64,000 bases of DNA from assembly GCA_946631895.1 (NCBI GenBank), contig CAMPAN010000002.1, forward strand, positions 14,946-78,945. The letters are read 5' to 3'. A program made the translations under genes and the position numbers. This document shows positions 1 through 64,000 of this stretch, one piece after another. A model generated the notes under the pieces. The model saw nothing but the letters and a program-made list of their open reading frames with translations, did not search any database and was not told the DNA's origin. This DNA comes from an uncultured Clostridia bacterium. GTDB lineage: Bacteria; Bacillota; Clostridia; Christensenellales; CAG-138. Positions within the stretch are counted from its first letter, which is position 1; every line of letters starts with the position of its first letter.

Positions 1-1
1 A

Positions 2-985
2 TACTCAGATGATGAACTCTATGAGATTTTCCTGCGTAAAGCCAACGAATACGCAAAAACGGGAAAACGCATTCATCTTGCATTTTCGGACGAATTCGCG
101 CAATCATTGAAACACGGCTTCTCTGTTTTGCGGTTAAGGAAGGCAGACTCCTTCGGAAACGCCGGCGAAATCGAAGACTTATTAACCAAGTGCAGCTTGA
201 ACGCAGCCAAAAGGCTTGGCATGGATCTGGAGCGCGAATCGACAATCACGCTTGAGGCGTCTGATATTCCCGAGGAACTGCAAGGCAATACTAAGGATGA
301 CGAGGGGTTCCGTCCAACATACCGCCTGATCGACAGAGACGAGATCGAAAATGCAACCGATCCCTATTTGGGTATTGATATACATGGAGAAGATTTCGCC
401 GCTTTTTGCATCCAATCCATTCCTCGTATCGAAAACAAGTTTGGCCATGCTTCTGCATTTGTGATTTCACCGAAAGGGTATGCTGTTACATGTGCTCATG
501 CTGTAACATCAAAGGAAGACTTTAGACATGTTGCTGCAACAGATCTGATAGCCCGATTCACACACGCGGACGGAAGCAAAGAAAAATATCCCTATGAGAT
601 CATAAATATCAGGTCGGATGTGGATATGGCCTTGATTCGTATAAAAGCCGATCATGATCTTCCTTACCTGAAGCTTGCACCGGAGAGCCGACAGATCAAA
701 TTCGGTGAGGACTGTCATCTGTGCGGTTATCCGGACGGCAGAGAAGGCATCCTTCTACAGAAAGGATCAATCAATTCTCTTCCGGAAGAAGGCAAGGACG
801 GCGAGCTTGGTAGTATATATTTCTTCGACGGCGATGCTTTCCCCGGTGATTCGGGCGGTCCCATCATTGCCAAAAGCGACGGCTGTGTAATCGGCATTCT
901 ACGAGGTGCAAGAGGACCGAAGGATGGATCAATGCACAACTACATGAAACCGATCTGCTATTTCTGGAAAGAATTTCTGATATAG
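2..985 (+). CDS. 5'-truncated AAA+ (SpoVK/CbbX-type lid) :: trypsin-like serine protease fusion
   Basis: The frame of the listed 107..985 ORF (whose first codon is TTG) stays open to the window edge. From nt 2 it reads YSDDELYEIFLRKANEYAKTGK...FGNAGEIEDLL, like the C-terminal lid of SpoVK/CbbX AAA+ ATPases (compare YSTEELQRI...FGNGRFVRTL in the 34080..36089 protein). The C-terminal half has a chymotrypsin-fold triad: TCAHAV (His), DMALIRI (Asp) and GDSGGPI (Ser, nt 846-863). Confidence 0.7.
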   Translation, partial: YSDDELYEIFLRKANEYAKTGKRIHLAFSDEFAQSLKHGFSVLRLRKADSFGNAGEIEDLLTKCSLNAAKRLGMDLERESTITLEASDIPEELQGNTKDDEGFRPTYRLIDRDEIENATDPYLGIDIHGEDFAAFCIQSIPRIENKFGHASAFVISPKGYAVTCAHAVTSKEDFRHVAATDLIARFTHADGSKEKYPYEIINIRSDVDMALIRIKADHDLPYLKLAPESRQIKFGEDCHLCGYPDGREGILLQKGSINSLPEEGKDGELGSIYFFDGDAFPGDSGGPIIAKSDGCVIGILRGARGPKDGSMHNYMKPICYFWKEFLI

Positions 986-1047
986 TATCCGACAAATCCA
1001 TATCGTTGACGTTCTTTGTATGATAAGAAAATAACAGGAGATCAAAT

Positions 1048-1710
1048 ATGTCAGGGAAAGATTATGAGCTCGAACGGCTGCGTAGCGAAATGGACTCTGC
1101 TCAAAGGGACATTGACGCTGCGAAAGCACGGCTTGACCCAATCGTCGCAAGGAGGGACAGTATCAAAAGCCAAATCGAATCCGTGAAGTATCGAATCAGC
1201 GATATTAAACATTCAATCGAAGAAGAGTACCGTATGATGAAGATTTGTTATCAAAGCCGTGATAAATATGATGCGGAAAACCATCGCTATAGAGCGCAAT
1301 CATTCAAAGATAGCCTGCAACGCGAGTATGATATTAAAAAAGGCTATTACGATGAATTGGATCGCTTGAAAAGCGATTTCGATTCAGCCTTAACCGGACT
1401 GCGTTCTGCAAAAGAACGGAAACAACGCGCTCATGAAGCTTTCAGCGCTCGGTTGCAAATGGTAAAAAGTCAGAACGAAAGTGAGCGTGCAAAATGGAAA
1501 GAAAAGTCTTGCAAGATTTGCGGCACAACGATTCGTTATCATGTTGATTGGAGCAGAGTCCCTGATCTATGTAAATCATGTCAGGAAAAGGAAAAAGCCA
1601 AATGGCATGAGACCACCTGCAAAAAATGCGGCAGAACGATTCGTTATCATCAGGACTGGTCGCACATCCCATCAATCTGTAAAGATTGCAAAACAACCAA
1701 CAACCGATGA
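1048..1710 (+). CDS. Coiled-coil protein with two C-terminal zinc-ribbon repeats
   Basis: AGGAG RBS upstream. About 150 aa are charged and heptad-rich. These are followed by two tandem copies of CK(I/K)CG(T/R)TIRYH.DWS..P..CK.C (CxxC...CxxC). Confidence 0.7.
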   Translation: MSGKDYELERLRSEMDSAQRDIDAAKARLDPIVARRDSIKSQIESVKYRISDIKHSIEEEYRMMKICYQSRDKYDAENHRYRAQSFKDSLQREYDIKKGYYDELDRLKSDFDSALTGLRSAKERKQRAHEAFSARLQMVKSQNESERAKWKEKSCKICGTTIRYHVDWSRVPDLCKSCQEKEKAKWHETTCKKCGRTIRYHQDWSHIPSICKDCKTTNNR

Positions 1711-1725
1711 ACAGGAGGCATTCTA

Positions 1726-3096
1726 ATGAGCAGTTATGTTTCTACAGTCACCATTAACGATAAGGAATGGATGGAAATCCAGCGTAAGGTCAGCGATACT
1801 GAGATTTATCTGACTCGCAAACGTGAAGAAACTCTTCGGCTGCGTGACGAGATTCAAAGGCGTGAACGAGAGCTCAGGGAAATGCAGGAGCAGTCTAAAA
1901 GGACGGTGGATAGTGAAATTACCATGCTGCAAGGTAGTTTTGACAAATCCGTTCACGATCTTCCTGCAACGATACGAGTGTCTTTGCGTCAACAAGCACA
2001 GGCTACCGACGGTGAGCTTGCCGCATTGAAGAATGATATACGGGCTACCGCGGCAAAAACATCTATCGCTTCTGCGCGTATATCGAAGATCTCTCAAGGA
2101 GTAGCAGATATCCTCGGTACACTTGTAAAGCAGGAAAAGGACAGTGAAAAAGGCGCAAGAGTGTATTTGGACAATATTACCTCCCTTCTTGAACAGATTG
2201 AACGGCTGCACCCGGATTCCTTTGAACCGCGCGCATATATGGAGGTTATACAGATCGTAAACAGCGCGAAATCAAACATCGACGCGGGAAGATACCAGTC
2301 ATCCCTCATTAACGCACAAGCCGGCTTGCTCAAAGCGTCAGCTCTCCTGACCTGCCTTATTCTTGCAAATGCGTCGTTCAATGAAAGCATTTCCGGTACC
2401 GCTGAACTTGCAGATTCTTTGAAAGCAAGATTTGATCGGTTCGATTCCCGCATGGACGGCAGCATCGCATTTGAAATTGATGGCGAAAAATATGAGTTTG
2501 ACTATGACATCGACCATTGGTCTGAAGGTCGCTTTGCTCAATTGAGAAAGGCGTTTCAAACTGCATACGAACAGCTTCAAAATGCAAAGGAAAAACGTAT
2601 TTCTGCGGACAAAATCGACGCTTTGAAGAAAACCTTTGAAGAACTTGGAAAACGACTCGACCGTTGCGATGCATCTGCACGCGCTGAAATGCTGGGCAGT
2701 CACAGAGCGCAGGAAACCGCAGCTCGTCTTTGTGACAGAATGCCTGAAGACTGGCAGCTCGACAAGTTCGGTTTTGAAGAAGAGGACGATCGGAATCCAT
2801 ATCGAATGCTCATCTCCACGCCTTCCGGCGCGAAGATACCTATTGTCATTTCGTCGGGTGCTTCTGCGGAAAAGCCAAGCATCTTTCTTGAAGCATACGC
2901 CGGAGACGAAGCTCGTTCAGAGATTCTGAAAAAGAACATTTTAGCGACGATTCCCATGGAAGGATTACGAGTAGAGCAGACGAAACATCTTCCCGATTGT
3001 CAAAGCAATCCTAACGGCAATGCGTTCCTTCAAAATACATTGCCGAAGGCCATGGCATTAAACAAGCAGCGTCGGCAAAAGAGCTTCGGAATGTGA
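1726..3096 (+). CDS. Long coiled-coil protein (paralog of 3116..4552)
   Basis: CAGGAGG RBS. The N-terminal region is E/R/K/Q/L-rich and helical. It shares its N-terminus (TVTINDKEWMEIQRKV vs AVVPITTYNSMKQQADA), a central R(L/K)(H/F)P(D/E)..E motif and a C-terminal R(N/D)P..M block with the next gene. Confidence 0.65.
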   Translation: MSSYVSTVTINDKEWMEIQRKVSDTEIYLTRKREETLRLRDEIQRRERELREMQEQSKRTVDSEITMLQGSFDKSVHDLPATIRVSLRQQAQATDGELAALKNDIRATAAKTSIASARISKISQGVADILGTLVKQEKDSEKGARVYLDNITSLLEQIERLHPDSFEPRAYMEVIQIVNSAKSNIDAGRYQSSLINAQAGLLKASALLTCLILANASFNESISGTAELADSLKARFDRFDSRMDGSIAFEIDGEKYEFDYDIDHWSEGRFAQLRKAFQTAYEQLQNAKEKRISADKIDALKKTFEELGKRLDRCDASARAEMLGSHRAQETAARLCDRMPEDWQLDKFGFEEEDDRNPYRMLISTPSGAKIPIVISSGASAEKPSIFLEAYAGDEARSEILKKNILATIPMEGLRVEQTKHLPDCQSNPNGNAFLQNTLPKAMALNKQRRQKSFGM

Positions 3097-3115
3097 CTTT
3101 ATCATAAGAGGAAAG

Positions 3116-4552
3116 GTGGCGAATTGCTTGGCTGTTGTTCCGATAACTACATACAACTCCATGAAGCAACAAGCGGATGCGTCTTTCGGCAGAATGCGAA
3201 GCGCACAGGAAGAATTGCTTGCGGAAAAGCGCAAGCTGCTTCGGCTTACACAAGAAAGCGGAGGCATGTCAAAAGAAGATCTGCAGGCCATGCAAACGAA
3301 GTTCGATGCTGCAAACGAACAGATTCAAGAAGAACTTGATTCTCTTCGCGAAGAGTTTGGTCGTCAACTCGGAAAGCAGGCGCAAGAGTACAAACGAGCT
3401 CTTACGGAGATCAGAAGCCTCGCTGAGGGAAACAAACACGATCTTGACAGCTTAAATAACAGGATTTCTTCTCTTGAAACGTCAGTCAAATCGCAGTTTG
3501 ACGTGCTTGCCAAGCGGATGCAGAACAATCGAAAGCAGTCCTTGTACTACTATCAGCAACTTAAGGAAACGGTAGATCAAATCGAAAAACTGTTCCCCGA
3601 GAAGTATGAAGTGTTGTTCCCCGATCAATTGCAGCCCGGCAGTTATGTGCTGCGGAGCGCATTGGGTTCGGTGCTGGAGGATATAGGTCTCGGGCGGTAT
3701 GAAGCCGCTATCGGTCTTTCGCAAACCTACCTACCGGAAGCTATCAATACGCTCGGCTTGCTTGAGTTTTTCCATGCCGCTTTTCTCAAGGCTGAAAAGG
3801 ATACAAAAAAAGCACTGTCGGATTTGTTAGCCAGAGTCGAAAAGCTTGAAAAGCCGAAGAAAACAGTCCTCCACATTGGAAAAGACGTCGAGTATGAAGA
3901 TAATCATGGCATCGGATACTGGGCTCGGGAACTGTTCGGAGAAATCAGGCAACGCCTGTCCGATGCGAACGCAAGATTCGATATCTGTGCTGACGCACAT
4001 GATGAGAAGGGTTTGACGCTGATACATCAGGATATAGATGTGCTTAACGGGCAAATATCCGCATGTGAACAAATCGAAGAAAGCGAACGCAGACTGCATT
4101 ATGAATGCTGTGAGCGAGCCGCTCAGGTGATAGACATTCTTGACGCAAACGATGATAACGCATGGTACGTTGAAGAATATCATATCAACGAGGAAGATCT
4201 TCGAGATCCTGTCTATATGACTTTGGCAAGACCGGAAGGATACCGGGTGACGGTTGCCTGTTACCAAGAACGGGGAATAAGCCAAACCGAACCGAGCACT
4301 GTCCGCTGTGAACTTGAAGTGTTCGATAACGGTACCGAAAAGGCGGATGCAGGTCGATGTTGCACTATCTATCGAAACATAGCAACCATTTTAGCAACAC
4401 ACGGTATTGTTCTTGATTCGGAAATTGGAAACGAGACGCAATCCGCAAACAGTAAGTCCTTTATTCGCAACGCCATCGACCACGAAGGTCAAGCACGTAC
4501 CATGTGGTTAAGTGCTGCAAGGAAGGCAATAGGATTATTTGAGGAGGTATAG
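3116..4552 (+). CDS. Long coiled-coil protein (paralog of 1726..3096)
   Basis: GTG start next to GAGGAAAG. N-terminal similarity to the upstream paralog supports this start. Coiled-coil-like composition. The stop lies 2 nt before the Hsp70-like gene. Confidence 0.6.
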   Translation: MANCLAVVPITTYNSMKQQADASFGRMRSAQEELLAEKRKLLRLTQESGGMSKEDLQAMQTKFDAANEQIQEELDSLREEFGRQLGKQAQEYKRALTEIRSLAEGNKHDLDSLNNRISSLETSVKSQFDVLAKRMQNNRKQSLYYYQQLKETVDQIEKLFPEKYEVLFPDQLQPGSYVLRSALGSVLEDIGLGRYEAAIGLSQTYLPEAINTLGLLEFFHAAFLKAEKDTKKALSDLLARVEKLEKPKKTVLHIGKDVEYEDNHGIGYWARELFGEIRQRLSDANARFDICADAHDEKGLTLIHQDIDVLNGQISACEQIEESERRLHYECCERAAQVIDILDANDDNAWYVEEYHINEEDLRDPVYMTLARPEGYRVTVACYQERGISQTEPSTVRCELEVFDNGTEKADAGRCCTIYRNIATILATHGIVLDSEIGNETQSANSKSFIRNAIDHEGQARTMWLSAARKAIGLFEEV

Positions 4553-4554
4553 GT

Positions 4555-6261
4555 ATGGGGGAAAGTATCGGTATTGACTTCGGAACGACATATTCTTCTA
4601 TCACGCATCTTACGAATATTAAAAAAGATTCAAAAGGCAATATAGTATCCAGTGACATTGAAGCGATTAAGATCGGCACTAAAGAAACCTTGGATACTTT
4701 AGTCGTGGACAGTAATGGCGAGAGGTATTTCGGTACTGGTGCAAGACTATGGGCCGATTCAGATCCGGATGCTAAAACGTATAAAGGGTTTAAGATGCTC
4801 TTAACTGAAAAAAGAAAAGAGCTGCTTGATGAATACGGGTATCATACTGGCGAACCCAGTATAATCACGCAAGAGTACTTGAAATATCTAATCAACAGCT
4901 ATAAAAGCAGCACAAGCGGTAAAATCGACATTGACTCTCTCGTAATCGGTGTACCCGAAGTATGGTACAAGACCGGAATTGAAAATAGAAACATGCTTCA
5001 GGAAATGCTTGAAGAGCAAGTTGGTGAAGGGAAAGTCAAACTTGAGAGTGAACCTGTTTTGGCATGCTCGTTCTTTGCATACAAACACAAAGAAAAAACG
5101 GGAAAAGACTTTATTGGCAAGATCCTTTTGATTGATTACGGTGGAGGGACCTTGGATATTGCTTTATGTGACATTCAAAAAGACAAACCGATACAGATCA
5201 AGTATAAAACGGGAGAAGGCGCAAACGAACAAAACAAGCTGGGGGACGCTGGACTGGCCTTTTTAGAAGCAGTTGTCTACCGAGCTATTGATCCTCAAGG
5301 CGTAATGGATCCGCAAGCCATACAGAAGAATGCGGAGTTTTATGCTTTTGAGCATAGAATTGAGAACTTTTTGATTGAAAATGAAGCTGATGTCACAAAG
5401 CGACTAAAGGCGGGAACCAGTATTAAAAGTGAACTCAAAAAACCTCTTTGTCCACCGATTGAGTATAACAAGAAAAGATATGTGGTAACATACGAGATGC
5501 TTGTCAAAGCATATAATGAAACCATCTTTCCGGTATTGGCTAAATGTCTAAACAGGGTTAGTACAGAATTGAAAAATAGGGGAATCGACTATGAAAATCC
5601 CAATTCAGAGAGCTTTCAGATCGCAATGGTAGGAGGTTTTTGCAATTTCTATTTAACCCAAGCGCAGATCATGAAGCAAACAGAAGGATTTAAAGCCGGA
5701 TCTGAAAAAGACAGACGATATGCAGAGTTCAATTCTTTACTATCATACAAAGAGAATCGAAAGCATGCAATCGGTTATGGAGCTGCACTAATGGCAAATG
5801 GTATCTATACATCAGCTTCCGGAGCACCATACTCTTTAGCGATTGTAAGAGAAACAATCGATAAAACGACCGGAAAATCTGTTCCTGATAAGAGAGGGCA
5901 GAAGTATATCGTTTTCAGGGAATATGACGATATCGAATATGACACTCCGCAAATGGTAAAAGGACAAGACTTTGTAAAAGGAAAAGCTTATACATACGAA
6001 CCCTATTTTAGCATTGACAGTATTCCATGGATACAGTATGTATGTGATGGGTTGGGTGGATTCGGGCATCCTGTAGGGTTAGATGATCTTCCCACAAATG
6101 CCGCGATAAAGCTTGGCTTTGCCTTAGATAAAAACTATAATCTTACTTTGTATCTGTTCGTAAAAGGCGAGAGTTCGCCTAGAAAAAGAATTCTATCAAA
6201 GAATATTCAACAGTTATGCGGCGGGAGCATCGAACTTAGAGAGGAGGACGCAACAATATGA
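4555..6261 (+). CDS. Non-canonical Hsp70/actin-fold ATPase
   Basis: GGAGG RBS. All Hsp70 nucleotide-binding-domain signatures are present: IGIDFGTTYS (phosphate-1), VIGVPEVW, EPVLACSFFAY, LLIDYGGGTLDIALC (phosphate-2, aa 191-205), IAMVGGFCNF (adenosine motif) and AIGYGAALMA. I do not recognise the last ~150 aa as a DnaK substrate-binding domain. Confidence 0.85.
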   Translation: MGESIGIDFGTTYSSITHLTNIKKDSKGNIVSSDIEAIKIGTKETLDTLVVDSNGERYFGTGARLWADSDPDAKTYKGFKMLLTEKRKELLDEYGYHTGEPSIITQEYLKYLINSYKSSTSGKIDIDSLVIGVPEVWYKTGIENRNMLQEMLEEQVGEGKVKLESEPVLACSFFAYKHKEKTGKDFIGKILLIDYGGGTLDIALCDIQKDKPIQIKYKTGEGANEQNKLGDAGLAFLEAVVYRAIDPQGVMDPQAIQKNAEFYAFEHRIENFLIENEADVTKRLKAGTSIKSELKKPLCPPIEYNKKRYVVTYEMLVKAYNETIFPVLAKCLNRVSTELKNRGIDYENPNSESFQIAMVGGFCNFYLTQAQIMKQTEGFKAGSEKDRRYAEFNSLLSYKENRKHAIGYGAALMANGIYTSASGAPYSLAIVRETIDKTTGKSVPDKRGQKYIVFREYDDIEYDTPQMVKGQDFVKGKAYTYEPYFSIDSIPWIQYVCDGLGGFGHPVGLDDLPTNAAIKLGFALDKNYNLTLYLFVKGESSPRKRILSKNIQQLCGGSIELREEDATI

Positions 6262-7253
6262 TGAATCAGATGAATACTGGAAACATAAAATTGGAAAGCA
6301 TCAAAAAAGCCATTGCCTTAATTGAGAATACCCCGAAAAGCAGCATTAAAGCAGAAGATGTTTTTGAAGCGACATCCATATTGATTGACGATATTCTTGA
6401 ATATACGGAATCCAATGATGTCAATCAATATGAAATCGGTGATATAGACAGCTATGCACTAAATCTTGCAAAGGTTGCAAATGCTATTAGTTTATCCTTT
6501 GAAACCCATAAAGACGAATTGCCTGATGCAGACCGGTACTATGAAGAGCTTGTTAAGGAAAAGATTGAAGCAATCAGAAGTGCTAACGACATGCTCAAGA
6601 TTCTTCGACCAAAGATTGAAAACCTTACAAACAAGAAAGCCGAATTAAAGGGGCTTCAAGATGAGGTTAGTCAATTCAGAATGGAGATTTCTACACTTGA
6701 GAAAGAAGTAGCTAATCTTGATACAGTTGATGTTGAATCGCTTAGAAAAAGAGTTGCTGAGCTAACAGTAGAAAAAGAGAAGAAAGAAAAGGAAATCAGT
6801 ATCCTATATGATTCCATTGATGAGATCGAGACCGTTATTAACAACACAAAAAAAGGGATCATAACCACTGTTTCTGAAAAAAAGGCACTATTTCAAGACA
6901 AAGAAAGCAGTATCTCTAATGAAGTTCTGGGCTTTTTATCGTGGAAAGACACCTTTATACATGAACACAAAGACCGAATGAAGCAAATGGCGGAAGCACA
7001 AAATCAGTTGACAGCCATCCACAATGCATGGTCATCTGTAAGCCAAAGACCAGAGCTTCCTGAAATGCTGAAAAATACCGAAAAACGGAACGCTTACCAT
7101 CTTCCGGCTATAGAGGTATCAAACTTTGAGGATATCAAAAATTGGTTTGAGGAAACAAATACGGGGCTTCTTTCTTGTATTAGCGTCTATACCGAAATGT
7201 ACACAACGGTAATGACTGTATTGTTGGAGTCATCGAGTAATAAAAAGGAGTAA
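6258..7253 (+). CDS. Coiled-coil protein
   Basis: ATGA overlap with the Hsp70-like gene suggests translational coupling. The central ~130 aa are heptad-rich (KIENLTNKKAELKGLQDEVSQFRMEISTLEKEVANL...). Confidence 0.65.
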   Translation: MMNQMNTGNIKLESIKKAIALIENTPKSSIKAEDVFEATSILIDDILEYTESNDVNQYEIGDIDSYALNLAKVANAISLSFETHKDELPDADRYYEELVKEKIEAIRSANDMLKILRPKIENLTNKKAELKGLQDEVSQFRMEISTLEKEVANLDTVDVESLRKRVAELTVEKEKKEKEISILYDSIDEIETVINNTKKGIITTVSEKKALFQDKESSISNEVLGFLSWKDTFIHEHKDRMKQMAEAQNQLTAIHNAWSSVSQRPELPEMLKNTEKRNAYHLPAIEVSNFEDIKNWFEETNTGLLSCISVYTEMYTTVMTVLLESSSNKKE

Positions 7254-7258
7254 CACTT

Positions 7259-7792
7259 ATGAAATGTGTTTGTTGCCATTCAGAGTTTATAGTGACTGAC
7301 GATGGGCTTATCTGCGACTACTGCGGGTTTGAGAACTTTGGTACACTCAACGAAGCCGGGAAAGAAAGAGAATTGCAACGTGCAGAGAGGCATCGAAAAA
7401 GTATATTAGGGAAACTATCCGGCTTCTCTTTAAAAGCTGATTCCTTTATTTGGAATACAGAAACAAATAATTACAAAAAAACAGGATCAGTTGATTTGTT
7501 TGCTTCTGATTTAAATAAGGTCCAATGTGGTCAGTCGATTATTCGAAGCAACAAATGGATCGCGCATTTTGATGGCGAAACACTCCTGAATGTAAAGTAT
7601 GTCTTTGCCGGAAAAGAAAAGACTATCCCAGTAACAATTTCGCCAAAGCCAAGCGAAGGATGCTGGTATCCTTTCATCCATATAAATGACGATCTGCAAT
7701 TGGAAATCGGTCTGATTGTTGTTCCTGTAGGCGAAGCAAACAAAAGCAGAAAAGAATTGCTGGCCACGGTCGATCTTGATTTTACTGTATGA
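7259..7792 (+). CDS. N-terminal zinc-ribbon protein, unknown C-terminal domain
   Basis: AAGGAG RBS. The N-terminus CVCCHSEF..x9..ICDYCGFEN forms a CxxC...CxxCGF ribbon. The remainder looks beta-rich and has no motif I recognise. Confidence 0.6.
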   Translation: MKCVCCHSEFIVTDDGLICDYCGFENFGTLNEAGKERELQRAERHRKSILGKLSGFSLKADSFIWNTETNNYKKTGSVDLFASDLNKVQCGQSIIRSNKWIAHFDGETLLNVKYVFAGKEKTIPVTISPKPSEGCWYPFIHINDDLQLEIGLIVVPVGEANKSRKELLATVDLDFTV

Positions 7793-7847
7793 CTAAGACC
7801 TGGGGATTTGAGTCATAACACTTAATCCCCTATGGAGACAAAGCGAT

Positions 7848-8600
7848 ATGAAACAGTGTCCAAACTGTCAGGGACTAGAACTGTATGACGATGAGGAAAT
7901 AAGATGCCCTCATTGCGACTCTGTGCTCGTTCCATATGTCCGATCAAGACGAACTTCTTCTTCAGGCAATCCTACGCAAGAGGAGACTGTTCGTCCGACT
8001 ACTCCTCACAGTTCAGCAAGGAGAGCGCAGCAGCCGGAGTTTGAACAGCGAGTTGGCAGAAAACTCCAATACAGAGGTATTGTTGATAGCATCACCCCCT
8101 CTTCTCGCTTCATGCCCCGCTTTCTGAAATGGGCAAATGCGGTTTTTCGCGGTCAACCTTTTCAGTTGGGTAATCCTGTTCACGAGACGACTATACGAAT
8201 TGAAGAAATCAGTCAATCCAGATTGCCCGATAGAATGAGGAGCCTTGTCTATTATGGGGAGTTGAATGAGTTAGATGTCGGAGACGATGTAACAATATCG
8301 GCTTACAGAAAGAATAGCCGTCTGATTATAAAGCGAATCCGAATCAATGACATTGAGTCCGATGTGAAGCCGCACGGTCAGATCTCTGCGGCAGCAATGC
8401 GAATTGTATCTGTGATCGCGTTGTCCTGCATAGTATTCATAATCGCCGCAATCACATCTTTCTTTACATCGGGAGGTATTTGGAAGCTATTTGATTCCCT
8501 TGTGACAGGAACTCTCGGCATAGCATCCAGACTTTTGATTATCCTCGGGCCGATAGGTGCACTCGTTTTAATATACTGGCTGTTTTTTCGCAAAAGATAA
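7848..8600 (+). CDS. N-terminal zinc-ribbon protein with C-terminal transmembrane helices
   Basis: CPNCQG..x12..CPHCDS ribbon followed by a Ser/Pro/Arg-rich linker. There are two hydrophobic stretches near the C-terminus (IVSVIALSCIVFIIAAITSFF and LLIILGPIGALVLIYWLFF). Confidence 0.6.
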   Translation: MKQCPNCQGLELYDDEEIRCPHCDSVLVPYVRSRRTSSSGNPTQEETVRPTTPHSSARRAQQPEFEQRVGRKLQYRGIVDSITPSSRFMPRFLKWANAVFRGQPFQLGNPVHETTIRIEEISQSRLPDRMRSLVYYGELNELDVGDDVTISAYRKNSRLIIKRIRINDIESDVKPHGQISAAAMRIVSVIALSCIVFIIAAITSFFTSGGIWKLFDSLVTGTLGIASRLLIILGPIGALVLIYWLFFRKR

Positions 8601-8626
8601 TCATGGAAGATTGAAGGAGAACCATT

Positions 8627-9796
8627 ATGCGGTGTCTAAAATGTGGAGGACAATTAGATCATCATAAATGCTCAGTCTGCGGATTTGACACGGTCAAAGA
8701 CACGGTACATTTTTTATCGGCACAGCAGGCGAAAACCATGTCGCATTTGATTGCTTCGCTTTGGGACGATGAAATACACAAATCAGATGTTAAGCATGAA
8801 ATCATCGACGCCATCGACGAAGAGAGGCGGCAACTGGAGGAAAGGAAAAAAGCTCTATTACAAAGGAAAAAAGCTCTATTACAAAGAAGAAAACAAATTG
8901 AAATGGAGATAGAAGCTCTCCAAAACTCAATGCAGCAAGATCAATCATCTGCTAATTATTCATCCCATTTCATTCGAAAAGAGTTCGATGTAGAGTTGGC
9001 AATTATCGATTGGTTCAAAGATTCGACGGAGTATCCTGATGCAACTGAAATAGATCGTTTTTATCAATCATTATCATTTGCAGACGGTGCAGTCCCGTGG
9101 CGCTCCCGGTCCAGAATCAAGGAACTGGTATACCGCTATATCGAGATGAACATGGAAGTGAATACTCCGAAGGATGTTTCAAAGATTCTAAGATCTGATA
9201 ACAAGGAGCCTGTCACTTTTTTCATGCCGATCGACAGTTTCTTTTCTGATGTGAAACAGAGAACAATCGCTTGTGGAAAAGTGTTGCTCGGCGGCATCGC
9301 TGCCGGTAAACCGGTTGACATCATTCTTAAAGACGGAGATCGCTTAAAATCATTTATTACGCAGATTAATCACGGTCTTTATTCATATAATGGTCGTTCC
9401 TTTGCAGAAAAAGGAGATGTTGTAGGATTAACTCTACAAAATATCAAACAACTCAAATCGACAGAAGCACAGGCTATCGTGAATCCCAATGCCAATGCCT
9501 TGCACATGGAGTTTTCGGGTTCGTTGAATCTCTTGAAAAAAGAAGAGGGCGGTCGAAATCTTCCTGTATTTACAGGATATAAACCTTTTCTCCGAGGTCT
9601 TAACAAGGACACTCGAGGCCTTATTACCTTTGCAAAAAGGGATTCAAAACTTGATATGTTACGACCGGGCAATAAAGCTATTGTACATGTCGAATTGGAT
9701 GAACCGATCGCGATTGTTCCAGGAATGGTGTTTTCCGTTCATGAGGACGACTCGGTTACAATAGCAAAACTAACGGTAACATCGACAGAGGATTGA
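8627..9796 (+). CDS. Zinc ribbon - coiled coil - EF-Tu domain II/III homolog (no G domain)
   Basis: GAAGGAG RBS. The N-terminus is CLKCGG..x7..CSVCGFD. A coiled segment contains RKKALLQ twice. The C-terminal ~195 aa (nt ~9209-9796) align by eye with EF-Tu domains II-III. Examples: LLKKEEGGRNLPVFTGYKPFL...TRGLITF vs [32 protein letters not shown], and MLRPGNKAIVHVELDEPIAIVPGMVFSV vs [28 protein letters not shown]. No GHVDHGKT or other GTPase motifs are present. Confidence 0.8.
   Translation: MRCLKCGGQLDHHKCSVCGFDTVKDTVHFLSAQQAKTMSHLIASLWDDEIHKSDVKHEIIDAIDEERRQLEERKKALLQRKKALLQRRKQIEMEIEALQNSMQQDQSSANYSSHFIRKEFDVELAIIDWFKDSTEYPDATEIDRFYQSLSFADGAVPWRSRSRIKELVYRYIEMNMEVNTPKDVSKILRSDNKEPVTFFMPIDSFFSDVKQRTIACGKVLLGGIAAGKPVDIILKDGDRLKSFITQINHGLYSYNGRSFAEKGDVVGLTLQNIKQLKSTEAQAIVNPNANALHMEFSGSLNLLKKEEGGRNLPVFTGYKPFLRGLNKDTRGLITFAKRDSKLDMLRPGNKAIVHVELDEPIAIVPGMVFSVHEDDSVTIAKLTVTSTED
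8843..8884 (+). repeat. Perfect 21-bp in-frame tandem duplication (AGGAAAAAAGCTCTATTACAA x2)
   Basis: Read directly: 8843-8863 is identical to 8864-8884. It encodes RKKALLQ-RKKALLQ inside the coiled segment. Confidence 0.9.
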
Positions 9797-9828
9797 CCGA
9801 TGACAGTCCGATAAAATAGGAGGTTTCA

Positions 9829-12339
9829 ATGCCCAACTATACCACAAGATTGTATAATGAAATCGTTGATCATGCGGAGGAACTATATGATTTCTTCTCC
9901 GGAGATTACATGAATGGCTTTGAAAACCGCTTGTTGGATTGCGGGGCTGATCGTATCGAAATCGGCCCCATGCAATTCGTTCGTATTCTTCAATACAGAA
10001 AAACAACGAATATCCGTAACGATCTGAAAACAATTCAAACAGCTATTTCCGCATGCCTTGGTTACTGTGCGCGAAACATGGCTGCGTTTGGATATTATCT
10101 GATATCGAAAGACGATGAGTTCCGTGTTTTTCTATCTGTAGAAGGAATTCCCGCCGATGGAGTCATCCGGTTGTTATCCGGGATGATTCCCGAAATCTCT
10201 TTTCGTACAGGATTTATACCTCCATCCGATATGAAGCGGCTATCCTCTTGCTCGGGCATTATCAGCGGCGATATTCACTGTACTGAACCCATCGCAAATA
10301 TGCTTTTTCAAGCGTACAACGGCAGGAATGGTATTCTTGGGGTTCTTGCTGTTCCTATGGCTCGCTCGGAAGCATCTTCATATACAGATGCTCTGAATGT
10401 GCTGCTTCGTCAAACAGAGGACTTACTGAGCGATGATATGGCTTATTCGTTTCAGTCCAGAAAAACGAATAAACGTAGTTACCGTTTTATTCCGGAACTA
10501 AATGCCAAACTGAAAGAAATGACGGAATACTATCGCAGTTCCGGGGAAGACTATTGGAAAACCTGTTTGTGGTTTTCTACAGAGGATAGGCAATCTCTCA
10601 ACACTATTGGCAACGCAATCTCCGGTATTCTAAACAGTGCGAATGACAGTTCGGACAAAGCCAGAGTATTCTTTACTACTGAAACCCCATTTCAACAAGG
10701 CCGTTTATTTCTCCCTGCTCCTCTATTCGGCGATCATAGATTTGAATATGAGGATGCCTTGTTGAAGCCGTCGCTGATTTCGTATGTTTCAAATACGCAT
10801 TTATCCAGTATTCTTCAGTTTCCATCCTCGCAGATCAACGGTTTCGATGTCATTGAGCTTACAAAGACCGAGAACAGTATTCATCTTTTTGACTTGAACC
10901 ACCCATCTTATCAGGATAACGGAATTGCTTTAGGTAGAGTTGCGGACAGTGGAATCGGCTATGCCCTCCCGTTGCAAGACCTCATGGAACACGTCTTAGT
11001 AACCGGCTCCACCGGTGCCGGAAAGACGAATACAGTCTTTACCCTCGTTCAAGGAGTTCATGCCTTCCATATCCCAGTTTTGATAATCGAGCCATCAAAA
11101 AAAGAGTATTGGCTGCTTGGAAGCATGCTCCAGGATCTAAAGGTGTATTCATTTGGAAAGGATGCGGATCTTTTACAGATCAATCCTTTGATTCCCGAAG
11201 AAGGCGTACTCATCGGGAATCATATCGACAGTCTTCTCTATGCGTTCTCCGGCGCATTTGAGATGGAGGAACCAACCCGTTTGGCTCTTGACGGCTTACT
11301 GAAATACACTTACATGAAATCGGGATGGACTTCTGGTGATATAGCCATTTTCTCGCGTAAGCCATTCCCACAGATAAAGGATCTTCTTCGGTTTCTGCCG
11401 GAATACTGCGAACAGAACCTCCCCTATGGAGAAGAAGTGAGGAATAATATTTACGGTTCTCTCGTTAACCGGCTTTCTTCAATCAATTCAGGAGTATTGG
11501 GAGAATCGATGAATACAGCTCATCCCATCACGGGGAAGGATCTCTGTTCCGGAACCGTTCTCATTGAACTTGATGATCTTTCACTTGAAACAAAGCCTTT
11601 TATCGCCATGCTCGTGATGATAAAGGCCGATCAATATCTTCGTCAGAAAAATGCGTCTCACCGTCTCAATAATGTGATCGTTCTGGAAGAGGCTCATAAT
11701 GTTTTTGCAAATGTGGCAAAGGACAAGCGACAAGAACCCCGAGATAAAGCAAGCCACTATTTCAGCAATATGCTTTCACAAATCAGAGGATATGGGGCAG
11801 GCATTATCATTGCCGATCAAGGTGCATCTCAGATCAATGATATGGCGGTTTCAAATACAAAGGTTAAAATCATTCATGGAATTGTTGATCAGGATGACAT
11901 GGATAGAGTTGCTTTTGCGCTTAACCTGACAGATATTCAGAAAAGAGTATTCCCCTCCTTACAAACAGGAGATGCTATTATTGGGATCAGAGCATCGAGA
12001 AACGTCAATCGGGTGCGAATAAACCAAACCCGTATTACACCGATTCACAATATCGCTTGTCTGTTTTGCAAACGGAAGCAGTTCTGTGTAAACTTTAACA
12101 AAGAAAACAGCTCTCCCATTCCACGCGTTTCTCTGACTGCACAGCATATTTTACAGTATCGTTTTGATCCCATGTCTCTGTCAAACGAGCTTCACATCGT
12201 TGCCAAACATATGGAATGGCCGCAAGGCAAAGACTTATGTCTGCTTGGTTTGCTCCTTTCCGACCGCAGTGTTTTCCTCGGTGAGCGAGAAAAGAGGCGG
12301 ATCATTCAAAGATACTTGCAGACATGTTCGGAGGATTAA
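9829..12339 (+). CDS. HerA/FtsK-clade P-loop ATPase with long N-terminal region
   Basis: AGGAGG RBS. Walker A is VTGSTGAGKTNT (nt 11005-11028). It is followed by LIIEPSKKEYW, a Walker B / EEAH-type motif VIVLEEAHNVF, and IIIADQGASQI. No TM segment is evident. Confidence 0.75.
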   Translation: MPNYTTRLYNEIVDHAEELYDFFSGDYMNGFENRLLDCGADRIEIGPMQFVRILQYRKTTNIRNDLKTIQTAISACLGYCARNMAAFGYYLISKDDEFRVFLSVEGIPADGVIRLLSGMIPEISFRTGFIPPSDMKRLSSCSGIISGDIHCTEPIANMLFQAYNGRNGILGVLAVPMARSEASSYTDALNVLLRQTEDLLSDDMAYSFQSRKTNKRSYRFIPELNAKLKEMTEYYRSSGEDYWKTCLWFSTEDRQSLNTIGNAISGILNSANDSSDKARVFFTTETPFQQGRLFLPAPLFGDHRFEYEDALLKPSLISYVSNTHLSSILQFPSSQINGFDVIELTKTENSIHLFDLNHPSYQDNGIALGRVADSGIGYALPLQDLMEHVLVTGSTGAGKTNTVFTLVQGVHAFHIPVLIIEPSKKEYWLLGSMLQDLKVYSFGKDADLLQINPLIPEEGVLIGNHIDSLLYAFSGAFEMEEPTRLALDGLLKYTYMKSGWTSGDIAIFSRKPFPQIKDLLRFLPEYCEQNLPYGEEVRNNIYGSLVNRLSSINSGVLGESMNTAHPITGKDLCSGTVLIELDDLSLETKPFIAMLVMIKADQYLRQKNASHRLNNVIVLEEAHNVFANVAKDKRQEPRDKASHYFSNMLSQIRGYGAGIIIADQGASQINDMAVSNTKVKIIHGIVDQDDMDRVAFALNLTDIQKRVFPSLQTGDAIIGIRASRNVNRVRINQTRITPIHNIACLFCKRKQFCVNFNKENSSPIPRVSLTAQHILQYRFDPMSLSNELHIVAKHMEWPQGKDLCLLGLLLSDRSVFLGEREKRRIIQRYLQTCSED

Positions 12340-12340
12340 C

Positions 12341-13201
12341 ATGTTGGATACAAGCCTATTCAGAGAAACCGCTTCATCGGAGACTCGCGAACAAAACGGT
12401 ATCGCTTGTGTTGAAATAAACCGACCGCAGAGAGAAGTTGACGACAAAAAGGAGATTTCTTCTGTGGAGGTCGCTCAAAAGGCATATGATGAAACAATAA
12501 AAGAAATCAATATCGAATGCGAAGGTATTATTCCAAAGGAACAAAAAACACGAATCAATCTCGAAAGAGAAGTCCATAAGCCGATCATCATGACTTCCGA
12601 AGAATACAGCGAACGTTTCCCGGAAGCTGATCCGAATGTATTGGGGCATTATGAAGCAAACGGGCAAGTGTATATGAAAGACGGCTCTCCCGAAACGCTT
12701 TCGCACGTTGCAACGCATGAAGCCATGCATTTGACATCATTTAAGGAAAGTAATCAGAATACTTACCGATCCGGGCTGCGCGAAGCAACATATAACGAGA
12801 ACGGCATGCGAGAGGAGCATAATCGTGCCATAAACGAAGGAGCAACCGAGCTATATGCCCTTCGGGAAATGCAGCGTCGAAACGAAGGATCTTCCATCGA
12901 AGCAATCTCTGCATATCCGGAAGCGCAAAGGGCAGCATCGGAGCTACGGGACATGGTTGGAGAAGAAAGAATGCGTGAAGCATACTTCGGCGGCAACCTC
13001 GAACAATTGAAAGCGGAGGTAATCCGCTTGAATTATGGAGATGAAACAGCGTGGGATCGTTTCTCTAAAAATGTTGACATTCTTGAGTACGAGGGAGACG
13101 AACAAAAGATACGGAATGCTCAGATTGAGTTAACCTTGCAAAATGCTATAATGTATTCATTTAAAGAATCTGAAGCATGGACAAGAAGTGACAACTTATA
13201 A
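12341..13201 (+). CDS. Putative HExxH zinc metallopeptidase
   Basis: The ATG lies 1 nt after the HerA-like stop, with a GGAGGA RBS. The motif is HVATHEAMHLTSF (HExxH). The listed 12164 start would overlap the upstream gene by 176 nt. Confidence 0.55.
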   Translation: MLDTSLFRETASSETREQNGIACVEINRPQREVDDKKEISSVEVAQKAYDETIKEINIECEGIIPKEQKTRINLEREVHKPIIMTSEEYSERFPEADPNVLGHYEANGQVYMKDGSPETLSHVATHEAMHLTSFKESNQNTYRSGLREATYNENGMREEHNRAINEGATELYALREMQRRNEGSSIEAISAYPEAQRAASELRDMVGEERMREAYFGGNLEQLKAEVIRLNYGDETAWDRFSKNVDILEYEGDEQKIRNAQIELTLQNAIMYSFKESEAWTRSDNL

Positions 13202-13221
13202 TATGCACGGGGGAACCAGTT

Positions 13222-13716
13222 GTGATAATTGAATCGTTTATAAAAGAGATCGTATTCAATGCAATAGAGAACTGTAATTATGATCCAACCACCGTCTCGA
13301 ACGGTATCTGTTCTTATGCACAACGTCATGGTTTTCATGAACTGAAAACAAAATTCACGGACAGTGTTATCAAAAGAGTAATTGTCAACAGTTTAACTCC
13401 CATCATGAGTATGAAGCCGGACGCCATTACGCTTTATTTTTCAAATTATTCGCTGATTGAGAGGCTTTCTTTACTGAACAACCAATCTTTGATTATTGCC
13501 AACGCTAAACGCGCAGGAAAGTATGTCAATGACGATGAGATTTTAAAAATCGAAGAAGCATTTGATGACTGTATGAAAACGGTTTGCCAAGAACAAGGGC
13601 TCAGAGAATTGCTTGACATTCAGATATCAGAGATTATCCTCAACATCGACTATGCAAAAGGAGTATCATCTCATATGGGACAGAGATTGAATTCATTGGA
13701 AGGAGATTCTCATTGA
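13222..13716 (+). CDS. Hypothetical protein
   Basis: GTG start with a GGGGGA RBS. Its 4-nt overlap with the next gene suggests coupling. No motif recognised. Confidence 0.45.
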   Translation: MIIESFIKEIVFNAIENCNYDPTTVSNGICSYAQRHGFHELKTKFTDSVIKRVIVNSLTPIMSMKPDAITLYFSNYSLIERLSLLNNQSLIIANAKRAGKYVNDDEILKIEEAFDDCMKTVCQEQGLRELLDIQISEIILNIDYAKGVSSHMGQRLNSLEGDSH

Positions 13717-14330
13717 ATACAATCAGACTGCACGACATTTATATGCATACAACAGCGCTGGGACCGGGTACAAGAATCGCTGTTTGGCTGCAAGGATGCA
13801 AGCGCTGCTGTAAAGGCTGTATGTCACCGAAGTCAAGACCTTTGGATGGCGGACGTATGGTCGATTTGGATGCGCTTATTGAAGAGATTTGTTCCACACA
13901 TGATGTGGAGGGGGTAACAATCAGCGGCGGCGAACCTTTTTTACAAGTGCAGGCTCTCTATCGTCTGCTGTCTGCCATAAGGAACCGCACGGAACTCGGA
14001 ATAATTATTTATACCGGAAATACCCTGTCTGAACTGTACGAAATGCATAATCCCATGATAGATGAGATTATTACCCATCTGTCTGACCTGATTATAGATG
14101 GCGAATACATAGATGACTTGAATGACGGAACCGCACTGAAAGGATCCAGCAATCAAAACGCAATCTTCATTACCGACAGATATTTGCCCTATAAATGGCT
14201 GTATGAAGAGAAAAGAAGAGATATAGAAATCAAAATTGAGAATGGAAGTTCGCTGCTTATTGGAGTTCCGGACAAAAGCACACTTGAAATGTGGAGGCGT
14301 ATCTCGGACCAAATGAAAGGCGAGGAGTAG
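13713..14330 (+). CDS. NrdG-like radical-SAM activating enzyme (4Fe-4S single-cluster type)
   Basis: TTG start with a GGAAGGAG RBS. GPGTRIAVWLQGCKRCCKGCMSP gives CX3CX2C in the context typical of glycyl-radical-enzyme activases. GGEPFLQ follows. No NrdD or other glycyl-radical enzyme is visible in the window. Confidence 0.7.
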   Translation: MNTIRLHDIYMHTTALGPGTRIAVWLQGCKRCCKGCMSPKSRPLDGGRMVDLDALIEEICSTHDVEGVTISGGEPFLQVQALYRLLSAIRNRTELGIIIYTGNTLSELYEMHNPMIDEIITHLSDLIIDGEYIDDLNDGTALKGSSNQNAIFITDRYLPYKWLYEEKRRDIEIKIENGSSLLIGVPDKSTLEMWRRISDQMKGEE

Positions 14331-14632
14331 CAGATAAATGGTATTATATAAGGGGGACGACCGTGTTTGAAGTGATTGCAACCGCGGCTTCGGCGCGGAA
14401 CGTATATAATTCAACGAGATAATCAAGGAAAGTATATCTAAACCGTAACCGAAACCCAAGCTGTCCGGTTCTGACTCTGATAAAAACTGACGTTCCGTAT
14501 TCAAAGCCCGAAAAACGAAGTTCGGATCATCCGGTCCTGATTTCGTTCATTACGAAATGAATCTGAAAACAGACATGCTTCTTGATCCTATAAATCGGTT
14601 TTTGTTGCGTTAATATAGTAGAGGTAAATGAA

Positions 14633-15373
14633 ATGATCTTCGGAAATGAAGAAACATACATTCTTATAGGAAATGCTATGTGTCATGGAGATATGGACGC
14701 CTATAATCGCATTGGTGAAATTATAGTTAATGACACTATGCTTCTTGTTAATAGCTGGTTTCGAGATCTTCAATCAGCCGATAAAGAAGACATCGTGCAG
14801 GATGTAGCCGAAAAAATGCTTCGCGGTCTTCTCAAGTTTTATGAGGACTCGAATCATAATACTGAACAGCAAAGAAACGCATACTTGAAGACTGCTGTTT
14901 ATAACGCTTGTATGGATTTTTTCAGAAAAGCCAAACGATCTGTGCTGACAAACGCCATAAGTATTGATAAAGTACACGGTCATGTGTTTGAGGAAGACTT
15001 CTCAAAACGCTGTGCAGATAAAGACGCTTTTTTATCTGCATTGAAGGGAGTATTTCAAATTCATACTACACCCGATAAGATGATAGCGTTTGTATACAAT
15101 CGCTTATTGGGAACACTGACCGGAAAGAACGGTTCCCCAAAGAGCATCATAGCCCAATTCGACGGTATGCCGATACAGAACGTTTACGAACAAATGGTTT
15201 GCGACTTAAGTACAGTATCGGGAAATCGTATACCGGATGGAGTATTATCATCACTAAGGAACTCCGTTTATGGTGATTATTATAATCACCCATTTCATAT
15301 GACACCGCACCAGATAGCAGACAGCAGCAACTGGATTGTTGAGAAAACAAAGGAGAAGAAGAATGAGTACTAA
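14633..15373 (+). CDS. Sigma-70 family (ECF-like) sigma factor
   Basis: Region-2-like segment: KEDIVQDVAEKMLRGLLKFYE...NAYLKTAVYNACMDFFRKAKRS. The region-4 assignment is weak. Confidence 0.55.
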   Translation: MIFGNEETYILIGNAMCHGDMDAYNRIGEIIVNDTMLLVNSWFRDLQSADKEDIVQDVAEKMLRGLLKFYEDSNHNTEQQRNAYLKTAVYNACMDFFRKAKRSVLTNAISIDKVHGHVFEEDFSKRCADKDAFLSALKGVFQIHTTPDKMIAFVYNRLLGTLTGKNGSPKSIIAQFDGMPIQNVYEQMVCDLSTVSGNRIPDGVLSSLRNSVYGDYYNHPFHMTPHQIADSSNWIVEKTKEKKNEY

Positions 15374-16037
15374 GGTATCTGAAAACGAGCATATCCCTTT
15401 TGATGAGCTTTCTGCATTTGTGTTTGCGAAAAACACATCGAAAGACTTCCTGTCTGTGGCTGCACGGATAAACAAACATTTAATGGCATGTCCTTCATGC
15501 AAGAAGAATTACTATGCCTTAATGAATGTGAAAGATGAGATTGAAAAGGCTGCCAGATATGAAACCTTCGATGAAAGAATCGAGACACGTGTATTTGCTT
15601 TCTTATATTCAAAAAAGCACAGTTCGTCACTTCAAGCAATCGTAAAGGAAAGTCTTAGATTCAAGAAATGGGTATCTTTCAATATCAGAAGCATGAAAGA
15701 AATAGTGTCGGTGCAACAGCCGCGGCTTGCCCACCCTGTATTGGCATCTGTAATGAAATCCTCGACATCCGGCAGTCAAGCCGATGAAGTCAAGACGGAA
15801 ATAAAAACCAGTTTGTATGATCGGAATCGAAATAGGGTCAGTATTGGGCTGGATGGTACATTGTCGCTTTACTTTGATGCCTCAAGCCATCCGGCAGGAA
15901 AACGAGTCATTATCCTTCCCGATGATGTAACCAAAAGCCCTCAAATGGTTGAACTGACACGGTATGATGATTCTGTTGCGTATGTCCGTGTTGAAGGGAT
16001 TGCCCCTGGGGAATACACAGTTGTTATTGAAGAGTAA
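15363..16037 (+). CDS. Putative anti-sigma factor (zf-HC2 type)
   Basis: ATG with an AAGGAG RBS, overlapping the sigma-gene stop by 11 nt. HLMACPSC fits the Hx3Cx2C zinc anti-sigma motif. Confidence 0.5.
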   Translation: MSTKVSENEHIPFDELSAFVFAKNTSKDFLSVAARINKHLMACPSCKKNYYALMNVKDEIEKAARYETFDERIETRVFAFLYSKKHSSSLQAIVKESLRFKKWVSFNIRSMKEIVSVQQPRLAHPVLASVMKSSTSGSQADEVKTEIKTSLYDRNRNRVSIGLDGTLSLYFDASSHPAGKRVIILPDDVTKSPQMVELTRYDDSVAYVRVEGIAPGEYTVVIEE

Positions 16038-16073
16038 ATGCAATGGTTTTTAATAAAGCAGGTTTTATAGTGC

Positions 16074-16103
16074 TTGACATTTGAACCTGCTTTTAGTTAT
16101 CTT
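16074..16103 (+). promoter_or_regulatory. Possible sigma-70-type promoter for 16151 gene
   Basis: Perfect TTGACA (16074-16079), an 18-nt spacer, then TATCTT. It sits inside the loop of a hairpin (AAGCAGGTT 16056-16064 / AACCTGCTT 16084-16092 + TT) that could terminate the sigma/anti-sigma unit. Confidence 0.3.
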
Positions 16104-16150
16104 ATATAAATGAGATAAGTCTTTCGATATAAGAGCGGGGAGGATTTATT

Positions 16151-18967
16151 ATGAATTGTCCGAAATGCGGAGCCAAGCTGATTGACTATATCTGTGGTAA
16201 GTGCGGCTTTGATCTTAAGCGTGATACGATCAGCTGCTGGGGAGCAGGCAGCAAAATAAGCATAGATGCGTTGACAAGGTATATTCAAAAAAAGGATGCC
16301 GAAGCAAGCAAAGCCTCAAAAGACTCGCTTGATTACCCTCTGCTCATAAATCAAATGATAGTGGATCCTAAACCCGTGCGGCAATCTTTGGATAATTCGA
16401 TTGATACAAGCAAAAAGACAAAGCAGGACGAAGATGATTTATATGTCAGAATAGGAGAAAGAATCTCTAAAGAACTATCAAAAGAGGAATTAGAAGAATT
16501 CGACTCAATTAAAAATACAACAGAAGCAGGGAAATGGTTAGCAATACATGCGCCAAATTATATATCCATCGTAGAAGAAGAAAGAGCCAAGTTTCTTCAA
16601 GAAAAGGATGTCAGGCAAACTGCTGCACAACGACATGCTGCTGAAATGGCAGATCGATACGCAGCCAATGCTGTAATGGAACAAATCCATAGTATAGGCA
16701 GAGTAGATTCGTCTAAGGAGTGCGGTCAGCGCATTCAAGACGCACGTGATGCCTTTAAAAGGCTTACACCTTACCGACAGGAGATGGTGACAAATAGAAA
16801 TCTGTTGGTAGATGCAGAAGCAAGATACGCTTTCTTGTTACAAACCGAACAGAAGAAGAAAGAACGTCGTGCAAAAATAGAATACGTTCAAAAAGACAAA
16901 AATCGCAATACAAATAACGCCAAGCGCACAAGAAGGATCATTTACTTTGCATTTGCTGCATTGTTGCTATGTGTCGGCGTGTTTATATTATGCAAATCGG
17001 TGTTTTTTTCAGATATGGAAAAGCCACTGTCTTCGTCTTTCTTCGCATCCGCGAAACAAGGTGACGTGTTCACGCTTGGAAAATATGAGCAAGACAACAA
17101 TCATGACAACGGAGCAGAAGATATTGAATGGGTTGTCGTGGACGTGGACGCTGATAAAGGAGTTGTTCTTGCTATGAGCAAGTATGTTCTCGATTGCAAA
17201 CCTTATGCGGAAAACGAGTATATCAATACGGATTGGGAACATTGTTCGTTACGCGAATGGTTAAATGGAGAGTTCTATGAGTCGTCATTTTCAGATGATG
17301 ATAAACAGTGGATTCGAACAGTTTGTCATCAAAATAGAGATGGCATGGGATATGAAACGCCGGGAGGTTATAATACGGTGGATCATGTGTTTCTCCTCGA
17401 TCGTGCAGATCTCCGAACATTATGTGATGATGTTTCATACCAGCTTGGAGGGTTAAATGAAAGCTACAGCGATGTGAGACGGAAAGAGATTGACTCCTCG
17501 TTGCCATTACTTGCTGACTATTTAGGAGAATTATCATACATAAAAAACATAATAGATGTTAGACAGGAAGAGCTCCTTTCATCATCAAATATCTTAACTG
17601 ACGTAACTGATGACTGTTTTGTTGTAGACTTCTTTTCAACGTCATCTGTTTCTGAAAGGCTCAAAGCTACTTTTACACCATACGCAAAAGAGGCATATAT
17701 CCGACAGCAAATGATTTCAAAGGGCTCTGCGGAGACAGAAGAGAAGATTCGAGAGGATTACGCCGAACTTGAAAAAGAATATGGAGAATTAGCTGCGGAC
17801 TGGTGGCTGAGCAGTCCTGGGAAATGGTTGGATCAGACCATGATCGTTTCTTGGCCCGGTATAGCGACTAGCATGCCTTCTCGTGACACCTCAAGGGGTG
17901 TGCGCCCAGTTATAGCCATAGCTTCTATTACATCGGACAGAAATGAAGAGAATGCTCAGAACGAAGAACAAAACGAAAATGTATCTGATTTGCTTTCATT
18001 CCCCGAAGTAAGCGAATCTTCTAAAGATGATTATTCTTTTTCACACGATAACTACGTTGTACAGTGGGTAGAAGATGATCAGAAAGCCCTTTTCATTCTG
18101 AAAGATGGAAGTGTCAGAGTTGTTAGTTATGATACTGACTATTTATCATCCGTATCTGATTGGAAAAACATTAAGAAAGTCGCCATCGGTTCTGGCGTGG
18201 TCGTTGGTATAACAAACGATGGAAAGATTCAGTGTTATGCAGAACATGAGCTTTCTTATGACCTTTCTACATTGATGAGTTTGACACATATATGCGATGT
18301 TTGTATATGTGATGCAATCAATCCCCAAAATCCTGATTATAGCGGACTGATTATTTGTTTTTCAGATGAAGGAACAGTATATAGAGCATATGCGGGAGGA
18401 TATAATGCCTATTGGAATGACAGCTGTAAAGCAATATGTGCATCTGGAAACCAATTCTTCATTCTCCACGATGACGGAACTGTCAGCGGGAGAGATTGGG
18501 AAAGCAATCCGCTTGTAGAAGAATGGAACGATATCGTCCAAATTGCATGCGGCGATACTTTCGTCGCGGGTCTAAAAAGCGACGGAACGGTTGTTGTTGA
18601 CGGTAGTTGTGTATTTCCTGCTCTTACTGGGGTTACGGTGTTGAAAGGGGATGGGACATTTGGCAGAATAGACGAATTATTTGAGGTTTCAAACTGGAAA
18701 GATATCATCTCCATCTCTGCCGGGTCGCATCATTTGGTCGGTCTTAAGAGTGATGGAACCGTTGTTGCTGTCGGATTGAACTACTATGGTCAATGTGACA
18801 CTTTTGAAGAACGTCTTTGGACAGATATCGTTAGGATTGAGGCCAGCGGAAATATGACGGTCGGTTTTGCTTCTGATGGTAGTGTCGTGATAGCAGGCAA
18901 GAACATTGTTGATAACGTTATTGATCTTAAGGGGAAATGGAATTTCTATAGGTACTATTCAAGGTAA
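16151..18967 (+). CDS. Zinc ribbon - TM - DUF6273-like - RCC1-repeat surface protein
   Basis: The N-terminus is CPKCGAKLIDYICGKCGFD. A TM helix follows (IIYFAFAALLLCVGVFILC). Next is GKYEQDN...IEWVVVD...WEHCSLREWLNGEFY, which as I recall is typical of the Firmicute DUF6273 family. The C-terminus has repeated (V/L)(A/V)GLKSDGTVV and YYGQCD motifs typical of RCC1-like beta-propeller blades. Confidence 0.7.
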   Translation: MNCPKCGAKLIDYICGKCGFDLKRDTISCWGAGSKISIDALTRYIQKKDAEASKASKDSLDYPLLINQMIVDPKPVRQSLDNSIDTSKKTKQDEDDLYVRIGERISKELSKEELEEFDSIKNTTEAGKWLAIHAPNYISIVEEERAKFLQEKDVRQTAAQRHAAEMADRYAANAVMEQIHSIGRVDSSKECGQRIQDARDAFKRLTPYRQEMVTNRNLLVDAEARYAFLLQTEQKKKERRAKIEYVQKDKNRNTNNAKRTRRIIYFAFAALLLCVGVFILCKSVFFSDMEKPLSSSFFASAKQGDVFTLGKYEQDNNHDNGAEDIEWVVVDVDADKGVVLAMSKYVLDCKPYAENEYINTDWEHCSLREWLNGEFYESSFSDDDKQWIRTVCHQNRDGMGYETPGGYNTVDHVFLLDRADLRTLCDDVSYQLGGLNESYSDVRRKEIDSSLPLLADYLGELSYIKNIIDVRQEELLSSSNILTDVTDDCFVVDFFSTSSVSERLKATFTPYAKEAYIRQQMISKGSAETEEKIREDYAELEKEYGELAADWWLSSPGKWLDQTMIVSWPGIATSMPSRDTSRGVRPVIAIASITSDRNEENAQNEEQNENVSDLLSFPEVSESSKDDYSFSHDNYVVQWVEDDQKALFILKDGSVRVVSYDTDYLSSVSDWKNIKKVAIGSGVVVGITNDGKIQCYAEHELSYDLSTLMSLTHICDVCICDAINPQNPDYSGLIICFSDEGTVYRAYAGGYNAYWNDSCKAICASGNQFFILHDDGTVSGRDWESNPLVEEWNDIVQIACGDTFVAGLKSDGTVVVDGSCVFPALTGVTVLKGDGTFGRIDELFEVSNWKDIISISAGSHHLVGLKSDGTVVAVGLNYYGQCDTFEERLWTDIVRIEASGNMTVGFASDGSVVIAGKNIVDNVIDLKGKWNFYRYYSR

Positions 18968-19071
18968 TACTATATACGGAGAGGAATAGTATAATAGTTA
19001 AAACATAAAACATACGATAATTATGATTTTCACGCGTTATAACCTATAAACAAACAAGGAGGAAAACAACT

Positions 19072-19203
19072 ATGACATGGACATGCAGTTACTGCGGACA
19101 ACCCAACTTGATGAATTATACACATTGCTCAAGATGTGGACGTCCTCGCGGGAGCAAACATCATTTCCGCAGGCTCAAGATCAAACGATTCTACAAATTA
19201 TAA
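19072..19203 (+). CDS. Small (43 aa) RanBP2-type zinc-finger protein, not in supplied ORF track
   Basis: GGAGGAAAACAACT precedes the ATG. MTWTCSYCGQPNLMNYTHCSRCGRPRG matches W-x-C-x2-C-x3-N-x6-C-x2-C exactly. The tail is basic. Confidence 0.4.
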   Translation: MTWTCSYCGQPNLMNYTHCSRCGRPRGSKHHFRRLKIKRFYKL

Positions 19204-19320
19204 ACTGCACACACAGCATAACTTACCTGCTCATATATAGCATTAATAGCATGTCTCGTTTTTGTGCTTTATAGCAGATATGAGCAGGACTATTGTTTCA
19301 ATGTAAAAGAGGTGATCGGT

Positions 19321-20031
19321 ATGAATGCCGGCAAATGGGTCGTTATTCTTATTGGGTTGGTGCCTGAAGTATACTCTATTGGAAATGCAATAGCTGAGGG
19401 AAAGAGTGGTCGAAGTGGGAATTACGGAAGTACATTTTTGATTTCATTAGCTGCAGGTGCTATTACTGCGTTATTTTTCAAAATTGCTTTCTACGAAACT
19501 GAGTACAGCAGCATATCATTTTGGCTTATTCTAATCGTTCTTTTTGCTGTACCAAACATCTTGTTTTTATTCGCAAGGTTTCACGCCGATGCTAAAGCAA
19601 AGAGTGAAACGATTCGATTGAACAGCGAGGACGAAAAAAGAATCGGAGCGCATATTCCCCTGATTAAAGCGAGTCGAAAGTATTCGGCATTCAAGAGCTT
19701 TTTCGATCAATATCTTTCCAAAATCATTGAAATCAGTGTTTTTTCTGGATTGGTTGAAATAAAGCATAGCGAAAAAGGTATAATCCTGATTCCGGATTAT
19801 AATCAAGGAAAGATGGTGCTAGATAAATCCAGATTATCGGTACATTACTTTTTCGGAAAGGAAGCCGATGAACGGGATTGGACAGTATTTGAGATGGAAG
19901 CACTTGCAAGAATCGTTGATGAGGATGTACAAGCAACAAAATACTTCAAGCTGATGAAGTCTAGTAATGGGTTTCGCCTTTACAGCCGGATCGTTCCAAA
20001 CGAACGTGTTATTGCAAAAACACCGTATTGA
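19321..20031 (+). CDS. Membrane protein, paralog of 20085..21140
   Basis: ATG with an AGAGGTG RBS. About 3 TM helices precede a ~130-aa soluble domain ending ...FRLYSRIVPNERVIAKTPY. Confidence 0.6.
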   Translation: MNAGKWVVILIGLVPEVYSIGNAIAEGKSGRSGNYGSTFLISLAAGAITALFFKIAFYETEYSSISFWLILIVLFAVPNILFLFARFHADAKAKSETIRLNSEDEKRIGAHIPLIKASRKYSAFKSFFDQYLSKIIEISVFSGLVEIKHSEKGIILIPDYNQGKMVLDKSRLSVHYFFGKEADERDWTVFEMEALARIVDEDVQATKYFKLMKSSNGFRLYSRIVPNERVIAKTPY

Positions 20032-20084
20032 TGGTATCATAACCTTATTCGCGTTCGTCAAGAAAACATCAAAGGAATGGTGTA

Positions 20085-21140
20085 ATGAGCTCCGATAACA
20101 AAACAAGATTACGACAGAGTTTTATTGTAATATGTGCAATAGTTATTGCATTGTTATTCCCATTTGCTTGCTTGAATTCCCTTGTTTCCGTAAAGGCGGT
20201 CGTTGGAATCGTTTGCATCATTTCTTTTATTGCGCTATGGAGTTTTCATGCTATATTATCAAGAGATAATTTCGACGACCTCTCGGATCTGTTCTTATCG
20301 CTAGCTGAATCGCTATTATCAGAAGCGATAATTGCTTTTCTTTACAATCAGATATTGGGAAGATCATCCGTTCTTCTGGTATCATTGAGTGTCATAGCCG
20401 CTCCTGCAGTCGCTGTTTTGTTTATATGGTACTGCTTTGTTCATTATGATCAGATATGGACAGGTATTCTGAATATCCTCCTTATCTTTCCTTTGATATC
20501 AGCATACTATGCGAAGGAGCTGCAAAACGCAAACTGGTATCATTACGCCGTTAATATCCTTAGATTAGTATCAATCATTCTTATTGTGAGCATCATATTA
20601 AAGCGGAGAATGGAAAGGCAAAGAGAAAAGCAGGAACAGCAGAGGCAATTCCAGATACAGCAAGAAACGCTCCAATTGAAAACACAGCAAAAACAGGAAG
20701 CGTTCCGGTTGGAAGCGCAGCAGAGAGAAGAAGATGAAAACAGAATCAAAGCGCATATTCCGGCAATTGAAGCAAGCAAAAAGTATGCTGCATTCAAAGA
20801 TAGCTTTATTCAGAATCTTCCTCAGATAGTTTATGTCCAAGTCCGAGGTGAAGGAAGTGTTATCCTGAGCCTCTCAAGAACCGGAAAACTCTTTGTTCCA
20901 AATTACCAAACAGGACAAATGGAGATAGATACTTCTCACGGTTTTGATATCCGTCCTTTTTTCGGAACTGCTAATGACGAACGAGCTTGGACAATCTTTG
21001 AATTGGAAGCACTAGCAAGAATTATTGACAAAGATGTACAGGCGACAAACCATTTCTCACTGATCGAATCCCGAACCGGTTATCGTTTCTACAGTCGGAT
21101 CGTTCCGAACGAACGCGTCATTGCAAAAACACCGTATTGA
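20085..21140 (+). CDS. Membrane protein, paralog of 19321..20031
   Basis: About 5-6 TM helices, then a Q/E/R-rich coiled linker (QREKQEQQRQFQIQQETLQLKTQQKQEAFRLEAQQREEDE). The C-terminal domain is the same as in the upstream gene (RI.AHIP.I.AS.KY.AFK...DER.WT.FE.EALARI.D.DVQAT...YSRIVPNERVIAKTPY). Confidence 0.65.
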   Translation: MSSDNKTRLRQSFIVICAIVIALLFPFACLNSLVSVKAVVGIVCIISFIALWSFHAILSRDNFDDLSDLFLSLAESLLSEAIIAFLYNQILGRSSVLLVSLSVIAAPAVAVLFIWYCFVHYDQIWTGILNILLIFPLISAYYAKELQNANWYHYAVNILRLVSIILIVSIILKRRMERQREKQEQQRQFQIQQETLQLKTQQKQEAFRLEAQQREEDENRIKAHIPAIEASKKYAAFKDSFIQNLPQIVYVQVRGEGSVILSLSRTGKLFVPNYQTGQMEIDTSHGFDIRPFFGTANDERAWTIFELEALARIIDKDVQATNHFSLIESRTGYRFYSRIVPNERVIAKTPY

Positions 21141-21176
21141 TGAAATACCGCGAAATAAAAAGCGCTGGATTTATGT

Positions 21177-21599
21177 ATGCAGTACGTTCGGAAGAACGGC
21201 GGGACGGACAAATACCGACTGTTGTTTGAAATCCTTGTGTCTAAAGCCGATAACGAAAGGCAAGACCGTGCGAAATATCTTCAGGCAATAGAAAGAGCAA
21301 AGGGGCTCGGTGAGATAATCGAGGAACAAACGAGACTTCCCGAGGATCGGATGAGGCTTGCAAAAGTCTATGAATCTATAGCAGAATGTTTGTTAGCAGA
21401 TGAGACCCGAACGTCAAGCAGCCTTAATTCTGCGAAGAACTTGTTGAACAGTTGCGTTTCGCTATACACGAAAATACTGCGACTTGATGATATCCCTCCT
21501 GCCGAAGTCGGTTTGAAGCGTGTACATGCGCTTCTGTTCCGGATGCAAAAAACTGATGGGCGTATCGATGGTCGAGGAAGAATGCCAAAAAGAATTTGA
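21177..21599 (+). CDS. Hypothetical helical protein
   Basis: ORF only, with a weak RBS and no recognisable motif. Confidence 0.35.
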   Translation: MQYVRKNGGTDKYRLLFEILVSKADNERQDRAKYLQAIERAKGLGEIIEEQTRLPEDRMRLAKVYESIAECLLADETRTSSSLNSAKNLLNSCVSLYTKILRLDDIPPAEVGLKRVHALLFRMQKTDGRIDGRGRMPKRI

Positions 21600-21702
21600 T
21601 GAGATGATGACTTCTATAAGACAACAGCGTGATCGGCTGTACGACCTGTAATCAGACGTCACGCTTAATGTGTAATCATCATTTATGGGAGGAATTACAC
21701 CT

Positions 21703-22878
21703 ATGCAAACCGAAGAAGAACTGCTGACACAGTATACGCATTCAGCGGAGGAGTTTCCGGTCCTTGCCGAGCAGACGCACAAGGTGCTTCGCAACGGTAA
21801 AATCGTTAACGAGAGGATCAACATCAACGAAAACATCATGCACTATCTGCAGGATACTGCACAGCTGATATCGGTGATCGACGGCCGATTGGGCTCCGGC
21901 GTTCCGTATGACCATGTCATTTACTTGGACAAATCGGCAAGACCGGTTTCGTGGCTCGTCAATCTGTTCTGGAACGACTTTGCCGAAAAAGACAAAGCCG
22001 GTGTTCCTGTCAAGCGACCCCGACACTCCTATATCAATATCGACAGGGCGCCGTGGTTCAGATACGTCGGCGTCAATGTGGACGACGACGGCAGGCAAAA
22101 GGACAACGGCGAGCTTGCCACCTACATCGATTTCAGGAACAATATTCAGAATCTGTCGAAGAGACATCTCGCCGAAATCAGGGCGCTGTATATCCCCGGA
22201 GGGATCGAGGAGGAAAGCGATGACTGGGTGATGCGTCAACCGACCGTCCTTGATGCAAAGCGTGTGCTGATCGTGGATGAAGTCTCCAGAACAGGCTCGA
22301 CGCTGGATATCGCCAAGCATCTGTTCCGGCTTGCTATCCCGGATGCAGCCGTGATTGACGGCTCCTATTTTTGGAATCCGGGCGAATCGTCGCTCAAAAT
22401 CGGCGAGGAGTTTGCGCTGACGAGCCTGCCTGTTTGGTACGATCCGACCACCCTGACCGGTCGGGGAATCGGCGCTCCCGACCCGTATTACTATAGAAAG
22501 CAATATGAAAAATACTTGACGCAGGATAACGGTTCCCATCCTATAGATTTTCGGAAGCTGCGGACCCATGCCTTCTCCGCCTCGGTTTTCAGCGCACCGC
22601 TCTTGGATGACAACGGCGAAGTCATCGACTTGGCGGTCGAGGGCAAAACAAGAAAGCTGTGCAAGGATCTAAGGCGGTTATATGATGCGTATCAAACCGG
22701 GCGTATCTTTTTCACACCTCCTATGAAATGGTTCGGTTTCGATGATTTCAATGCGATGATTACGAATCAGGGCGTTATGCTTTTACCATTGGGCGCTTCG
22801 GAAAAGGAACGAGAAAGGATTCTGAAATCGCCGTTGTTCTATTTGAATTTTGTCACAAAGTTGAAGAGTATAAACTGA
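21703..22878 (+). CDS. Phosphoribosyltransferase (PRTase)-domain protein
   Basis: The second in-frame ATG has a GGGAGG RBS 10 nt upstream. The PRPP-loop-like motif is RVLIVDEVSRTGSTLDIA. Confidence 0.6.
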   Translation: MQTEEELLTQYTHSAEEFPVLAEQTHKVLRNGKIVNERININENIMHYLQDTAQLISVIDGRLGSGVPYDHVIYLDKSARPVSWLVNLFWNDFAEKDKAGVPVKRPRHSYINIDRAPWFRYVGVNVDDDGRQKDNGELATYIDFRNNIQNLSKRHLAEIRALYIPGGIEEESDDWVMRQPTVLDAKRVLIVDEVSRTGSTLDIAKHLFRLAIPDAAVIDGSYFWNPGESSLKIGEEFALTSLPVWYDPTTLTGRGIGAPDPYYYRKQYEKYLTQDNGSHPIDFRKLRTHAFSASVFSAPLLDDNGEVIDLAVEGKTRKLCKDLRRLYDAYQTGRIFFTPPMKWFGFDDFNAMITNQGVMLLPLGASEKERERILKSPLFYLNFVTKLKSIN

Positions 22879-23094
22879 ATAACTTTTACAGGAAACGGAT
22901 GTGGTTTTTCAATATAATACAGGCGCAAAACCGGTTATTTGCACCAAACCTTATGATATAACCCGTGTTAACTGGACACAAAGTGGACACAGTTTGTATT
23001 TTTCATATGGATTTAATGGATTGTTATGTCCATATGTAGTATCAAAATGAATTGAATATAACAAGATATTGTGGTTTATAACCAAAAAGAGCAA

Positions 23095-23117
23095 TTCGAT
23101 TCCGGGTGGCGCCTCCA
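23095..23117 (+). other. tRNA 3'-end fragment (T-loop, T-stem, acceptor, U73, CCA); att-like island boundary
   Basis: TTCGATT-CCGGG-TGGCGCC-T-CCA parses as T-loop, 3' T-stem, 3' acceptor strand, discriminator U and CCA, resembling bacterial tRNA-Cys ends. The complementary 5' T-stem and 5' acceptor (GGCGCCA) are absent from the preceding 80 nt, so this is not a gene. Confidence 0.45.
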
Positions 23118-23193
23118 AAACAATAGCACCCCAAAGCGGGTGCTTTTGTTTTGATGCCGGTACCCCCACAATCGAAGCGGCGCTTCAGCGCCG
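23109..23193 (+). repeat. Copy 1 of a degenerate ~85-bp direct repeat
   Basis: The unit is GCGCCTCC..AGCACCCC-loop-GGGTGCT..TTTGATGC..TAC.CCC.CAATCGAA.CGGCGC. By eye it is ~75% identical to 23255..23337. Confidence 0.45.
23125..23153 (+). terminator. Rho-independent terminator directly after the tRNA-end fragment
   Basis: AGCACCC (23125-23131) / GGGTGCT (23138-23144) stem followed by TTTTGTTTTG. Confidence 0.55.
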
Positions 23194-23254
23194 GTTCGAT
23201 GAGGGTCGATTGGGGGGCTTCAGAGCCGAATCGTGACCGAGCCGAAAGGCGCAA

Positions 23255-23337
23255 GCGCCTCCTCAATAAGCACCCCTTACGGGTGCTGTTCTGTTTGATG
23301 CTGATACTCCCTCAATCGAATCGGCGCGCCGGCGCTT
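23255..23337 (+). repeat. Copy 2 of the ~85-bp direct repeat (second hairpin 23269-23287)
   Basis: GCGCCTCCTCAATAAGCACCCCTTACGGGTGCTGTTCTGTTTGATGCTGATACTCCCTCAATCGAATCGGCGC. Confidence 0.45.
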
Positions 23338-23422
23338 CCCGGCAGCAGCAGACAGGAGTACCTCGAGAGCATCGTCAACCAGGTGCTGTTCGGATAAATG
23401 ACGGGATAGAACGCATAGAAGC

Positions 23423-23460
23423 AAAAAGCCGATTCGGTCAACATAGACCGATCGGCTTTT
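23423..23460 (-). terminator. Terminator of the histidine-kinase operon
   Basis: AAAAGCCGAT(T)CGG ... CCGATCGGCTTTT hairpin with a T-run on the minus strand, ~35 nt past the kinase stop. Confidence 0.5.
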
Positions 23461-23495
23461 CTGTTTATGAGGGATTCAGATCGTCCCGGTTTTGC

Positions 23496-24722
23496 TCACA
23501 ATACGACATGGATCCGCATCTCCCTGCCGTCCGGGCAGGAGGCGGAGATTTTGCCGCCGTGCGCTTCGGCGACCGCCTTTGCGATCGAAAGACCGACGCC
23601 GGTTCCGCCGGATTCGCGGCTTCTGGATTCATCCGGACGGTAGAAACGGTCGAACAGGCGTTTGCAGTCCGGCGGCGTGTCATAATTACAGGGATTCTGC
23701 ACACAGATATGGATATGACCGCCCTTCTTCTCCAAAGAGAATCGGACGACCGCTTTCGGGGTGGAATACCGGATCGCGTTGTCGATCAGGACGGACAGCA
23801 GTTCGACGATCGCCGTTCGTTCCCCGTGCAGCGTGACGTCCGCCGCGATCTCCGGCGCGATCGACTTTTCCTGCGTGCGGGCGTGGGATTGAAAGGATTC
23901 GACGATCTCCCACGCGGCATCGCTCAGGGAAAAGGTCTCCTTGTTCGGAAGCGGGTTCGCCTCGTCCAGACGGGACAGGGTGACAAGCTCCCCGACGATC
24001 TTACTGAGCCGCTTCGTCTGCGTGCGGATATTGTCGGTCCATTCATCGTCGCCGTGTTCCAGCGTTACGATATCGAGACTCGTGCCGATGGAGGTCAGCG
24101 GCGTTTTCAGTTCGTGGCTTGCGTCGGTGATGAAACGCTTCTGCTGTTCCAGATTCTGCACAAACGGCTTGATCGCCTTCTTTGACAGCAGAAAGACCAG
24201 CAGAAAGATCAGCAGCATGCCCGAAAACGCGATCAGAAGGGAGACCGTCAGAAGCGATCCCATGAATTTCTGCTCGCGGGATACGTTCAGAAAGATGATG
24301 ACTGTTCCGTTCTCCCCGGAATGCTTGAGATAGCGATAGCTGTCGAGGAACCCGCGATCCTGCCGCCTGTTTTGGGCACGCTGCGCATATGCGGCGGCGG
24401 TTTCCCTGTCCACCGAAGCGATATACTGCATCAGCGGGGTCTGTATGCGTCCGTCCGCGTCGGTGCGTACCGTGAAGAATCGGGTCATGTATCGGAATTC
24501 CTGATCCGGCTGATTCGGAAACTCCGGCGCAGGCGCATCGCTTTCCTTTGCCGGTTCGTTTCGTCCCGCTTCAAATCGCAGCAGGGAATCCAGCGTTTCG
24601 TCCGCCTGCCGGACGACCGTATAGTAGTTTGTCACATTGATCAGCGCCACGATCAGAACCGTGACCGCAAAAAAGGCAGCCATCGCGACCGCAATGATGC
24701 GCCAACGCAGTTTTTTCAGCAT
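23496..24722 (-). CDS. Sensor histidine kinase
   Basis: Two TM segments, H-box ASHELKTPLTSI, N-box LLSVLIDNAIRYS, and G-boxes DRFYR / GGTGVGLSIAKAVAEAHGG. Confidence 0.85.
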   Translation of the reverse strand: MLKKLRWRIIAVAMAAFFAVTVLIVALINVTNYYTVVRQADETLDSLLRFEAGRNEPAKESDAPAPEFPNQPDQEFRYMTRFFTVRTDADGRIQTPLMQYIASVDRETAAAYAQRAQNRRQDRGFLDSYRYLKHSGENGTVIIFLNVSREQKFMGSLLTVSLLIAFSGMLLIFLLVFLLSKKAIKPFVQNLEQQKRFITDASHELKTPLTSIGTSLDIVTLEHGDDEWTDNIRTQTKRLSKIVGELVTLSRLDEANPLPNKETFSLSDAAWEIVESFQSHARTQEKSIAPEIAADVTLHGERTAIVELLSVLIDNAIRYSTPKAVVRFSLEKKGGHIHICVQNPCNYDTPPDCKRLFDRFYRPDESRSRESGGTGVGLSIAKAVAEAHGGKISASCPDGREMRIHVVL

Positions 24723-25393
24723 GAGATTACCTCCAGCGCATAGCCCGCGCCGCGGATCGTCCGGATCTCAACGTTCGCCCCGAGCGTCTTGAGCTTCTTT
24801 CGCAAAAACCCGATGTGCGTCCAGACCACATCCACTTCGGAGTCCGTATCATAGCCCCAGATCCGATCCATCAGATGCTCGGTTGAAAACACAAATCCCG
24901 GATGCGCGCTGAACAGCTCCATCAGTTGGTATTCCTTATTGGTCAAACGGATCCGATTGCTTCCGACGGACAGCTCATAGCGGTTGCCGTCCAGGGAAAG
25001 ATTCCCGATTTGTCTTACGGAATCGGTATACGCTTTGCTGCGCCTCGAAAGCGCCTTGACCCGCGCGATCAGTTCGACGGAGGCAAACGGCTTCGGGAGA
25101 TAATCGTCCGCACCGGCGTTCAGCCCGGCGACGCGATCTTCGATCTCCGCCTTCGCCGTCAAAAGGAGGATGGGCGTCGTCATGCGCTGCTTCCGGATCC
25201 GGCGCAGCACCTCCAGCCCGTCCATACCCGGCATCATGATATCCAGAACAATGACGTCGTACGGAACGGAGGACGCATAATCCCATGCGTCGATTCCGTT
25301 GTGCACGATGTCCACGGTATATTTTTCCCGCTCCAGCAGCAGCTTAAGCGCCTTTGCCGTCGCAATTTCGTCTTCCGCAATCAATACCCGCAT
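24716..25393 (-). CDS. OmpR-family response regulator
   Basis: MRVLIAEDE...VIVLDIMMPGMDG...LTAK receiver domain. The C-terminal winged helix has LT.KEYQLMELF...RGAGY. It overlaps the kinase start. Confidence 0.9.
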   Translation of the reverse strand: MRVLIAEDEIATAKALKLLLEREKYTVDIVHNGIDAWDYASSVPYDVIVLDIMMPGMDGLEVLRRIRKQRMTTPILLLTAKAEIEDRVAGLNAGADDYLPKPFASVELIARVKALSRRSKAYTDSVRQIGNLSLDGNRYELSVGSNRIRLTNKEYQLMELFSAHPGFVFSTEHLMDRIWGYDTDSEVDVVWTHIGFLRKKLKTLGANVEIRTIRGAGYALEVISC

Positions 25394-25682
25394 CCCGTTC
25401 TTCCTCTCTTTGCAGACAAGGCTGTGCCAGAAGCCGCCTTATATCTGACAGTATATCACAGATCCTCTGTGCTTTGGAAACGATTTTTATCGAATTGTAT
25501 CGTGCATACAGAATAACGGCGGAACTTGAAACGTACCTGAAATAGAAAACAGCATTCTTTTCAAATACGACACAGTTTTGACCGGCGCATTTCAAGTACA
25601 GTTCAGGAACCGCGTTTATGATACCGTTGTATAAAAGACTTAGGATCGGCAAAAAAGCCGAATCACCAAAAGGAGAACGCGA

Positions 25683-27383
25683 ATGGCAGCATCCAAACGC
25701 AGAAAACGCGGGCGCAAGGCGCTCGTCACCGTACTGATTATTCTTGCCGTGCTGATCGTTGCAGGCGCGGTCACGGTCAAGCTCCTGCGCGACCGTGTGA
25801 CGGAAGCGTACGGACAAAAGAATACCACCGAGATCCTGACCGCAACCGTCAGCCGCGGCAGCATCAGCACGACCATCTCCGGCAGCGGCGTGCTGTCGCA
25901 GCAGGAGGCGACCTCCGTTTCCGTACCGAGCGGCGTCGCCGTACAGACCGTACGGTTTGAAGTCGGCGACACGGTCAAGGAAGGCGACAAGCTCGCAAGC
26001 GTACACATGCCTTCGGTCCTGACCGCGATCAATGCGCTGCAGGAAACGCTGGACGATCTTGACAAGGAGATCGCAACCGCGGCAAAGGAGACGGTCGACA
26101 CCTATATCCGCTCGTCCGTCAATGGTCGTGTGAAGCAGATCTACTGCGCGGAGGGAGATTCCGTTCTCTCGGTCATGTATGCGCACAATGCGCTTATGGT
26201 CCTTTCGCTGGACGGGTATCTTTCCTTTGAAATCCCCGCGGGAACGCTTGCGGCAGGGGACGCCCTGACCGTCGCGCTGTCCGACGGGACCGAATTTGCG
26301 GGGACCGTCGATTCGGTTGCAGACGACACGGCGACCGTTCTGATCACGGACGACAAGCCGCTCGTCGGCGACACGGCGACGGCTTTGGACGCGGAGGGCA
26401 ATGCGCTCGGCGCCGGCGAACTTACGATCCATCAGCCGCTTTCGATCACGGGCTATGCGGGAACCGTCAATCGCATCAATGTGCGGGAAAATCAGATCGT
26501 CAATGCAAAAGCGATCCTGATTATGCTGAAGGATACGGCGTTTACCGCAAATTATGAAACGCTGCTCACAGAACGCGCCTCGTGCGAAGAGGCGTATAAC
26601 GATCTTGTCCGGCTGTATAAGGTCGGCGCGATCTATGCGCCGGTCTCCGGCAAGATCTCGACGCTTTCGGAAACGGAGAGCGAAGAAAACGAGGAGGACG
26701 AATGGACGCTCATGGAGATCGTTCCGCAGGAAAACATGATCGTTTCGGCGTCCGTCGACGAATCGGACGTCCTTGCGGTTTCGGTCGGACAGGAGGCAAG
26801 CGTCGTGATCTCCTCCATCGGGGAGGACGCCTTTACCGGCACGGTCACCGCGATCGAGCAGACCGGGACCAGCAGCAACGGCGTAACGACCTATGCCGTC
26901 GAGGTGACGATGGACCGCACGGAGAAGATGTACCCGAACATGAGCGCGACGGTCTCGATCCGGATCGAGGGCGTGGACGACGCGCTGATCGTACCGGAAA
27001 AGGCGGTCACGAAGACGCGGGATTCGGCATATGTGTATACCTCCGTGGATGAAACGACGGGCGAGCTTTCCGGCATGGTCGAGGTCGAGACCGGGCTGTC
27101 CGGCGGCGGATATATCGAAATCACAAGCGGACTCAAGGAGGGCGACACTGTTTACTATAAGGAAACGGCGACGAACGACTTTGCAAACTTCATGAACGGA
27201 TTCGGCGGCAACATGGGCGGATTCGGCGGAAATTCCGGCAACAGACCGGGTTCGGGCAGCTCCGGCGGATTCGGAGGCAATTCGGGCGGCATGCCCAATC
27301 CCGGCGGCAGCGGCGGCAACAGACCTTCCGGCAGCGGAAACGGCAGCGGCAGCGGAAGAAGACGCGGAAACGGCGGTGACTGA
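25683..27383 (+). CDS. HlyD/MacA-family periplasmic adaptor with Gly/Asn/Ser-rich tail
   Basis: N-terminal anchor helix. Barrel-sandwich motifs (VRFEVGDTVKEGDKLASV, VSGKIS). The C-terminus is a low-complexity GFGGNMGGFGGNSGNRPGSGSSGGFGGNSGG... segment. Confidence 0.7.
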   Translation: MAASKRRKRGRKALVTVLIILAVLIVAGAVTVKLLRDRVTEAYGQKNTTEILTATVSRGSISTTISGSGVLSQQEATSVSVPSGVAVQTVRFEVGDTVKEGDKLASVHMPSVLTAINALQETLDDLDKEIATAAKETVDTYIRSSVNGRVKQIYCAEGDSVLSVMYAHNALMVLSLDGYLSFEIPAGTLAAGDALTVALSDGTEFAGTVDSVADDTATVLITDDKPLVGDTATALDAEGNALGAGELTIHQPLSITGYAGTVNRINVRENQIVNAKAILIMLKDTAFTANYETLLTERASCEEAYNDLVRLYKVGAIYAPVSGKISTLSETESEENEEDEWTLMEIVPQENMIVSASVDESDVLAVSVGQEASVVISSIGEDAFTGTVTAIEQTGTSSNGVTTYAVEVTMDRTEKMYPNMSATVSIRIEGVDDALIVPEKAVTKTRDSAYVYTSVDETTGELSGMVEVETGLSGGGYIEITSGLKEGDTVYYKETATNDFANFMNGFGGNMGGFGGNSGNRPGSGSSGGFGGNSGGMPNPGGSGGNRPSGSGNGSGSGRRRGNGGD

Positions 27384-27386
27384 TCC

Positions 27387-28058
27387 ATGATCGTTCTGAA
27401 GGAAATCTCAAAAACCTATCGCATCGGCGACGAGGTCGTGAAAGCGCTGGATCATGCGTCGCTGACGATCGAAGCCGGCGAATTTGTGAGCATCATCGGA
27501 CCGTCCGGCAGCGGCAAGTCCACGATGATGAACATCATCGGCTGTCTGGACGTCGCGGATTCCGGCGAATACCTCCTGGACGGAACGCCGATCGAGGATT
27601 ATACCGAAAACGAGCTGGCAAAGGTCAGAAGCCGCAAGATCGGGTTCGTATTCCAGAGCTTCAACCTGATCCCGCAGCTTACGGCGTACGAGAACGTCGA
27701 GCTCCCGCTGATTTATCAGCGTGTCAAGAAGGCGGAGCGCAAGCGCCGCGTGACCGAAGCGCTGGAGCGCGTGCAGCTGACGTACCGCATGCATCATCTG
27801 CCGAGCGAGCTTTCCGGCGGTCAGCAGCAGCGTGTGGCGATCGCGCGGGCGATCGCGGCGCAGCCCGCTTTGATCCTTGCGGACGAACCGACGGGCAACC
27901 TCGATTCGCACACGGGACAGGAGATCATGAACATCTTTCACGAGCTGCACGAAGCCGGGAACACGATCGTGCTGATCACGCACGATCCGAACGTCGCAAC
28001 GCAGGCAAGCCGCTCGATCTATATTCTGGACGGCAGGGTGACGGAGGTGGGCGCATGA
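27387..28058 (+). CDS. MacB/LolD-type ABC transporter ATP-binding protein
   Basis: Walker [10 protein letters not shown], signature [14 protein letters not shown], Walker [13 protein letters not shown]. Confidence 0.9.
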
Positions 28059-29245
28059 TTCAATCCGTTCGTATGGCATTGAAGTCGATCTCCGGCAACA
28101 AGATGCGCGCGTTTTTGACGATGCTCGGCATCATCATCGGCGTCATGGCGCTGGTCATTCTGGTAAGCCTGGTCAACGGCGCGACCGGCAACGTGCAGGA
28201 GCGGATCGCATCGCTCGGATCCGATATGATGACCGTCCGCATTTCGGACAACAAGGGCGACCCCGTTACGATCGACGACCTTTCCGACTGGATGAACGAC
28301 CCCAAGCTCGGCAGGATCGCGCCTGCCGCGAGCGAGAGCGTCATGGCAAAATCCGGCTCCGAGAACACGTCCGTGACCGTTTACGGCACCACCGCGCCGT
28401 ATGCGGACATTCAGAAGCTGACGGTTCTGGTCGGACGCTTTCTGAAAACGGTCGACGTCGACAACCATTCGTTCGTCTGCGTACTGAACGAAACGGCGGC
28501 AACCGAGATCTTCGGCTATGCCGACTGTGTCGGCGAGGACGTCTCGCTGAACGGCTACCGGTTCACGGTCGTGGGCGTACTGGAGGACAACGACGATTCC
28601 TTGACAAGCCCGTTTCGCAGCGGATCGCAGATCGCTTATATCCCCTATCCCTCGCTGATCCGGATCAGCACGTCCCAAACGGCGGAGATCACCTCCTTCT
28701 ATCTTTCCGCTGCGGACGGCGTGACGACCGACGACGCCAAGGCGCGCATGGAGGAGCTGCTTCTGGAACGGCTCGACAAGGACGACGACGCGTTTTCGAT
28801 CTCCTCGCAAAACGCGCTGGAAAACACGATGAATTCCGTCACGTCGGTCCTCGCGGTGTTATTGGGCGGGATCGCGGCGATCTCGCTGATCGTCGGCGGC
28901 ATCGGGATCATGAACATCATGCTCGTTACCGTGACGGAGCGCACCCGTGAGATCGGCATCCGCAAAGCGATCGGCGCAAGCCGCGGCGTCATTCTGCTGC
29001 AGTTTCTGGTCGAGGCGATCGTCATCTGCATGCTCGGCTGTGCGATCGGTATCCTGGGCTCATGGGGCGTTCTGATGCTCATCACCACGGTCGTGTCCGG
29101 CATCGACCTGACCTTCAAAATGTCCGGCGCGATCGTTCTGATCGCGGTCGGCTTCTGCTTCTTCATCGGCATCGTGTTCGGACTGTACCCCGCGAACAAG
29201 GCCGCGCGCATGGCGCCGATCGACGCGCTGCACTACGGCGGCTGA
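28055..29245 (+). CDS. FtsX/MacB-type ABC permease
   Basis: N-terminus ALKSISGNKMRAFLTMLGIIIGV, a large extracytoplasmic loop, and C-terminal RTREIGIRKAIGA...GLYPANKAARM. Confidence 0.85.
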   Translation: MIQSVRMALKSISGNKMRAFLTMLGIIIGVMALVILVSLVNGATGNVQERIASLGSDMMTVRISDNKGDPVTIDDLSDWMNDPKLGRIAPAASESVMAKSGSENTSVTVYGTTAPYADIQKLTVLVGRFLKTVDVDNHSFVCVLNETAATEIFGYADCVGEDVSLNGYRFTVVGVLEDNDDSLTSPFRSGSQIAYIPYPSLIRISTSQTAEITSFYLSAADGVTTDDAKARMEELLLERLDKDDDAFSISSQNALENTMNSVTSVLAVLLGGIAAISLIVGGIGIMNIMLVTVTERTREIGIRKAIGASRGVILLQFLVEAIVICMLGCAIGILGSWGVLMLITTVVSGIDLTFKMSGAIVLIAVGFCFFIGIVFGLYPANKAARMAPIDALHYGG

Positions 29246-29255
29246 GGAGGGAATT

Positions 29256-31988
29256 ATGAAAGCAAAGAAGATTCTGTATTCGATTTTACTGGTTCTGTTT
29301 TCCCTGATGCTTGCCGTTACGCTTGCGGTATATTTCCTGATTCCGGAAAGCGCGATCGCGCAAAGCGACGCCGCGACGGAACAGATGCAGAGCGGCAGAC
29401 CGTCCTTCTCCGGCGGAGACCTCCCGTCCATGCCCGACGGGTCCTCCGGCTTCTCAATGCCGGAGGGCGGGTTCAGCTTCCCGAGCGGCGAAACGCCGGA
29501 CTTTTCGGACGGAAGCTTCAGCTTCCCGAGCGGCGAAGCGCCGGACGGTTTTGACTTCAGCGGGAGCTTCCCGAGCGGCGAGGGCTTCCCGTCCCGACCC
29601 GACGGCGATTCCTCCGACGGCAGTACGCGTCCGTCCCGACCCGACAGCGGTTCCTCCGACGGAAGCGGCAGACGTCGTCCGGACAGCGGTTCTTCCGACG
29701 GCACGCAGACGACCGATACGGGTATTGCATCCGAGCTTGAAACGATCTTGCCGGCATGGCTCTTTAGCGCCGTGCTGTTTGTACGGCAATATTGGCTGTG
29801 GTTTTTGATCGGCTCGGCGACGGCGGTCGTGCTCTGCATCGTGCGGCTGATCTTCCTTGCGCGAAAAAGCAGGAAGCTGAAGGCGATGCGGGGCGACGAT
29901 TCTGACGACGATTCCACGCCGCGCAGAAAGATCGCCGTGTGGCCCGCGATCCTGTTTCTGATCGGCGCGCTTGTGCTGGTGGCGGTGCTGTTTCCCGCCG
30001 ATTCGACCAAATCGACCAATGAAGCGGTCGCTAAGGTCGAGGTGCTGTCCGGCGCGGTCGAACTGGGCTCCCTGACGGAAACGCTGATCGAATCGGGATT
30101 CCTTGCGGAGCAGGAAGCAGAAACGGTGACGCTGCCCGCCGCAGTCAAGCTGTCGGCGGTCTGCGTGCAGAACGGCGAGACCGTTACGGAGGGACAGATC
30201 GTCGCCAAGGTCGACAAAACGTCCGTGATGGTTGCGATCTCGGATGTTGAAGAAGCGATTTCCGATATCGACGCGCAGTTGCAGAAAGCACACGACGCCG
30301 TCGGAAAAACGACGCTCTCAGCAGCGGCGTCCGGAACGGTCAAGCAAGTCTATGCGAAGGTGGGCGACGACGCTTCCGACGTGATGGCGGAATACGGCAG
30401 TCTGCTTCTCCTCTCGCTGGACGGTCGGATGTCCGTGGAACTCCCCGCCGAAAACGGTCCTTCCGCAGACAGCGTACTGTATGTAATGCTTTCGGACGGC
30501 ACGGTCGTTCCCGGCGAGATCACCGATCGGTCGGAGGAGACCGTCACGGTTTCCGTACTCGATCAAAACTATCCGATCGGCGAGACGGTTTCCGTTTCGG
30601 ACGAAAGCGGCACGCTGTACGGCAGCGGTAAGCTCTCTGTGCACCGTCCTTTAAATGTGACGCAATATCTCGGCACCGTGACGCGCATCTACCGCGAGGA
30701 GGGCGCTGCGGTCGCCGCCGGCACGGTTCTCATCGGCTTGTCCGACGCTTCGGATACCGCAAATTACCGCACGCTTTTGGAACAGCGCGCCGAATACGAG
30801 ATCGAGCTGAAAACGCTGTTTGAGCTGTATCAGAATGAAGTGATCCTCGCGCCCGGAGACGGCGTCGTCTCCGGCATTTCGGAGGACGTTCCGTATCAAA
30901 CCGTTTCCGCGATCCTCGGCAGCGAACCGACTGTCCGCCGTCTTGCGACCTCGCCGATGGACGCTTCTCCTGCCGATTATGTGCACTATGTCGGGCAGGT
31001 AACGGGCAATGCGGGCGGTACGCTGTCCCTGAACATTGCCGCGGGTACCGTGTCGATCTCGGACTATACGAACGTTTCTTCCATTGCGAACGTTGAAATG
31101 AATATGCCTGGCACATATACGATTGCGTCCTCGGTGCCGGTTTACTCCTATACCGGATCGTGGGGCACGATCCCCGCGTCGTCGATCGCGGCGGGCGATC
31201 TGCTCGTCTTTGCGTTTGACGAAAACGGTACGCTGGTATGGGTGATCTGCTATCCCGGCGCGGCGCCGACGCCCACCCCAACACCGACGCCGACGCCGAC
31301 CCCGACGCCGGATCCTTCCGCAACGCCGGCGTCGAGCGCAGATCCGAGCGATGAGCCGTCTTCCCCGCAGCCCTCCGGGCAAGCTCCCAGACCGGGCGGC
31401 GGACACGGAGGAGGCGGGTTCAATATTCCCTCCGGCAGAGGCGGAGCTTCCTCGACCCCGGAACCGGCATACCGGATCGCCGAACAGACGCTGCTTTCGG
31501 TCACGCCGCAGCAAACAATGCTGCTGAACATCACGGTCGACGAACTGGACGTTCTGTCCGTCTCGGTCGGGCAAAGCGTATCAGTGTATCTCGACGCGCT
31601 TTCCGGCACGCATTTTGCGGGAACGGTCACGGAGATCGATTATGAAGGCGTCAACAGCGGCGGCAACACGAAATATACGGTTACGGTTGCGCTCGCACGA
31701 ACCGGTTCCATGCTGCCCGGCATGAACGGCACGGTCGTTATCTCCGGGGAAACGCACGTCAATACGCTGTTGATCCCCGTCGCGGCGCTGTATGAGACGG
31801 GCAATTCGGTCGTCGTTTATCGGGGATACGACCCGGAAACGGACGAACTTCTTGATCCCGTTCCGGTAACGACCGGCTTTTCCGACGGAACGAATGCGGA
31901 GATCCTTTCCGGACTCTCAGCAGGCGACGTCTTCTGGTACCGTTACGCGGATACTGTTTTTTACGCAACCGGCACGACCGAACAATAG
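29256..31988 (+). CDS. Second, enlarged HlyD-like adaptor with low-complexity inserts
   Basis: An anchor helix precedes repeats FSFPSGE(T/A)PD and SRPD..SSDGS. A second TM follows. Adaptor-like blocks are present (VQNGETVTEGQIVAKVD; C-terminal VSVGQSVSVYLDAL...GTVTEIDYEG...MNGTVVI). There is a (PT)n run encoded at ~31261-31310. Confidence 0.6.
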   Translation: MKAKKILYSILLVLFSLMLAVTLAVYFLIPESAIAQSDAATEQMQSGRPSFSGGDLPSMPDGSSGFSMPEGGFSFPSGETPDFSDGSFSFPSGEAPDGFDFSGSFPSGEGFPSRPDGDSSDGSTRPSRPDSGSSDGSGRRRPDSGSSDGTQTTDTGIASELETILPAWLFSAVLFVRQYWLWFLIGSATAVVLCIVRLIFLARKSRKLKAMRGDDSDDDSTPRRKIAVWPAILFLIGALVLVAVLFPADSTKSTNEAVAKVEVLSGAVELGSLTETLIESGFLAEQEAETVTLPAAVKLSAVCVQNGETVTEGQIVAKVDKTSVMVAISDVEEAISDIDAQLQKAHDAVGKTTLSAAASGTVKQVYAKVGDDASDVMAEYGSLLLLSLDGRMSVELPAENGPSADSVLYVMLSDGTVVPGEITDRSEETVTVSVLDQNYPIGETVSVSDESGTLYGSGKLSVHRPLNVTQYLGTVTRIYREEGAAVAAGTVLIGLSDASDTANYRTLLEQRAEYEIELKTLFELYQNEVILAPGDGVVSGISEDVPYQTVSAILGSEPTVRRLATSPMDASPADYVHYVGQVTGNAGGTLSLNIAAGTVSISDYTNVSSIANVEMNMPGTYTIASSVPVYSYTGSWGTIPASSIAAGDLLVFAFDENGTLVWVICYPGAAPTPTPTPTPTPTPTPDPSATPASSADPSDEPSSPQPSGQAPRPGGGHGGGGFNIPSGRGGASSTPEPAYRIAEQTLLSVTPQQTMLLNITVDELDVLSVSVGQSVSVYLDALSGTHFAGTVTEIDYEGVNSGGNTKYTVTVALARTGSMLPGMNGTVVISGETHVNTLLIPVAALYETGNSVVVYRGYDPETDELLDPVPVTTGFSDGTNAEILSGLSAGDVFWYRYADTVFYATGTTEQ

Positions 31989-32039
31989 CTTCCCGCGTAC
32001 GGGAAAACGTCGGATTTCACAGCATATCCGACGATATAA

Positions 32040-32076
32040 ACAGCTCCGGATGTCCCCTTCCCCCGGAGCTGTTTTC
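32040..32076 (+). terminator. Rho-independent terminator of the ABC/adaptor operon
   Basis: ACAGCTCCGG (32040-32049) / CCGGAGCTGT (32063-32072) stem followed by TTTCC. Confidence 0.6.
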
Positions 32077-32162
32077 CGTATCTGAAACATTTATCTGCAT
32101 TCATTCAGGGAATAAATGTAAAGCACACGGCAAACGCAATTTATCTGAAATAGCGTTTTTCA

Positions 32163-32191
32163 TTGTTTTTTGCAAATAAGTCCGATATAAT
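32163..32191 (+). promoter_or_regulatory. Candidate promoter of the WYL regulator gene
   Basis: TTGTTT, a 17-nt spacer, then a perfect TATAAT (32186-32191). The spacer contains CAAATAAGTCCG, similar to GCATAAGTCCG at 33338. Confidence 0.35.
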
Positions 32192-32266
32192 ATCCTTACA
32201 GTATGTTACGGCGAACGGCGATTGCAGGGCAGGAAACGTCCGTGCCGCCGGAAAGGATGTACATCC

Positions 32267-33277
32267 ATGGAAAAAGAGTCCGGATCGAAAAAAATCGCGC
32301 TGCTACGCATTCTGCAGATTTTGCAGGAGGAGACCGACGAAGCGCATCCGCTGACGCAGGAACAGATCGGGGAGATCCTGCGCGCAAAGTACGGCATCGT
32401 ACTGGAGCGCAAGGCGATCGCCGACAATCTGCGTCTGCTCGAGAAAGCGGGATACGACGTCGTATCGGAGCGAAGAAGAGGCAGTTATTTTGAACACGAA
32501 TTCGACTATACCGAGCTTCCCGTGCTGATCGACGCCGTGATGAACAGCCGGTATATCGCCAAAGGATACGCGGAAGATCTGGTCAAAAAGCTCAAAAGGC
32601 TGTCCAGTAAGCATTTTCACACTGCGGCAGGCCATATCGTGTCCGTCGGGGATAAGCACAGGACCGGCAATAAGGAAGTGTTTCTGAACCTGGAGCTGCT
32701 CGACGAGGCGATCGAAAACAAACGGCAGGTCGAGTTTTCCTATCGACAGCTGGGGTTCGGTCTGAAGCCGAAGAGCAGGTCCCGGCGCGTCAGTCCGTAC
32801 CGGCTGATCCTGTTTCAGGGGCAATACTACGTGCTGGGAAAAGAACACCGGAAATACGGTTACCAACCGGGCGTACGCGCCTTTCAGCTGGATCATATCA
32901 CAAAGGTCGCAATCCTCGAACAAAACACCGATTCGATCGAACCGGAAGATAAGGACAGTCTGAACGGCATCGAGATGCTGTCAATGTTTTACCCGGCTGC
33001 ACCGCTGCGCAAGGAGAAGCCCGAGCGGATCGAGCTGCTTTTGCGGGGGCCCGATGCGGTCGAGGCGTTTGTCGAGCAGTTCGGCGACTGTACCATGACC
33101 AGGCTGGACGATCCGAACCGATACATGGTAAAGGTCGAGGTCGAGGCGAATCCGACTGCGGTGGAGCAATGGGTGCTGCTGCATCTTTTCTACGCAAGGA
33201 TCCTTGCTCCGAGTTATCTGAAGGAATACTTCAATTATACATTACAGAGCGGGCTGATCCCGTTCCTGAAAGAATAA
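32267..33277 (+). CDS. HTH + WYL-domain transcriptional regulator
   Basis: N-terminal wHTH-like KIALLRILQILQEETDEAHPLTQEQIGEIL. The central WYL-like strand motif is VSPYRLILFQGQYYVLG. Confidence 0.65.
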   Translation: MEKESGSKKIALLRILQILQEETDEAHPLTQEQIGEILRAKYGIVLERKAIADNLRLLEKAGYDVVSERRRGSYFEHEFDYTELPVLIDAVMNSRYIAKGYAEDLVKKLKRLSSKHFHTAAGHIVSVGDKHRTGNKEVFLNLELLDEAIENKRQVEFSYRQLGFGLKPKSRSRRVSPYRLILFQGQYYVLGKEHRKYGYQPGVRAFQLDHITKVAILEQNTDSIEPEDKDSLNGIEMLSMFYPAAPLRKEKPERIELLLRGPDAVEAFVEQFGDCTMTRLDDPNRYMVKVEVEANPTAVEQWVLLHLFYARILAPSYLKEYFNYTLQSGLIPFLKE

Positions 33278-33329
33278 TCCGGGTCGAAAACAGGACGCGT
33301 CCTGACGGGCGCGTTCTTTTTATGTCCTT

Positions 33330-33416
33330 TTTTTCGTGCATAAGTCCGGAAACGGCGGTTTTTTGAAAATCGACCGGAAAAAACTCTGGATTTTCAAAAA
33401 ATCTGGTGTATATTCG
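33330..33416 (+). promoter_or_regulatory. Promoter/operator module, copy A (upstream of 33578)
   Basis: TCGTGCATAA ... TTTTTTGAAAATCGACCGGAAAAAAC ... TGGATT ... extended -10 TGTATATT (33407-33414). The architecture matches copies B and C. Confidence 0.45.
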
Positions 33417-33500
33417 ACAGGCAAAGGGAAAAAGGAGTGAAAAATGAGGATGTGGTATTTGTATGCGACCGTGCCGCATGCCGGGAATCGGGAAGGATGC

Positions 33501-33530
33501 GCGGATCCCGGACGGGACGATCCGCTTTTT
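33501..33530 (+). terminator. Leader hairpin + T-run (possible attenuator) between module A and 33578
   Basis: GCGGATC (33501-33507) / GATCCGC (33519-33525) followed by TTTTT. It lies within the ~160-nt leader. Confidence 0.35.
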
Positions 33531-33577
33531 CGGACAGGAGATCCGGTAAGATGTATTTGAAAGAGAGGGATTAAGAA

Positions 33578-34063
33578 ATGAAGAGGATATTTTTGGATAT
33601 GGACGGCGTGCTTTGCGAGTACCGCGCCGACGCAACGCTGGAGGACATGGAGCGCGACGGGTATTTTTTGGCGCTTCGTCCCAGAACGGACATGGTGGAC
33701 GCCGTGCGGAGTCTTGTCAAGAGTGGTAATTATGAGGTGTTCGTGCTGTCCGCCGTGCTTCCGCAGAAGGCGGAGGCGTCCGTGAACGAAAAGAACGACT
33801 GGCTCGACCGGTACCTTCCCGAGATCGATGCGGCGCACCGGCTGTTTCCGCTGTGCGGCACGAACAAGGCGGACGCGGTTCCGGATTTCTGCACGGACGA
33901 CATTCTGTTTGACGATCACTCCCCGAACCTCGAACGCTGGATCCAAAGCGGCGGCAGAGGCGTCAAGATCCTGAACGAGATCAACGGCGTTACGGGCAGC
34001 TTTCAAAAGGGTCCGCGCCTTCGGGTGAAAAGCCTCAACGACCTGCTGCTTGCGGTTACGTAA
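33578..34063 (+). CDS. HAD-superfamily 5'(3')-deoxyribonucleotidase-like (NT5C family)
   Basis: IFLDMDGVLCEY (DxDG nucleophile motif) and a late ILFDDHSPN motif. The size (~160 aa) is typical of the family. Confidence 0.6.
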   Translation: MKRIFLDMDGVLCEYRADATLEDMERDGYFLALRPRTDMVDAVRSLVKSGNYEVFVLSAVLPQKAEASVNEKNDWLDRYLPEIDAAHRLFPLCGTNKADAVPDFCTDDILFDDHSPNLERWIQSGGRGVKILNEINGVTGSFQKGPRLRVKSLNDLLLAVT

Positions 34064-34079
34064 AGAAAGGAGACGAAAG

Positions 34080-36089
34080 ATGCAGTTTTTCAGATATGAA
34101 GGATTTTTCCCGGAGGACGCCGAACAGCAGTACAGCGCCCGCAGTATGCGTGATCTTCTCAAAAAGCAGGCGATGAAGATCGACGCGTTTCTGCAGCCGA
34201 TCCGCCGCGAGGCGTTTCTTTGCGTCGGGGGTGTCGACGAGGACGGCGTCACGGTCGTTGCGCTTCTCAAAACGGGCGACGACGTGCAGCGGCTGATCGG
34301 GACGTATCTCGAAATGCTTGAATTCCCCGTTGAGAACGAACGCCTGGAGGAGATCACGCTGCACGTGGCTAAGGGCTTGCTCCAGAACGCGGCGCGCAGC
34401 GGATTCATCGAGGACGACGAGGACGTCCTCGAGCGGTTCGAGCTGCACCGGCTGAACGCCCGCTTCGGCAAGGGCATTCAGTTTTCCGAAAAGATGATCG
34501 AGCCGCGGATGAAGGACGCGATCTATCGGGAGGCGCAGCGGTATCTGTCCAACGAGACGCTGCTGCCTGAGCTCGACCGCATCTATGCGGGAAAGAGCGA
34601 CTCCCCGGCGACCGGACATCCCGTGCATTATCTCATCCGGACCGATTCCGCCGCGACCCGCAGGGGGCTCTGCGAGCTTCTGACGGAAGCGCTGTATGCA
34701 AATAAGCGCATTGCAAGCAGACGCTATTGCGCGATCGGTCTGAAGCCCGACGGCGATGTCTATCCGCCCGCGTACGATTCGCTGTACAAAAGCTGCATCG
34801 GCGGCGCGCTGGTCGTGCAGTTTGCCGGCAACGAGAATCCGGAGGACGAATACGCGTCCGAAAACCGGGAGATGCTCACGCTGCTTGCCAAGGAGATGAA
34901 GCGCTACCGGAACGAGGTGCTGACGATCTTCTGCCTCGAACGCGCATGCAATACGTCCAGGGCGATCCTTTATGAAAACCTCGGCACGGTCAGCATGATC
35001 GAGCTTGCGGAGGAGCTGGTCGACGCGTCGCGCGCGACGGAGCATCTCATAATGCTGGCGGCGGAAAACAACGTCAAGGCGGACGACGCCCTGCTTTCGA
35101 AAATCAAACCGGACAAGGGCTATCTTGCGCCGGAACTAAGCGAACTGTTTTCGGAATGGTACAACGCGCTTTTGAAAACCGACGTCTATCCGCAGTACCG
35201 CGAAATCGCGAGCGCCAAGGTCGAGGCGGTGAAGGAAGCGCCGAGGGGCTCGGCGTATGACGAGCTCACGGAGATGATCGGGCTTTCGGAAGCGAAACGC
35301 ATCATCAAAACGGCGATCGATTACCGAAAAGCGCAGAAGCTGTTTTCGGAAAAGGGCATGAAGGCGGAGCAGCTGTCCATGCACATGGTCTTTACGGGCA
35401 ACCCCGGCACGGCAAAGACGACGGTCGCGCGGCTCTTTGCGCGGATCATGCGGGAAAACGATCTGCTTGCGAAAGGTCACATCATCGAACTCGGGCGCGG
35501 GGATCTGGTCGGCAAATACGTCGGCTGGACCGCGCCGACGATCCAGAAGAGATTTCGCGAGGCAAAGGGCGGCGTGCTCTTCATCGACGAAGCGTATTCG
35601 CTCGTGGACGACCGGTCCGGCTCCTACGGGGACGAGGCGATCAACACGATCGTGCAGGAGATGGAGAATCACCGCGACGAGGTGGTCGTTATCTTTGCGG
35701 GATACCCCGACAAGATGGAGTGGTTTCTCAATAAAAACCCCGGTCTGCGCTCCCGCATCGCGTTTCACGTGCCGTTTGCGGATTACAGCACCGAGGAGCT
35801 TCAAAGGATCACGGCGCTGATCGCAAAAAAGAAGGGACTGACGCTGACCGACGGGGCGAAGGAAAAGCTCGAAGCCGTCTTCGACGCCGCGCGCACGGAA
35901 CCCGATTTCGGCAACGGCAGGTTCGTCCGCACCTTGATGGAGAAGGCGAAGATGGCGCAGGCGGCGCGTCTGCTTTCCGCGGGCTACGACGCGGTGAACG
36001 AATCGGATATTGCGACGATCACGGAAGCGGATATCATACAGATCGCGCCGAAGCCGAAAGCGGCGCCGAAGCGTGCGATCGGGTTCTGA
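34080..36089 (+). CDS. SpoVK/CbbX-type AAA+ ATPase with ~400-aa N-terminal extension
   Basis: ATG with an AAGGAG RBS. Walker A is FTGNPGTAKTTVARL and Walker B is GGVLFIDEAYSL. Also present: VIFAGYPDKM, NPGLRSRI (sensor-2 region) and FGNGRFVR. Confidence 0.8.
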   Translation: MQFFRYEGFFPEDAEQQYSARSMRDLLKKQAMKIDAFLQPIRREAFLCVGGVDEDGVTVVALLKTGDDVQRLIGTYLEMLEFPVENERLEEITLHVAKGLLQNAARSGFIEDDEDVLERFELHRLNARFGKGIQFSEKMIEPRMKDAIYREAQRYLSNETLLPELDRIYAGKSDSPATGHPVHYLIRTDSAATRRGLCELLTEALYANKRIASRRYCAIGLKPDGDVYPPAYDSLYKSCIGGALVVQFAGNENPEDEYASENREMLTLLAKEMKRYRNEVLTIFCLERACNTSRAILYENLGTVSMIELAEELVDASRATEHLIMLAAENNVKADDALLSKIKPDKGYLAPELSELFSEWYNALLKTDVYPQYREIASAKVEAVKEAPRGSAYDELTEMIGLSEAKRIIKTAIDYRKAQKLFSEKGMKAEQLSMHMVFTGNPGTAKTTVARLFARIMRENDLLAKGHIIELGRGDLVGKYVGWTAPTIQKRFREAKGGVLFIDEAYSLVDDRSGSYGDEAINTIVQEMENHRDEVVVIFAGYPDKMEWFLNKNPGLRSRIAFHVPFADYSTEELQRITALIAKKKGLTLTDGAKEKLEAVFDAARTEPDFGNGRFVRTLMEKAKMAQAARLLSAGYDAVNESDIATITEADIIQIAPKPKAAPKRAIGF

Positions 36090-36152
36090 TCCGCATGCAA
36101 ACAGCGGTATCAAGGTCCATCGGCAGACCGGTTCCGACCCCATTATGTCCGA

Positions 36153-36229
36153 ATTTTCGTACATAAAAAGTTTTCGCAAAAATCGATGAAAAAAAGTATG
36201 GATTTATGGTTTTTCAGTGTGTATACTGA
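36153..36229 (+). promoter_or_regulatory. Promoter/operator module, copy B (upstream of 36263)
   Basis: TCGTACATAA (36157-36166) ... TTTTCGCAAAAATCGATGAAAAAAAG ... TGGATT ... TGTATACT (36220-36227). Confidence 0.45.
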
Positions 36230-36262
36230 CGTCACTATCAAAATAAAGGAGATGGAAAAAGA

Positions 36263-37021
36263 ATGAAGAATGTTGAAAAAGTGAAGAATGAATTTGGGTT
36301 TGATTTTTCCGTATGCCAAAAAATGAGAGAGATAAGCCCCGCCGCGTACATCGCGTGGATGTTTGATCGCACCGAAAGCGACGGCACCCTTGTCGTTCCC
36401 GACTGGCCCGAGGACGGCAGCAGGAAGCCGGACAGCTTTTGCTTCTGCGAGATGCAGTGGACGGAAGCAGACCGTGACCGTGTGATCGCGGACGTCGAAG
36501 CGCTGATCGACATGCTTTCCGAGATCGCAAAAACGTATCGCGGTCTCAGCGCCGAAGACCGGAAAAAATGCGAGGATTTCCTCAGCGGGGATCTCCGTGC
36601 GGTCTGGGAAAAGTACCTCCGCCCGCTCAATCCTGACGTCTTTGACAGGGAGGTCATCCTCGATCTCTCCGAACGTCTTGAATGCATTCGGGAACGGGAG
36701 AAGCTGGAGCGCAAGGCAGGGCTCGGAACGCCTCTCACCGAAGCGGAGGAAGACAGTCTTCGCATCGTGGAAGACGTCACGCTTGAACCCGGCGAGCGCG
36801 AGGTCATCGACGCGTACAACCGCTTCGTGGAGGATCGTGCAGCTGAGCGCGTCGGCAAGGGACCCTTTGCGTGTCCGTTCGTGATCGCTGCATGGCGTCT
36901 CTGGCGTCTGATGACGTTCGGCGCCGAATTTATGATTCCCTACGAAGCCATGCGCCTTGCGCACACGATGACGCTCCATACCTTTGCAAAGAGCGCCGAC
37001 CGGTTCGAGCCCGTCAACTGA
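36263..37021 (+). CDS. Unknown-family protein, tandem paralog 1 of 4
   Basis: AAGGAG RBS. Blocks shared with the next three genes: SP.AYI.WMF.RTE..GTL.VP.W, W(T)EADRDR, LSEIAK.Y..LS and LS..L...W..YLRP. Confidence 0.6.
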   Translation: MKNVEKVKNEFGFDFSVCQKMREISPAAYIAWMFDRTESDGTLVVPDWPEDGSRKPDSFCFCEMQWTEADRDRVIADVEALIDMLSEIAKTYRGLSAEDRKKCEDFLSGDLRAVWEKYLRPLNPDVFDREVILDLSERLECIREREKLERKAGLGTPLTEAEEDSLRIVEDVTLEPGEREVIDAYNRFVEDRAAERVGKGPFACPFVIAAWRLWRLMTFGAEFMIPYEAMRLAHTMTLHTFAKSADRFEPVN

Positions 37022-37065
37022 CGGGCTCCGGACTATCGAAAAAATCATAGAAAGGAACCACGGAA

Positions 37066-37824
37066 ATGAATCACAGCACGAATGAGAAAAAGAATACAAA
37101 CTGGTTTGACGGTTCCGCGTACGACGGCGTCTGCAGCATGACGCCCGAAACCTATATCGACCGGATGTTTGCCCGCACCGAAAGCGGCGGCACGCTGATC
37201 GTTCCCGATTGGTCCGACGAGGGACCGCATCATTTCGAGCGCTGGCTTGTCTGCCGGATGTGTTGGACGGAAGACGAACGCGACGGCGCAAAGACGCTTT
37301 ATCAGACGATCTCGGACGCGCTTTCCGAAATCGCAAAGGTATATAAACGTCTGTCCGACGACGAGGGGGAGAATGCGAAGGTGCTTTCTCCCGCGCTCCT
37401 GGAGGATTGGCGCCGGTACGTCGCCGCGCCGGACATGCGCGATTTCGACGTTCGCCGGATCCGCGACATCCGCGAGCGTGCCGAGATCATCGAACGGTAT
37501 CAGCAGACGAAGATGCATAAGAAGCTCGGCTTGCCGCTCACGAAAGCCGGAGAAGCGTTCATGAGCGAGAACGCGGACGTCCGTCTGGAACCCGGCGAAT
37601 TTGACCTTCTCGACGCATACGAGACGCGTACGGAAGCCATTGCCTTTGAGCGCGTCGGCGAGGGTCCGATGGCGGAAACGCTGCTTCGCTGCACAAAGGA
37701 GCTCTGCCGCATGACGGCGCAGCACGCGCCGGATCTCTGCATCCGCTACGGCAGAATACGCCTTGCGCAGGCGCTGACCCTGCACACGATCGCCGCGTCT
37801 GTCGACCGGGTCGCGCTCGCCTGA
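37066..37824 (+). CDS. Unknown-family protein, tandem paralog 2 of 4
   Basis: Same conserved blocks (MTPETYIDRMFARTESGGTLIVPDW; WTEDERD; LSEIAKVYKRLSDDEGENAKVLSPALLEDWRRYV). Confidence 0.6.
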   Translation: MNHSTNEKKNTNWFDGSAYDGVCSMTPETYIDRMFARTESGGTLIVPDWSDEGPHHFERWLVCRMCWTEDERDGAKTLYQTISDALSEIAKVYKRLSDDEGENAKVLSPALLEDWRRYVAAPDMRDFDVRRIRDIRERAEIIERYQQTKMHKKLGLPLTKAGEAFMSENADVRLEPGEFDLLDAYETRTEAIAFERVGEGPMAETLLRCTKELCRMTAQHAPDLCIRYGRIRLAQALTLHTIAASVDRVALA

Positions 37825-37847
37825 TCTTTCTGAAGGAGGAAACCGTT

Positions 37848-38597
37848 ATGGAAAAACCCGCAAAAAAAACCCGTTCCGAAGCGATCCGCGCGCTCGGCGA
37901 TATGACGCCTTCCGCGTACATTGCCCGGATGTATGAACAGACCGACGGCGAGAACATGCTCGTCGTCCCGATGTGGGGCGCAAACGCATACAGCCATCCC
38001 GTGCCGCGCCTTTGCTTCCGCAACCGGATGCGCTGGACCGAGGCGGACCGCGACCGCATGATGGTCGTCTGCAACGTGCAGTTCGGCGCGCTGAAGGAGC
38101 TCAGTAAGCTGCGCGGCCGGCTTTCCGATTCCGAGGAGGAGAACGCAAAGATCCTCTCTCCCGATCTGCTGGACGTCTGGCGCGCCTATCTCCGTCCGTT
38201 CGACTGCTCCGCGTTCGATCGGGAACGGATCAAAGACATCGCCGCACGCACGGGGATCGTGCAGGAGATCGAGGATATCCGGCTTAGAACGGAACTCGGA
38301 CACAGAATAAACGATCTCGATTTCGATTTTCTGCGCGAAAACGAAGACGTCTCCGTCGAGCCGGACGAGGCGGCGTACTATGCTGCGTATGAAAACGCAC
38401 GCAAAGCGCAGGCGGAAGCGCGCGTGGGCAAAAGCCCGCTTGCGTCAGAGCTTGTGGCGTGCGCGAAAAACCTGTACCGCCTGCTTTGCGAAGGCGCGAA
38501 GGAAGACGCCGTCCGGTATGAAGCGATCCGCTTTGCCCAGACGATGGTGCTGCATTCCTGTTCCGAGACGTTTTCATCGACAGAACGCGCGGCATAA
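37848..38597 (+). CDS. Unknown-family protein, tandem paralog 3 of 4
   Basis: Same blocks (MTPSAYIARMYEQTDGENMLVVPMW; WTEADRDR; LSDSEEENAKILSPDLLDVWRAYLRP). Confidence 0.6.
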   Translation: MEKPAKKTRSEAIRALGDMTPSAYIARMYEQTDGENMLVVPMWGANAYSHPVPRLCFRNRMRWTEADRDRMMVVCNVQFGALKELSKLRGRLSDSEEENAKILSPDLLDVWRAYLRPFDCSAFDRERIKDIAARTGIVQEIEDIRLRTELGHRINDLDFDFLRENEDVSVEPDEAAYYAAYENARKAQAEARVGKSPLASELVACAKNLYRLLCEGAKEDAVRYEAIRFAQTMVLHSCSETFSSTERAA

Positions 38598-38636
38598 AGC
38601 GGCGGCCGCGCTTCTGCCGCAGCATCTTACGTACGA

Positions 38637-38713
38637 AAAATCGTACATAAATCGGTTTTCGCGAAATTGCCGGAAAAAACCATTACATTCGGGAATCGAA
38701 CGTTGTATACTTG
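38637..38713 (+). promoter_or_regulatory. Promoter/operator module, copy C (upstream of 38747)
   Basis: TCGTACATAA (38641-38650) ... TTTTCGCGAAATTGCCGGAAAAAAC ... TTACAT, 17 nt, then TGTATACT (38704-38711). The 63-nt spacing matches copy B. Confidence 0.45.
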
Positions 38714-38746
38714 CCGTACGAAAATCAAAAAAAGGAGATGAGTTGC

Positions 38747-39592
38747 ATGATAGGCTATGAAAGAGACGAAGATGTCATTCTGGACAATGAGTTTATCAAT
38801 GTTCGAACCCCTGCGGAGTATATCGAATTGATGTTTGAACGTACAAGGAAAGACGGTCTTTTGATCGAGCCGTTTTTCGGTGAAAAAGGCAGACTTCCCG
38901 GAACGGAATCCGGTGACAGATTTACCAAGGATCTCCGGTTTCAGCTCAGATGCATCATGAACTGGTCTCAAGCAGACTGTGCCCGTGTAAAAACGGAGTT
39001 TGAAGCACTCTATTGTGCACTTTCCGAGATCGCGAAACGATCCGACGGCACGACCGGTCTGGAGGAAGGGATCGAAAAACGGCTTTCTCCCGATCTTCTG
39101 AAGGTCTGGAACACCTATCTTCGCAGATTCCGGACGGAGTCCTTTGATCTCGGCAGGATCCTGGATATCGAAAACCGGTACGCTGCTTACAGGGAGACTG
39201 CGCTCGATGCATATGAAACAGCAAAGGACCTGCCCCTCGATCAATACATTGAACGGATGACGGAAGTGCTATCGGACGATCCCATGAGCGAGGAAGAAGA
39301 GAATGACCTGTTTGCATACGGAAAAATGCTTCGGGAGCAGGCGGCGCAGCGTCTGGGGAAAACACACATGGCATATGAGCTTGTGACACGTTCACAGCGT
39401 CTTTGTACCTATCTGTCTCTCCGGGCTCCCGAGCGTATCATTCAATATGAAGCACGTCGTGTTGCACAGGCGTTTGCCGTTTGTTCCTGTGCCGGGAAAT
39501 TTGAGGTGAGGCGGATCAATCCCGTTGCCGGGGAGGTTTTCACCTTTTCGGGCGTAGGAACGCTGAAGTACTTTCCGATACCGCCGGTATAA
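38747..39592 (+). CDS. Unknown-family protein, tandem paralog 4 of 4 (most divergent)
   Basis: The second ATG is 9 nt after GGAG. Blocks: RTPAEYIELMFERTRKDGLLIEP; WSQADCAR; LSEIAKRSDG; LSPDLLKVWNTYLRRF. Confidence 0.55.
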   Translation: MIGYERDEDVILDNEFINVRTPAEYIELMFERTRKDGLLIEPFFGEKGRLPGTESGDRFTKDLRFQLRCIMNWSQADCARVKTEFEALYCALSEIAKRSDGTTGLEEGIEKRLSPDLLKVWNTYLRRFRTESFDLGRILDIENRYAAYRETALDAYETAKDLPLDQYIERMTEVLSDDPMSEEEENDLFAYGKMLREQAAQRLGKTHMAYELVTRSQRLCTYLSLRAPERIIQYEARRVAQAFAVCSCAGKFEVRRINPVAGEVFTFSGVGTLKYFPIPPV

Positions 39593-39612
39593 CCAATCGA
39601 AAGGAGATCCAT

Positions 39613-41712
39613 ATGGAGAAAGAACTGTCTGTCAACAGAAACAACGCGGCGCAGAAGGTCCGCGACCGCTGCAAAGCGGCGCTCGAGGAGCGGTACGGCA
39701 GCCGCCCGGACGAACGGATCATCGAACGGCTGATCGAGGAGGATCGCGAGATCGAATTTGCGGAGGACGGCGAGAACCGGTGGCGGATGCTTCTGTCTGC
39801 GGCGAACGTTGCTGACGCGTGCCGCGCGCACGGCGTCCCGGTCTTTGCGCGGGGAAACCTCGGCGCTTCCTTCTTCGCGTATCTGCTCGGCGTTTCGGAA
39901 TGCAATCCGCTGCCGCCGCACACCGTTTGCCCAGTCTGCAAGACCGTGGAATTTGTCGATCCGAACGAGTTCCCGTCCGGCTTTGATCTGATGCGCTGCG
40001 GCGCCGCGCAGAAGACGTGCCCGACCTGCGGCGCGTCGCTTCTCGGCGACGGCTGCAACGTCCCCGCCGCGTCGCTGTTTGAGACCTGCAGGGGACCGCT
40101 GATCCCGGAGCTGGACGTGCCGGCGGAGGCGCTGCCGCTGATCCGCGAACGGACCGGCATGCCGCTGCATACGCTTCCGCTCACCATGCGCCCGAACAAA
40201 GCGCTGTCTGTGCTTTGGCGGATGCATGACGCATTAAAAGAGCCGTCAAAGCCCTTTGTTCCGGACGAGCAGGATGTGCGCCTTTTTGTCGGCGAGGGGA
40301 TGAACGGGTCTTTCGGGATCGGAAAGAGCCTGTTTCCGAAGGAGCTTCCGCCCACCGCGACGCCGGAAACCTTTTCCGAGCTTCTGACGCTCTATGGTCT
40401 TGTGTACGGCACGGGCACGATGGAGTTGAACAAGGAAAGGCTGTCCGATCCGGAGCATCCGCTTTCCGGCGTGATCGCATTCCGCGAGGATCTGCAGGAC
40501 CGGTTCGTGTCGCACGGCATGCCGTACCCGGCGGCGTACTTCCTTGCGGAGTTCATCGGAAAGGGAAAGGCGAAGAAGCATCCGGATTCCGACGCGCTTC
40601 GGTCGCTCTCTGAGCACGGTTATACGGCGAAAGCGGTCGAAGAACTGAAAACGATCGGGCGACTGTTCCCGAAGGCGCACGCGGTCAACCATCTGCTGCT
40701 GATGCTGCGCCTGCAGCGCGCGCGGGAGACGCATCCGGTCGAGTATTTCGCCGCGCAGCTGACGGTCCGTGCCCCAAAGGAGCCGGACGGCGCGTGCTTT
40801 ACGACGGAGCGCAAGCAGCTTGCCGATGCGATCGATTCCTGCGGCGACCCGGACGAAAAGGCGTATCTCGAAGCCGTGCTCGGCGCGCGTGACCGCGAGA
40901 TCGAATTCCTGCCCGCCGTTTCAGGACTGTCCGATCCCGCCGCGTTCCTGCCGGGCAAGGGCACGATCCGTCTGCCGCTGCGGCTATCCGGCGCGATCCG
41001 GATCGAGCGTCCGTTTTTCCGCCAGATCGCAGAGTTTACATGTCTGCGCCCGGACCCGGAGGAGCGGCAGACGCCGGCGTTTCCGATGGACGCGCTGTTT
41101 GAGACGCTGTCCGAAGGGCTGCATCTGATCGGCGGCAGACCCGGCATGGGTAAATCGACGCTGCTTCAGCACCTTGCCGCCGAGCTTGCCCGAAGCGGAA
41201 CGCCCGTGTATTACTACTCGCAGGAGCGCCTGAACGTGCGCTGCGCAAGGCGTTTGATGGCGCTGCTTCCGGAGGAGCTTGAGAACGTGCCGGTTTATCT
41301 TGCGGACAGTACTGCGGACCCGGACCTCTTTGCGCTGCTTCGCGCGGCGCGGCGCGAGATTTCAACCGGCGTGCTGATTCTCGACGGGCTGGAGCTCATG
41401 GTCGAAAACCGCAGCCCGTACCCGGCGGCAAATCCTTACAGCGAGGTTCATCTCCGCGAAGCCGCCGCCGCGACGGCGCTTGCGGAATTTGCAAAGCAGT
41501 GTCATCTGCCGGTCCTTGCCGCCGTGCCGCTCTCGCGCGACACCGAGCACCGCACGGACCACCGCCCCAAGCTTTCGGACGTGCGCTATCACCGCCGCTT
41601 TGTCGACGAAGCGGACACGGTCGTGCTGCTCTGGCGGGACAGTTATTACAGCGACGGCGGAGACCCTGCCATGAAATACCGGATCGTAAAGCGCAAAGAT
41701 TCACACGCCTGA
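39613..41712 (+). CDS. Degenerate PolC-type PHP-domain segment fused to DnaB-C/RecA-like ATPase
   Basis: The N-terminal ~430 aa align by eye with the PolC PHP region. Matches: ARGNLGASFFAYLLGVSECNPLPPHTVCPVCKTVEF...SGFDL...CPTCG..LLGDGCNVP vs [44 protein letters not shown].CG....DGHDIP; FIGKGKAKK vs VRKGKG; and LFPKAHAVNHLLLM vs MFPKAHAAAY. The C-terminus has IGGRPGMGKSTLL (Walker A), LILDGLELM, and the DnaB-like RPKLSDVRYHRRFVDEADTVVLLWRDSYY. Confidence 0.7.
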   Translation: MEKELSVNRNNAAQKVRDRCKAALEERYGSRPDERIIERLIEEDREIEFAEDGENRWRMLLSAANVADACRAHGVPVFARGNLGASFFAYLLGVSECNPLPPHTVCPVCKTVEFVDPNEFPSGFDLMRCGAAQKTCPTCGASLLGDGCNVPAASLFETCRGPLIPELDVPAEALPLIRERTGMPLHTLPLTMRPNKALSVLWRMHDALKEPSKPFVPDEQDVRLFVGEGMNGSFGIGKSLFPKELPPTATPETFSELLTLYGLVYGTGTMELNKERLSDPEHPLSGVIAFREDLQDRFVSHGMPYPAAYFLAEFIGKGKAKKHPDSDALRSLSEHGYTAKAVEELKTIGRLFPKAHAVNHLLLMLRLQRARETHPVEYFAAQLTVRAPKEPDGACFTTERKQLADAIDSCGDPDEKAYLEAVLGARDREIEFLPAVSGLSDPAAFLPGKGTIRLPLRLSGAIRIERPFFRQIAEFTCLRPDPEERQTPAFPMDALFETLSEGLHLIGGRPGMGKSTLLQHLAAELARSGTPVYYYSQERLNVRCARRLMALLPEELENVPVYLADSTADPDLFALLRAARREISTGVLILDGLELMVENRSPYPAANPYSEVHLREAAAATALAEFAKQCHLPVLAAVPLSRDTEHRTDHRPKLSDVRYHRRFVDEADTVVLLWRDSYYSDGGDPAMKYRIVKRKDSHA

Positions 41713-41737
41713 GGATCTGTAAATCCTTCGAAAACAG

Positions 41738-41772
41738 CATCCGCCCCCTTGCATGAAGGGGGCGGATGTTTT
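41738..41772. terminator. Strong bidirectional hairpin terminator between convergent operons
   Basis: 13-bp stem CATCCGCCCCCTT / AAGGGGGCGGATG with loop GCATG. It is flanked by A-run/T-run (AAAACAG ... TTTTCG). Confidence 0.7.
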
Positions 41773-41800
41773 CGTATGTTTTGCCTGCGGAGAACAGCGA

Positions 41801-43396
41801 TCAAAGACTGAAATCCGCGGCGTTGTCTCGCTGATAGGAACACCAGTTGCCGTTTTCGATCAGCTCTTCTCCGGCGAGCAGAACAAGCAGATCGTCGGTT
41901 TCGCCGCTTCGTTCGATGCGCGTTTGCATTGCGGCATAGAACTGCGCCATTTTCCGATGATCGGATGCCGTCCGCGACAGGGACAGCCGTCCGTAGTAGT
42001 TCGAGATGAACAGCGTTGCCGCCGAGATACCGCCGAGCAGGAGCTTTGACAGCATACGGTAGAGACCGGCGTTTGCGATGTGCAGAGACGCCGCAAACAG
42101 ATCCCCCCATATGAGCTCGAACAGGAGCACAAGGAAATACAGCACGATGCTGACGGACAGCGCGACGCCGACGATCCGTTCGCTGAACGACTTTGCACGC
42201 TCGGATTTTTTGCCGGCGCGGAGATGGTACGCAAGCTGATCCTCGATCCACAGCTTTTTGATGCTGTGCGCCGGATACGGTCTGCCGCCGATCGAAACCG
42301 CTCTGAGCGCAGCGACGATCCATGCGTCGTCCGCCTGCGCCGACCACGGAAGCAGCGCAAACGCGCGGATCTCTCTCCCGGCGTACCGTAAATACGCCTG
42401 CACGCGAAGCGTTTCCGCCAGCGTCCGGTATTCGAGATACCGACGGTGACAGGCGATCCGCCTTCCGCGGCGCTGTACGAGCCACGCGGCGGCGAACATC
42501 AGACCGCAGACGAGGATCATCCAGTGCAGCTCGGCTTCGTCGTAGAGTAAAAAGGCGATCGTGATGACCGTGCTGATGATCGCAAGCGCCGCAAGGATGC
42601 TGCGATACTGTTTCGCAAAACGCAGGCTCAGCGCATCCGATGCGGCATACAGCGCTTCCGTGCGGTCGAGCGTTTCGTCCGGTTCCCGGTCCGCCGGAAG
42701 CAGCGGGGCGGGGGAGGGGGAGGCTTTTTCGGCAAGACGGTTGAATTCGTCGGTGCGCCGGAGCATCTCATGATACGCTGCGCGATCGCCGAAAAAGCGC
42801 GTTTCGCCGGCGCATACCGCCGCATCGTCACCCTCGCGCGGCGTTGCAATCTGCAGAACGGCGGTGCTGCCGGACAGCGGGATCCCGTCCTTCGGATCAT
42901 ATGCGTGTTCGAGCGCGAACCGCACCGTTTCGGCGGTTCCGCAGGTGTTTCCGGGAAGCGGCTTTCCGTCCCAGAGCGCAAGCAGAATGTGTGCGTGCGC
43001 CGCGACGCAGATGCCCGCCTGCCGGTAGGCAAAATCCCGATCCGGCAATTCCGGAACGCGTTCCGTCGCGGGGACGACAAAGCAATCCCGCGCGGCGCCG
43101 CAAAACCGGTAAAGCGCGTCCTTTCCGCCGTCCGAGAAATCGTGCTCATATTCCGCCTGCTCCATCGGCAGCGCGGCGATCAGCGGGATCGAAAGCGCTT
43201 GCGCCGCTTCGGCGCAAAGCAGATCCGCGCCCTCCGCAAGGGAATTCAGCATCACGATCTCCGAATGCGGACATTGCGCGCGCAGATCGGAAAGCGCGGA
43301 AACCACGGCGCCGTACAGCACGCCGTAATCCTCGCTTCGGATATTCCGATGTCCCGTGACCCCGACGACGATCGGGATCGTTGCCTGTGCCGCCAT
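41801..43396 (-). CDS. SLOG-superfamily (LOG/DprA/YpsA-like) domain fused to multi-pass membrane module
   Basis: The N-terminus IVVGVTGHR...NSLAEGADLLCAEAAQALSIPLIAALP...ILLALWDG...GNTCGTAETV resembles the Rossmannoid SLOG pattern (GxGxR ... GAD ... GGT.E). The C-terminal half has about 4 hydrophobic helices in two pairs (ILAALAIISTVITIAFLLY / MILVCGLMFAAAWLV; IVGVALSVSIVLYFLVLLF / LLLGGISAATLFISNYY). The start lies 4 nt after the upstream stop. Confidence 0.55.
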   Translation of the reverse strand: MAAQATIPIVVGVTGHRNIRSEDYGVLYGAVVSALSDLRAQCPHSEIVMLNSLAEGADLLCAEAAQALSIPLIAALPMEQAEYEHDFSDGGKDALYRFCGAARDCFVVPATERVPELPDRDFAYRQAGICVAAHAHILLALWDGKPLPGNTCGTAETVRFALEHAYDPKDGIPLSGSTAVLQIATPREGDDAAVCAGETRFFGDRAAYHEMLRRTDEFNRLAEKASPSPAPLLPADREPDETLDRTEALYAASDALSLRFAKQYRSILAALAIISTVITIAFLLYDEAELHWMILVCGLMFAAAWLVQRRGRRIACHRRYLEYRTLAETLRVQAYLRYAGREIRAFALLPWSAQADDAWIVAALRAVSIGGRPYPAHSIKKLWIEDQLAYHLRAGKKSERAKSFSERIVGVALSVSIVLYFLVLLFELIWGDLFAASLHIANAGLYRMLSKLLLGGISAATLFISNYYGRLSLSRTASDHRKMAQFYAAMQTRIERSGETDDLLVLLAGEELIENGNWCSYQRDNAADFSL

Positions 43397-43400
43397 ACGC

Positions 43401-45431
43401 TCAGTTCAGCTTATAGATCCGGAGTCCGTCGAACTTGCGGATCAGCTTCAGCATGCTGTTGAACGGTTTCCAGTCCTTGCTCTGGACTTCTTCGGGCAGT
43501 CCGAGATAATGCCGCGCGATCTCGAGCTCGCCGAAATCGCCGTTCATGCAGAGCTTGTGCTGCCGCATCTGCTCGCGCAGCGCGAAGCGGTTTTTGCCCT
43601 CCGCCGCCGGAACCGTTTCGTACAGATTCCCGGCGGTCCAGCCCATTGCGCGATGCTCTCTGACCCAGCGGGCATGCTCCATCGGCGCAAACGTTGCGAT
43701 CTGATCGGTCGAGAACGAGCGAAGCATCTCAAAGTCGACGGGGCGGTCCGTATAGAAGCAGCCGATCGCGTTCAGGTATTTCGAAAAGCTCTTGACCTGA
43801 TTGATATTGCTCAGCTTGTATTCCAGCGACATGCCGTCAAATTCGCGTTCCAGCGTTTCAGCCGTGATCCGTTCCTCTTCGCCTTCGTGCCGGTAGCGAC
43901 CGTTCAGCGCGACCGCAAAGTCGTACATGTGCAGGAAGCTGCTGCCGGACAGATAGGTATGCTTGCTCTTCCGATCCGCGGTGCGCATGAATGTGGTGAC
44001 AAACAGCGGATAGGCGGTCAGATCGACGATCTTCTCGATGTCCGTGCGGAAGCGCTGCTCCTTCTCCGCCATATCGCTGTATGCCTTGAGCCGCGGCGGC
44101 GCTTCCTCGCTTCCGCTCCGTTCCCATGCGCGATACTCGGCTTCGTATGCGCCGATCTTTTCAGATTCCTCGGCGTCGAAGCAGTAGAGCGCGTGGATCA
44201 TGCCGCGTGCGAAATCGAACTCCGCATCCATCGGATGCAGCTCGGTGCGGGAATTTCTGCCGTATGCGGTGCGGTCCCAGCACTGCAGCTCGTCGCAGAG
44301 CATCAGAAGATACGCAAGCGGATGCAGCTCCGCCTTCAACGGCGCCTTGCGCTTGTCCTTGGATTTATAGAACGCGATCGCAAACTTGAACATGCTGTTG
44401 TGCAGCATGATCGCCGTCAGCGCGTCCAGATGCGCTTCGGTTAGCGCGTCGGCGCCGCGTTCCTCGACAAGCTCCTGATAGAGCCGCGTCGCGCTGAAAT
44501 AAGCATGATCCATGAAGTATCCGAATTCGTTCGGATCGGTCGGCTTCCGTCTGATCGTATCGCAAAGGTATTCCTCGCTGACGCTGTACGCCGCGCCGAG
44601 CCGCTTTTCGATGCCGTACGCCAGAAGCTCTTCCACGGAGCCGAATTCACGCCCGAACAGCTTTGCAAAATGCGCTTTTCCCGCCTCGCCGAGATCGGAC
44701 AGGCAGCCGAGATCGCGATAGGCAAGGAACATGCTGCCAGGTCCGCGCTTTTTGCGGTCCAGTTCAAAGTACGCAAGCACCTGTTCAAAGGGGATCTCGA
44801 AGGGATAGCCGATGTCGTGGAACAGCGAGGTCAGCCCCCAGTATTCCAGGAAGAACGCCGCGGCGCGATGTTCCTCTTTGCCGGGGACAAAGCCGTAGAA
44901 CGTCTGGAACGTCCTGCGAAAGCCCTCGTTCGTTTCATAGATCGCAAGCCCGAGCGCAAAGACGTAGACCGAATGCGAATAGTGATCGCGGTGCTTCATG
45001 AGGAGCGAGCTCGCGTTCGACTCAAATTCCGAAAGCAGTTCGATCATCTTGCTGGACTTTCCGTACTTGCCCATGAACATCTCGAGGAAGCTGTAATAGA
45101 CGGTATACGCGTCCTCGGCGACGCCGGAGTCGATGAAGCTCTCCAGCTCGCGTTCGAGACACAGCCGGTCGATGTCCATCTGCATGTTGTACGGAATCTG
45201 TCCCGCTTTGTAGCTCGTGCCGAGATACTGTCCCGTCTTCGCTTCCTCGTTTGCTTTTTCGGGCGAGAAGCGCAGCCCCTCGCAGCGCTCGTGCAGAAAC
45301 CGCAGCGCCGCGGATTTCAGATCGCTTCCTGCGCGTCCCGCGCCGTACATCGCCGGTTCAAACGGACCGACGTCTGTCTGAAAGCGTTCCCTGTTCGTTT
45401 TTCTCATCTGTTCCAATGCGGTGTATGCCAT
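43401..45431 (-). CDS. HD-domain phosphohydrolase with C-terminal RyR-like domain
   Basis: GGAGGA RBS. HD motifs: HRDHYSHSVYV, LFHDIGYPFE, IMLHN and LMLCDELQCWDR. The C-terminal MEHARWVREHRAMGWTAG fits the bacterial RyR-domain pattern (H..W......GW.YG). Confidence 0.65.
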   Translation of the reverse strand: MAYTALEQMRKTNRERFQTDVGPFEPAMYGAGRAGSDLKSAALRFLHERCEGLRFSPEKANEEAKTGQYLGTSYKAGQIPYNMQMDIDRLCLERELESFIDSGVAEDAYTVYYSFLEMFMGKYGKSSKMIELLSEFESNASSLLMKHRDHYSHSVYVFALGLAIYETNEGFRRTFQTFYGFVPGKEEHRAAAFFLEYWGLTSLFHDIGYPFEIPFEQVLAYFELDRKKRGPGSMFLAYRDLGCLSDLGEAGKAHFAKLFGREFGSVEELLAYGIEKRLGAAYSVSEEYLCDTIRRKPTDPNEFGYFMDHAYFSATRLYQELVEERGADALTEAHLDALTAIMLHNSMFKFAIAFYKSKDKRKAPLKAELHPLAYLLMLCDELQCWDRTAYGRNSRTELHPMDAEFDFARGMIHALYCFDAEESEKIGAYEAEYRAWERSGSEEAPPRLKAYSDMAEKEQRFRTDIEKIVDLTAYPLFVTTFMRTADRKSKHTYLSGSSFLHMYDFAVALNGRYRHEGEEERITAETLEREFDGMSLEYKLSNINQVKSFSKYLNAIGCFYTDRPVDFEMLRSFSTDQIATFAPMEHARWVREHRAMGWTAGNLYETVPAAEGKNRFALREQMRQHKLCMNGDFGELEIARHYLGLPEEVQSKDWKPFNSMLKLIRKFDGLRIYKLN

Positions 45432-45470
45432 TCTTTTTATCCTCCGATCACGATTGATTTCATGAATATG

Positions 45471-48251
45471 TTATTCCACAACCAGTTCAAAGCCGTAACG
45501 GTCGCCGAGCGTACGGATCGCGCCGTCGAGTGCGTGCGAAAGACGCAGACGCCTGAGATTCGGCAGCTTCAGCAGCGGCGAAAGATCGTTGATTTTCGAC
45601 TCGTCAAGCTCCAGCTCCTCAAGACTGCCGAGATTCTGAATGCCCTCGACGGAGTTCACGCTGCCGTTCTGCCGCAGCCTGAGCTGCTTCATTCCCTGCA
45701 GCGTAAAGGCGGGAGAGACGTCGCCGAGAGATCCGCAGAATTCCACGGTCAGCTCCTCAAGCGATTCAAGGTACTGAATGTCGTCGAGCGACTGAAGCGG
45801 CTGCGCATACAGCCTGAGCCGCCTTAGCCCCGTCAGGTTTTTCAAGGCGGACAGATCGGTAAGCCGCGTGCCGGTTTCGACCGGGATGCGCTCGTCCGAA
45901 TCGTTTCTGCAAAGGTACAGCGTCGCCGAACCGCCGTCCCATTCCTCTTCCGTATGGAACTCGTTCTCGTCGAACAGATAATCACCCGCGATACAGAACG
46001 AGCGTACCCGCGCAAGCACGGAGCGCGGCAGCGCGTCAAGCTCGTCGAGCGACAGCAGCGTGAAATCGCTGTCGTCCGGATGCCACGACGTATTCGGATA
46101 CCGGATCTCATAGGTCTCGAAATTGCCCGCTGCGACCAGTTCCTGCGCCTGCTCCCGAAGCTCCGGACGGACGACAAGCTCCTTGCCCCTCAGATGAGAC
46201 AGCGCGCTGATGTCGCGAAGCCCTTCCAGTCCGCTGACGTCAAAGCTGTAGGTATAAGCAGGATCCAACCCCTCGAAGCAGGAAAGATCGGTCATTTCGG
46301 GGAAGCCCTCCAGATAGTATTCCTCCGAAGTGAATGCGGAAAAATCGGGCAGCGTATTCAAGCCGACCAGGTAGCAGGTTTTCAGACGCATTCCGTTGAG
46401 CGCCGACCAGTCGGTCAGGTGCGGGCAGTCTTCCAGATATAAAAACCCGTACGAACAATCCTCGGCTTTCCCGAACCGTTTGATCTTTTCAAGCCCGTCG
46501 AGCGATTGCAAAAGTTTACAGTTTTCTGCAATAAAGTATTCAAAATCCGCATCGTCGCTTAACGTCGTAAGGTCGCGGACGTCGCATTCTTCCAGATCGA
46601 GCTCCGTATTGACGTGCGATGCCATGGAAAGATCGGTGTGAATCGCAGCCCTTACATGCAGAACTTCAATGGGCGTATTCTCCAAATACCGAAGCGCCGG
46701 CGCGGGATCCTTTCCGTTCATGTTCAGATAGATCCAGTAATAGGATTCGATCGCGCCGAAGCCGGAATAATCCGTAACGCCGGAATCCACAAAAATGAAA
46801 CAGATGTTCTGCTTGGTCGGCAGCTCCTTCAAAAAATCCAGATCGGTGTTCTGCGCGGCAAGGTTGCTGAGATAGTAAAGATGCGGCAGCTTGCCGAGGG
46901 CGGAAAGATCGCGGACCGTCACACGATCCGGATACCCGCGCATGCAGAAGATCTCGAGCGCGGTGCAGCCTTCGATCGCGGAAATATCCGCAAGGTCGTT
47001 GACGTCCTGCAAATCGATGGATTTCAGATTTTTCAGGTTTTCGACGCCGTCCAGCCGTCTCAGATTCAGGAAGAACAGGGACAGCGATTCAAGCGCGGTA
47101 CAATCCGAGAGAAATTGCAGGTTGTCGATATCGACGCGCTCGAGGAGCAGCTTCGTAAGCGCAGCGCATTGTCCGAGCCCGGAAAGATCGACGGGCGGAA
47201 GCGTTTGGTTTTCATTTCGGATCGTCAGCCCGGAAAGCATCGGCGGATGGAAGCCGGAAAGATCCGCAGCCCCGTTCAGGTCCAGTTGAAGATCGACGGA
47301 AGACAGCGCCGGACAGTCGGACAGCGGCGAAAAATCGATCGGATCGCCCGTAAACCCGAAATGACCGATCCCGCTCTGACGAACGCCCTCAAGATCGGAA
47401 ACGGAACAGTCGAACACCTCCAGATTGCCGAGGTTCTTTAGGTCGGACAAATCGGGAAGCTGCCCGTCCGCGCGCACGACCGTCAGCATCGAGAGATTCG
47501 TCATCAGGCGCAGGAAGCCGAGATCGTTCCAATGCGCCGTTTCGATCTCGTGTCCGTCCTCGTTGCTGTACCAGTGCGCGCCGTTTTCGTCGTACCCGCG
47601 CGTTGCGTAATAATCCGCACCGACGCGCGCCAAGCCCTGTTCTTCGACCCGGCTTTCGTCGCCGAAGGTATAATGCATCTGATCGCCGAGGATGACCAGC
47701 TCATAGATCCGTTCGATATCCTCCGGCGGAATGCCGTCCGGAATGACCGGCGGGGCGGTCGGCGCAGGGGTCGTTTCGACGTCGACCTCCTGCGCGCCCT
47801 TATTCGCGAGCACGCGCCAGAGTACGATCCCGACGACGGCGGCAAGCACGACCGCCGCCGCGGCGATGATCCATTTCCGCAGCTTCGAGGCGATCGCGAC
47901 GGGCGCTTTCAGCGCGCCGGCAATGCGGTCGACCAGCTCCTCCGCCGTATAGCGGTCGGCGAAGATCGAGTTCCGCGCCATCAATGCGTTTTCGATCAGC
48001 GCGGGCGGCGTCGAACCGTCCAGATTGACCGGAATGACGTCGCAGTTCTGCGCGTCGAGCTGCAGGAACCGGTCAACCTCCGGCGAGGCTTCTTCGAGGT
48101 TCTTCGACAGGAAGAACAGAACGGCATCGTTTTTCTTCGGCGAGTGCTCCGGATCGACGGCGAAGCCTTTGCCTTTCAGCGCGTCGAGGATCGGTCGGAC
48201 GATCGGTTCGTCCGCCGCCGGAAACAGCGGGTACAGCGTGCGTCTTGCCAT
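45471..48251 (-). CDS. TIR-like N-domain - TM - leucine-rich-repeat (internalin-type) protein
   Basis: I placed the start at MARRTLYP (AAGGAG 8 nt upstream). This is where identity with the paralog begins. The N-terminal ~125 aa look flavodoxin/TIR-like (divergent). TM is WIIAAAAVVLAAVVGIVLW, followed by a Pro/Thr linker. More than 25 LRR units follow, of type L..L.DLS.L..L.NL..L.L. Confidence 0.7.
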   Translation of the reverse strand: MARRTLYPLFPAADEPIVRPILDALKGKGFAVDPEHSPKKNDAVLFFLSKNLEEASPEVDRFLQLDAQNCDVIPVNLDGSTPPALIENALMARNSIFADRYTAEELVDRIAGALKAPVAIASKLRKWIIAAAAVVLAAVVGIVLWRVLANKGAQEVDVETTPAPTAPPVIPDGIPPEDIERIYELVILGDQMHYTFGDESRVEEQGLARVGADYYATRGYDENGAHWYSNEDGHEIETAHWNDLGFLRLMTNLSMLTVVRADGQLPDLSDLKNLGNLEVFDCSVSDLEGVRQSGIGHFGFTGDPIDFSPLSDCPALSSVDLQLDLNGAADLSGFHPPMLSGLTIRNENQTLPPVDLSGLGQCAALTKLLLERVDIDNLQFLSDCTALESLSLFFLNLRRLDGVENLKNLKSIDLQDVNDLADISAIEGCTALEIFCMRGYPDRVTVRDLSALGKLPHLYYLSNLAAQNTDLDFLKELPTKQNICFIFVDSGVTDYSGFGAIESYYWIYLNMNGKDPAPALRYLENTPIEVLHVRAAIHTDLSMASHVNTELDLEECDVRDLTTLSDDADFEYFIAENCKLLQSLDGLEKIKRFGKAEDCSYGFLYLEDCPHLTDWSALNGMRLKTCYLVGLNTLPDFSAFTSEEYYLEGFPEMTDLSCFEGLDPAYTYSFDVSGLEGLRDISALSHLRGKELVVRPELREQAQELVAAGNFETYEIRYPNTSWHPDDSDFTLLSLDELDALPRSVLARVRSFCIAGDYLFDENEFHTEEEWDGGSATLYLCRNDSDERIPVETGTRLTDLSALKNLTGLRRLRLYAQPLQSLDDIQYLESLEELTVEFCGSLGDVSPAFTLQGMKQLRLRQNGSVNSVEGIQNLGSLEELELDESKINDLSPLLKLPNLRRLRLSHALDGAIRTLGDRYGFELVVE
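47811..48251 (-). repeat. ~440-bp near-identical repeat, copy 1 (5' end of 45471..48251)
   Basis: Read directly: it aligns at a constant offset of 3906 nt with 51717..52157 and has only a few mismatches near the distal end. The encoded aa 1-~147 are identical. Confidence 0.85.
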
Positions 48252-48290
48252 GAGCGGCTCCTTTCTGTTCATTCGGATGCTTTTTTCGGA

Positions 48291-51200
48291 TCAGTTTTCG
48301 ATTTCAAGCCGGAAGGGGTATTCCTCGCCGAGCGAGGCGATCGCCTGCGGCATGTTGTGCGACACGCACGCCGTTCTCAGATTTTTGAGCGTCAGCAGCG
48401 GCGAGACGTCGGTGAGCTGCGGTGTCCACGAAACCTTGATGTATTCGAGCTCGGGATGCTGTTCGACGAACTGCCGGAACGTTTCGTTCGTGAAATTGCA
48501 GCCGCCCGCATGGATCTCATAGATCTTCACGTTCTTCAACGCGTCCATCCAGAGCGAGCAGTGCGTATTGAACACGTTGATATTCCAGAACGCCTTAAAA
48601 TGCGACAGCACCGCGAATTGGTCGGCGGTGAGGCTCTTCGGCAAATTGTCGATCGAGAGGTTAAAGCCGCGATGCTCTGTATCGGCATAGGATGTGTCGA
48701 TGCCGCTTAGCGGCGACAGATCGGTAATCTGCGTGTTGGCAATGGAGAGATCGGAAAGCCGCGGCAGCCTTTCGATGCCTGCAACGGAGGTGATCGGAAG
48801 CCCCCGCACACTGATGCTTTCGAGCATCGGCAGGTCGAACAGCACGGAAACATCGGTGATCTTCGGGCAGGTATGGATCTGAACTTCTTCCAGATGCGAA
48901 AGCGTCTCGATACCGTCCGGCGATACGATCGGGTTGCAGTGAATCCGGAACCGTTTCAGGTTCGGCAGCCGATGCAGGAACGAGAGATCGGTCAGCGTGC
49001 CTTGCCCGATCGGGGTGCGATTGCCGTCGTCGCGGACCAGCCATCCCCGCGTGCCGTCGGAGCTCCAGTCCTCATCCCACCACTGACCGTCGCCGTTGTA
49101 GAGCCAGTCGCCCGCGATGCAAAGGCTTTGCACCTTTGCAAGTACGGAATCGGGCAGGGCGAGGAAATCCTGCACCTTGACGCCGTCCACGGTGAATTTG
49201 ATCTCACAGTCGTCCGGAAGTGCGCCGAGCGGTGAGAAATCGGTCACGCGGGTCCATTGCAGATCAAAGAACCGGAGCTTCGAAAGCGCCTGCACGCCCT
49301 CCATCGAATCCACCTGCGTTCCCCAGATTTTCAACTCTTCAAGCTCCGGCAGATTCTGCACGCCCTCGATTGAAGTATACGGCGCGTTGGTCAGCTGAAG
49401 CTTTCTGAGGCCCTGCACCGTGAAGGCGGCGGATACGTCCGTAAGGCTTCGGCAGTCCTCCGCGCAAAGCTCCTCCAGATCGGAAAGATACTGAATCCCC
49501 TCCAGCGATTCCAGCGCCTGATTGGTGATGTTCAACCGCTTTAATCCGGTCAGCGCGGAAAGCCCGGAAAGATCCGTCATTGTTCCCGTGGGGATCACTT
49601 CCTGCTCGCCTGTCGCACGGTTGATCAGGGTATAGGTCGGCGGGTTGGTGCTCCAATCAGATTCCCATTCGTATTCGTCCCAGTTGAAGAGCCGGTCGCC
49701 GAGGAGATTCACATCCTGCACGTAGGCAAGCAGCGCGCCCGGCAGCGTATCGATTTCCTCCAGACTGTAGAGCTTGACGTTCGGCTCATACGGACGCCAC
49801 CATTCGTTTGTGTATTCGATATCGACATTGCTGAAATGACTGCTGTCCTCCAGAAGCTGCGCCTGCTGTCCGAGGTGCGCGGGCACGGAAAGCCGGTTGC
49901 CTTTCAGCCCGTTCAGCGGAGAGAGGTCGGTAACGCCGTCCAGGTCGAACAGTTCGATGTCGTACCGCTTGCTCGGATCGAGATTCCGAAGCGGGGACAG
50001 ATCGTCAAGACCGATGATGGATTCCAGACGGATAAACCGGACGGAAAGGTCTTTGAAGGTGGGAATCGAAAACAGTTTCTCGAGATGCAACGAGGAAAGC
50101 GACAGACCCTCAAGCGCGGACCAGTCGGAAAGGCGCGGACAGTCTTCGATCATCAGATCGACGTAGTTGCCTTCCTTGATGCGATTCAGATTCTGAATGC
50201 CGTCCAGCGAGGTCAGGAAATCGGATTCGGTGATTTTCACATTGGTAACGTCGTACGCGGGAAGCCCTTCGAGCGAAGAAACGCCGTGCAGGGTCAGTTC
50301 GTTTCTGACGGTCGGGAACCGGGAATAATCCACGGGAATATTGCTTCCGCGATTGCCGCCGTTGCGATTCCAGAACTCAAAACGGTTGACGACCGCGTCC
50401 TTCACATACGGAAGCGCGCTGCCGTTGCGATCGGTGATGTTCAAAAAGTCATAATATGTGATCGCGGCAAGACCGGACCAGTCGTCGACCTCGGAGACGC
50501 CGAAACAGAAATAATTCTTGTTGACGATGTCGGCAAGATAATCCACGTTGTTCGGACCTGCGCCGTATAACTCCATGGTTCTGAGACGCGGCAGCCTGAC
50601 GACCGGCGACACGTCATTGAGAGCAAACGACTCGGATATATGGATGCGGGACAAGCTCGTGCAGCTTTCAAGCGCGGAAATGTCGGTCAGGTTCCGAAGC
50701 CCGTTACACTCGATATCGGAAAGCGAGGTATGGTCTTCCAGACCGTGCAGCGAGCGGATCGAATTCATCCACTCGAGCCGCAGCCTTGTGAGCTTCGTTG
50801 CGCCGGTCAGGAAGGAAAGATCCGGCGTACGGAAATCCTGTCCCTCGAATTCCGTCAGTCCGGCGCAGCTCGAAAGCGCGTTGAGGTCGGTCAGTTCAAA
50901 GCAACTGTCGATGTTGATCCTGTTAAGCCGGGTATGGTTTTCCAAGCCGGAAAGTGATGTCAGCGCATGCAGTTCGTTGAGATAAAGCTCGGTCACCGCC
51001 GTCGCGTTTGCAAGGCAGGAAAGATCCTGAAGCCCCAGATCGTTGAGCATGACCCGCTTCAGCTTGACGCAGGCATGAAGTCCGGAAGCATCGCGGATCC
51101 CCTGACTGCCGCTGCCCGTCAGGCGCAGTTCCTCGAGCGCAGGCGGTCCGAAGGCGGAGAGGTCCGCCGGAAGCTCGCCGTACAGTTCGATATAGGCGCC

Positions 51201-52157
51201 TTTCAGCTTCTGACAGCTGTTCAGCGGCGAGAAATCCATCGCTTCGTTCTCATATTGGAAATGACCGATGTTTGCGCCTGCAAGACCGTTGAGATCGGAA
51301 AGATTACAGTCCGCGATATGTACGTAATCCAGCTTTTTCAGCCCGGACAGATCTGGCAGCGTTCCCTCGACGCAGATGACGTCCAGAAACTGCAGATTGG
51401 TCATGTAGCGCAGGAAATTGAGGTCCTCCCATCTGTACAGGGAAATCTCCTCGGCAGTCTCGTTATCCAGCCAGTGCGTGCCGGAATCGTCCCGGATGCG
51501 GTTCGCATAGTGTTCCGCATCGACCTTGGCAAAGTTCGCCTTTCGGACCCATTCTTCGTTGCCGTAAAGGACTTCCATCCGATCGCCGATGATAAACAGC
51601 TGATGTATGCGCGCAAGATCCTCGGGAGAGATTCCGGACGCCGTCGGAACGGTCGGCGCGGCGGTTGGGGCGGGCGTCGTTTCGACAGCCGTCTCTTCGG
51701 CTTTTCTGCTGCCGAGCACACGCCAGAGCACGATCCCGACCACGGCGGCAAGCACGACCGCCGCCGCGGCGATGATCCATTTCCGCAGCTTCGAGGCGAT
51801 CGCGACGGGCGCTTTCAGCGCGCCGGCAATGCGGTCGACCAGCTCCTCCGCCGTATAGCGGTCGGCGAAGATCGAGTTCCGCGCCATCAATGCGTTTTCG
51901 ATCAGCGCGGGCGGCGTCGAACCGTCCAGATTGACCGGAATGACGTCGCAGTTCTGCGCGTCGAGCTGCAGGAACCGGTCAACCTCCGGCGAGGCTTCTT
52001 CGAGGTTCTTCGACAGGAAGAACAGAACGGCATCGTTTTTCTTCGGCGAGTGCTCCGGATCGACGGCGAAGCCTTTGCCTTTCAGCGCGTCGAGGATCGG
52101 TCGGACGATCGGTTCGTCCGCCGCCGGAAACAGCGGGTACAGCGTGCGTCTTGCCAT
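48291..52157 (-). CDS. TIR-like N-domain - TM - very long leucine-rich-repeat protein
   Basis: The N-terminal 147 aa are the same as in the downstream paralog. They are followed by ~1100 aa of LRR units (e.g. LTDLSGLSALTGLKRLNITNQALESLEGIQYLSDLEEL). Confidence 0.7.
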   Translation of the reverse strand: MARRTLYPLFPAADEPIVRPILDALKGKGFAVDPEHSPKKNDAVLFFLSKNLEEASPEVDRFLQLDAQNCDVIPVNLDGSTPPALIENALMARNSIFADRYTAEELVDRIAGALKAPVAIASKLRKWIIAAAAVVLAAVVGIVLWRVLGSRKAEETAVETTPAPTAAPTVPTASGISPEDLARIHQLFIIGDRMEVLYGNEEWVRKANFAKVDAEHYANRIRDDSGTHWLDNETAEEISLYRWEDLNFLRYMTNLQFLDVICVEGTLPDLSGLKKLDYVHIADCNLSDLNGLAGANIGHFQYENEAMDFSPLNSCQKLKGAYIELYGELPADLSAFGPPALEELRLTGSGSQGIRDASGLHACVKLKRVMLNDLGLQDLSCLANATAVTELYLNELHALTSLSGLENHTRLNRINIDSCFELTDLNALSSCAGLTEFEGQDFRTPDLSFLTGATKLTRLRLEWMNSIRSLHGLEDHTSLSDIECNGLRNLTDISALESCTSLSRIHISESFALNDVSPVVRLPRLRTMELYGAGPNNVDYLADIVNKNYFCFGVSEVDDWSGLAAITYYDFLNITDRNGSALPYVKDAVVNRFEFWNRNGGNRGSNIPVDYSRFPTVRNELTLHGVSSLEGLPAYDVTNVKITESDFLTSLDGIQNLNRIKEGNYVDLMIEDCPRLSDWSALEGLSLSSLHLEKLFSIPTFKDLSVRFIRLESIIGLDDLSPLRNLDPSKRYDIELFDLDGVTDLSPLNGLKGNRLSVPAHLGQQAQLLEDSSHFSNVDIEYTNEWWRPYEPNVKLYSLEEIDTLPGALLAYVQDVNLLGDRLFNWDEYEWESDWSTNPPTYTLINRATGEQEVIPTGTMTDLSGLSALTGLKRLNITNQALESLEGIQYLSDLEELCAEDCRSLTDVSAAFTVQGLRKLQLTNAPYTSIEGVQNLPELEELKIWGTQVDSMEGVQALSKLRFFDLQWTRVTDFSPLGALPDDCEIKFTVDGVKVQDFLALPDSVLAKVQSLCIAGDWLYNGDGQWWDEDWSSDGTRGWLVRDDGNRTPIGQGTLTDLSFLHRLPNLKRFRIHCNPIVSPDGIETLSHLEEVQIHTCPKITDVSVLFDLPMLESISVRGLPITSVAGIERLPRLSDLSIANTQITDLSPLSGIDTSYADTEHRGFNLSIDNLPKSLTADQFAVLSHFKAFWNINVFNTHCSLWMDALKNVKIYEIHAGGCNFTNETFRQFVEQHPELEYIKVSWTPQLTDVSPLLTLKNLRTACVSHNMPQAIASLGEEYPFRLEIEN
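51717..52157 (-). repeat. ~440-bp near-identical repeat, copy 2 (5' end of 48291..52157)
   Basis: See copy 1. Confidence 0.85.
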
Positions 52158-52182
52158 GGAATGCGTTCTCCTTTTCTCGGTT

Positions 52183-53334
52183 TTATGGGACCAGAACGAC
52201 TGTGAATTGTTTGTCCCCGCTCCATTTCAGGGGCAGCATGTCCGCGCTGACCGTAACGGTGCGAAGCGACGGAAGCGATGCAAGGACGGTCAGATCGCGT
52301 ACGTTCGTGTGTTCTATGTGCAGCGTCGCAAGGTTTGTCAGTCCGTTCAGCGCCGAAAGGTCGGAAATCGCGCTGCCGGAAAGATACAGCTCCTCGAGAA
52401 GAACGAGACCGTTCAGCGGCGAAAGGTCCTTTACGGGTTGACCGATCAGCGCAAGCCGTTCGAGAAATACCATCGTGCCGATCACGGACAGGTCGGAAAC
52501 CTGACCGGTAACGACCTTCGCCCCGTTGACGCGGATGGTTCTGTCCTCGTCAATGCGGACGTCATCCGTCTTTTCGAGGGTCATGTGCCCGCAAAAATAC
52601 AGCTCTTTGACCGCTGCAAGCTCCGGGCGCAGAATGTCGCCTTGCTTTTTGCCGAGGATGCCGCGAACGGCGTTCTCCTGCTGGGAATCGGGGAACCTGA
52701 CCGGAAACAGCTCCGGGTCGATCGTCGGCGTCGGGGAAGGATCGGAAGTCGGCGTCGGGGAGGGCGTCGGAGAGGACGAAACGTGCGGCGTCGGCGTCGG
52801 TTTGTTCGGCGGATCAAAGAATCCGTCGGCGGCGGCGACGAGTCCGATCACCGAACCCGCAAGCAGCAGCGCCGTGGCGGCAAGTCCGATCCATTCTCCC
52901 CGAACGGAATCGGTCCATCTGCGATAGAACGAACGCTTCAGCGCTTTCCACGAAAGGATCTCCGCAGCCTCCGCCTTTGCCTGCGGATTCGGAAGCAGCA
53001 GCTTTTTCCAAGCGTCGTTCGGCGCAGTCGATTCCAGCGGAACGAGCAGGATCGGCTTTTTGAGCGCCGCTGCGGTCTTGATTTCGGAAAAGCAGTTCGG
53101 CGAAGCAAGCGCGGTCTCCGATACAAAGAACAGAACGGCGGCGCATCCACGCATATGCAGTTCGATGTTCTTCGGCCAGTCGCTGCCGGCGGGAATGCCC
53201 TCGTCGTACCAGAGCCGGAGCTTCCGGTCGTTCAGTACGGAAATGATCTCCAGCACCCGGTCCGAATCGCGATGCGAATAGCTGATGAATACATAGGGGC
53301 GCTTGCCCTCGTACGGCTTGAAATACACGCTCAT
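52183..53334 (-). CDS. Canonical TIR domain - TM - PT linker - LRR protein
   Basis: YVFISYSHRDSDRV...LRLWYDEGIPAGSDW...VLFFVSETALASPNCFSEIKTA matches bacterial TIR_2-type motifs, including the conserved Glu region. TM is WIGLAATALLLAGSVIGLVAAA, followed by a PTPTPHVSSSPTPSPTPTSDPSPTPT linker and about 7 LRR units. The start has an ATGA overlap with the upstream gene. Confidence 0.8.
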   Translation of the reverse strand: MSVYFKPYEGKRPYVFISYSHRDSDRVLEIISVLNDRKLRLWYDEGIPAGSDWPKNIELHMRGCAAVLFFVSETALASPNCFSEIKTAAALKKPILLVPLESTAPNDAWKKLLLPNPQAKAEAAEILSWKALKRSFYRRWTDSVRGEWIGLAATALLLAGSVIGLVAAADGFFDPPNKPTPTPHVSSSPTPSPTPTSDPSPTPTIDPELFPVRFPDSQQENAVRGILGKKQGDILRPELAAVKELYFCGHMTLEKTDDVRIDEDRTIRVNGAKVVTGQVSDLSVIGTMVFLERLALIGQPVKDLSPLNGLVLLEELYLSGSAISDLSALNGLTNLATLHIEHTNVRDLTVLASLPSLRTVTVSADMLPLKWSGDKQFTVVLVP

Positions 53335-54173
53335 TCGGAATCACCTCCGAACAGCTCGACGGTATAATCCGCAAGCTCCGGATACCGGGACGCATTCTTT
53401 GCCGCTGTCTGTGAAAGCACGACCGTTTCAAGATTGGGAAGCAGCGAAAGATCGGAAAGCGTACCCGGAAGCTCGTCTCCGGAAAACCGCAGCGCAGTGA
53501 TCTCCCGCAGCCGCTCCTCCGTAAGCGGACCGCCGCCGAGCGCGCTGCGCACCGTTTCACGCACGGTTTCATCCGAGAAAACGACGGTATCCGTCTCAGC
53601 CGGCGGAGAGGGGATCACCCTGCGCAGCAGCCAAAAGAGAACGCCGCATGCCGACAGAAGGATCGCCGCTGCGATCAGCGCGGCTGCAAGTCGCTTTATC
53701 GGGCTGCGTTTGTCACGGATCGGAACGCCGATCAGGTCCTGCGAAAAGCCGTCCGCATGCAGAAGCGCGTGTTCCGCGTCGGACGCCTGCGCGCCGCGGG
53801 GGAGCCGGATTTCGGCGGCGTCTGCATGCAGCCCGATGGACAGCCCGCTGTCTCCGCCGTCCGTATTGAGACAGACGATCTTCTGTCCGCTGCGCTGGCA
53901 CGCCAGAAGGCGGCTTTTGGCTGCCGGATCGTTCCGGAACGCCTCGTCCAGATAGACTGCCGTCAGCGTCGCCGCGAGCATGCGTTCGTTCATCAACGCG
54001 CGCACGTTCCGGTCCGTTCCGGATTCCGTATCAAAAAAAACGCGTACGCCGCGCGCCTGCAAACGGCGCAGCAAGGCAGACGCCTTTTTGCCGCTCGCTT
54101 TCGAGAAGCAAAGGTGCAGGTACGGTTCGTTTCCGGTGTAGGGGGCGTATGCTTTGATCGGATCCTTCATCAT
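53331..54173 (-). CDS. Divergent TIR-like domain - TM - short LRR protein
   Basis: I placed the start at MMKDP (GAAAGG RBS). The listed TTG extension is unsupported. The N-domain has a similar beta-alpha pattern (YLHLCFS...GVRVFFD...TAVYLDE). TM is LAAALIAAAILLSACGVLFWLL. The tail LSDLSLLPNLETVVLS is LRR-like. Confidence 0.5.
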   Translation of the reverse strand: MMKDPIKAYAPYTGNEPYLHLCFSKASGKKASALLRRLQARGVRVFFDTESGTDRNVRALMNERMLAATLTAVYLDEAFRNDPAAKSRLLACQRSGQKIVCLNTDGGDSGLSIGLHADAAEIRLPRGAQASDAEHALLHADGFSQDLIGVPIRDKRSPIKRLAAALIAAAILLSACGVLFWLLRRVIPSPPAETDTVVFSDETVRETVRSALGGGPLTEERLREITALRFSGDELPGTLSDLSLLPNLETVVLSQTAAKNASRYPELADYTVELFGGDSE

Positions 54174-54236
54174 CGGCAAACCTTTCGGTGTTTGACAGAA
54201 ACGGTATTCGTACAAAAATCATACCGTGATAAATAT

Positions 54237-54264
54237 ATTATATCATCCTGACGCAAAAAAGCAA
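54237..54264 (-). promoter_or_regulatory. Candidate promoter of the TIR-LRR/HD/SLOG operon
   Basis: On the minus strand: TTGCTT (54264-54259), a 16-nt spacer, then TATAAT (54242-54237). It lies ~65 nt upstream of the first ATG. Confidence 0.4.
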
Positions 54265-54537
54265 GGAATAACGGGGAATCTGCGAAAATGCCGCGGGGCT
54301 TCCGACGGCGGTCCTTCCCGGGATCCGCAGAATCCTTTGCCGCGCGGAATCGGCGGTTTTTTTATTCCCGCAGATCTGTACGGAAGCGGCGTTCCGGAGA
54401 AAGCCTGTCCGCCCGTGCGGGTACTTTCTGCGGACGGTCTCAAAATGCACGGAATCCGAAAAAAGTTTTTCGGGTTTTAATTTCGTTTTAGGAAGCGCCT
54501 GTATGATAAAGCCATCAAGGAAAGCGAGGATACGCAT

Positions 54538-55242
54538 ATGGAAAGCGTACAGGCACCGATCACCGTGATGCAGCGGGTCGAGTGGAAATACATTTTAAGC
54601 GCGGAGCAGACGGATTTCTTCTGCGCGCGATTGAAGGGACACATGGAGCCGGACGCGTACGGGCTCACGACGATCCAGTCGCTCTATTACGATACGCCGG
54701 ACAGACGGCTTGTCCGGACCTCGATCGAAAAGCCGGAATTCAAGGAAAAGATCCGGCTGCGCGCCTACGGACGTGCGACGAACGAAACGCCGGTGTTCCT
54801 GGAGCTCAAGCGCAAGGCGTTTGGGATCGTCTACAAGCGCCGCGTGCAGGCGACGGTCCCGGAGGTGACGCGGTTTTTTGCGGGAGAGCCGGTCCTCGAC
54901 GAAGACGGGCAGATCGATCGCGAGATCACCTATTTCCGCGATTATTACAGAACGCTCGAGCCCGCGTGCATGATCCTCTATGACCGCACCGCGTACTACG
55001 AGCCGGACGGAGACCTCAGACTCACGATCGACCGCAATCCGCGCTATCGGCTCGATGCGCTGTCCTTCGATCACGCGCCGGTCGGGATCCCGCTGCTTGC
55101 GCCGGGCGACACGATCCTTGAAATCAAGGTGCAGGACACGATCCCGCTGTGGCTGGTCCGCATCCTCTCCGAGGGAAAGATCCGCCGCGGAAGCCTCAGC
55201 AAGTACGGCGAAGCATACCGGCGCTCGACGCCGATCCGCTGA
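54538..55242 (+). CDS. VTC-domain (polyphosphate-polymerase-like, CYTH fold) protein
   Basis: RVEWKYIL, IRLRAY, FLELKRKAFGIVYKRR, REITYF..YY..LEP, LRLTIDRN and ILEIKVQDTIPLWL fit the bacterial VTC-domain family as I remember it. Confidence 0.65.
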   Translation: MESVQAPITVMQRVEWKYILSAEQTDFFCARLKGHMEPDAYGLTTIQSLYYDTPDRRLVRTSIEKPEFKEKIRLRAYGRATNETPVFLELKRKAFGIVYKRRVQATVPEVTRFFAGEPVLDEDGQIDREITYFRDYYRTLEPACMILYDRTAYYEPDGDLRLTIDRNPRYRLDALSFDHAPVGIPLLAPGDTILEIKVQDTIPLWLVRILSEGKIRRGSLSKYGEAYRRSTPIR

Positions 55243-55254
55243 AAGGAGTTATCT

Positions 55255-55926
55255 ATGTTTGATTCGATCTATTCTTCCTCCGTAACCGCCGCGGAATTCT
55301 TTTGGATGGCGGGCGTCGCCGTTCTCTCCGGCATTCTCTTTGCATGGATCATGTCGCGGCGGGTGCGCTCCACGAAGCGCTTCTTCATCGTCGCGTCGCT
55401 CATCCCGTTCGTGGTCGGCGCGGTGATCACCTTTGTGAACGGCAACATCGGCGCGGGCGTTGCGATCGGCGGCGCGTTCAGCCTGATTCGTTTCCGCTCG
55501 GCGCAGGGCACGGCGGACGAGATCGCCGCGATCCTGATCGCCATGGGCGCAGGCATTGCCTTCGGCATGGGCTATCTTGCCTACGGCGTGATCATCCTTC
55601 TCGTGCTTGCGCTTCTGTATTTTCTCTTTGCGTCGCTGCACCTGTTCGACAGCAAGCCGCTGCGCGAGGAACGGCTTTTGAAGGTGACGGTGCCGGAATC
55701 GCTGGAATACACCGATATGTTCGACGAGCCGTTTGCGCGGTATCTGAAAAGTGTTGAGCGTCTCGGCGTGAAAACGACCGGCATGGGCTCCATGTTCCGG
55801 CTCTCGTTCCTCGTTTCTCTGAAGGATCCGAAGGAGGAAAAGGCGTTCATCGACGAGCTGCGTACCCGGAACGGAAACCTCGAGATCGCGCTGCTGCCGT
55901 ACAGCGAGCAGCAGGCGCAGCTATAA
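55255..55926 (+). CDS. DUF4956-like membrane protein (usual VTC partner)
   Basis: AAAGGAG RBS. Three to four TM helices and a soluble tail. Its position immediately after a VTC gene is the arrangement I recall for DUF4956. Confidence 0.55.
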   Translation: MFDSIYSSSVTAAEFFWMAGVAVLSGILFAWIMSRRVRSTKRFFIVASLIPFVVGAVITFVNGNIGAGVAIGGAFSLIRFRSAQGTADEIAAILIAMGAGIAFGMGYLAYGVIILLVLALLYFLFASLHLFDSKPLREERLLKVTVPESLEYTDMFDEPFARYLKSVERLGVKTTGMGSMFRLSFLVSLKDPKEEKAFIDELRTRNGNLEIALLPYSEQQAQL

Positions 55927-56043
55927 GTTCAGTCTGGTGAAAACTCATTTTCAACAGACCGGTTGATCTTACGGCATCCTGCGGAAAAAAAGCTTTGCAA
56001 ACCGAAAGACTGATTGTATACTGTTTGCAGAAAGGAAAGAACC

Positions 56044-58158
56044 ATGAAACGCACATTTGCTATTCTACTCATATTCGCGCTTCTCTGCACCGCCTGCGGT
56101 GTGCAGACGAACGCCGGTTCCTCTTCGATCGCCGTCGTGCCGGCTTCCGAAACGTCGATCCCCGTGACGGCGGCGGCGACGGCAGCGACGGTCGACGTCG
56201 AAACGCTGGGCGATCCGACCGACAGCTCCAGGGAAGCGACGGACGATTTCACGATCACATCCGATGCCGGCGCAATTACGCCGGTCGGTTCGGTCTATAC
56301 GATCACGGCGGCGGGCGAATACACGCTGTCCGGTCTGCTCTCGGACGGACAGATCGCGGTGGACGTCGGCGACGATGACGAGGTGAAGCTGCTGCTCGAC
56401 AACGCTTCGATCTCCTGCTCGACCGGCGCGCCGATCCTGATTCAAAACGCGGCGGAAGTTACGCTGAAAGCGGAAAAGGACACCTACAACACCGTGACCG
56501 ATCTCCGGACCGGCAACGCGGAGGGCGTCGAGGAGGACGCGGCGATCTATGCCGCCTCGGATCTGAAGCTTACGGGCAGCGGCACGCTGATCGTCGAGAC
56601 CGCGTTTGACAACGGTGTGAAATCGAAGGACGATCTTTCCGTCAAAAATCTGACGCTGAAGGTCACGGCGGCGGGCAACGCCCTGAAAGGCAACGATTCC
56701 GTGACGATCAAGTCCGGCAGTCTCATTCTGATCTCCACCGCGTCCGACGGCGTCAAGACCGAAAATTCGGACGTCTCGTCGAAGGGCAAGCAGCGCGGGA
56801 CCGTGTCGATCACGGGCGGGCAGGTCGATATCTATGCAGCCTGCGACGGGATCTCCGCAGCATACAACATCGAGATCTCCGAGGAGGAAAGCTGCACCGT
56901 CAACATCTATACCGCGTCGTACGCGGACGTCGGGACGGCTGCGGCGGGCGCGGAAACGTATCTGATCGTGCCGACCTCGCTGTACAGCGACGGCTGCGAC
57001 TACTATGCGTATCTCTACAACGACGACGATGCCGCGGGCGTCTATGCGCAGTGCACCTATGAAACGATGGTCTACAGCGGACGCACCGGGTATTACGGGC
57101 TCGTGTTCCGCATCCCGGACGGATATCGGAACATCCTGTTCGAGATCGTGGAGCGCGGCACCACGCCGGACGGCAAAAACTACAAAGCGAGCACGACCGG
57201 CGAGACGGTCAACACCGCAATGAACGGATATCTGATGACCTCCGTTTCCGGCGGAACGATCTCGGGCGACTGGGTCAGCATCACAAGCGGAAGCAATTCG
57301 TCCAAAACGACGTATTCCTCCAAGGGCATGAAGGCTGAAAACGAGATCATCATCGACGCCGGAACGGTCACGGTCTGCGCGGGCGACGACGGTCTGCACG
57401 CGAACAGCGGCACGGCGCTGGGAAACGGCGCGGCGGGGCTCGGCAATATCACCGTGAACGGCGGCGCTGTGACGGTGACGGCGGCGGACGACGGCATGCA
57501 CGCGGACAATGCGCTGACCGTGAACGCGGGAACGGTGCACATCGTCGAATCGCATGAGGGGCTCGAGGCGAACGTGATCACGCTGAACGGCGGCACGACC
57601 CTTGTCTATGCCGACGACGACGGGCTGAACGCCTGCAAGGGCGCGGCAACGCCGATGGTGACGATCAACGGCGGGCATGCCGAGATCCGCACGCCCTCCG
57701 GCGATACGGATGCGATCGACTCGAACGGCAGCTTTCTGATGACCGGCGGCACGGTACTGGTGCTCGGCGGCGCACAGATGGGCGGCATGGCGGGCTCGGT
57801 CGACACGGACGGCACGGTCACCGTGACCGGCGGCACGATCGTCGCGCTGGGCGGCATCTGTCAGATCCCCTCGGACGGCTCGGTCAACACCTACGTGTCG
57901 AACGGCACAAGCTTCTCCGCGGGCGCATACCGCATCACGGACGCAGGCGGGAACACGATCTTCTCGTTTACACTGTCCGAATCCTATTCCTCCTGCTGGA
58001 TCGCGTCGGACGCATTCGCGCTGAACGGCTCGTACACGGTGGAGAAGGACGGCTCGACCCTGCTCTCCTGGACGCAGTCGTCCGCGACCGAGGGCGACGC
58101 GGGTAATTACGGCGGATTCGGCGGCTTCGGCGGATTCGGCGGGCACGGAAGAAGATAA
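56044..58158 (+). CDS. Secreted/lipoprotein beta-helix repeat protein (Cthe_2159/DUF4353-like)
   Basis: ATG with a GAAAGGAAAG RBS. Signal peptide MKRTFAILLIFALLCTAC-G. Repeated DDG(L/M)(H/N)A and DAIDSNG motifs are spaced regularly. The C-terminal tail is GGFGGFGGFGGHGRR. Confidence 0.55.
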   Translation: MKRTFAILLIFALLCTACGVQTNAGSSSIAVVPASETSIPVTAAATAATVDVETLGDPTDSSREATDDFTITSDAGAITPVGSVYTITAAGEYTLSGLLSDGQIAVDVGDDDEVKLLLDNASISCSTGAPILIQNAAEVTLKAEKDTYNTVTDLRTGNAEGVEEDAAIYAASDLKLTGSGTLIVETAFDNGVKSKDDLSVKNLTLKVTAAGNALKGNDSVTIKSGSLILISTASDGVKTENSDVSSKGKQRGTVSITGGQVDIYAACDGISAAYNIEISEEESCTVNIYTASYADVGTAAAGAETYLIVPTSLYSDGCDYYAYLYNDDDAAGVYAQCTYETMVYSGRTGYYGLVFRIPDGYRNILFEIVERGTTPDGKNYKASTTGETVNTAMNGYLMTSVSGGTISGDWVSITSGSNSSKTTYSSKGMKAENEIIIDAGTVTVCAGDDGLHANSGTALGNGAAGLGNITVNGGAVTVTAADDGMHADNALTVNAGTVHIVESHEGLEANVITLNGGTTLVYADDDGLNACKGAATPMVTINGGHAEIRTPSGDTDAIDSNGSFLMTGGTVLVLGGAQMGGMAGSVDTDGTVTVTGGTIVALGGICQIPSDGSVNTYVSNGTSFSAGAYRITDAGGNTIFSFTLSESYSSCWIASDAFALNGSYTVEKDGSTLLSWTQSSATEGDAGNYGGFGGFGGFGGHGRR

Positions 58159-58170
58159 TCCCGTACGGAA

Positions 58171-58203
58171 AAACAGCACCGGAAACTCCGGTGCTGTTTT
58201 GGT
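58171..58203. terminator. Bidirectional terminator between convergent genes
   Basis: AAACAGCACCGG / CCGGTGCTGTTT stem with loop AAACT, then TTGG. Confidence 0.65.
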
Positions 58204-58209
58204 TTGCCG

Positions 58210-59466
58210 TTATTCCGGGAATGTCGCTTCCACGGTCAGGGACTGCCCGTCCGAGACCGCGCGGATCTTTCCCTTATGCGATTCGACGACCGCCTTTGCG
58301 ATCGCAAGCCCGAGCCCGAATCCGCCGGTCTCGGAATTGCGCGAGGCGTCGGCGCGGTAGAACCGGTCGAACAGGCGGTCCTGATCGCCCTTTTCCATGT
58401 TCTCCGCGGTGTTCGTCACGGAAAGCAGGGTCTGCCTGCCGGTCTTTCTGAGCGACAGCGCAACGGTCCCGCCGTCCGGCGAATACTTCATGGCGTTGTC
58501 CAGGAGGATCGAGACGAGCTTGCGGATCGACTTTTCGTCGCCGTGCAGGGAAAGCATGGGCTGAACGTCCGCGGCAAACGTCTTGCTTTGCGCTTTGGCA
58601 ACCGCCTGAAACGGCTGCGCAGCGTCCGAAACGACGTCGGACAGCGGAAAATCCAGCATCTGCGGCTTCGCGCTCTCCTCCTCCATGCGCGACAGATAGA
58701 TCAGGTCGTTGGTCAGCGAGGAAAGCCGGTCCGTCTGCGTGCGGATGTCCGCGATCCATTCGCTGTCCGGAAGGTCCGCTTCGAGCACGTCCGTGTCCGC
58801 GCGGATGATCGTGATCGGCGTCTTCAGTTCGTGTCCCGCGTCGGTGATGAACTGCTTCTGCTTTTCGTAGCTTTGGGCGATCGGACGCACGATCCGCGCC
58901 GAAAGGAGCAGCAGCAGCAGAAATACCATGACGAAGCCCGCCGCGGAAATGCCGACGCTCGTCCAAAGGAACGTGCGGAACGTCGAAAGCTCGCGCTCGC
59001 GGTTCAGAAAGATCCACCGCGTTCCGTCGTCCTGCGGCGTGCCGAGGTACCGGTAATCGCCCGAAAAGCCGGATGCGCGTCCGCTCTTTGCCGCGGCTTT
59101 CGCCATCTCCTCCGCCGTCTGCTCGTCCACGGTCACGACGTTTTTGAGATCGGAGCTAATGACCTTGCCGGACGCCGACAGCGTCACCGAAAAGTAGCGC
59201 GACTGATAGGGTCGCTCGCCGGAAAACTCGCGGCGCCGTCCGTGTCCCGTTCCGCTCCCGCGCGGGTCCTGTGCGGTCTTGCCGCCGAACGTAAAGCCGC
59301 CGGAGCCGTTCTCCCCGATCTCCGCAAGCGTGGAAAGCGTTTCGTCCGCTTCGGTCACGAGCGTGCGGTAATTCAAAATATTGATGAGCCCGATGAGAAG
59401 TCCCAGTACGATGAACAGCGACAGCATCGCCGCCAGTACAAATTTTCGCTGCAGTTTCCGGATCAT
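58210..59466 (-). CDS. Sensor histidine kinase (paralog of 23496..24722)
   Basis: H-box AGHELKTPITII, N-box LVSILLDNAMKYS, DRFYRAD and GGFGLGLAIAKAVVESHKG. The N-terminus is similar to that of the other kinase. Confidence 0.85.
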   Translation of the reverse strand: MIRKLQRKFVLAAMLSLFIVLGLLIGLINILNYRTLVTEADETLSTLAEIGENGSGGFTFGGKTAQDPRGSGTGHGRRREFSGERPYQSRYFSVTLSASGKVISSDLKNVVTVDEQTAEEMAKAAAKSGRASGFSGDYRYLGTPQDDGTRWIFLNRERELSTFRTFLWTSVGISAAGFVMVFLLLLLLSARIVRPIAQSYEKQKQFITDAGHELKTPITIIRADTDVLEADLPDSEWIADIRTQTDRLSSLTNDLIYLSRMEEESAKPQMLDFPLSDVVSDAAQPFQAVAKAQSKTFAADVQPMLSLHGDEKSIRKLVSILLDNAMKYSPDGGTVALSLRKTGRQTLLSVTNTAENMEKGDQDRLFDRFYRADASRNSETGGFGLGLAIAKAVVESHKGKIRAVSDGQSLTVEATFPE

Positions 59467-60137
59467 TCCGACACCTCCAGATAGTAGCCGACGCCGCGCT
59501 GCGCCTTGATTTTCACATTCGCGCCGACGGCTTCCAGTTTCTTGCGAAGATAGGAGATATAGACCCAGACCACGTTCTGCTCCGCTTCGCTCTCAAATCC
59601 CCAGATGCGGTCCATGAACGCGTCGGTCGACAGAAGCCGCTTCGGGTTCCGCATCAGCATTTCCAGCATCTGAAACTCCTTGCCCGCAAGCTTGAACTGC
59701 CCGTCCGGACCGACGAGGTCGTACGTCGCGACGTCCAGCGTGAGATTTCCGACGGACAGCTTTGTGTCGGTCTGCACCGCGGTCTGCCGCGTCATCACGC
59801 GGATGCGCGCCAGAAGCTCCTTGGTGTCGAACGGCTTCGTGAGATAATCGTTTGCGCCGGAATCCAGCCCGAAGACCTTGTCGTCGATCTCGGACCGCGC
59901 GGTCAGCATCAGCACCGGCGTCCTGTTTCCGGCTTCACGCATGCGTTTCAATACCGTGAACCCGTCGACCTTGGGCATCATGACGTCGAGGATCACACCG
60001 TCGTAGTTCTCGGTCGCCAGATAATCCAGCGCGTCCGCGCCGTTATAGACCGCGTCGACGGAATAATTGTTCTTTTTGAGGATCGCGCAGACCGCACGGG
60101 ACAGCGATCTCTCGTCCTCCGCAAATAATAGGCGCAT
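59463..60137 (-). CDS. OmpR-family response regulator
   Basis: Start at MRLLFAEDE (GGGAGG RBS). GVILDVMMPKVDG, LTAR, and a winged helix with LAGKEFQMLEML...RGVGY. Confidence 0.9.
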   Translation of the reverse strand: MRLLFAEDERSLSRAVCAILKKNNYSVDAVYNGADALDYLATENYDGVILDVMMPKVDGFTVLKRMREAGNRTPVLMLTARSEIDDKVFGLDSGANDYLTKPFDTKELLARIRVMTRQTAVQTDTKLSVGNLTLDVATYDLVGPDGQFKLAGKEFQMLEMLMRNPKRLLSTDAFMDRIWGFESEAEQNVVWVYISYLRKKLEAVGANVKIKAQRGVGYYLEVSE

Positions 60138-60271
60138 ACCGATCCTCCCGAACACGTTTTTTCAATCATATCATATATTTCCGAAAAAAACATCAAAAAC
60201 TTTTCCCCGATTTAGGTTCGTTTAGGGTTGACGCCGTAAGATAAAGGCAACAAAAAGAGAGGTGAAGAACG

Positions 60272-61237
60272 ATGAAGATTCCCAGATACGGGTTTGCGGT
60301 CCTGTTCGGACTTGCGCTCCTGCTGTTTACCGGATATCTCCTTGCCGATACATTTCTGATTAAACGCGTATACTCGGTCGCGGCGGAACCCGCGTCGCAG
60401 ACTGCCGCGGCACAGACCGCGGCGGAATCGGACGAGATCGTGATCGTTGCGTCGGAAGAAGAAGCGGCAGCGGAACCGGTCGATTCCTCCCCGGCGGCGG
60501 AGCCGGTCACGACCGACACGACCTATTCGGACGAAAACATCTCCGTTCAGCTTTCGACGTACCGGCTTTATGAAACGACGGTCTACGTTGCGGACGTGCA
60601 GCTCTCCTCGGCGGACTACCTGAAAACCGCGTTTGCCGAGAACAGCTACGGACGCAACATCACCGCAAAGACTTCGGCGACAGCGTCCGCGGTCAACGCG
60701 ATCCTTGCGGTCAACGGTGACTACTACGGCGCGCAGCGCAGCGGGTACGTGATCCGTAACGGCGTGCTGTACCGCAATACATCGGGCGGCGGCGAGGACC
60801 TTGTGATCTATGCGGACGGCTCGTTCGGCATCATCGACGAAGACGAGATCACGGCGGAAGAGCTGCTCGCGTCCGGCGCATGGAACGTGCTTTCCTTCGG
60901 TCCGGCGCTTGTGGAAGACGGCGGGATCTCGGTTTCCGAAAACGACGAAGTCGGCAGAGCGATGGCAAGCAATCCGCGCACGGCGATCGGCGTGATCGAC
61001 GATCTGCATTATGTCTTCGTCGTGGCGGACGGCCGCACGAGCGACAGCGACGGGCTGTCCCTCTATGAGCTTGCGGCGTTTCTGCAGTCGATCGGATGTC
61101 AGACCGCCTACAATCTCGACGGCGGCGGATCGTCCTCGATGGTGTTCCTGGGGACGCTGATCAACAACCCCGCAAACGGAAGAAAATCCAGCGAAAGGAG
61201 CGTGAGCGACATTGTCTACATCGGTTACGGCGCGTAA
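60272..61237 (+). CDS. Phosphodiester glycosidase (NAGPA/DUF2233) family protein
   Basis: N-terminal anchor, then AVNGDYYG, RTAIGVIDD..YVFVVADGR and NLDGGGSS. Confidence 0.7.
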   Translation: MKIPRYGFAVLFGLALLLFTGYLLADTFLIKRVYSVAAEPASQTAAAQTAAESDEIVIVASEEEAAAEPVDSSPAAEPVTTDTTYSDENISVQLSTYRLYETTVYVADVQLSSADYLKTAFAENSYGRNITAKTSATASAVNAILAVNGDYYGAQRSGYVIRNGVLYRNTSGGGEDLVIYADGSFGIIDEDEITAEELLASGAWNVLSFGPALVEDGGISVSENDEVGRAMASNPRTAIGVIDDLHYVFVVADGRTSDSDGLSLYELAAFLQSIGCQTAYNLDGGGSSSMVFLGTLINNPANGRKSSERSVSDIVYIGYGA

Positions 61238-61652
61238 ACTGCATCCGCAGCACAAGCTGCTTCTGATCGACCTTTTTGCATCGCTGTTCTGCGTCCTGTT
61301 CGGCGCGGTCTATGAATGCTTCAGTCACGGCGTCTATTCCTACGGCATGCTCTATGCCTTCGTGTTTCCGCTCGTGCTCGGCGTGCTGCCGCTGCTGCTC
61401 ATCGCAGTGCTGCGCGTGCCGTACCCGAACCGCTTTGTCCGCAGCATGCTGCACGCGGGGATCGCCACGCTGACCGTCGGCAGTCTCGTTTCCGGCGCGC
61501 TCGAGATCTACGGCACGACGAACCCGCTGACGCTCGTCTACTGGATTCTCGGCGGTCTGCTCGTTGCGCTCGGCGCGGCAGGGTATATCGTGACAGCTTT
61601 TGCGGAGCGGCGAAACAAATCAGATTCCCCGAAAGAGGCACATACATACTGA
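61212..61652 (+). CDS. Small multi-pass membrane protein (start uncertain)
   Basis: Four hydrophobic helices. The listed start is TTG and overlaps the upstream gene. No motif recognised. Confidence 0.4.
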   Translation: MSTSVTARKLHPQHKLLLIDLFASLFCVLFGAVYECFSHGVYSYGMLYAFVFPLVLGVLPLLLIAVLRVPYPNRFVRSMLHAGIATLTVGSLVSGALEIYGTTNPLTLVYWILGGLLVALGAAGYIVTAFAERRNKSDSPKEAHTY

Positions 61653-61678
61653 ACCCTGCGTTCTGCAGAACCGGCAAG

Positions 61679-61714
61679 AACCGCTGTCCGGGCATTTCCG
61701 GGCGGCGGTTTTCT
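61679..61714 (+). terminator. Imperfect hairpin + T-run
   Basis: AACCGCTGTCCGG ... CCGGGCGGCGGTT (two mismatches) followed by TTCT. Confidence 0.35.
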
Positions 61715-61875
61715 GCGAAAACCGGACAGGAAGCGCAAATCGAAATTCTGCCGTCAAAATCCGTCCGAGAGGGTTGCGGACCGGGGTCATCTTATTGTAA
61801 AATAATAAAAAGCATCTGCGCACGACTGCGCGGATCCCGACTGTCATTTCATCAAGAAGGGGGACGTAACGACCC

Positions 61876-62724
61876 ATGTACCGAATCCTCAGCAAAAAAC
61901 AACTGAACCCGACCGTGACGCAGATGGAGATCGAAGCGCCGCTCGTGGCGAACAAAGCGCTGCCCGGGCAGTTCATCATCCTGCGCGTCGACGGGGAGGG
62001 CGAACGAATCCCCCTGACCGTCGCGGGCGTGGACAAGGCGCGCGGCGCGGTGAAGATCATCTTCCAGATCGTCGGCGCGACGACCGAGCTTCTGAACCAT
62101 AAGAACGAAGGCGAATCCATTCAGGATTTCGTGGGTCCGCTGGGCGTGCCGACGCACACCGAAGGGATCAAAAAGGTCTGCATCGTGGGCGGCGGTGTGG
62201 GCTGCGCGATCGCCATGCCGGTGGCGCAGGCGTTCCATGAAAAGGGCGCGGAGGTGACAAGCATCATCGGCTTCCGCAGCAAGGATCTTCTGATCCTCGA
62301 GGACGAGTTCCGGGCGTGCTCGGACCGGCTGATCGTCATGACCGACGACGGAAGCTACGCGCGGCACGGCAACGTCACCGTTCCGCTGAAGGAAATGCTC
62401 GAGGCGGGCGAGAAATTCGACCTGATCGTCACGATCGGTCCGCTCATCATGATGAAGTTCGTCACGCTCACCGCAAAGCCGTTCGGCGTGCCGGTCACGG
62501 TCTCGATGAATCCGATCATGATCGACGGCACGGGCATGTGCGGCGGCTGCAGATTGACGCTCGTACAGGACGGCAAGCGCGTCACGAAGTTCGCGTGCGT
62601 CGACGGACCGGATTTCAACGGCTACGAGGTCGATTTCGACGAGGCGATGAGCCGCGGCAGAATGTACTTTGATTTTGAACGGCACGCGCACGAAGAGACC
62701 TGCAATCTCTTCAGGAACGCATAA
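61876..62724 (+). CDS. NfnA-like / dihydroorotate-dehydrogenase-electron-transfer-like FAD/NAD(P)-binding subunit
   Basis: MYRILSKKQLNPTVTQMEIEAPLVANKALPGQFIILRVDGEGERIPLTVAG and a C-terminal MCGGCRL cluster motif. This is the usual partner of the small glutamate-synthase-type subunit. Confidence 0.8.
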   Translation: MYRILSKKQLNPTVTQMEIEAPLVANKALPGQFIILRVDGEGERIPLTVAGVDKARGAVKIIFQIVGATTELLNHKNEGESIQDFVGPLGVPTHTEGIKKVCIVGGGVGCAIAMPVAQAFHEKGAEVTSIIGFRSKDLLILEDEFRACSDRLIVMTDDGSYARHGNVTVPLKEMLEAGEKFDLIVTIGPLIMMKFVTLTAKPFGVPVTVSMNPIMIDGTGMCGGCRLTLVQDGKRVTKFACVDGPDFNGYEVDFDEAMSRGRMYFDFERHAHEETCNLFRNA

Positions 62725-62737
62725 GGAGGGACGCATC

Positions 62738-64000
62738 ATGGCTCTGAATCCGAAAAAGCACGAAATGCCGACGCAGGCGCCCGAGGTGCGCGCAAGAAAC
62801 TTCAACGAGGTCGCGCTTGGCTATACCGCCGGGATCGCGGTCGAGGAAGCAAAGCGCTGTCTGAACTGCAAAAACCGTCCGTGCGTTGCAGGCTGTCCCG
62901 TCAACGTCAACATTCCGGACTTTATCACAAAGATCAAGACGGGCGATTTTGAAGGCGCGTATCGGATCATCAATGAAACGTCGTCCCTGCCCGCCGTCTG
63001 CGGCAGAGTCTGCCCGCAGGAAACGCAGTGCGAAAGCAAGTGCTCGATGGGCGTCAAATTCGAGCCGGTCGGCATCGGCAGGCTGGAGCGCTTCGTTGCC
63101 GACTGGCATAACGCCAATGCGACGGAAAAGGCTGTTCCGCCCGCGCCGAACGGGCACAGGGTCGCGATCGTGGGCTCCGGTCCCTCGGGACTGACCTGCG
63201 CGGGCGATCTCGCCAAGAAAGGCTATAAGGTCTCCGTCTTTGAAGCGCTGCACACCGCGGGCGGCGTGCTCGTCTACGGCATTCCGGAATTCCGTCTGCC
63301 CAAGGCGATCGTTGCAAAGGAGGTCGAAACGCTCCGTGACCTCGGCGTGGACGTGCAGACAAACGTCGTCATCGGCAAGACCCTGACGGTCGACGAGCTG
63401 TTTGAGATGGGTTATGAAGCAGTCTTCATCGGTTCCGGCGCGGGGCTGCCGAACTTCATGAACATCCCGGGCGAATCCCTGAAAGGCGTGTATTCCGCAA
63501 ACGAGTTTCTGACGCGCTCGAACCTCATGAAGGCGTATCTAGACAAACCGGTCACGCCGATCATGAAGGGCGGACACGTTGCGGTCGTCGGCGGCGGCAA
63601 CGTCGCGATGGACGCGGCGCGCACGGCGCTGCGGCTCGGCGCGGAGCATGTGTATATCGTCTACCGCCGCTCGATGGACGAGCTTCCGGCGCGTCGCGAG
63701 GAGGTCGAGCACGCGATGGAGGAGGGGATCGACTTCCGGCTTCTCAACAACCCGGTCGAGATCCTCGGTTACAGCAATCCCGACAATCCGCGCGATCCGA
63801 AGAACGGCTTTGTCACCGGCATGCGCTGCATCCGCATGGAGCTCGGCGAGCCGGACGCAAAGGGCAGACGCCGCCCCGTTCCGATCGAGGGCAGCGAATT
63901 TACGCTCGACGTGGACACCGTCATCATGGCGATCGGCACAAGCCCGAACCCGCTCATCAAGAATACGACCGCAGGACTTGAGGTCAATTCGCACGGCGGC
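62738..64000 (+). CDS. NADPH-dependent glutamate synthase small-subunit-like oxidoreductase (GltD/NfnB type), 3'-truncated
   Basis: Absent from the ORF track because no stop falls in the window. AGGAGG RBS. CLNCKNRPCVAGCPV and CGRVCPQETQCESKC Fe-S motifs, followed by VAIVGSGPSGLTCAGDLAKKGY and VAVVGGGNVAMDAAR dinucleotide folds. Confidence 0.85.
   Translation, partial: MALNPKKHEMPTQAPEVRARNFNEVALGYTAGIAVEEAKRCLNCKNRPCVAGCPVNVNIPDFITKIKTGDFEGAYRIINETSSLPAVCGRVCPQETQCESKCSMGVKFEPVGIGRLERFVADWHNANATEKAVPPAPNGHRVAIVGSGPSGLTCAGDLAKKGYKVSVFEALHTAGGVLVYGIPEFRLPKAIVAKEVETLRDLGVDVQTNVVIGKTLTVDELFEMGYEAVFIGSGAGLPNFMNIPGESLKGVYSANEFLTRSNLMKAYLDKPVTPIMKGGHVAVVGGGNVAMDAARTALRLGAEHVYIVYRRSMDELPARREEVEHAMEEGIDFRLLNNPVEILGYSNPDNPRDPKNGFVTGMRCIRMELGEPDAKGRRRPVPIEGSEFTLDVDTVIMAIGTSPNPLIKNTTAGLEVNSHGG

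Follow-up and report, generated by a model that had tools for sequence, protein, structure and literature searches.

A PolC-derived segment, predicted not to polymerise DNA, is fused to a DnaB-type ATPase in a WYL-associated gene module of a rumen Clostridia genome

In the window, the whole 64,000-nt stretch of DNA from a rumen Clostridia genome that was analysed here, an intact reading frame of 699 codons (39613–41712, plus strand) encodes a miniature PolC consisting of palm, Zn finger and fingers followed by a DnaB_C domain, and its product most likely acts at replication forks as a motor that engages DNA or the replisome and does not polymerise. The ATG lies 7 nt downstream of a Shine-Dalgarno sequence, AAGGAG. 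Compared with the relative P0002, the gene has a dN/dS of 0.236, and omega at a dS of about 0.5 is 0.25 for the palm, 0.21 for the fingers and 0.24 for DnaB_C; judged from these rates, all three parts of the fusion are under purifying selection. A PolC::DnaB_C fusion, live or dead, was not found in the literature searched.

The N-terminal ~465 aa matched PolC of G. kaustophilus (3f2b) in phmmer with E = 9e-32 and the NCBIfam PolC model with E = 9e-40, and the C-terminal ~230 aa matched DnaB_C of Pfam with E = 3.6e-22, the 79 bits exceeding the cut-off of 27. The original prediction of a single open reading frame joining a PolC segment to a DnaB-C-type ATPase was thus borne out. The score against the full PolC model NF001688 is 136 bits, compared with a cut-off of 873. 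In the PolC of the host genome itself, Pfam places PHP at residues 231–577, the palm (DNA_pol3_alpha) at 712–897, the fingers at 990–1139 and HHH_6 at 1247–1331, and a DnaQ-type exonuclease lies at 310–463. The fusion aligns with PolC residues 697–877 and 980–1284, collinear from the start of the palm to the β-hairpin that precedes HhH, and hence begins past the PHP domain. Neither PHP (PF02811), even at E ≤ 1, nor RNase_T, the DnaQ-type 3′-5′ exonuclease, was found in the fusion by Pfam. The segment had originally been read as part of the PHP domain, with polymerase palm and fingers missing; both statements were mistaken, as it is palm and fingers minus the thumb. The deleted thumb amounts to ~100–125 aa, and in the MAFFT alignment PolC residues 878–979 are swapped for a few residues with only a spurious 4-residue block aligned.

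Residues ~1–235 (39613–40317, plus strand) correspond to the palm core without thumb and hold the motif RG-x-LG-[AS]-S, the four-Cys Zn finger C106/C109/C136/C139, the strand ELDV with E166 and D168 (DIDL in PolC) and the strand LPLTM (KLDILG in PolC). Residues ~236–465 (40318–41007, plus strand) run from the fingers to the pre-HhH β-hairpin and match PolC 1031–1284, with FSELLTLYGLVYGTGT, LFPKAHAV and R.IEFLPA...SDP..FLPGKGTIRLP as landmarks; within them, residues 239–388 correspond to 3f2b 746–893 and PolC 1031–1214. As predicted, the segment has the Zn finger as well as the FPKAHA block, and the four Cys are invariant across the family and align with CPxC...CPxCG of PolC. The predicted replacements of DGHDIPFETF by DGCNVPAASLF and of PDIDLNF by P-ELDVPA were also found, but PDIDL is the catalytic Asp pair of the polymerase (D972/D974 in E. 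faecium PolC; PMC12592400) and not a set of PHP metal ligands. This pair reads ELDV in the fusion and TLDV in the relative P0007. Two of the three carboxylates are thereby kept as E166-x-D168, a pattern shared by 7/8 family members, and the third catalytic Asp, which follows DxD at a spacing of 123 aa in real PolCs, is absent, the LPLTM strand having no conserved acid at the KLDILG-equivalent position. Catalytic residues were assigned from HMMER and MAFFT alignments; pairwise local mapping gave shifting registers in which E-x-D and A/P-x-E were ambiguous. The Tyr of PKAHAxxY, the base-stacking residue of PolC (PMC12592400), is not conserved in the family. HhH and the clamp-binding tail of PolC are replaced by DnaB_C, and HHH_6 is kept only in P0007. 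Because PHP, exonuclease, thumb, third Asp, HhH and clamp-binding tail are lost and Glu or Thr stands in place of the first Asp, the PolC half should be non-catalytic and is predicted not to polymerise DNA; E166-x-D168 may still permit residual metal or nucleotide binding. The core of the original idea, a replisome-derived pseudo-enzyme joined to a helicase-type ATPase of a cryptic or mobile element, therefore stands, with the correction that the dead site is that of a polymerase and not of a PHP phosphoesterase. Neither of the two outcomes named beforehand as speaking against it was seen: there is no PHP domain whose metal-binding residues could be intact, and the N-terminal domain is related to PolC.

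Residues ~466–699 (41008–41709, plus strand) comprise a linker and a trimmed DnaB_C RecA-type ATPase. By alignment this domain keeps the residues for ATP hydrolysis, namely Walker A GGRPGMGKS (507–515), the catalytic Glu E538, Walker B D591 and the Arg finger R658 in RP.LSDVR, which are invariant or near-invariant in the family. The DnaB N-terminal domain (PF00772), carried by the real DnaBs in the search, was not found in the fusion by Pfam, in agreement with the prediction. The curated models TIGR00665 and TIGR03600 (phage_DnaB) gave 67 and 66 bits against cut-offs of 385 and 499, respectively. The H3 Gln of RecA/DnaB-family motors senses the γ-phosphate and couples hydrolysis to DNA binding. 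In all core family members the H3 motif SQL[SN]R has become VPLSR with loss of this Gln; ~24 aa are deleted after H1a in the fusion, the last β-strands are missing and the C-terminus stops ~20 aa early in most family members. Given the loss of the H3 Gln and of the last strands, ring formation and translocation by the fusion are assumptions. A full-length AF2 model built from 7 sequences was moderate (pLDDT 61.6), and Foldseek with this model re-found DnaB only, PolC appearing at rank 20 with a large rmsd. For these reasons the model was left out of the assessment of active-site geometry.

Larger relatives indicate where the fusion may have come from. Two of them, P0024 and P0023, are proteins of ~1200 aa from gut metagenomes. 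P0024 consists of PHP, a palm with DxD and third Asp intact, thumb, fingers, HhH and an untrimmed, complete DnaB_C, so that it may work as a polymerase-helicase; P0023 is built alike but its palm is dead. Some standalone thumb-less mini-PolCs, such as P0045, retain the full DxD...D triad. Judged from these architectures, the 699-aa fusion seems to descend by reduction from larger PHP-palm-thumb-fingers-HhH::DnaB_C fusions of mobile elements. Together, these proteins suggest a series of reductions in mobile elements of gut and rumen Clostridia, from the probably active P0024 fusion through the dead palm of P0023 to the thumb-less mini-PolC::DnaB_C and to many standalone mini-PolCs, with all members kept by selection and linked to the same partner genes.

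By its arrangement the fusion gene is the last gene of a three-promoter module, whose genes are all on the plus strand and which has an Hsp70-HerA operon on one side and a TIR-LRR/SLOG operon on the other. Upstream of it is the gene of a WYL-domain regulator of 351 aa (32222–33277; Pfam WYL, E = 7e-12; PADLOC WYL, E = 2.5e-22) with a terminator of its own at 33292–33317. The first unit encodes an NT5C-type 5′(3′)-deoxyribonucleotidase of 161 aa (33578–34063), which matches phrog_2643 with E = 6e-15, is classed as host takeover in PHROGs and has orthologues with PF06941 that are 75–86% identical, and a CbbX/EccA-type AAA ATPase of 669 aa (34080–36089) with Pfam AAA and AAA_lid_6 domains, a match to CbbX in the PDB (3zuh, E = 1.6e-58) and an N-domain of ~390 aa without assigned function. 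The second unit holds paralogs 1–3 (252, 252 and 249 aa; 36263–38597) of a novel family of ~250-aa proteins, and the third holds paralog 4 of the same family (293 aa; 38711–39592) and the fusion, separated by 20 nt and probably co-transcribed. The three units share a putative operator/promoter box, TCGTRCATAA, with TCGTGCATAA at 33334–33343 upstream of NT5C, TCGTACATAA at 36157–36166 upstream of paralog 1, there followed by GTTTTCGCAAAA and an extended −10, TGTATACT, and TCGTACATAA again at 38641–38650 upstream of paralog 4 and the fusion. Its 3 matches per 64 kb, where 0.24 would be expected, are all on the plus strand and all 5′ of module units, and the box of the third copy also precedes the last paralog in the relative L004. 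The module is closed by a strong bidirectional intrinsic terminator at 41738–41768 (13-bp stem, 9 GC pairs).

No match to the ~250-aa paralogs was found in Pfam, PHROGs, PADLOC or a PDB profile search, and a confident AF2 model (pLDDT 87) gave no fold match with Foldseek in PDB and BFVD. A known defence system was considered and rejected; PADLOC-DB 2.0 gave only generic matches to a P-loop (mad8, 2.5e-6), an AAA (IetA, 1e-5) and the WYL regulator, and none to the paralogs.

The fusion family is very rare. One relative was found in 185,579 GTDB species genomes, and that copy looks frameshifted; none was found in 400 further genomes of the order, 3 of which belong to the same genus. PHROGs matched only the DnaB-like half, and a check for phage origin gave 0 relatives in 2.9 million IMG/VR viral contigs. 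The gene occurs in bovine and gut metagenomes of at least nine studies. Signs of its expression are weak: contigs cover it only thinly in runs that carry a metatranscriptomic label, and a clear RNA-Seq run yielded one contig of 176 nt. The family alignment contains more than 110 invariant columns at 38–82% identity, and the Zn finger, fingers and pre-HhH hairpin are invariant. The fusion is always accompanied by a WYL regulator, NT5C and 1–7 of the hypervariable paralogs, and in most cases by a CbbX-type AAA as well. The window, L004, L006, L007 and L025 each have WYL, NT5C, paralogs and fusion together. When the window is compared with L007, identity is 81–87% for NT5C, AAA and fusion and only 42–48% for the paralogs and WYL. 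Over its full length, the AAA of the module shares 47% identity with the one beside the distant fusion P0023, and another distant fusion, P0032, is adjoined by a WYL regulator, PDDEXK_4 and a DnaA/DnaC-like AAA+. Relatives carry PD-(D/E)XK nucleases and lie on mobile elements or islands. DUF2779/Cas4-like nucleases are encoded near the fusion, often directly adjacent, in L001–L008, L025–L027 and the P0024 loci L022–L024; the DUF2779 partner was not found by tblastn in the host genome, which is only 63% complete. SprT-like (ArdC-type) and nuclease genes accompany relatives on mobile elements. Several relatives stand beside relaxase, NikA, ParM-like ALP_N, terminase and serine recombinase genes and others beside ImmR/ImmA-like regulators. 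In L025 and L030 the gene lies in a small cassette within a chromosomal setting, and none of the genes called on their contigs, which reach ~5–10 kb to either side of the fusion, is of a mobility or origin type.

Tentatively, and with less than even confidence, we regard the fusion as the DNA- or replisome-engaging component of a replication-interference (conflict) module carried on mobile elements and islands. In its favour are the anatomy of the fusion, its purifying selection and apparent descent from larger fusions, the co-inheritance of the partners over deep divergence and their shared operator box. The conflict role in particular is suggested by the conservation of NT5C, AAA and fusion as against a divergent WYL and divergent paralogs of variable copy number, and by the chromosomal cassettes L025 and L030 together with the Hsp70-HerA and TIR-LRR/SLOG neighbours in the window. 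In such a module the WYL regulator would switch expression on through the shared boxes, plausibly upon ssDNA or DNA damage like other WYL regulators, and at replication forks the ATPase half would then assemble on ssDNA. The dead polymerase half would hold the primer-template junction or 3′ end, or dock onto the replisome partners of PolC, and the fusion would capture or stall forks of invading, competing or host DNA rather than copying them. The co-inherited CbbX-type AAA remodeller would load or reset the fusion, the hypervariable paralogs would tune or target it, and NT5C, with the DUF2779/PDDEXK_4 nucleases of relatives, would act on nucleotides and DNA. The conflict role is weakened by the relaxase, NikA, ParM-like and terminase or ImmR/ImmA-like neighbours, which fit element replication and maintenance equally, and by the PADLOC families matching through generic P-loop similarity alone. 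The roles originally proposed for the fusion, a decoy or sensor or a loader-like component of an element, are conjectural. The context of WYL control, hypervariable paralogs, nuclease and nucleotidase partners and mobile-element or island settings fits conflict and element-replication roles alike. A more elaborate proposal would make of the module a WYL-switched conflict system that reuses parts of the replisome for immunity or for exclusion between elements, with the dead polymerase-ATPase as an effector that recognises and poisons forks, the CbbX-type AAA unfoldase arming it and the array of novel-fold paralogs setting which foreign replisomes or DNAs are targeted; as a whole we consider this unlikely.

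Possible too, if somewhat doubtful, is that the fusion serves as the replicative helicase or scaffold of a mobile element, with DnaB_C unwinding the DNA of the element, for instance once a relaxase has nicked it or at a plasmid or phage-plasmid origin, the dead PolC half replacing the DnaB N-domain and recruiting host Pol III holoenzyme or an initiator, and the CbbX-type AAA acting as loader. Both halves are of replisome origin, the larger P0024 resembles a live polymerase::helicase, and the order of domains is that of fusions of an N-terminal enzyme with a DnaB core such as primase-helicases (PMC4889955). The relaxase, NikA, ParM-like, terminase and serine recombinase genes beside relatives also agree with such a role, as do the DnaA/DnaC-like AAA+ next to P0032, the NT5C and Cas4-like nucleases, which are common in phage DNA-metabolism modules (phrog_2643), and a relaxase fragment at the start of the window contig that is 74% identical to the relaxase of L006. 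However, the motor has lost the Gln that couples a helicase, its last strands and 24 aa, and HhH and the clamp-binding tail are gone as well. In the window no gene for a Rep, a primase or an integrase was found near the module and no recombinase on its contig, and a hypervariable multi-copy array is unusual for replication modules. The lack of matches in IMG/VR and the cassettes L025 and L030 likewise disagree with an element's own helicase.

Markedly less probable is an anti-defence or host-takeover decoy, in which the dead PolC/DnaB mimic would soak up host factors or replisome-monitoring defence sensors, or poison host PolC/DnaB assemblies so that the element monopolises replication resources. 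The conserved surfaces of the pseudo-enzyme, the location of relatives on mobile elements with SprT-like and nuclease genes and the PHROGs class of NT5C would suit it, but a passive decoy has no need of strictly conserved ATPase residues, the module occurs also in chromosomal cassettes, and no similarity to any known anti-defence protein was found. It is very improbable that the PolC half is still an enzyme, that is, a thumb-less Pol-β-fold nucleotidyltransferase using E166/D168, for example for terminal transfer, nucleotide signalling or priming, and coupled to the ATPase. E-x-D does fit the [DE]h[DE]h signature of Pol-β-like nucleotidyltransferases, the RG..G.S triphosphate-binding motif and LFPKAHA are retained and P0045 still has its triad, yet the third-Asp strand has no conserved acidic residue, the first position is Thr in P0007, the base-stacking Tyr is unconserved, and the DNA-binding thumb and HhH are missing. 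That the gene is a decaying, functionless remnant of a polymerase-helicase gene, as the multiple losses relative to P0024-type fusions and the RUG11401 copy (L018) split across two overlapping frames might suggest, is scarcely credible, being largely refuted by an omega of ~0.24 in all three domains and opposed by the intact frame, the invariant columns, a conserved operon with Shine-Dalgarno site and terminator and the occurrence across metagenome studies.

Compared with PolC (PDB 3F2B of G. kaustophilus; 9QPC and 9QRN of E. faecium), the fusion shares the motifs RG..G.S, CPxC...CPxCG, DG and FPKAHA, but has none of the N-domains, OB, PHP, DnaQ exonuclease, thumb, HhH and clamp-binding QxSLF tail, and the triad is cut to E-x-D. 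With DnaB helicases (Taq DnaB 2Q6T, Bst DnaB 2R6A/4ESV and G40P of phage SPP1, 3BGW) it has Walker A, Glu, Walker B, the RP.LSD[LV]R Arg finger and EAD..[LF]LYRD in common, and it differs in the missing primase-binding N-terminal domain, SQL changed to VPL, the ~24-aa internal deletion and the missing terminal β-strands. P0024 and P0023 resemble it in the order PolC then DnaB_C, in the junction after the pre-HhH/HhH region and in their CbbX-type AAA and DUF2779 partners, whereas both retain PHP, thumb, HhH and a DnaB_C that is complete, and P0024 the full catalytic triad as well; P0024-type proteins would be of interest as single-chain polymerase-helicases. Primase-helicase fusions of the T7 gp4 and P4 alpha type, encoded by mobile elements, combine a DNA-synthesis-related N-module with a hexameric motor of the DnaB/RecA type (Kazlauskas et al. 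2016, PMC4889955). The fusion shares this logic of architecture, but its N-module comes from a C-family polymerase, is catalytically degenerate and is not a primase. In the ImuA′-ImuB-DnaE2 mutasome (PMC12926913) a dead polymerase homologue is the scaffold for a RecA-fold protein and a replicative-type polymerase partner; ImuB is, however, of the Y-family, ImuA is a separate protein, and the system is LexA-regulated, chromosomal and without sequence relationship to the fusion. If the dead polymerase of the fusion is a module for recognition of forks or replisomes, it would be a further case of a pseudo-enzyme as sensor or scaffold, comparable to ImuB, and the fusion could offer a way into how one replisome is distinguished from another by mobile elements or defence systems.

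The fusion of PolC-like and DnaB_C sequence is encoded by a single 699-codon ORF on the forward strand (39613..41712), in which phmmer against the PDB aligned residues 12-169 and 239-388 with the PolC of G. kaustophilus (3f2b, E=9e-32) and also with that of E. faecium (9qpc), and Pfam placed DnaB_C at residues 554-682 (E=3.6e-22). The fusion named in the original prediction is accordingly real. AAGGAG is located 7 nt 5′ of the ATG, and a bidirectional terminator with a 13-bp stem (41738-41768, both strands) lies 3′ of the gene. An identical protein, P0001, is present in public metagenome gene catalogues, and at least 9 studies of bovine and gut metagenomes contain the DNA, with a k-mer share of 0.4-0.8. 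Because the ORF is intact with both signals and recurs in the catalogues and metagenomes, it is not an assembly artefact.

The observation was otherwise confirmed only in part, since the PolC segment had been assigned to the PHP domain and palm and fingers had been declared absent. In the genome's own PolC (contig C3) Pfam finds PHP at 231-577, a DnaQ exonuclease inside this range at 310-463, palm at 712-897, fingers at 990-1139 and HHH_6 at 1247-1331, and when the family is aligned with four PolCs by MAFFT, the fusion falls on PolC 697-877 and 980-1284, past PHP. In the fusion itself Pfam gives no PHP match and a weak DNA_pol3_alpha (palm) match at residues 15-101, and the NCBIfam PolC models put residues 10-160 on model positions 827-960 of 1445 (E=9e-40, well under the family cut-off). 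From the MAFFT placement, the N-terminal ~465 residues are palm with zinc finger, fingers and the pre-HhH beta-hairpin. The motif PDIDLNF, formerly taken for PHP, is the catalytic Asp pair of the polymerase, D972/D974 in E. faecium PolC (PMC12592400); these fall on the PDID letters of the phmmer alignment, assuming a tag offset of ~22 residues in the 1474-residue 9qpc chain.

The PolC D-I-D-L is changed to E-[LIM]-D-V in the family and to T-L-D-V in its member P0007. E166/D168 stand opposite the two catalytic Asp in the HMMER alignment, the MAFFT register is two off, and in either register the family keeps at most two catalytic carboxylates. The DxD strand and the third-Asp strand (KLDILG) are 123 residues apart in real PolCs, including the whole thumb and part of the palm; about 100 residues (PolC 878-979) are absent from the family, with one helix in their place, and the KLDILG-equivalent strand (LPLTM / FRVRG / IGIHA) has no conserved acid. 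The ATPase domain takes the place of HhH and of the clamp motif QxSLF at the PolC C-terminus, HHH_6 being retained within the family by P0007 only. RG-x-LG-[AS]-S, the four Zn-finger cysteines, DG and LFPKAHA are invariant, and the hairpin R.IEFLPA...SDP..FLPGKGTIRLP is strongly conserved across the family. Judged from these alignments, the N-terminal half is a predicted pseudo-polymerase without thumb, keeping selected PolC surfaces.

Compared with the DnaB of the same genome (contig C34) and with further DnaBs, the fusion conserves Walker A GGRPGMGKS, the catalytic Glu E538 (SLEM in DnaB), Walker B D591, the Arg finger R658 in RP.LSDVR and EAD..LLYRD, and the domain probably hydrolyses ATP. 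The H3 Gln is gone (DnaB SQL is VPL, invariant in the family), ~24 residues are deleted after H1a, and most family members lack the last beta-strands of DnaB_C. Whether such a domain would act as a processive ring helicase is uncertain.

Only seven full-length clusters, with 38-100% identity, were found among 5.8 billion clustered proteins. The core family is rare: it was absent from 2.9 million viral contigs and from 400 further genomes of the order, among them three belonging to the same genus, and 185,579 species genomes yielded a single copy, which is apparently frameshifted. This only GTDB-species relative (L018:2413-4480, rumen Clostridiales MAG RUG11401) is split into two overlapping frames (558 aa and 303 aa), a sign of a frameshift or an assembly error, and ~6 kb from it the opposite strand has a 669-aa ORF, as long as the AAA ATPase encoded near the fusion. 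An exhaustive profile search over 1.84 billion representatives added P0022 (639 aa), the more distant mini-PolC::DnaB_C fusions P0032, P0100 and fragment P0038, and dozens of standalone mini-PolCs of 350-520 aa, many of them thumb-less with 30-45 aa between strands. The triad is degenerate in most of the latter and intact in some. Judged from this search, dead mini-PolC/DnaB_C proteins are a recurring type. Among the thumb-less standalone proteins of 350-480 aa, P0045 has the full DxD...D triad and P0054 (GxD) and P0140 (NxD) have the second and third Asp only, the third lying just 30-45 aa past the DxD strand in all three; these could be active Pol-beta-fold enzymes. Two metagenomic proteins of ~1200 aa, P0024 (L022:10001-13657) and P0023 (L032:3644-7237), combine PHP, palm, thumb, fingers, HhH and a complete DnaB_C. 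P0024 has an intact triad and is a possible candidate for a live polymerase-helicase in a single chain; P0023 has AxN at the catalytic motif. A conserved 135-aa protein precedes both (49% identity between the two loci). The genome also carries a standalone mini-PolC of 440 aa, P0021 (contig C2 2273-3595, reverse strand, equal to L017:2273-3595), ~11 kb upstream of the window on the same contig, with PAVILNC replacing PDIDLNF and both catalytic Asp lost. It retains a thumb-like segment, shares 37% identity with the palm of the fusion and has a BspA-type LRR_5 protein, a HerA/TrwB-like ATPase and DUF3232 as neighbours.

The fusion is the last gene of a co-directional module on the forward strand, preceded by a WYL regulator with its own terminator (32222-33277), an NT5C deoxyribonucleotidase (33578-34063), a CbbX/EccA-type AAA ATPase (34080-36089; PDB CbbX E=1.6e-58) and four diverged ~250-aa paralogs in tandem (36263-39592). 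The AAA start at 34080 (669 aa, matching relatives) is better placed than a TTG at 34050. A 385-aa ORF on the reverse strand (33320-34477), overlapping NT5C and the AAA start in a GC-rich region, has no Pfam match and is most likely spurious. The 64-kb window contains exactly three copies of TCGTRCATAA against 0.24 expected, all on the forward strand: one upstream of NT5C (33334), one upstream of paralog 1 (36157) and one upstream of paralog 4 (38641). The decamer is also found upstream of the last paralog in the related locus L004. The copies at 36157 and 38641 then share the longer box GTTTTCGC.AAA and an extended -10 TGTATACT. As TCGTRCATAA precedes each unit, the fusion belongs to the last of three co-regulated units, whose control plausibly lies with the WYL protein, and the motif with its extended -10 is likely a WYL operator/promoter module.

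WYL-like regulator, NT5C, AAA, paralogs and fusion occur together in loci L004, L006 and L007, and L025 has WYL, NT5C, one paralog, DUF2779 and fusion. P0023 adjoins the same AAA family (47% identity, full length), and P0032 adjoins a WYL regulator, a PDDEXK_4 nuclease and a DnaA/DnaC-like AAA+. Most loci have DUF2779/Cas4-like nucleases close to the fusion, often as direct neighbours, and P0024 has them close by too; none was found in the 63%-complete genome of the window. Identity between the window and L007 is 81-87% for NT5C, AAA and fusion (dS 0.4-0.5) and only 42-48% for the paralogs and WYL regulator (dS saturated). The paralogs, which have diverged far more rapidly than the genes around them and number 1-7 depending on the locus, form a hypervariable cassette within a conserved frame. 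They have no sequence match in Pfam, PHROG, PADLOC or PDB; in a confident AF2 model (pLDDT 87, pTM 0.81, 17 sequences) long helices predominate beside a small sheet, and Foldseek gave no match to it in PDB or BFVD.

The settings of the relatives vary: some lie on contigs with relaxase, NikA, ParM-like protein and terminase, a serine recombinase and ImmR/ImmA-like regulators occur in others, and some are small cassettes amid housekeeping genes. An Hsp70/HerA operon flanks the module on one side in the window, and a TIR-LRR/SLOG operon on the other. G+C jumps at ~22000 from ~0.40-0.45 (1-22 kb) to ~0.55-0.62 (22-64 kb), which suggests that blocks gained by horizontal transfer are joined here in a mosaic; the low-G+C block is the Hsp70/HerA region and reaches upstream as far as the relaxase fragment with which the contig begins, 74% identical to the L006 relaxase. 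A giant protein of >1479 aa (L017:10507-14943, running into window 1-~985) has two CbbX-type AAA + AAA_lid_6 units, 34-39% identical to the module's AAA ATPase.

A role in replication interference (conflict) is tentatively favoured because the paralog array is hypervariable, nucleases and a nucleotidase are among the partners, the module is plausibly controlled by WYL, some cassette-like occurrences lack mobility genes and both halves derived from the replisome are degenerate. The fusion would be an ATP-driven motor that engages DNA or the replisome and acts at forks without DNA synthesis; the half derived from PolC may recognise primer-template or 3′ ends, or partners of PolC. That it is instead an element's own replicative helicase or scaffold is possible, if rather doubtful. 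The interpretation in the original prediction, a pseudo-enzyme of replisome origin joined to a helicase-like ATPase that might serve as decoy, sensor or loader-like component of a cryptic element, is supported in part; a decoy or takeover factor seems improbable. Residual nucleotidyltransferase activity is very unlikely. A non-functional remnant is hardly credible, since dN/dS against P0002 (L007, an 82% relative, dS ~0.5) is 0.25 in the palm, 0.21 in the fingers and 0.24 in DnaB_C, the degenerate polymerase part being under purifying selection as strong as that on the ATPase. Literature searches returned no PolC::DnaB_C fusion, and the protein is a novel variant of known domains within an undescribed module.

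Follow-up and report, generated by a model that had tools for sequence, protein, structure and literature searches.

The operon and its transcription signals

The genes described here lie within a stretch of 64,000 nucleotides (the window) from Clostridia of a gut or rumen metagenome. There are six open reading frames, all on the minus strand (Table 1), and the source scaffold carries identical gene calls. From g1 to g6 they are separated by a 4-nt overlap and then by gaps of 25, 18 or 39, 39 and 4 nt; these places and spacings agree with the six-gene operon that had been proposed in a sequence-only reading of the same DNA. Other conflict-type genes are found close by within the window.

The ATG of g1, at 54173, is preceded by GAAAGG. 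The promoter that had been proposed for the operon has a perfect TATAAT at 54242-54237 with a TG extension (an extended -10 element), while its -35 element, TTGCTT at 54264-54259, matches the consensus at only three of six positions. It is because of this weak match that the site is missing from the list produced by our consensus scanner. Since, in addition, the region shows no excess of promoter-like sites (four found, 3.6 expected), a role as the operon promoter is plausible rather than demonstrated. At the other end of the operon the predicted terminator hairpin was found with its 13-bp stem and T-rich tail, beginning 32 nt past the g6 stop codon. The same hairpin could also serve the convergent gene at 39613..41712.

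Table 1. Genes, domains and sequence features of the operon (all on the minus strand).
Feature	Position	Strand	Description
Promoter-like site	54237..54264	-	TTGCTT, 16-nt spacer, TGaTATAAT; read directly from the sequence
g1, 280 aa	53331..54173	-	TIR-like domain without catalytic Glu, TM helix, short ectodomain
g2, 383 aa	52183..53334	-	TIR, one TM helix, Pro/Thr/Ser-rich linker, internalin-type LRRs
g2 TIR domain, residues 15-102	53029-53292	-	Pfam TIR_2, E=6.3e-17
g2 Glu84 codon	53083..53085	-	Motif SPNCFSEI; of 31 g2-type sequences, at least 90% have Glu here
g3, 1288 aa	48291..52157	-	TIR-like domain without catalytic Glu, TM helix, LRR ectodomain
g4, 926 aa	45471..48251	-	TIR-like and TM module as in g3; LRR matches
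Tract of 416 nt shared by g3 and g4	51742..52157 and 47836-48251	-	TIR-like domain and TM helix
g5, 676 aa	43401..45431	-	Soluble protein, unannotated family
g5 HD-like domain, residues ~96-400	44232-45146	-	All-alpha
g5 RyR/R12 domain, residues ~575-676	43404-43709	-	C-terminal; PF02026
g6, 531 aa	41801..43396	-	SLOG, then two SLATT-type 2TM units
g6 SLOG domain, residues 1-235	42692-43396	-	Cytoplasmic (predicted)
g6 SLATT-type 2TM units, residues 250-531	41804-42649	-	Two units
Intrinsic-terminator-like hairpin	41738..41768	-	13-pair stem, 9 G-C pairs, 5-nt loop, T-rich tail

One likely TIR enzyme and three TIR-like partners

Four of the proteins had been read as TIR or TIR-like, and profiles do recognise all four N-terminal domains, but the catalytic Glu is kept in g2 alone, so that the set is better described as one likely enzyme and three TIR-like partners. 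Judged by the TIR 'WCxxEL' motif, Glu84 of g2 stands at the column where TIR NADases carry their catalytic Glu; in a profile alignment to the g2-type TIR, g1 has Ser at this column and both g3 and g4 have Arg. This makes g2 the likely sole candidate for a TIR enzyme among g1 to g4. Its TM helix (residues 149-167) is followed by a linker that is 48% Pro/Thr/Ser and by LRRs at about residues 277-365, which match Pfam LRR_4 (E=2.6e-10) and internalin-type LRR profiles of NCBIfam. PADLOC returned for g2 weak ThsB-like matches at most (E no lower than 2.8e-5), and an HMM of the g2-type TIR, applied to 12 Thoeris TIRs, gave its top scores on those associated with SLOG.

The g1 protein falls below the cut-off of Pfam TIR_2 (E=3.5e-4), and its N-domain family aligns to the g2 TIR family with a probability of 99.2% (hhalign, E=1.5e-19); the corresponding values for the g3 N-domain family are 94.6% and E=6.4e-8, with E=0.0035 for the g3 N-domain alone against TIR_2. 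In g1, a TM helix at residues 162-180 leads into a short ectodomain, about 100 aa long, that carries LRR-like repeats. The g3 protein has its TIR-like domain at residues 1-115, its TM helix at about 127-145 and an LRR ectodomain of about 1150 aa that matches LRR_4 (E=2e-27), LRR_EndoS (E=1e-26) and internalin_A (E=7e-37), and the LRRs named in the earlier reading are thus confirmed by both Pfam and NCBIfam profiles. The ectodomain of g4, of about 790 aa, is unlike that of g3. An alternative start at 48272 would lengthen g4 to 933 aa; the gene call on the source scaffold gives 926 aa. Within their shared tract g3 and g4 have no mismatch in 416 nt, after which they diverge abruptly (44% identity past residue 148); the tract was seen in a repeat search too, and its end, just 3' of the TM helix, marks a gene-conversion or module-swap boundary.

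All four proteins have a single TM helix by hydropathy and none has an N-terminal hydrophobic signal sequence, as had been claimed; the linker that follows the helix is 18-28% Pro/Thr/Ser in g1, g3 and g4. The charge on the N side of the helix is the more positive in g1 and g2, and the flanks are near neutral in g3 and g4. Taken with the C-terminal position of the LRRs, the single helix and the absence of a signal peptide make it likely that the TIR domains are cytoplasmic and the LRRs outside the cell, a topology that is predicted solely from hydropathy and the charges beside the helix.

The g5 and g6 families and the conservation of the cassette

The g6 protein was correctly read as a SLOG domain joined to about four TM helices, three of them clear and one weaker, in a positive-inside pattern. 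Among 12 members of its family, 11 match Pfam DUF4231 (best E=1.3e-6), which we take to be a member of the SLATT clan, and eight match YAcAr, a SLOG family (best E=1.3e-4); NCBIfam places SLATT_3 at residues 248-335 and SLATT_4 at 442-496 of g6 itself.

The g5 protein gave no direct match in Pfam, NCBIfam, PADLOC or a PDB sequence search. Its close homologs number more than 1848 and are 66-97% identical across families, a level of conservation that is unusually high for a defence gene, and its family comprises 1206 cluster representatives. An HD::RyR architecture had been proposed, and its RyR half is supported through relatives: 34 of 55 distant ones match Pfam RyR (best E=1.2e-12), as does the L013 variant (E=2.7e-14), and their RyR region maps to g5 residues 585-672 in hhalign. 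The HD half stands on a conserved H..HD..D residue pattern and on weak matches only, with no support for an HD fold from Pfam, PDB sequence search or Foldseek; a mixed middle region separates the two domains. In the close family the RyR residues H586, W589, H625 and D653 are invariant or nearly so. Their equivalents in P0317, a canonical relative, are spaced +3, +25 and +42 in the alignment, which is the spacing of H75, W78, H100 and D117, the ligand and catalytic residues of RyDEP (PMC13232231). Phage proteins with RyR domains bind or cleave TIR-made 2'/3'cADPR (2026 preprint, PMC13232231).

A g6 relative is encoded in 504 species genomes; the relatives that we retrieved all come from gut or rumen Clostridia, and all from uncultured MAGs or metagenomes. 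At 38 g6 loci flanked by 9 kb or more on either side, g5-type, g2-type, g1-type and long-LRR genes occur together in 21, a g5-type gene in 30 and g6 alone in four; these four gene families are the only ones that recur. Across the Clostridia MAG loci the genes take three orders, and the flanks in our window have no match in those of the relative loci. Thus, the six gene types are co-conserved as a portable cassette, and the association of the SLOG-TM and HD genes with the TIR-LRR genes that had been predicted is found. Surface proteins with LRRs are widespread among Firmicutes, and g1 to g4 might be ordinary surface adhesins that stand by chance beside unrelated g5 and g6 genes, but co-occurrence at 21 of 38 loci, which belong to different species, show three gene orders and have unrelated flanks, goes beyond chance. 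This extremely improbable explanation is effectively refuted by the co-occurrence data, and it also conflicts with fusions and TIR adjacency in an independent set of loci. In that set, built on g5 relatives, a TIR gene is present at 17 of 25 well-flanked metagenome loci and directly adjacent in 14; the nine TIR neighbours that were checked all match Pfam TIR_2, and their partner domains include Sel1/TPR, BspA-type LRR and FtsK. Of 55 distant g5 relatives, 20 have a C-terminal extension that is matched by a g6 SLOG HMM (E down to 3e-18). These links, together with the SLATT membrane effector module, are left unaccounted for if no signal is made and the g2 TIR is itself an NAD+-depleting effector with g5 and g6 as accessory or independent genes. 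TIR domains do act in that way in several systems, e.g. CBASS and short-Argonaute, and the operon has a single catalytic TIR, but we regard such an arrangement as improbable.

The earlier reading had given HD-RyR the place of a side arm, and this did not hold: no gene of the set is better conserved than g5, which in a much wider family is also the commonest partner of TIR genes. An unlikely, though by no means negligible, alternative makes g5 an off-switch that resets the system and sets its threshold, leaving the g6 SLOG-SLATT protein as the sole effector; with the same reserve, its RyR domain would act on a cADPR isomer like phage RyDEP, opening the ribose-ribose bond, and its HD-like domain would degrade the product. 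The HD-RyR-SLOG fusions hold two candidate ligand-binding domains, one of which could be catalytic, and may be likened to the self-limiting effectors of type III CRISPR systems, which degrade cyclic oligoadenylate. In addition, g5 retains the RyDEP glycosidase dyad (H586, D653), the adenine-stacking Trp and the phosphate-binding His (PMC13232231). However, of eight phage RyR proteins assayed, six bind the signal without cleaving it (PMC13232231), so the retained dyad falls short of proving catalysis by g5. Moreover, at 25 of 80 loci a TIR gene and an HD-RyR gene stand together while the flank lacks SLOG and SLATT, as is also the case for the gene pair in MT836912.1, and in such pairs HD-RyR is the only candidate effector.

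A candidate surface-sensing pathway of the Thoeris kind

PADLOC recognised no system at the operon. The flanks of 29 full loci hold mostly housekeeping genes with no common context, no obvious defence island and two serine recombinases; Mur ligases, an alanine racemase and a teichoic-acid glycerophosphotransferase are among the flanking genes. The cassette was found on no plasmid, on one unverified contig among phage records and on one contig in IMG/VR. Compared within one set of relative loci, identity is 82-96% to g5, 58-75% to g6, about 50-80% to g2 and about 40-55% to g1 and g3, rates that would fit fast sensors and slower readers. The identities are also mosaic (at L007, 96% for g5 and 63% for g6; g6 is nearest to L001 and L002), and this, with the unrelated contexts, indicates horizontal movement and shuffling of the cassette.

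Much of this could suit a non-immune outside-in pathway, in which the LRRs would sense a surface cue, for example polymers of plant or host origin, other cells nearby or the state of the cell wall, and the TIR product would perhaps be an ordinary second messenger, acting on ion flux by way of g6 and on nucleotide metabolism by way of g5. The housekeeping flanks with their cell-wall genes, the strong conservation and uniform length of the g5 and g6 families, the near absence of the system from plasmids and phages, the restriction of the retrieved relatives to gut or rumen Clostridia and the use of internalin-type LRRs, which are typical surface-binding modules, all point that way. We nevertheless think it rather unlikely, for TIR, SLOG, SLATT and RyR have each been tied so far, by experiment or prediction, to phage-host conflict. 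The cassette moves and is shuffled, further conflict-type genes lie near the operon, and the TIR partners of g5-type genes bear highly varied sensor domains, with the sensors evolving fastest; varied, fastest-evolving sensor domains are hallmarks of immune receptors.

The explanation that we favour, with somewhat better than even confidence, is a multi-component TIR nucleotide-signalling pathway of the Thoeris kind with membrane-spanning sensors, most likely for anti-phage or other conflict, a role that is inferred. In this pathway g1 to g4 would form a hetero-oligomeric membrane receptor whose LRR ectodomains, very unequal in size (about 100 to 1150 aa), point towards the cell wall and the exterior, with the Glu-less g1, g3 and g4 as scaffold and specificity subunits. 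A surface event, which could be the adsorption of a phage, some other ligand or damage to the envelope, would cluster or rearrange the ectodomains. TIR enzymes require oligomerisation for activity, so such clustering would assemble the TIR layer and turn on g2, which would convert NAD+ to a cyclic-ADPR-type signal. The SLOG domain of g6 and the RyR domain of g5 are of kinds known to bind signals of this type and may be its readers here: SLOG would gate or oligomerise the double SLATT module, so that the membrane would lose its integrity and growth would stop, and the RyR/R12 domain would control the HD-like, presumptively metal-dependent hydrolase or cleave the signal itself. The pathway proposed earlier keeps its parts list, its likely topology and its co-conservation; of its four TIR proteins one is a likely enzyme, its HD assignment is unconfirmed, and the side-arm role of g5 does not hold.

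The pairing of TIR with 'SLOG and 4TM' was predicted before as a Thoeris type (bioRxiv 10.64898/2025.12.03.692087, Tables S1/S2), and in this respect the novelty claimed for the operon does not stand; the layout as a whole, with its TM-LRR TIRs and host HD-RyR partner, did not turn up in the literature that we searched. Two 'SLOG and 4TM' Thoeris candidates gave no defence in E. coli; the SLOG domain of ThsA reads 3'cADPR, and the TIR and SLATT pair of type VII signals with cADPR (bioRxiv 10.64898/2025.12.03.692087). The layout of the operon, if our reading is true, would represent Thoeris-type signalling with sensors at the cell surface.

TIR-like LRR proteins and the layout of the operon

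The six genes, g1 to g6, follow one another on the minus strand from 54173 to 41801, and the source record (ENA ERZ28612947, scaffold_320, a 108-kb metagenome scaffold) carries the identical six gene calls. In gene order the spacings are a 4-nt overlap followed by gaps of 25, 18 or 39, 39 and 4 nt. The ORFs, the gene calls and inspection of the sequence bear out the operon as the sequence-only reading had described it, with its six genes, its spacings and a terminator-like hairpin. A promoter upstream of g1 is plausible at most, because promoter-like sites are not enriched across the region. An Rfam search of positions 41000-55000 returned no family.

Coordinates of operon features and of candidate conflict-type genes in the window
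Feature	Coordinates	Strand	Remarks
g1	53331-54173	minus	TIR-like domain, TM helix, LRRs
g2	52183-53334	minus	TIR domain, TM helix, LRRs
g3	48291-52157	minus	TIR-like domain, TM helix, LRRs
g4	45471-48251	minus	TIR-like domain, TM helix, LRRs
g5	43401-45431	minus	HD-like + RyR
g6	41801-43396	minus	SLOG + SLATT 2TM units
Extended -10 TGaTATAAT	54245-54237	minus	upstream of g1; perfect match
-35 TTGCTT		minus	upstream of g1; weak, 3/6
GAAAGG		minus	7 nt before the g1 ATG at 54173
Terminator-like hairpin	41768-41738	minus	after g6; 13-pair stem and T-rich tail
WYL-domain regulator	32222-33277
NT5C nucleotidase	within 32222-41712		gene call on source scaffold
AAA+ ATPase	34050-36089		weak IetA-like matches
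Four paralogous ORFs, 249-293 aa	36263-39592		29-39% mutual identity; no Pfam match
699-aa protein	39613-41712		DnaB_C, NACHT-like and PolIII-alpha-NTPase-like matches
Trypsin-like protease, GDSGGP	107-985	plus	by eye
Several coiled-coil proteins	1-22000 block	plus	by eye
Hsp70/actin-like ATPase	4555-6261	plus	by eye; no match in PDB sequence search
HerA/DUF87-like ATPase	9829-12339	plus	PDB 4d2i, E=8.5e-6
HExxH peptidase-like ORF	12164-13201	plus	by eye
Sigma-factor-like + zinc-finger pair	14633-16037	plus	by eye
RCC1-repeat-like protein	16151-18967	plus	by eye

On the promoter side of the operon lies a divergent cluster (54538-58158) encoding VTC-domain, DUF4956 and Cthe_2159 carbohydrate-binding proteins, which is matched in no related locus. 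Candidate conflict genes lie on the g6 side, namely genes for a WYL regulator, an AAA ATPase, a DnaB_C/NACHT-like ATPase and an NT5C nucleotidase, together with four paralogous ORFs; a low-GC island of 22 kb that encodes a HerA-like ATPase also counts among them. The genes of 32222-41712 may form another defence-type module. The island, positions 1-22000, has 39-47% G+C against 53-62% over most of the remaining window and carries all its long ORFs on the plus strand; it may have arrived by horizontal transfer as a conflict system, or be an artefact of chimeric assembly.

The g2 protein combines a Pfam TIR_2 domain (E=6e-17) with LRR_4 repeats. The TIR_2 match of g1 is weak (E=3.5e-4), and the N-domain common to g3 and g4 matches at E=0.0035. 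When N-domain profiles were compared with hhalign, using 19-43 relatives per domain gathered from related loci, g1 matched g2 with 99.2% probability (E=1.5e-19) and g3/g4 matched g2 with 94.6% probability (E=6e-8). By these profile-profile matches the N-domains of all four proteins are TIR-fold relatives. Among the four N-domain families, only that of g2 has retained E84, the Glu in the 'SPNCxSEI' motif, which we take, from the WCxxEL motif, to be the catalytic position of TIR NADases; the same column holds Ser in g1 and Arg in g3/g4. Four TIR or TIR-like domains had been proposed from the sequence: the predicted fold stands in all four, but only g2 is a candidate catalytic TIR, the Glu being absent from g1, g3 and g4.

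Past the TIR-like domain, each of g1-g4 has one hydrophobic helix, then a Pro/Thr/Ser-rich stretch and internalin-type LRRs, and none has an N-terminal signal sequence. A folded N-domain of 120-160 residues with no signal peptide is expected to be retained in the cytoplasm, and a TIR enzyme requires NAD+; for these two reasons a topology with the TIR inside and the LRRs outside is likely. The charges flanking the TM helix, N side versus C side, are +5 versus +2 in g1 and +4 versus +1 in g2, and the flanks in g3/g4 are nearly neutral.

The first 416 nt of g3 (51742-52157) and g4 (47836-48251), which encode the TIR-like domain and TM helix (148 aa), align with zero mismatches. Beyond this tract identity falls to 44%, and the divergence starts abruptly at the predicted ectodomain, just outside the membrane. 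Such a pattern indicates recent gene conversion, or ectodomain swapping on a constant, putatively cytoplasmic module.

The predicted SLOG-SLATT protein g6 and the HD-like-RyR protein g5

Proteins of the g6 family vary little in length, at ~530 aa, and occur widely among Clostridia MAGs. DUF4231, presumably a member of the SLATT clan, matches 11 of 12 family members (best E=1.3e-6), PF14015 matches are precomputed for many homologs, and the NCBIfam models SLATT_3 and SLATT_4 match two separate stretches of g6, the window protein's own SLATT scores falling just under the cut-off. The C-terminal part of g6 contains 2TM units that match SLATT-clan models. The SLOG family YAcAr matches 8 of the 12 members (E ~1e-4, below the gathering score), and the g6-type domain fused to relatives of g5 gives sub-threshold matches to DNA_processg_A (7 members) and YAcAr (4 members), so that the sub-threshold SLOG matches of the g6 family and of the fused domain are mutually consistent. 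From the distribution of charges, the SLOG domain and the connecting regions would be cytoplasmic, with two helical hairpins in the membrane. With the family matches, this supports the architecture first proposed for g6, here a probable SLOG domain with about four TM helices. A PDB sequence search with the g6 profile found nothing meaningful.

DprA itself has a Rossmann-like domain that belongs to the SLOG superfamily. A DprA-type DNA-processing domain at the N terminus of g6 is nevertheless unlikely: the other domains of DprA are missing from g6, the best matches are to the YpsA-related YAcAr family, and the domain is fused to membrane modules in g6 and to HD-RyR proteins in relatives.

The g5 protein has no direct match in Pfam, NCBIfam, PADLOC or PDB, and PDB sequence searches with g5 alone and with its profile found nothing meaningful. 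Its close family, in which no protein is annotated, has more than 1848 members, each of ~676 aa, with identities of 66-97%, and a profile run against 1.84 billion cluster representatives returned 1206 relatives. Since the isolated C-terminus of g5 has no RyR match in Pfam, the RyR assignment is made through relatives. Pfam RyR (PF02026) matches 34 of 55 distant relatives (best E=1.2e-12), and a shorter g5 variant (locus L013), beside g6 in other loci, matches at E=2.7e-14 (53.6 bits, cut-off 27.4). The RyR region of the relatives was aligned by hhalign to g5 residues 585-672, with two insertions.

In a study of viral proteins only, Lopez Rivera et al. [quoted passage not shown] H586, W589 and D653 do not vary among close relatives of g5, and H625 occurs in 35 of 37 of them. 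In P0317, a canonical g5 relative, the corresponding positions have the spacing of RyDEP (+3, +25 and +42) and align to these four residues of g5. From the spacing in the canonical relatives we infer that g5 H586/W589/H625/D653 correspond to RyDEP H75/W78/H100/D117; the RyR domain of g5 is probably a cADPR-isomer pocket.

The N-terminal half of g5 is all-alpha. Between 52 and 55 of 56 diverse relatives retain H150/H153, H205-D206, D308-H309, H344 and D380, a set that follows the classic H...HD...D pattern of HD proteins. Pfam HD matches the isolated fragment at E=0.016, with weak HD matches in 6 of the 55 distant relatives. Against PDB, Foldseek with the whole g5 model placed HD-superfamily members on top (PPX C-terminal domain 3rf0, E=0.06; also PDE2/10 and HD-GYP), none of them significant; a model of the HD domain only gave nothing below E=0.9, and the whole model had no significant match in BFVD. 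Both models, whole and HD-only, are of acceptable confidence (pTM 0.84 and 0.81), and the predicted structures neither confirm nor refute the HD and RyR folds. Hence the name 'HD-like + RyR' for g5: we regard the RyR part as established, through sequence families, and the HD part as probable.

Linkage of the six genes and the wider HD-RyR family

Relatives of g6 occur in 504 GTDB species genomes, and the best 80 of the loci are all from gut or rumen Clostridia MAGs; every relative is from an uncultured organism. Linkage was counted in the 38 loci that have 9 kb or more on each side. A g5-type gene is present in 30 of these and g6 stands alone in four; 21 hold g5-type, g2-type and g1-type genes plus one or more long LRR genes. 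The genes are arranged in three orders: g1-g2-g3(-g4)-g5-g6, g5-g1-g2-g4-g6 and g5-g1-g2-g6-g4. All-against-all clustering of the ORFs of related loci returned g5-type, g2-type, g1-type and long LRR genes as the only recurring families. The genes that flank the window's operon have no match in any related locus, and the flanks of 29 full loci contain 125 different Pfam families in 136 ORFs, mostly housekeeping, with two serine recombinases. With the full set in so many loci, in three orders and between unrelated flanks, g5 and g6 are conserved with TIR-LRR genes in relatives, the association on which the original proposal depended. Co-occurrence, gene orders and recurrence of families rule out chance adjacency of the LRR genes with g5 and g6.

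Identity to the related locus L007 is mosaic (g5 96%, g3 86%, g2 81%, g1 78%, g6 63%), and g6 is closest to loci L001/L002 (75, 74%) and g4 to L002 (83%). These identities imply recombination between cassette versions, and the gene set behaves as a self-contained cassette with shuffled parts. Across related loci the predicted sensors g1-g4 diverge most and g5 least, rates that fit an immune system. A physiological surface-sensing pathway with no immune function is a serious rival, because no PADLOC system is recognised, the cassettes of relatives lie outside obvious defence islands in the 29 full loci, few mobile elements in the collections covered carry the cassette, and g5 shows a degree of conservation unusual in a defence gene. 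Against such a pathway count the candidate conflict genes on the g6 side within the window.

An HMM of the g6 SLOG domain matches the C-terminal extension of 20 of the 55 distant relatives of g5, the lowest E being 3e-18, so HD-RyR-SLOG fusion proteins exist. HD-like-RyR-SLOG fusions of ~720-930 aa are found in the representatives P0310, P0317, P0345 and others and in loci L081-L087; other relatives (P0356, P0367, P0371, P0375) carry an unannotated N-terminal extension of 300-350 aa. From 80 metagenome loci fetched with proteins of the HD-RyR-SLOG type as seeds, 25 had at least 2.5 kb on both sides. A TIR gene is present in 17 of these 25, directly adjacent in 14, and a TIR gene or a SLOG/SLATT partner in 19. 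Nine TIR neighbours were checked and all nine match Pfam TIR_2; they are mostly soluble, with Sel1/TPR, BspA-type LRR, FtsK/SpoIIIE or Listeria-Bacteroides repeat partner domains. This adjacency and the variety of partner domains identify HD-RyR, on domain matches, as the constant partner of TIR proteins with variable sensor domains, and the TM-LRR proteins of the window as one branch of those predicted sensors. The HD-RyR protein, cast as a side arm when the operon was first read, is central instead: it is the constant TIR partner in the wider family, and cADPR isomers probably have their pocket in its RyR domain.

At locus L137 (4220-6127, minus strand), a TIR fused to a complete FtsK/SpoIIIE translocase (alpha, motor, gamma) adjoins an HD-RyR gene and may be a DNA-entry sensor. 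The sole phage-collection match is an HD-RyR (774 aa) and TIR (703 aa) pair on the unverified contig L162 (MT836912.1, 'UNVERIFIED Bacteriophage sp.', 8.3 kb).

A proposed pathway and its place among known systems

Observed are the domain composition, the linkage, the fusions and a catalytic Glu in one gene only; beyond these, we propose that g1-g4 would form a membrane receptor with its LRRs outside. A surface event would assemble the TIR layer and activate g2, which would produce a cADPR-type molecule. The SLOG domain of g6 would read this molecule and the double SLATT module would be opened or assembled, while the RyR domain of g5 would read or cleave it and thereby control the HD-like hydrolase. 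For g5 we prefer an effector role, because HD-RyR must be both sensor and effector in many two-gene loci that consist of TIR and HD-RyR. An off-switch role is alive as a rival, in that g5 retains the RyDEP-type glycosidase dyad; those same two-gene loci, where HD-RyR is the sole candidate effector, argue against it.

Our fullest reading is a tentative one that we consider possible but somewhat improbable as a whole: such operons encode bacterial outside-in immune receptors, in which surface LRRs detect an attacker, phage or otherwise, before or during entry and activate a TIR enzyme whose cADPR-type product is read by a host RyR protein and a SLOG-gated membrane module. If true, this would be the first transmembrane Toll-type pattern-recognition receptor in bacteria, and would bring to prokaryotes a TIR-cADPR-RyR-domain axis, a possible ancestor of cADPR control of animal ryanodine receptors. 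Thoeris and the other bacterial TIR systems in the literature covered sense infection inside the cell; a TIR tethered to surface LRRs would couple surface recognition to nucleotide immune signalling, a Toll-like logic. The operon also points to a large, conserved, unannotated host family (HD-like + RyR) of more than 1200 clusters at 50% identity that is a regular TIR partner. Since phage RyR domains bind or cleave cADPR isomers (PMC13232231), this family would be the missing host-side use of the RyR domain and would make the link between TIR product and RyR testable. Such a test could start from the catalytic Glu of g2 (E84), the four residues of the putative RyR pocket in g5, and g6 as the candidate SLOG-4TM effector.

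TIR/Thoeris-type signalling is proposed here for the whole operon, and the parts list and logic of the sequence-only reading appear largely right; what changes is the number of catalytic TIRs (one, not four), the place of HD-RyR, which is no side arm, and the newness of the TIR and SLOG-4TM link. As in Thoeris, there is a TIR protein with the catalytic Glu (g2), and by domain type g6 and g5 add co-encoded SLOG and RyR domains, both of types with published cADPR-isomer binding. PADLOC-DB 2.0 recognised no system: g2 had weak ThsB-like matches, the best at E=2.8e-5, and the remaining five proteins had no match; against Pfam ThsB_TIR, g2 scores 18.7 bits (cut-off 21.2).

Thoeris types V-XI were defined by Yirmiya et al. 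(bioRxiv 10.64898/2025.12.03.692087), in whose searched text and supplementary material the terms RyR, HD domain and LRR are absent. Type III, as that preprint cites it from van den Berg et al. 2024, has several TIRs and a SLOG effector; like the window, it co-encodes four TIR(-like) proteins with a SLOG-containing effector. Among 12 Thoeris TIRs, the g2-type TIR HMM gives its top scores to type III TIR1/TIR4. Against the type III model NCBIfam NF058526 ThcB4, g2 scores E=0.091 and 11.6 bits (cut-off 220), which places it outside that model. The type III Pseudomonas TIRs are not described in the literature covered as membrane LRR proteins; in the window, three of the four TIR-like domains are without the catalytic Glu, its SLOG is fused to a 4TM SLATT module and an HD-RyR protein is added.

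The same preprint lists a putative '4TM SLOG' effector in Table S1, and in Table S2 two such systems, which gave no defence in E. coli; a link between TIR and SLOG-4TM, which had been taken as new, was thus already predicted. In this 'SLOG and 4TM' type a TIR gene adjoins an effector with the g6 architecture, SLOG plus four TM helices, and its two listed TIRs are among the best matches of the g2-type HMM. It differs in having two genes, in Streptomyces and Nitrospira, with no LRR, TM-anchored TIR or RyR partner mentioned, and its effector is likened to g6 by description only. In type VII, a TIR with the SLATT effector ThsH and canonical cADPR as signal (bioRxiv 10.64898/2025.12.03.692087), a TIR-made nucleotide would trigger a SLATT membrane effector, as we also propose here; ThsH, however, is described as a SLATT-domain protein with no SLOG mentioned, the TIR is not described as membrane-anchored, and there is no RyR protein.

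RyDEP and the other viral RyR proteins share with g5 the Pfam family PF02026 (through g5 relatives), and the four ligand and catalytic residues of RyDEP have putative counterparts in g5. They are small phage counter-defence glycosidases or sponges, whereas g5 is a 676-aa host protein with its RyR after an HD-like domain and beside TIR genes, an architecture and neighbourhood by which a role as host-side reader or regulator is likely.

Animal Toll-like receptors share with g1-g4, by the topology predicted here, an LRR ectodomain, one TM helix, a cytoplasmic TIR and paralogous receptors that possibly hetero-oligomerise. In place of the type I order of LRR, TM and C-terminal TIR, g1-g4 have an N-terminal TIR, a type II orientation, no signal peptide and bacterial internalin-type LRRs, and downstream of them we propose small-molecule signalling to SLOG and RyR readers rather than adaptor recruitment. 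The likeness is one of analogy, not membership, because there is no evidence of common descent for the whole architecture. Neither RyR-domain proteins of hosts in TIR operons nor TIR-TM-LRR proteins were the subject of any paper found in a literature search. Relative to the literature searched, the new elements are the predicted membrane-spanning LRR-TIR sensor set and its host-side HD-RyR partner family.
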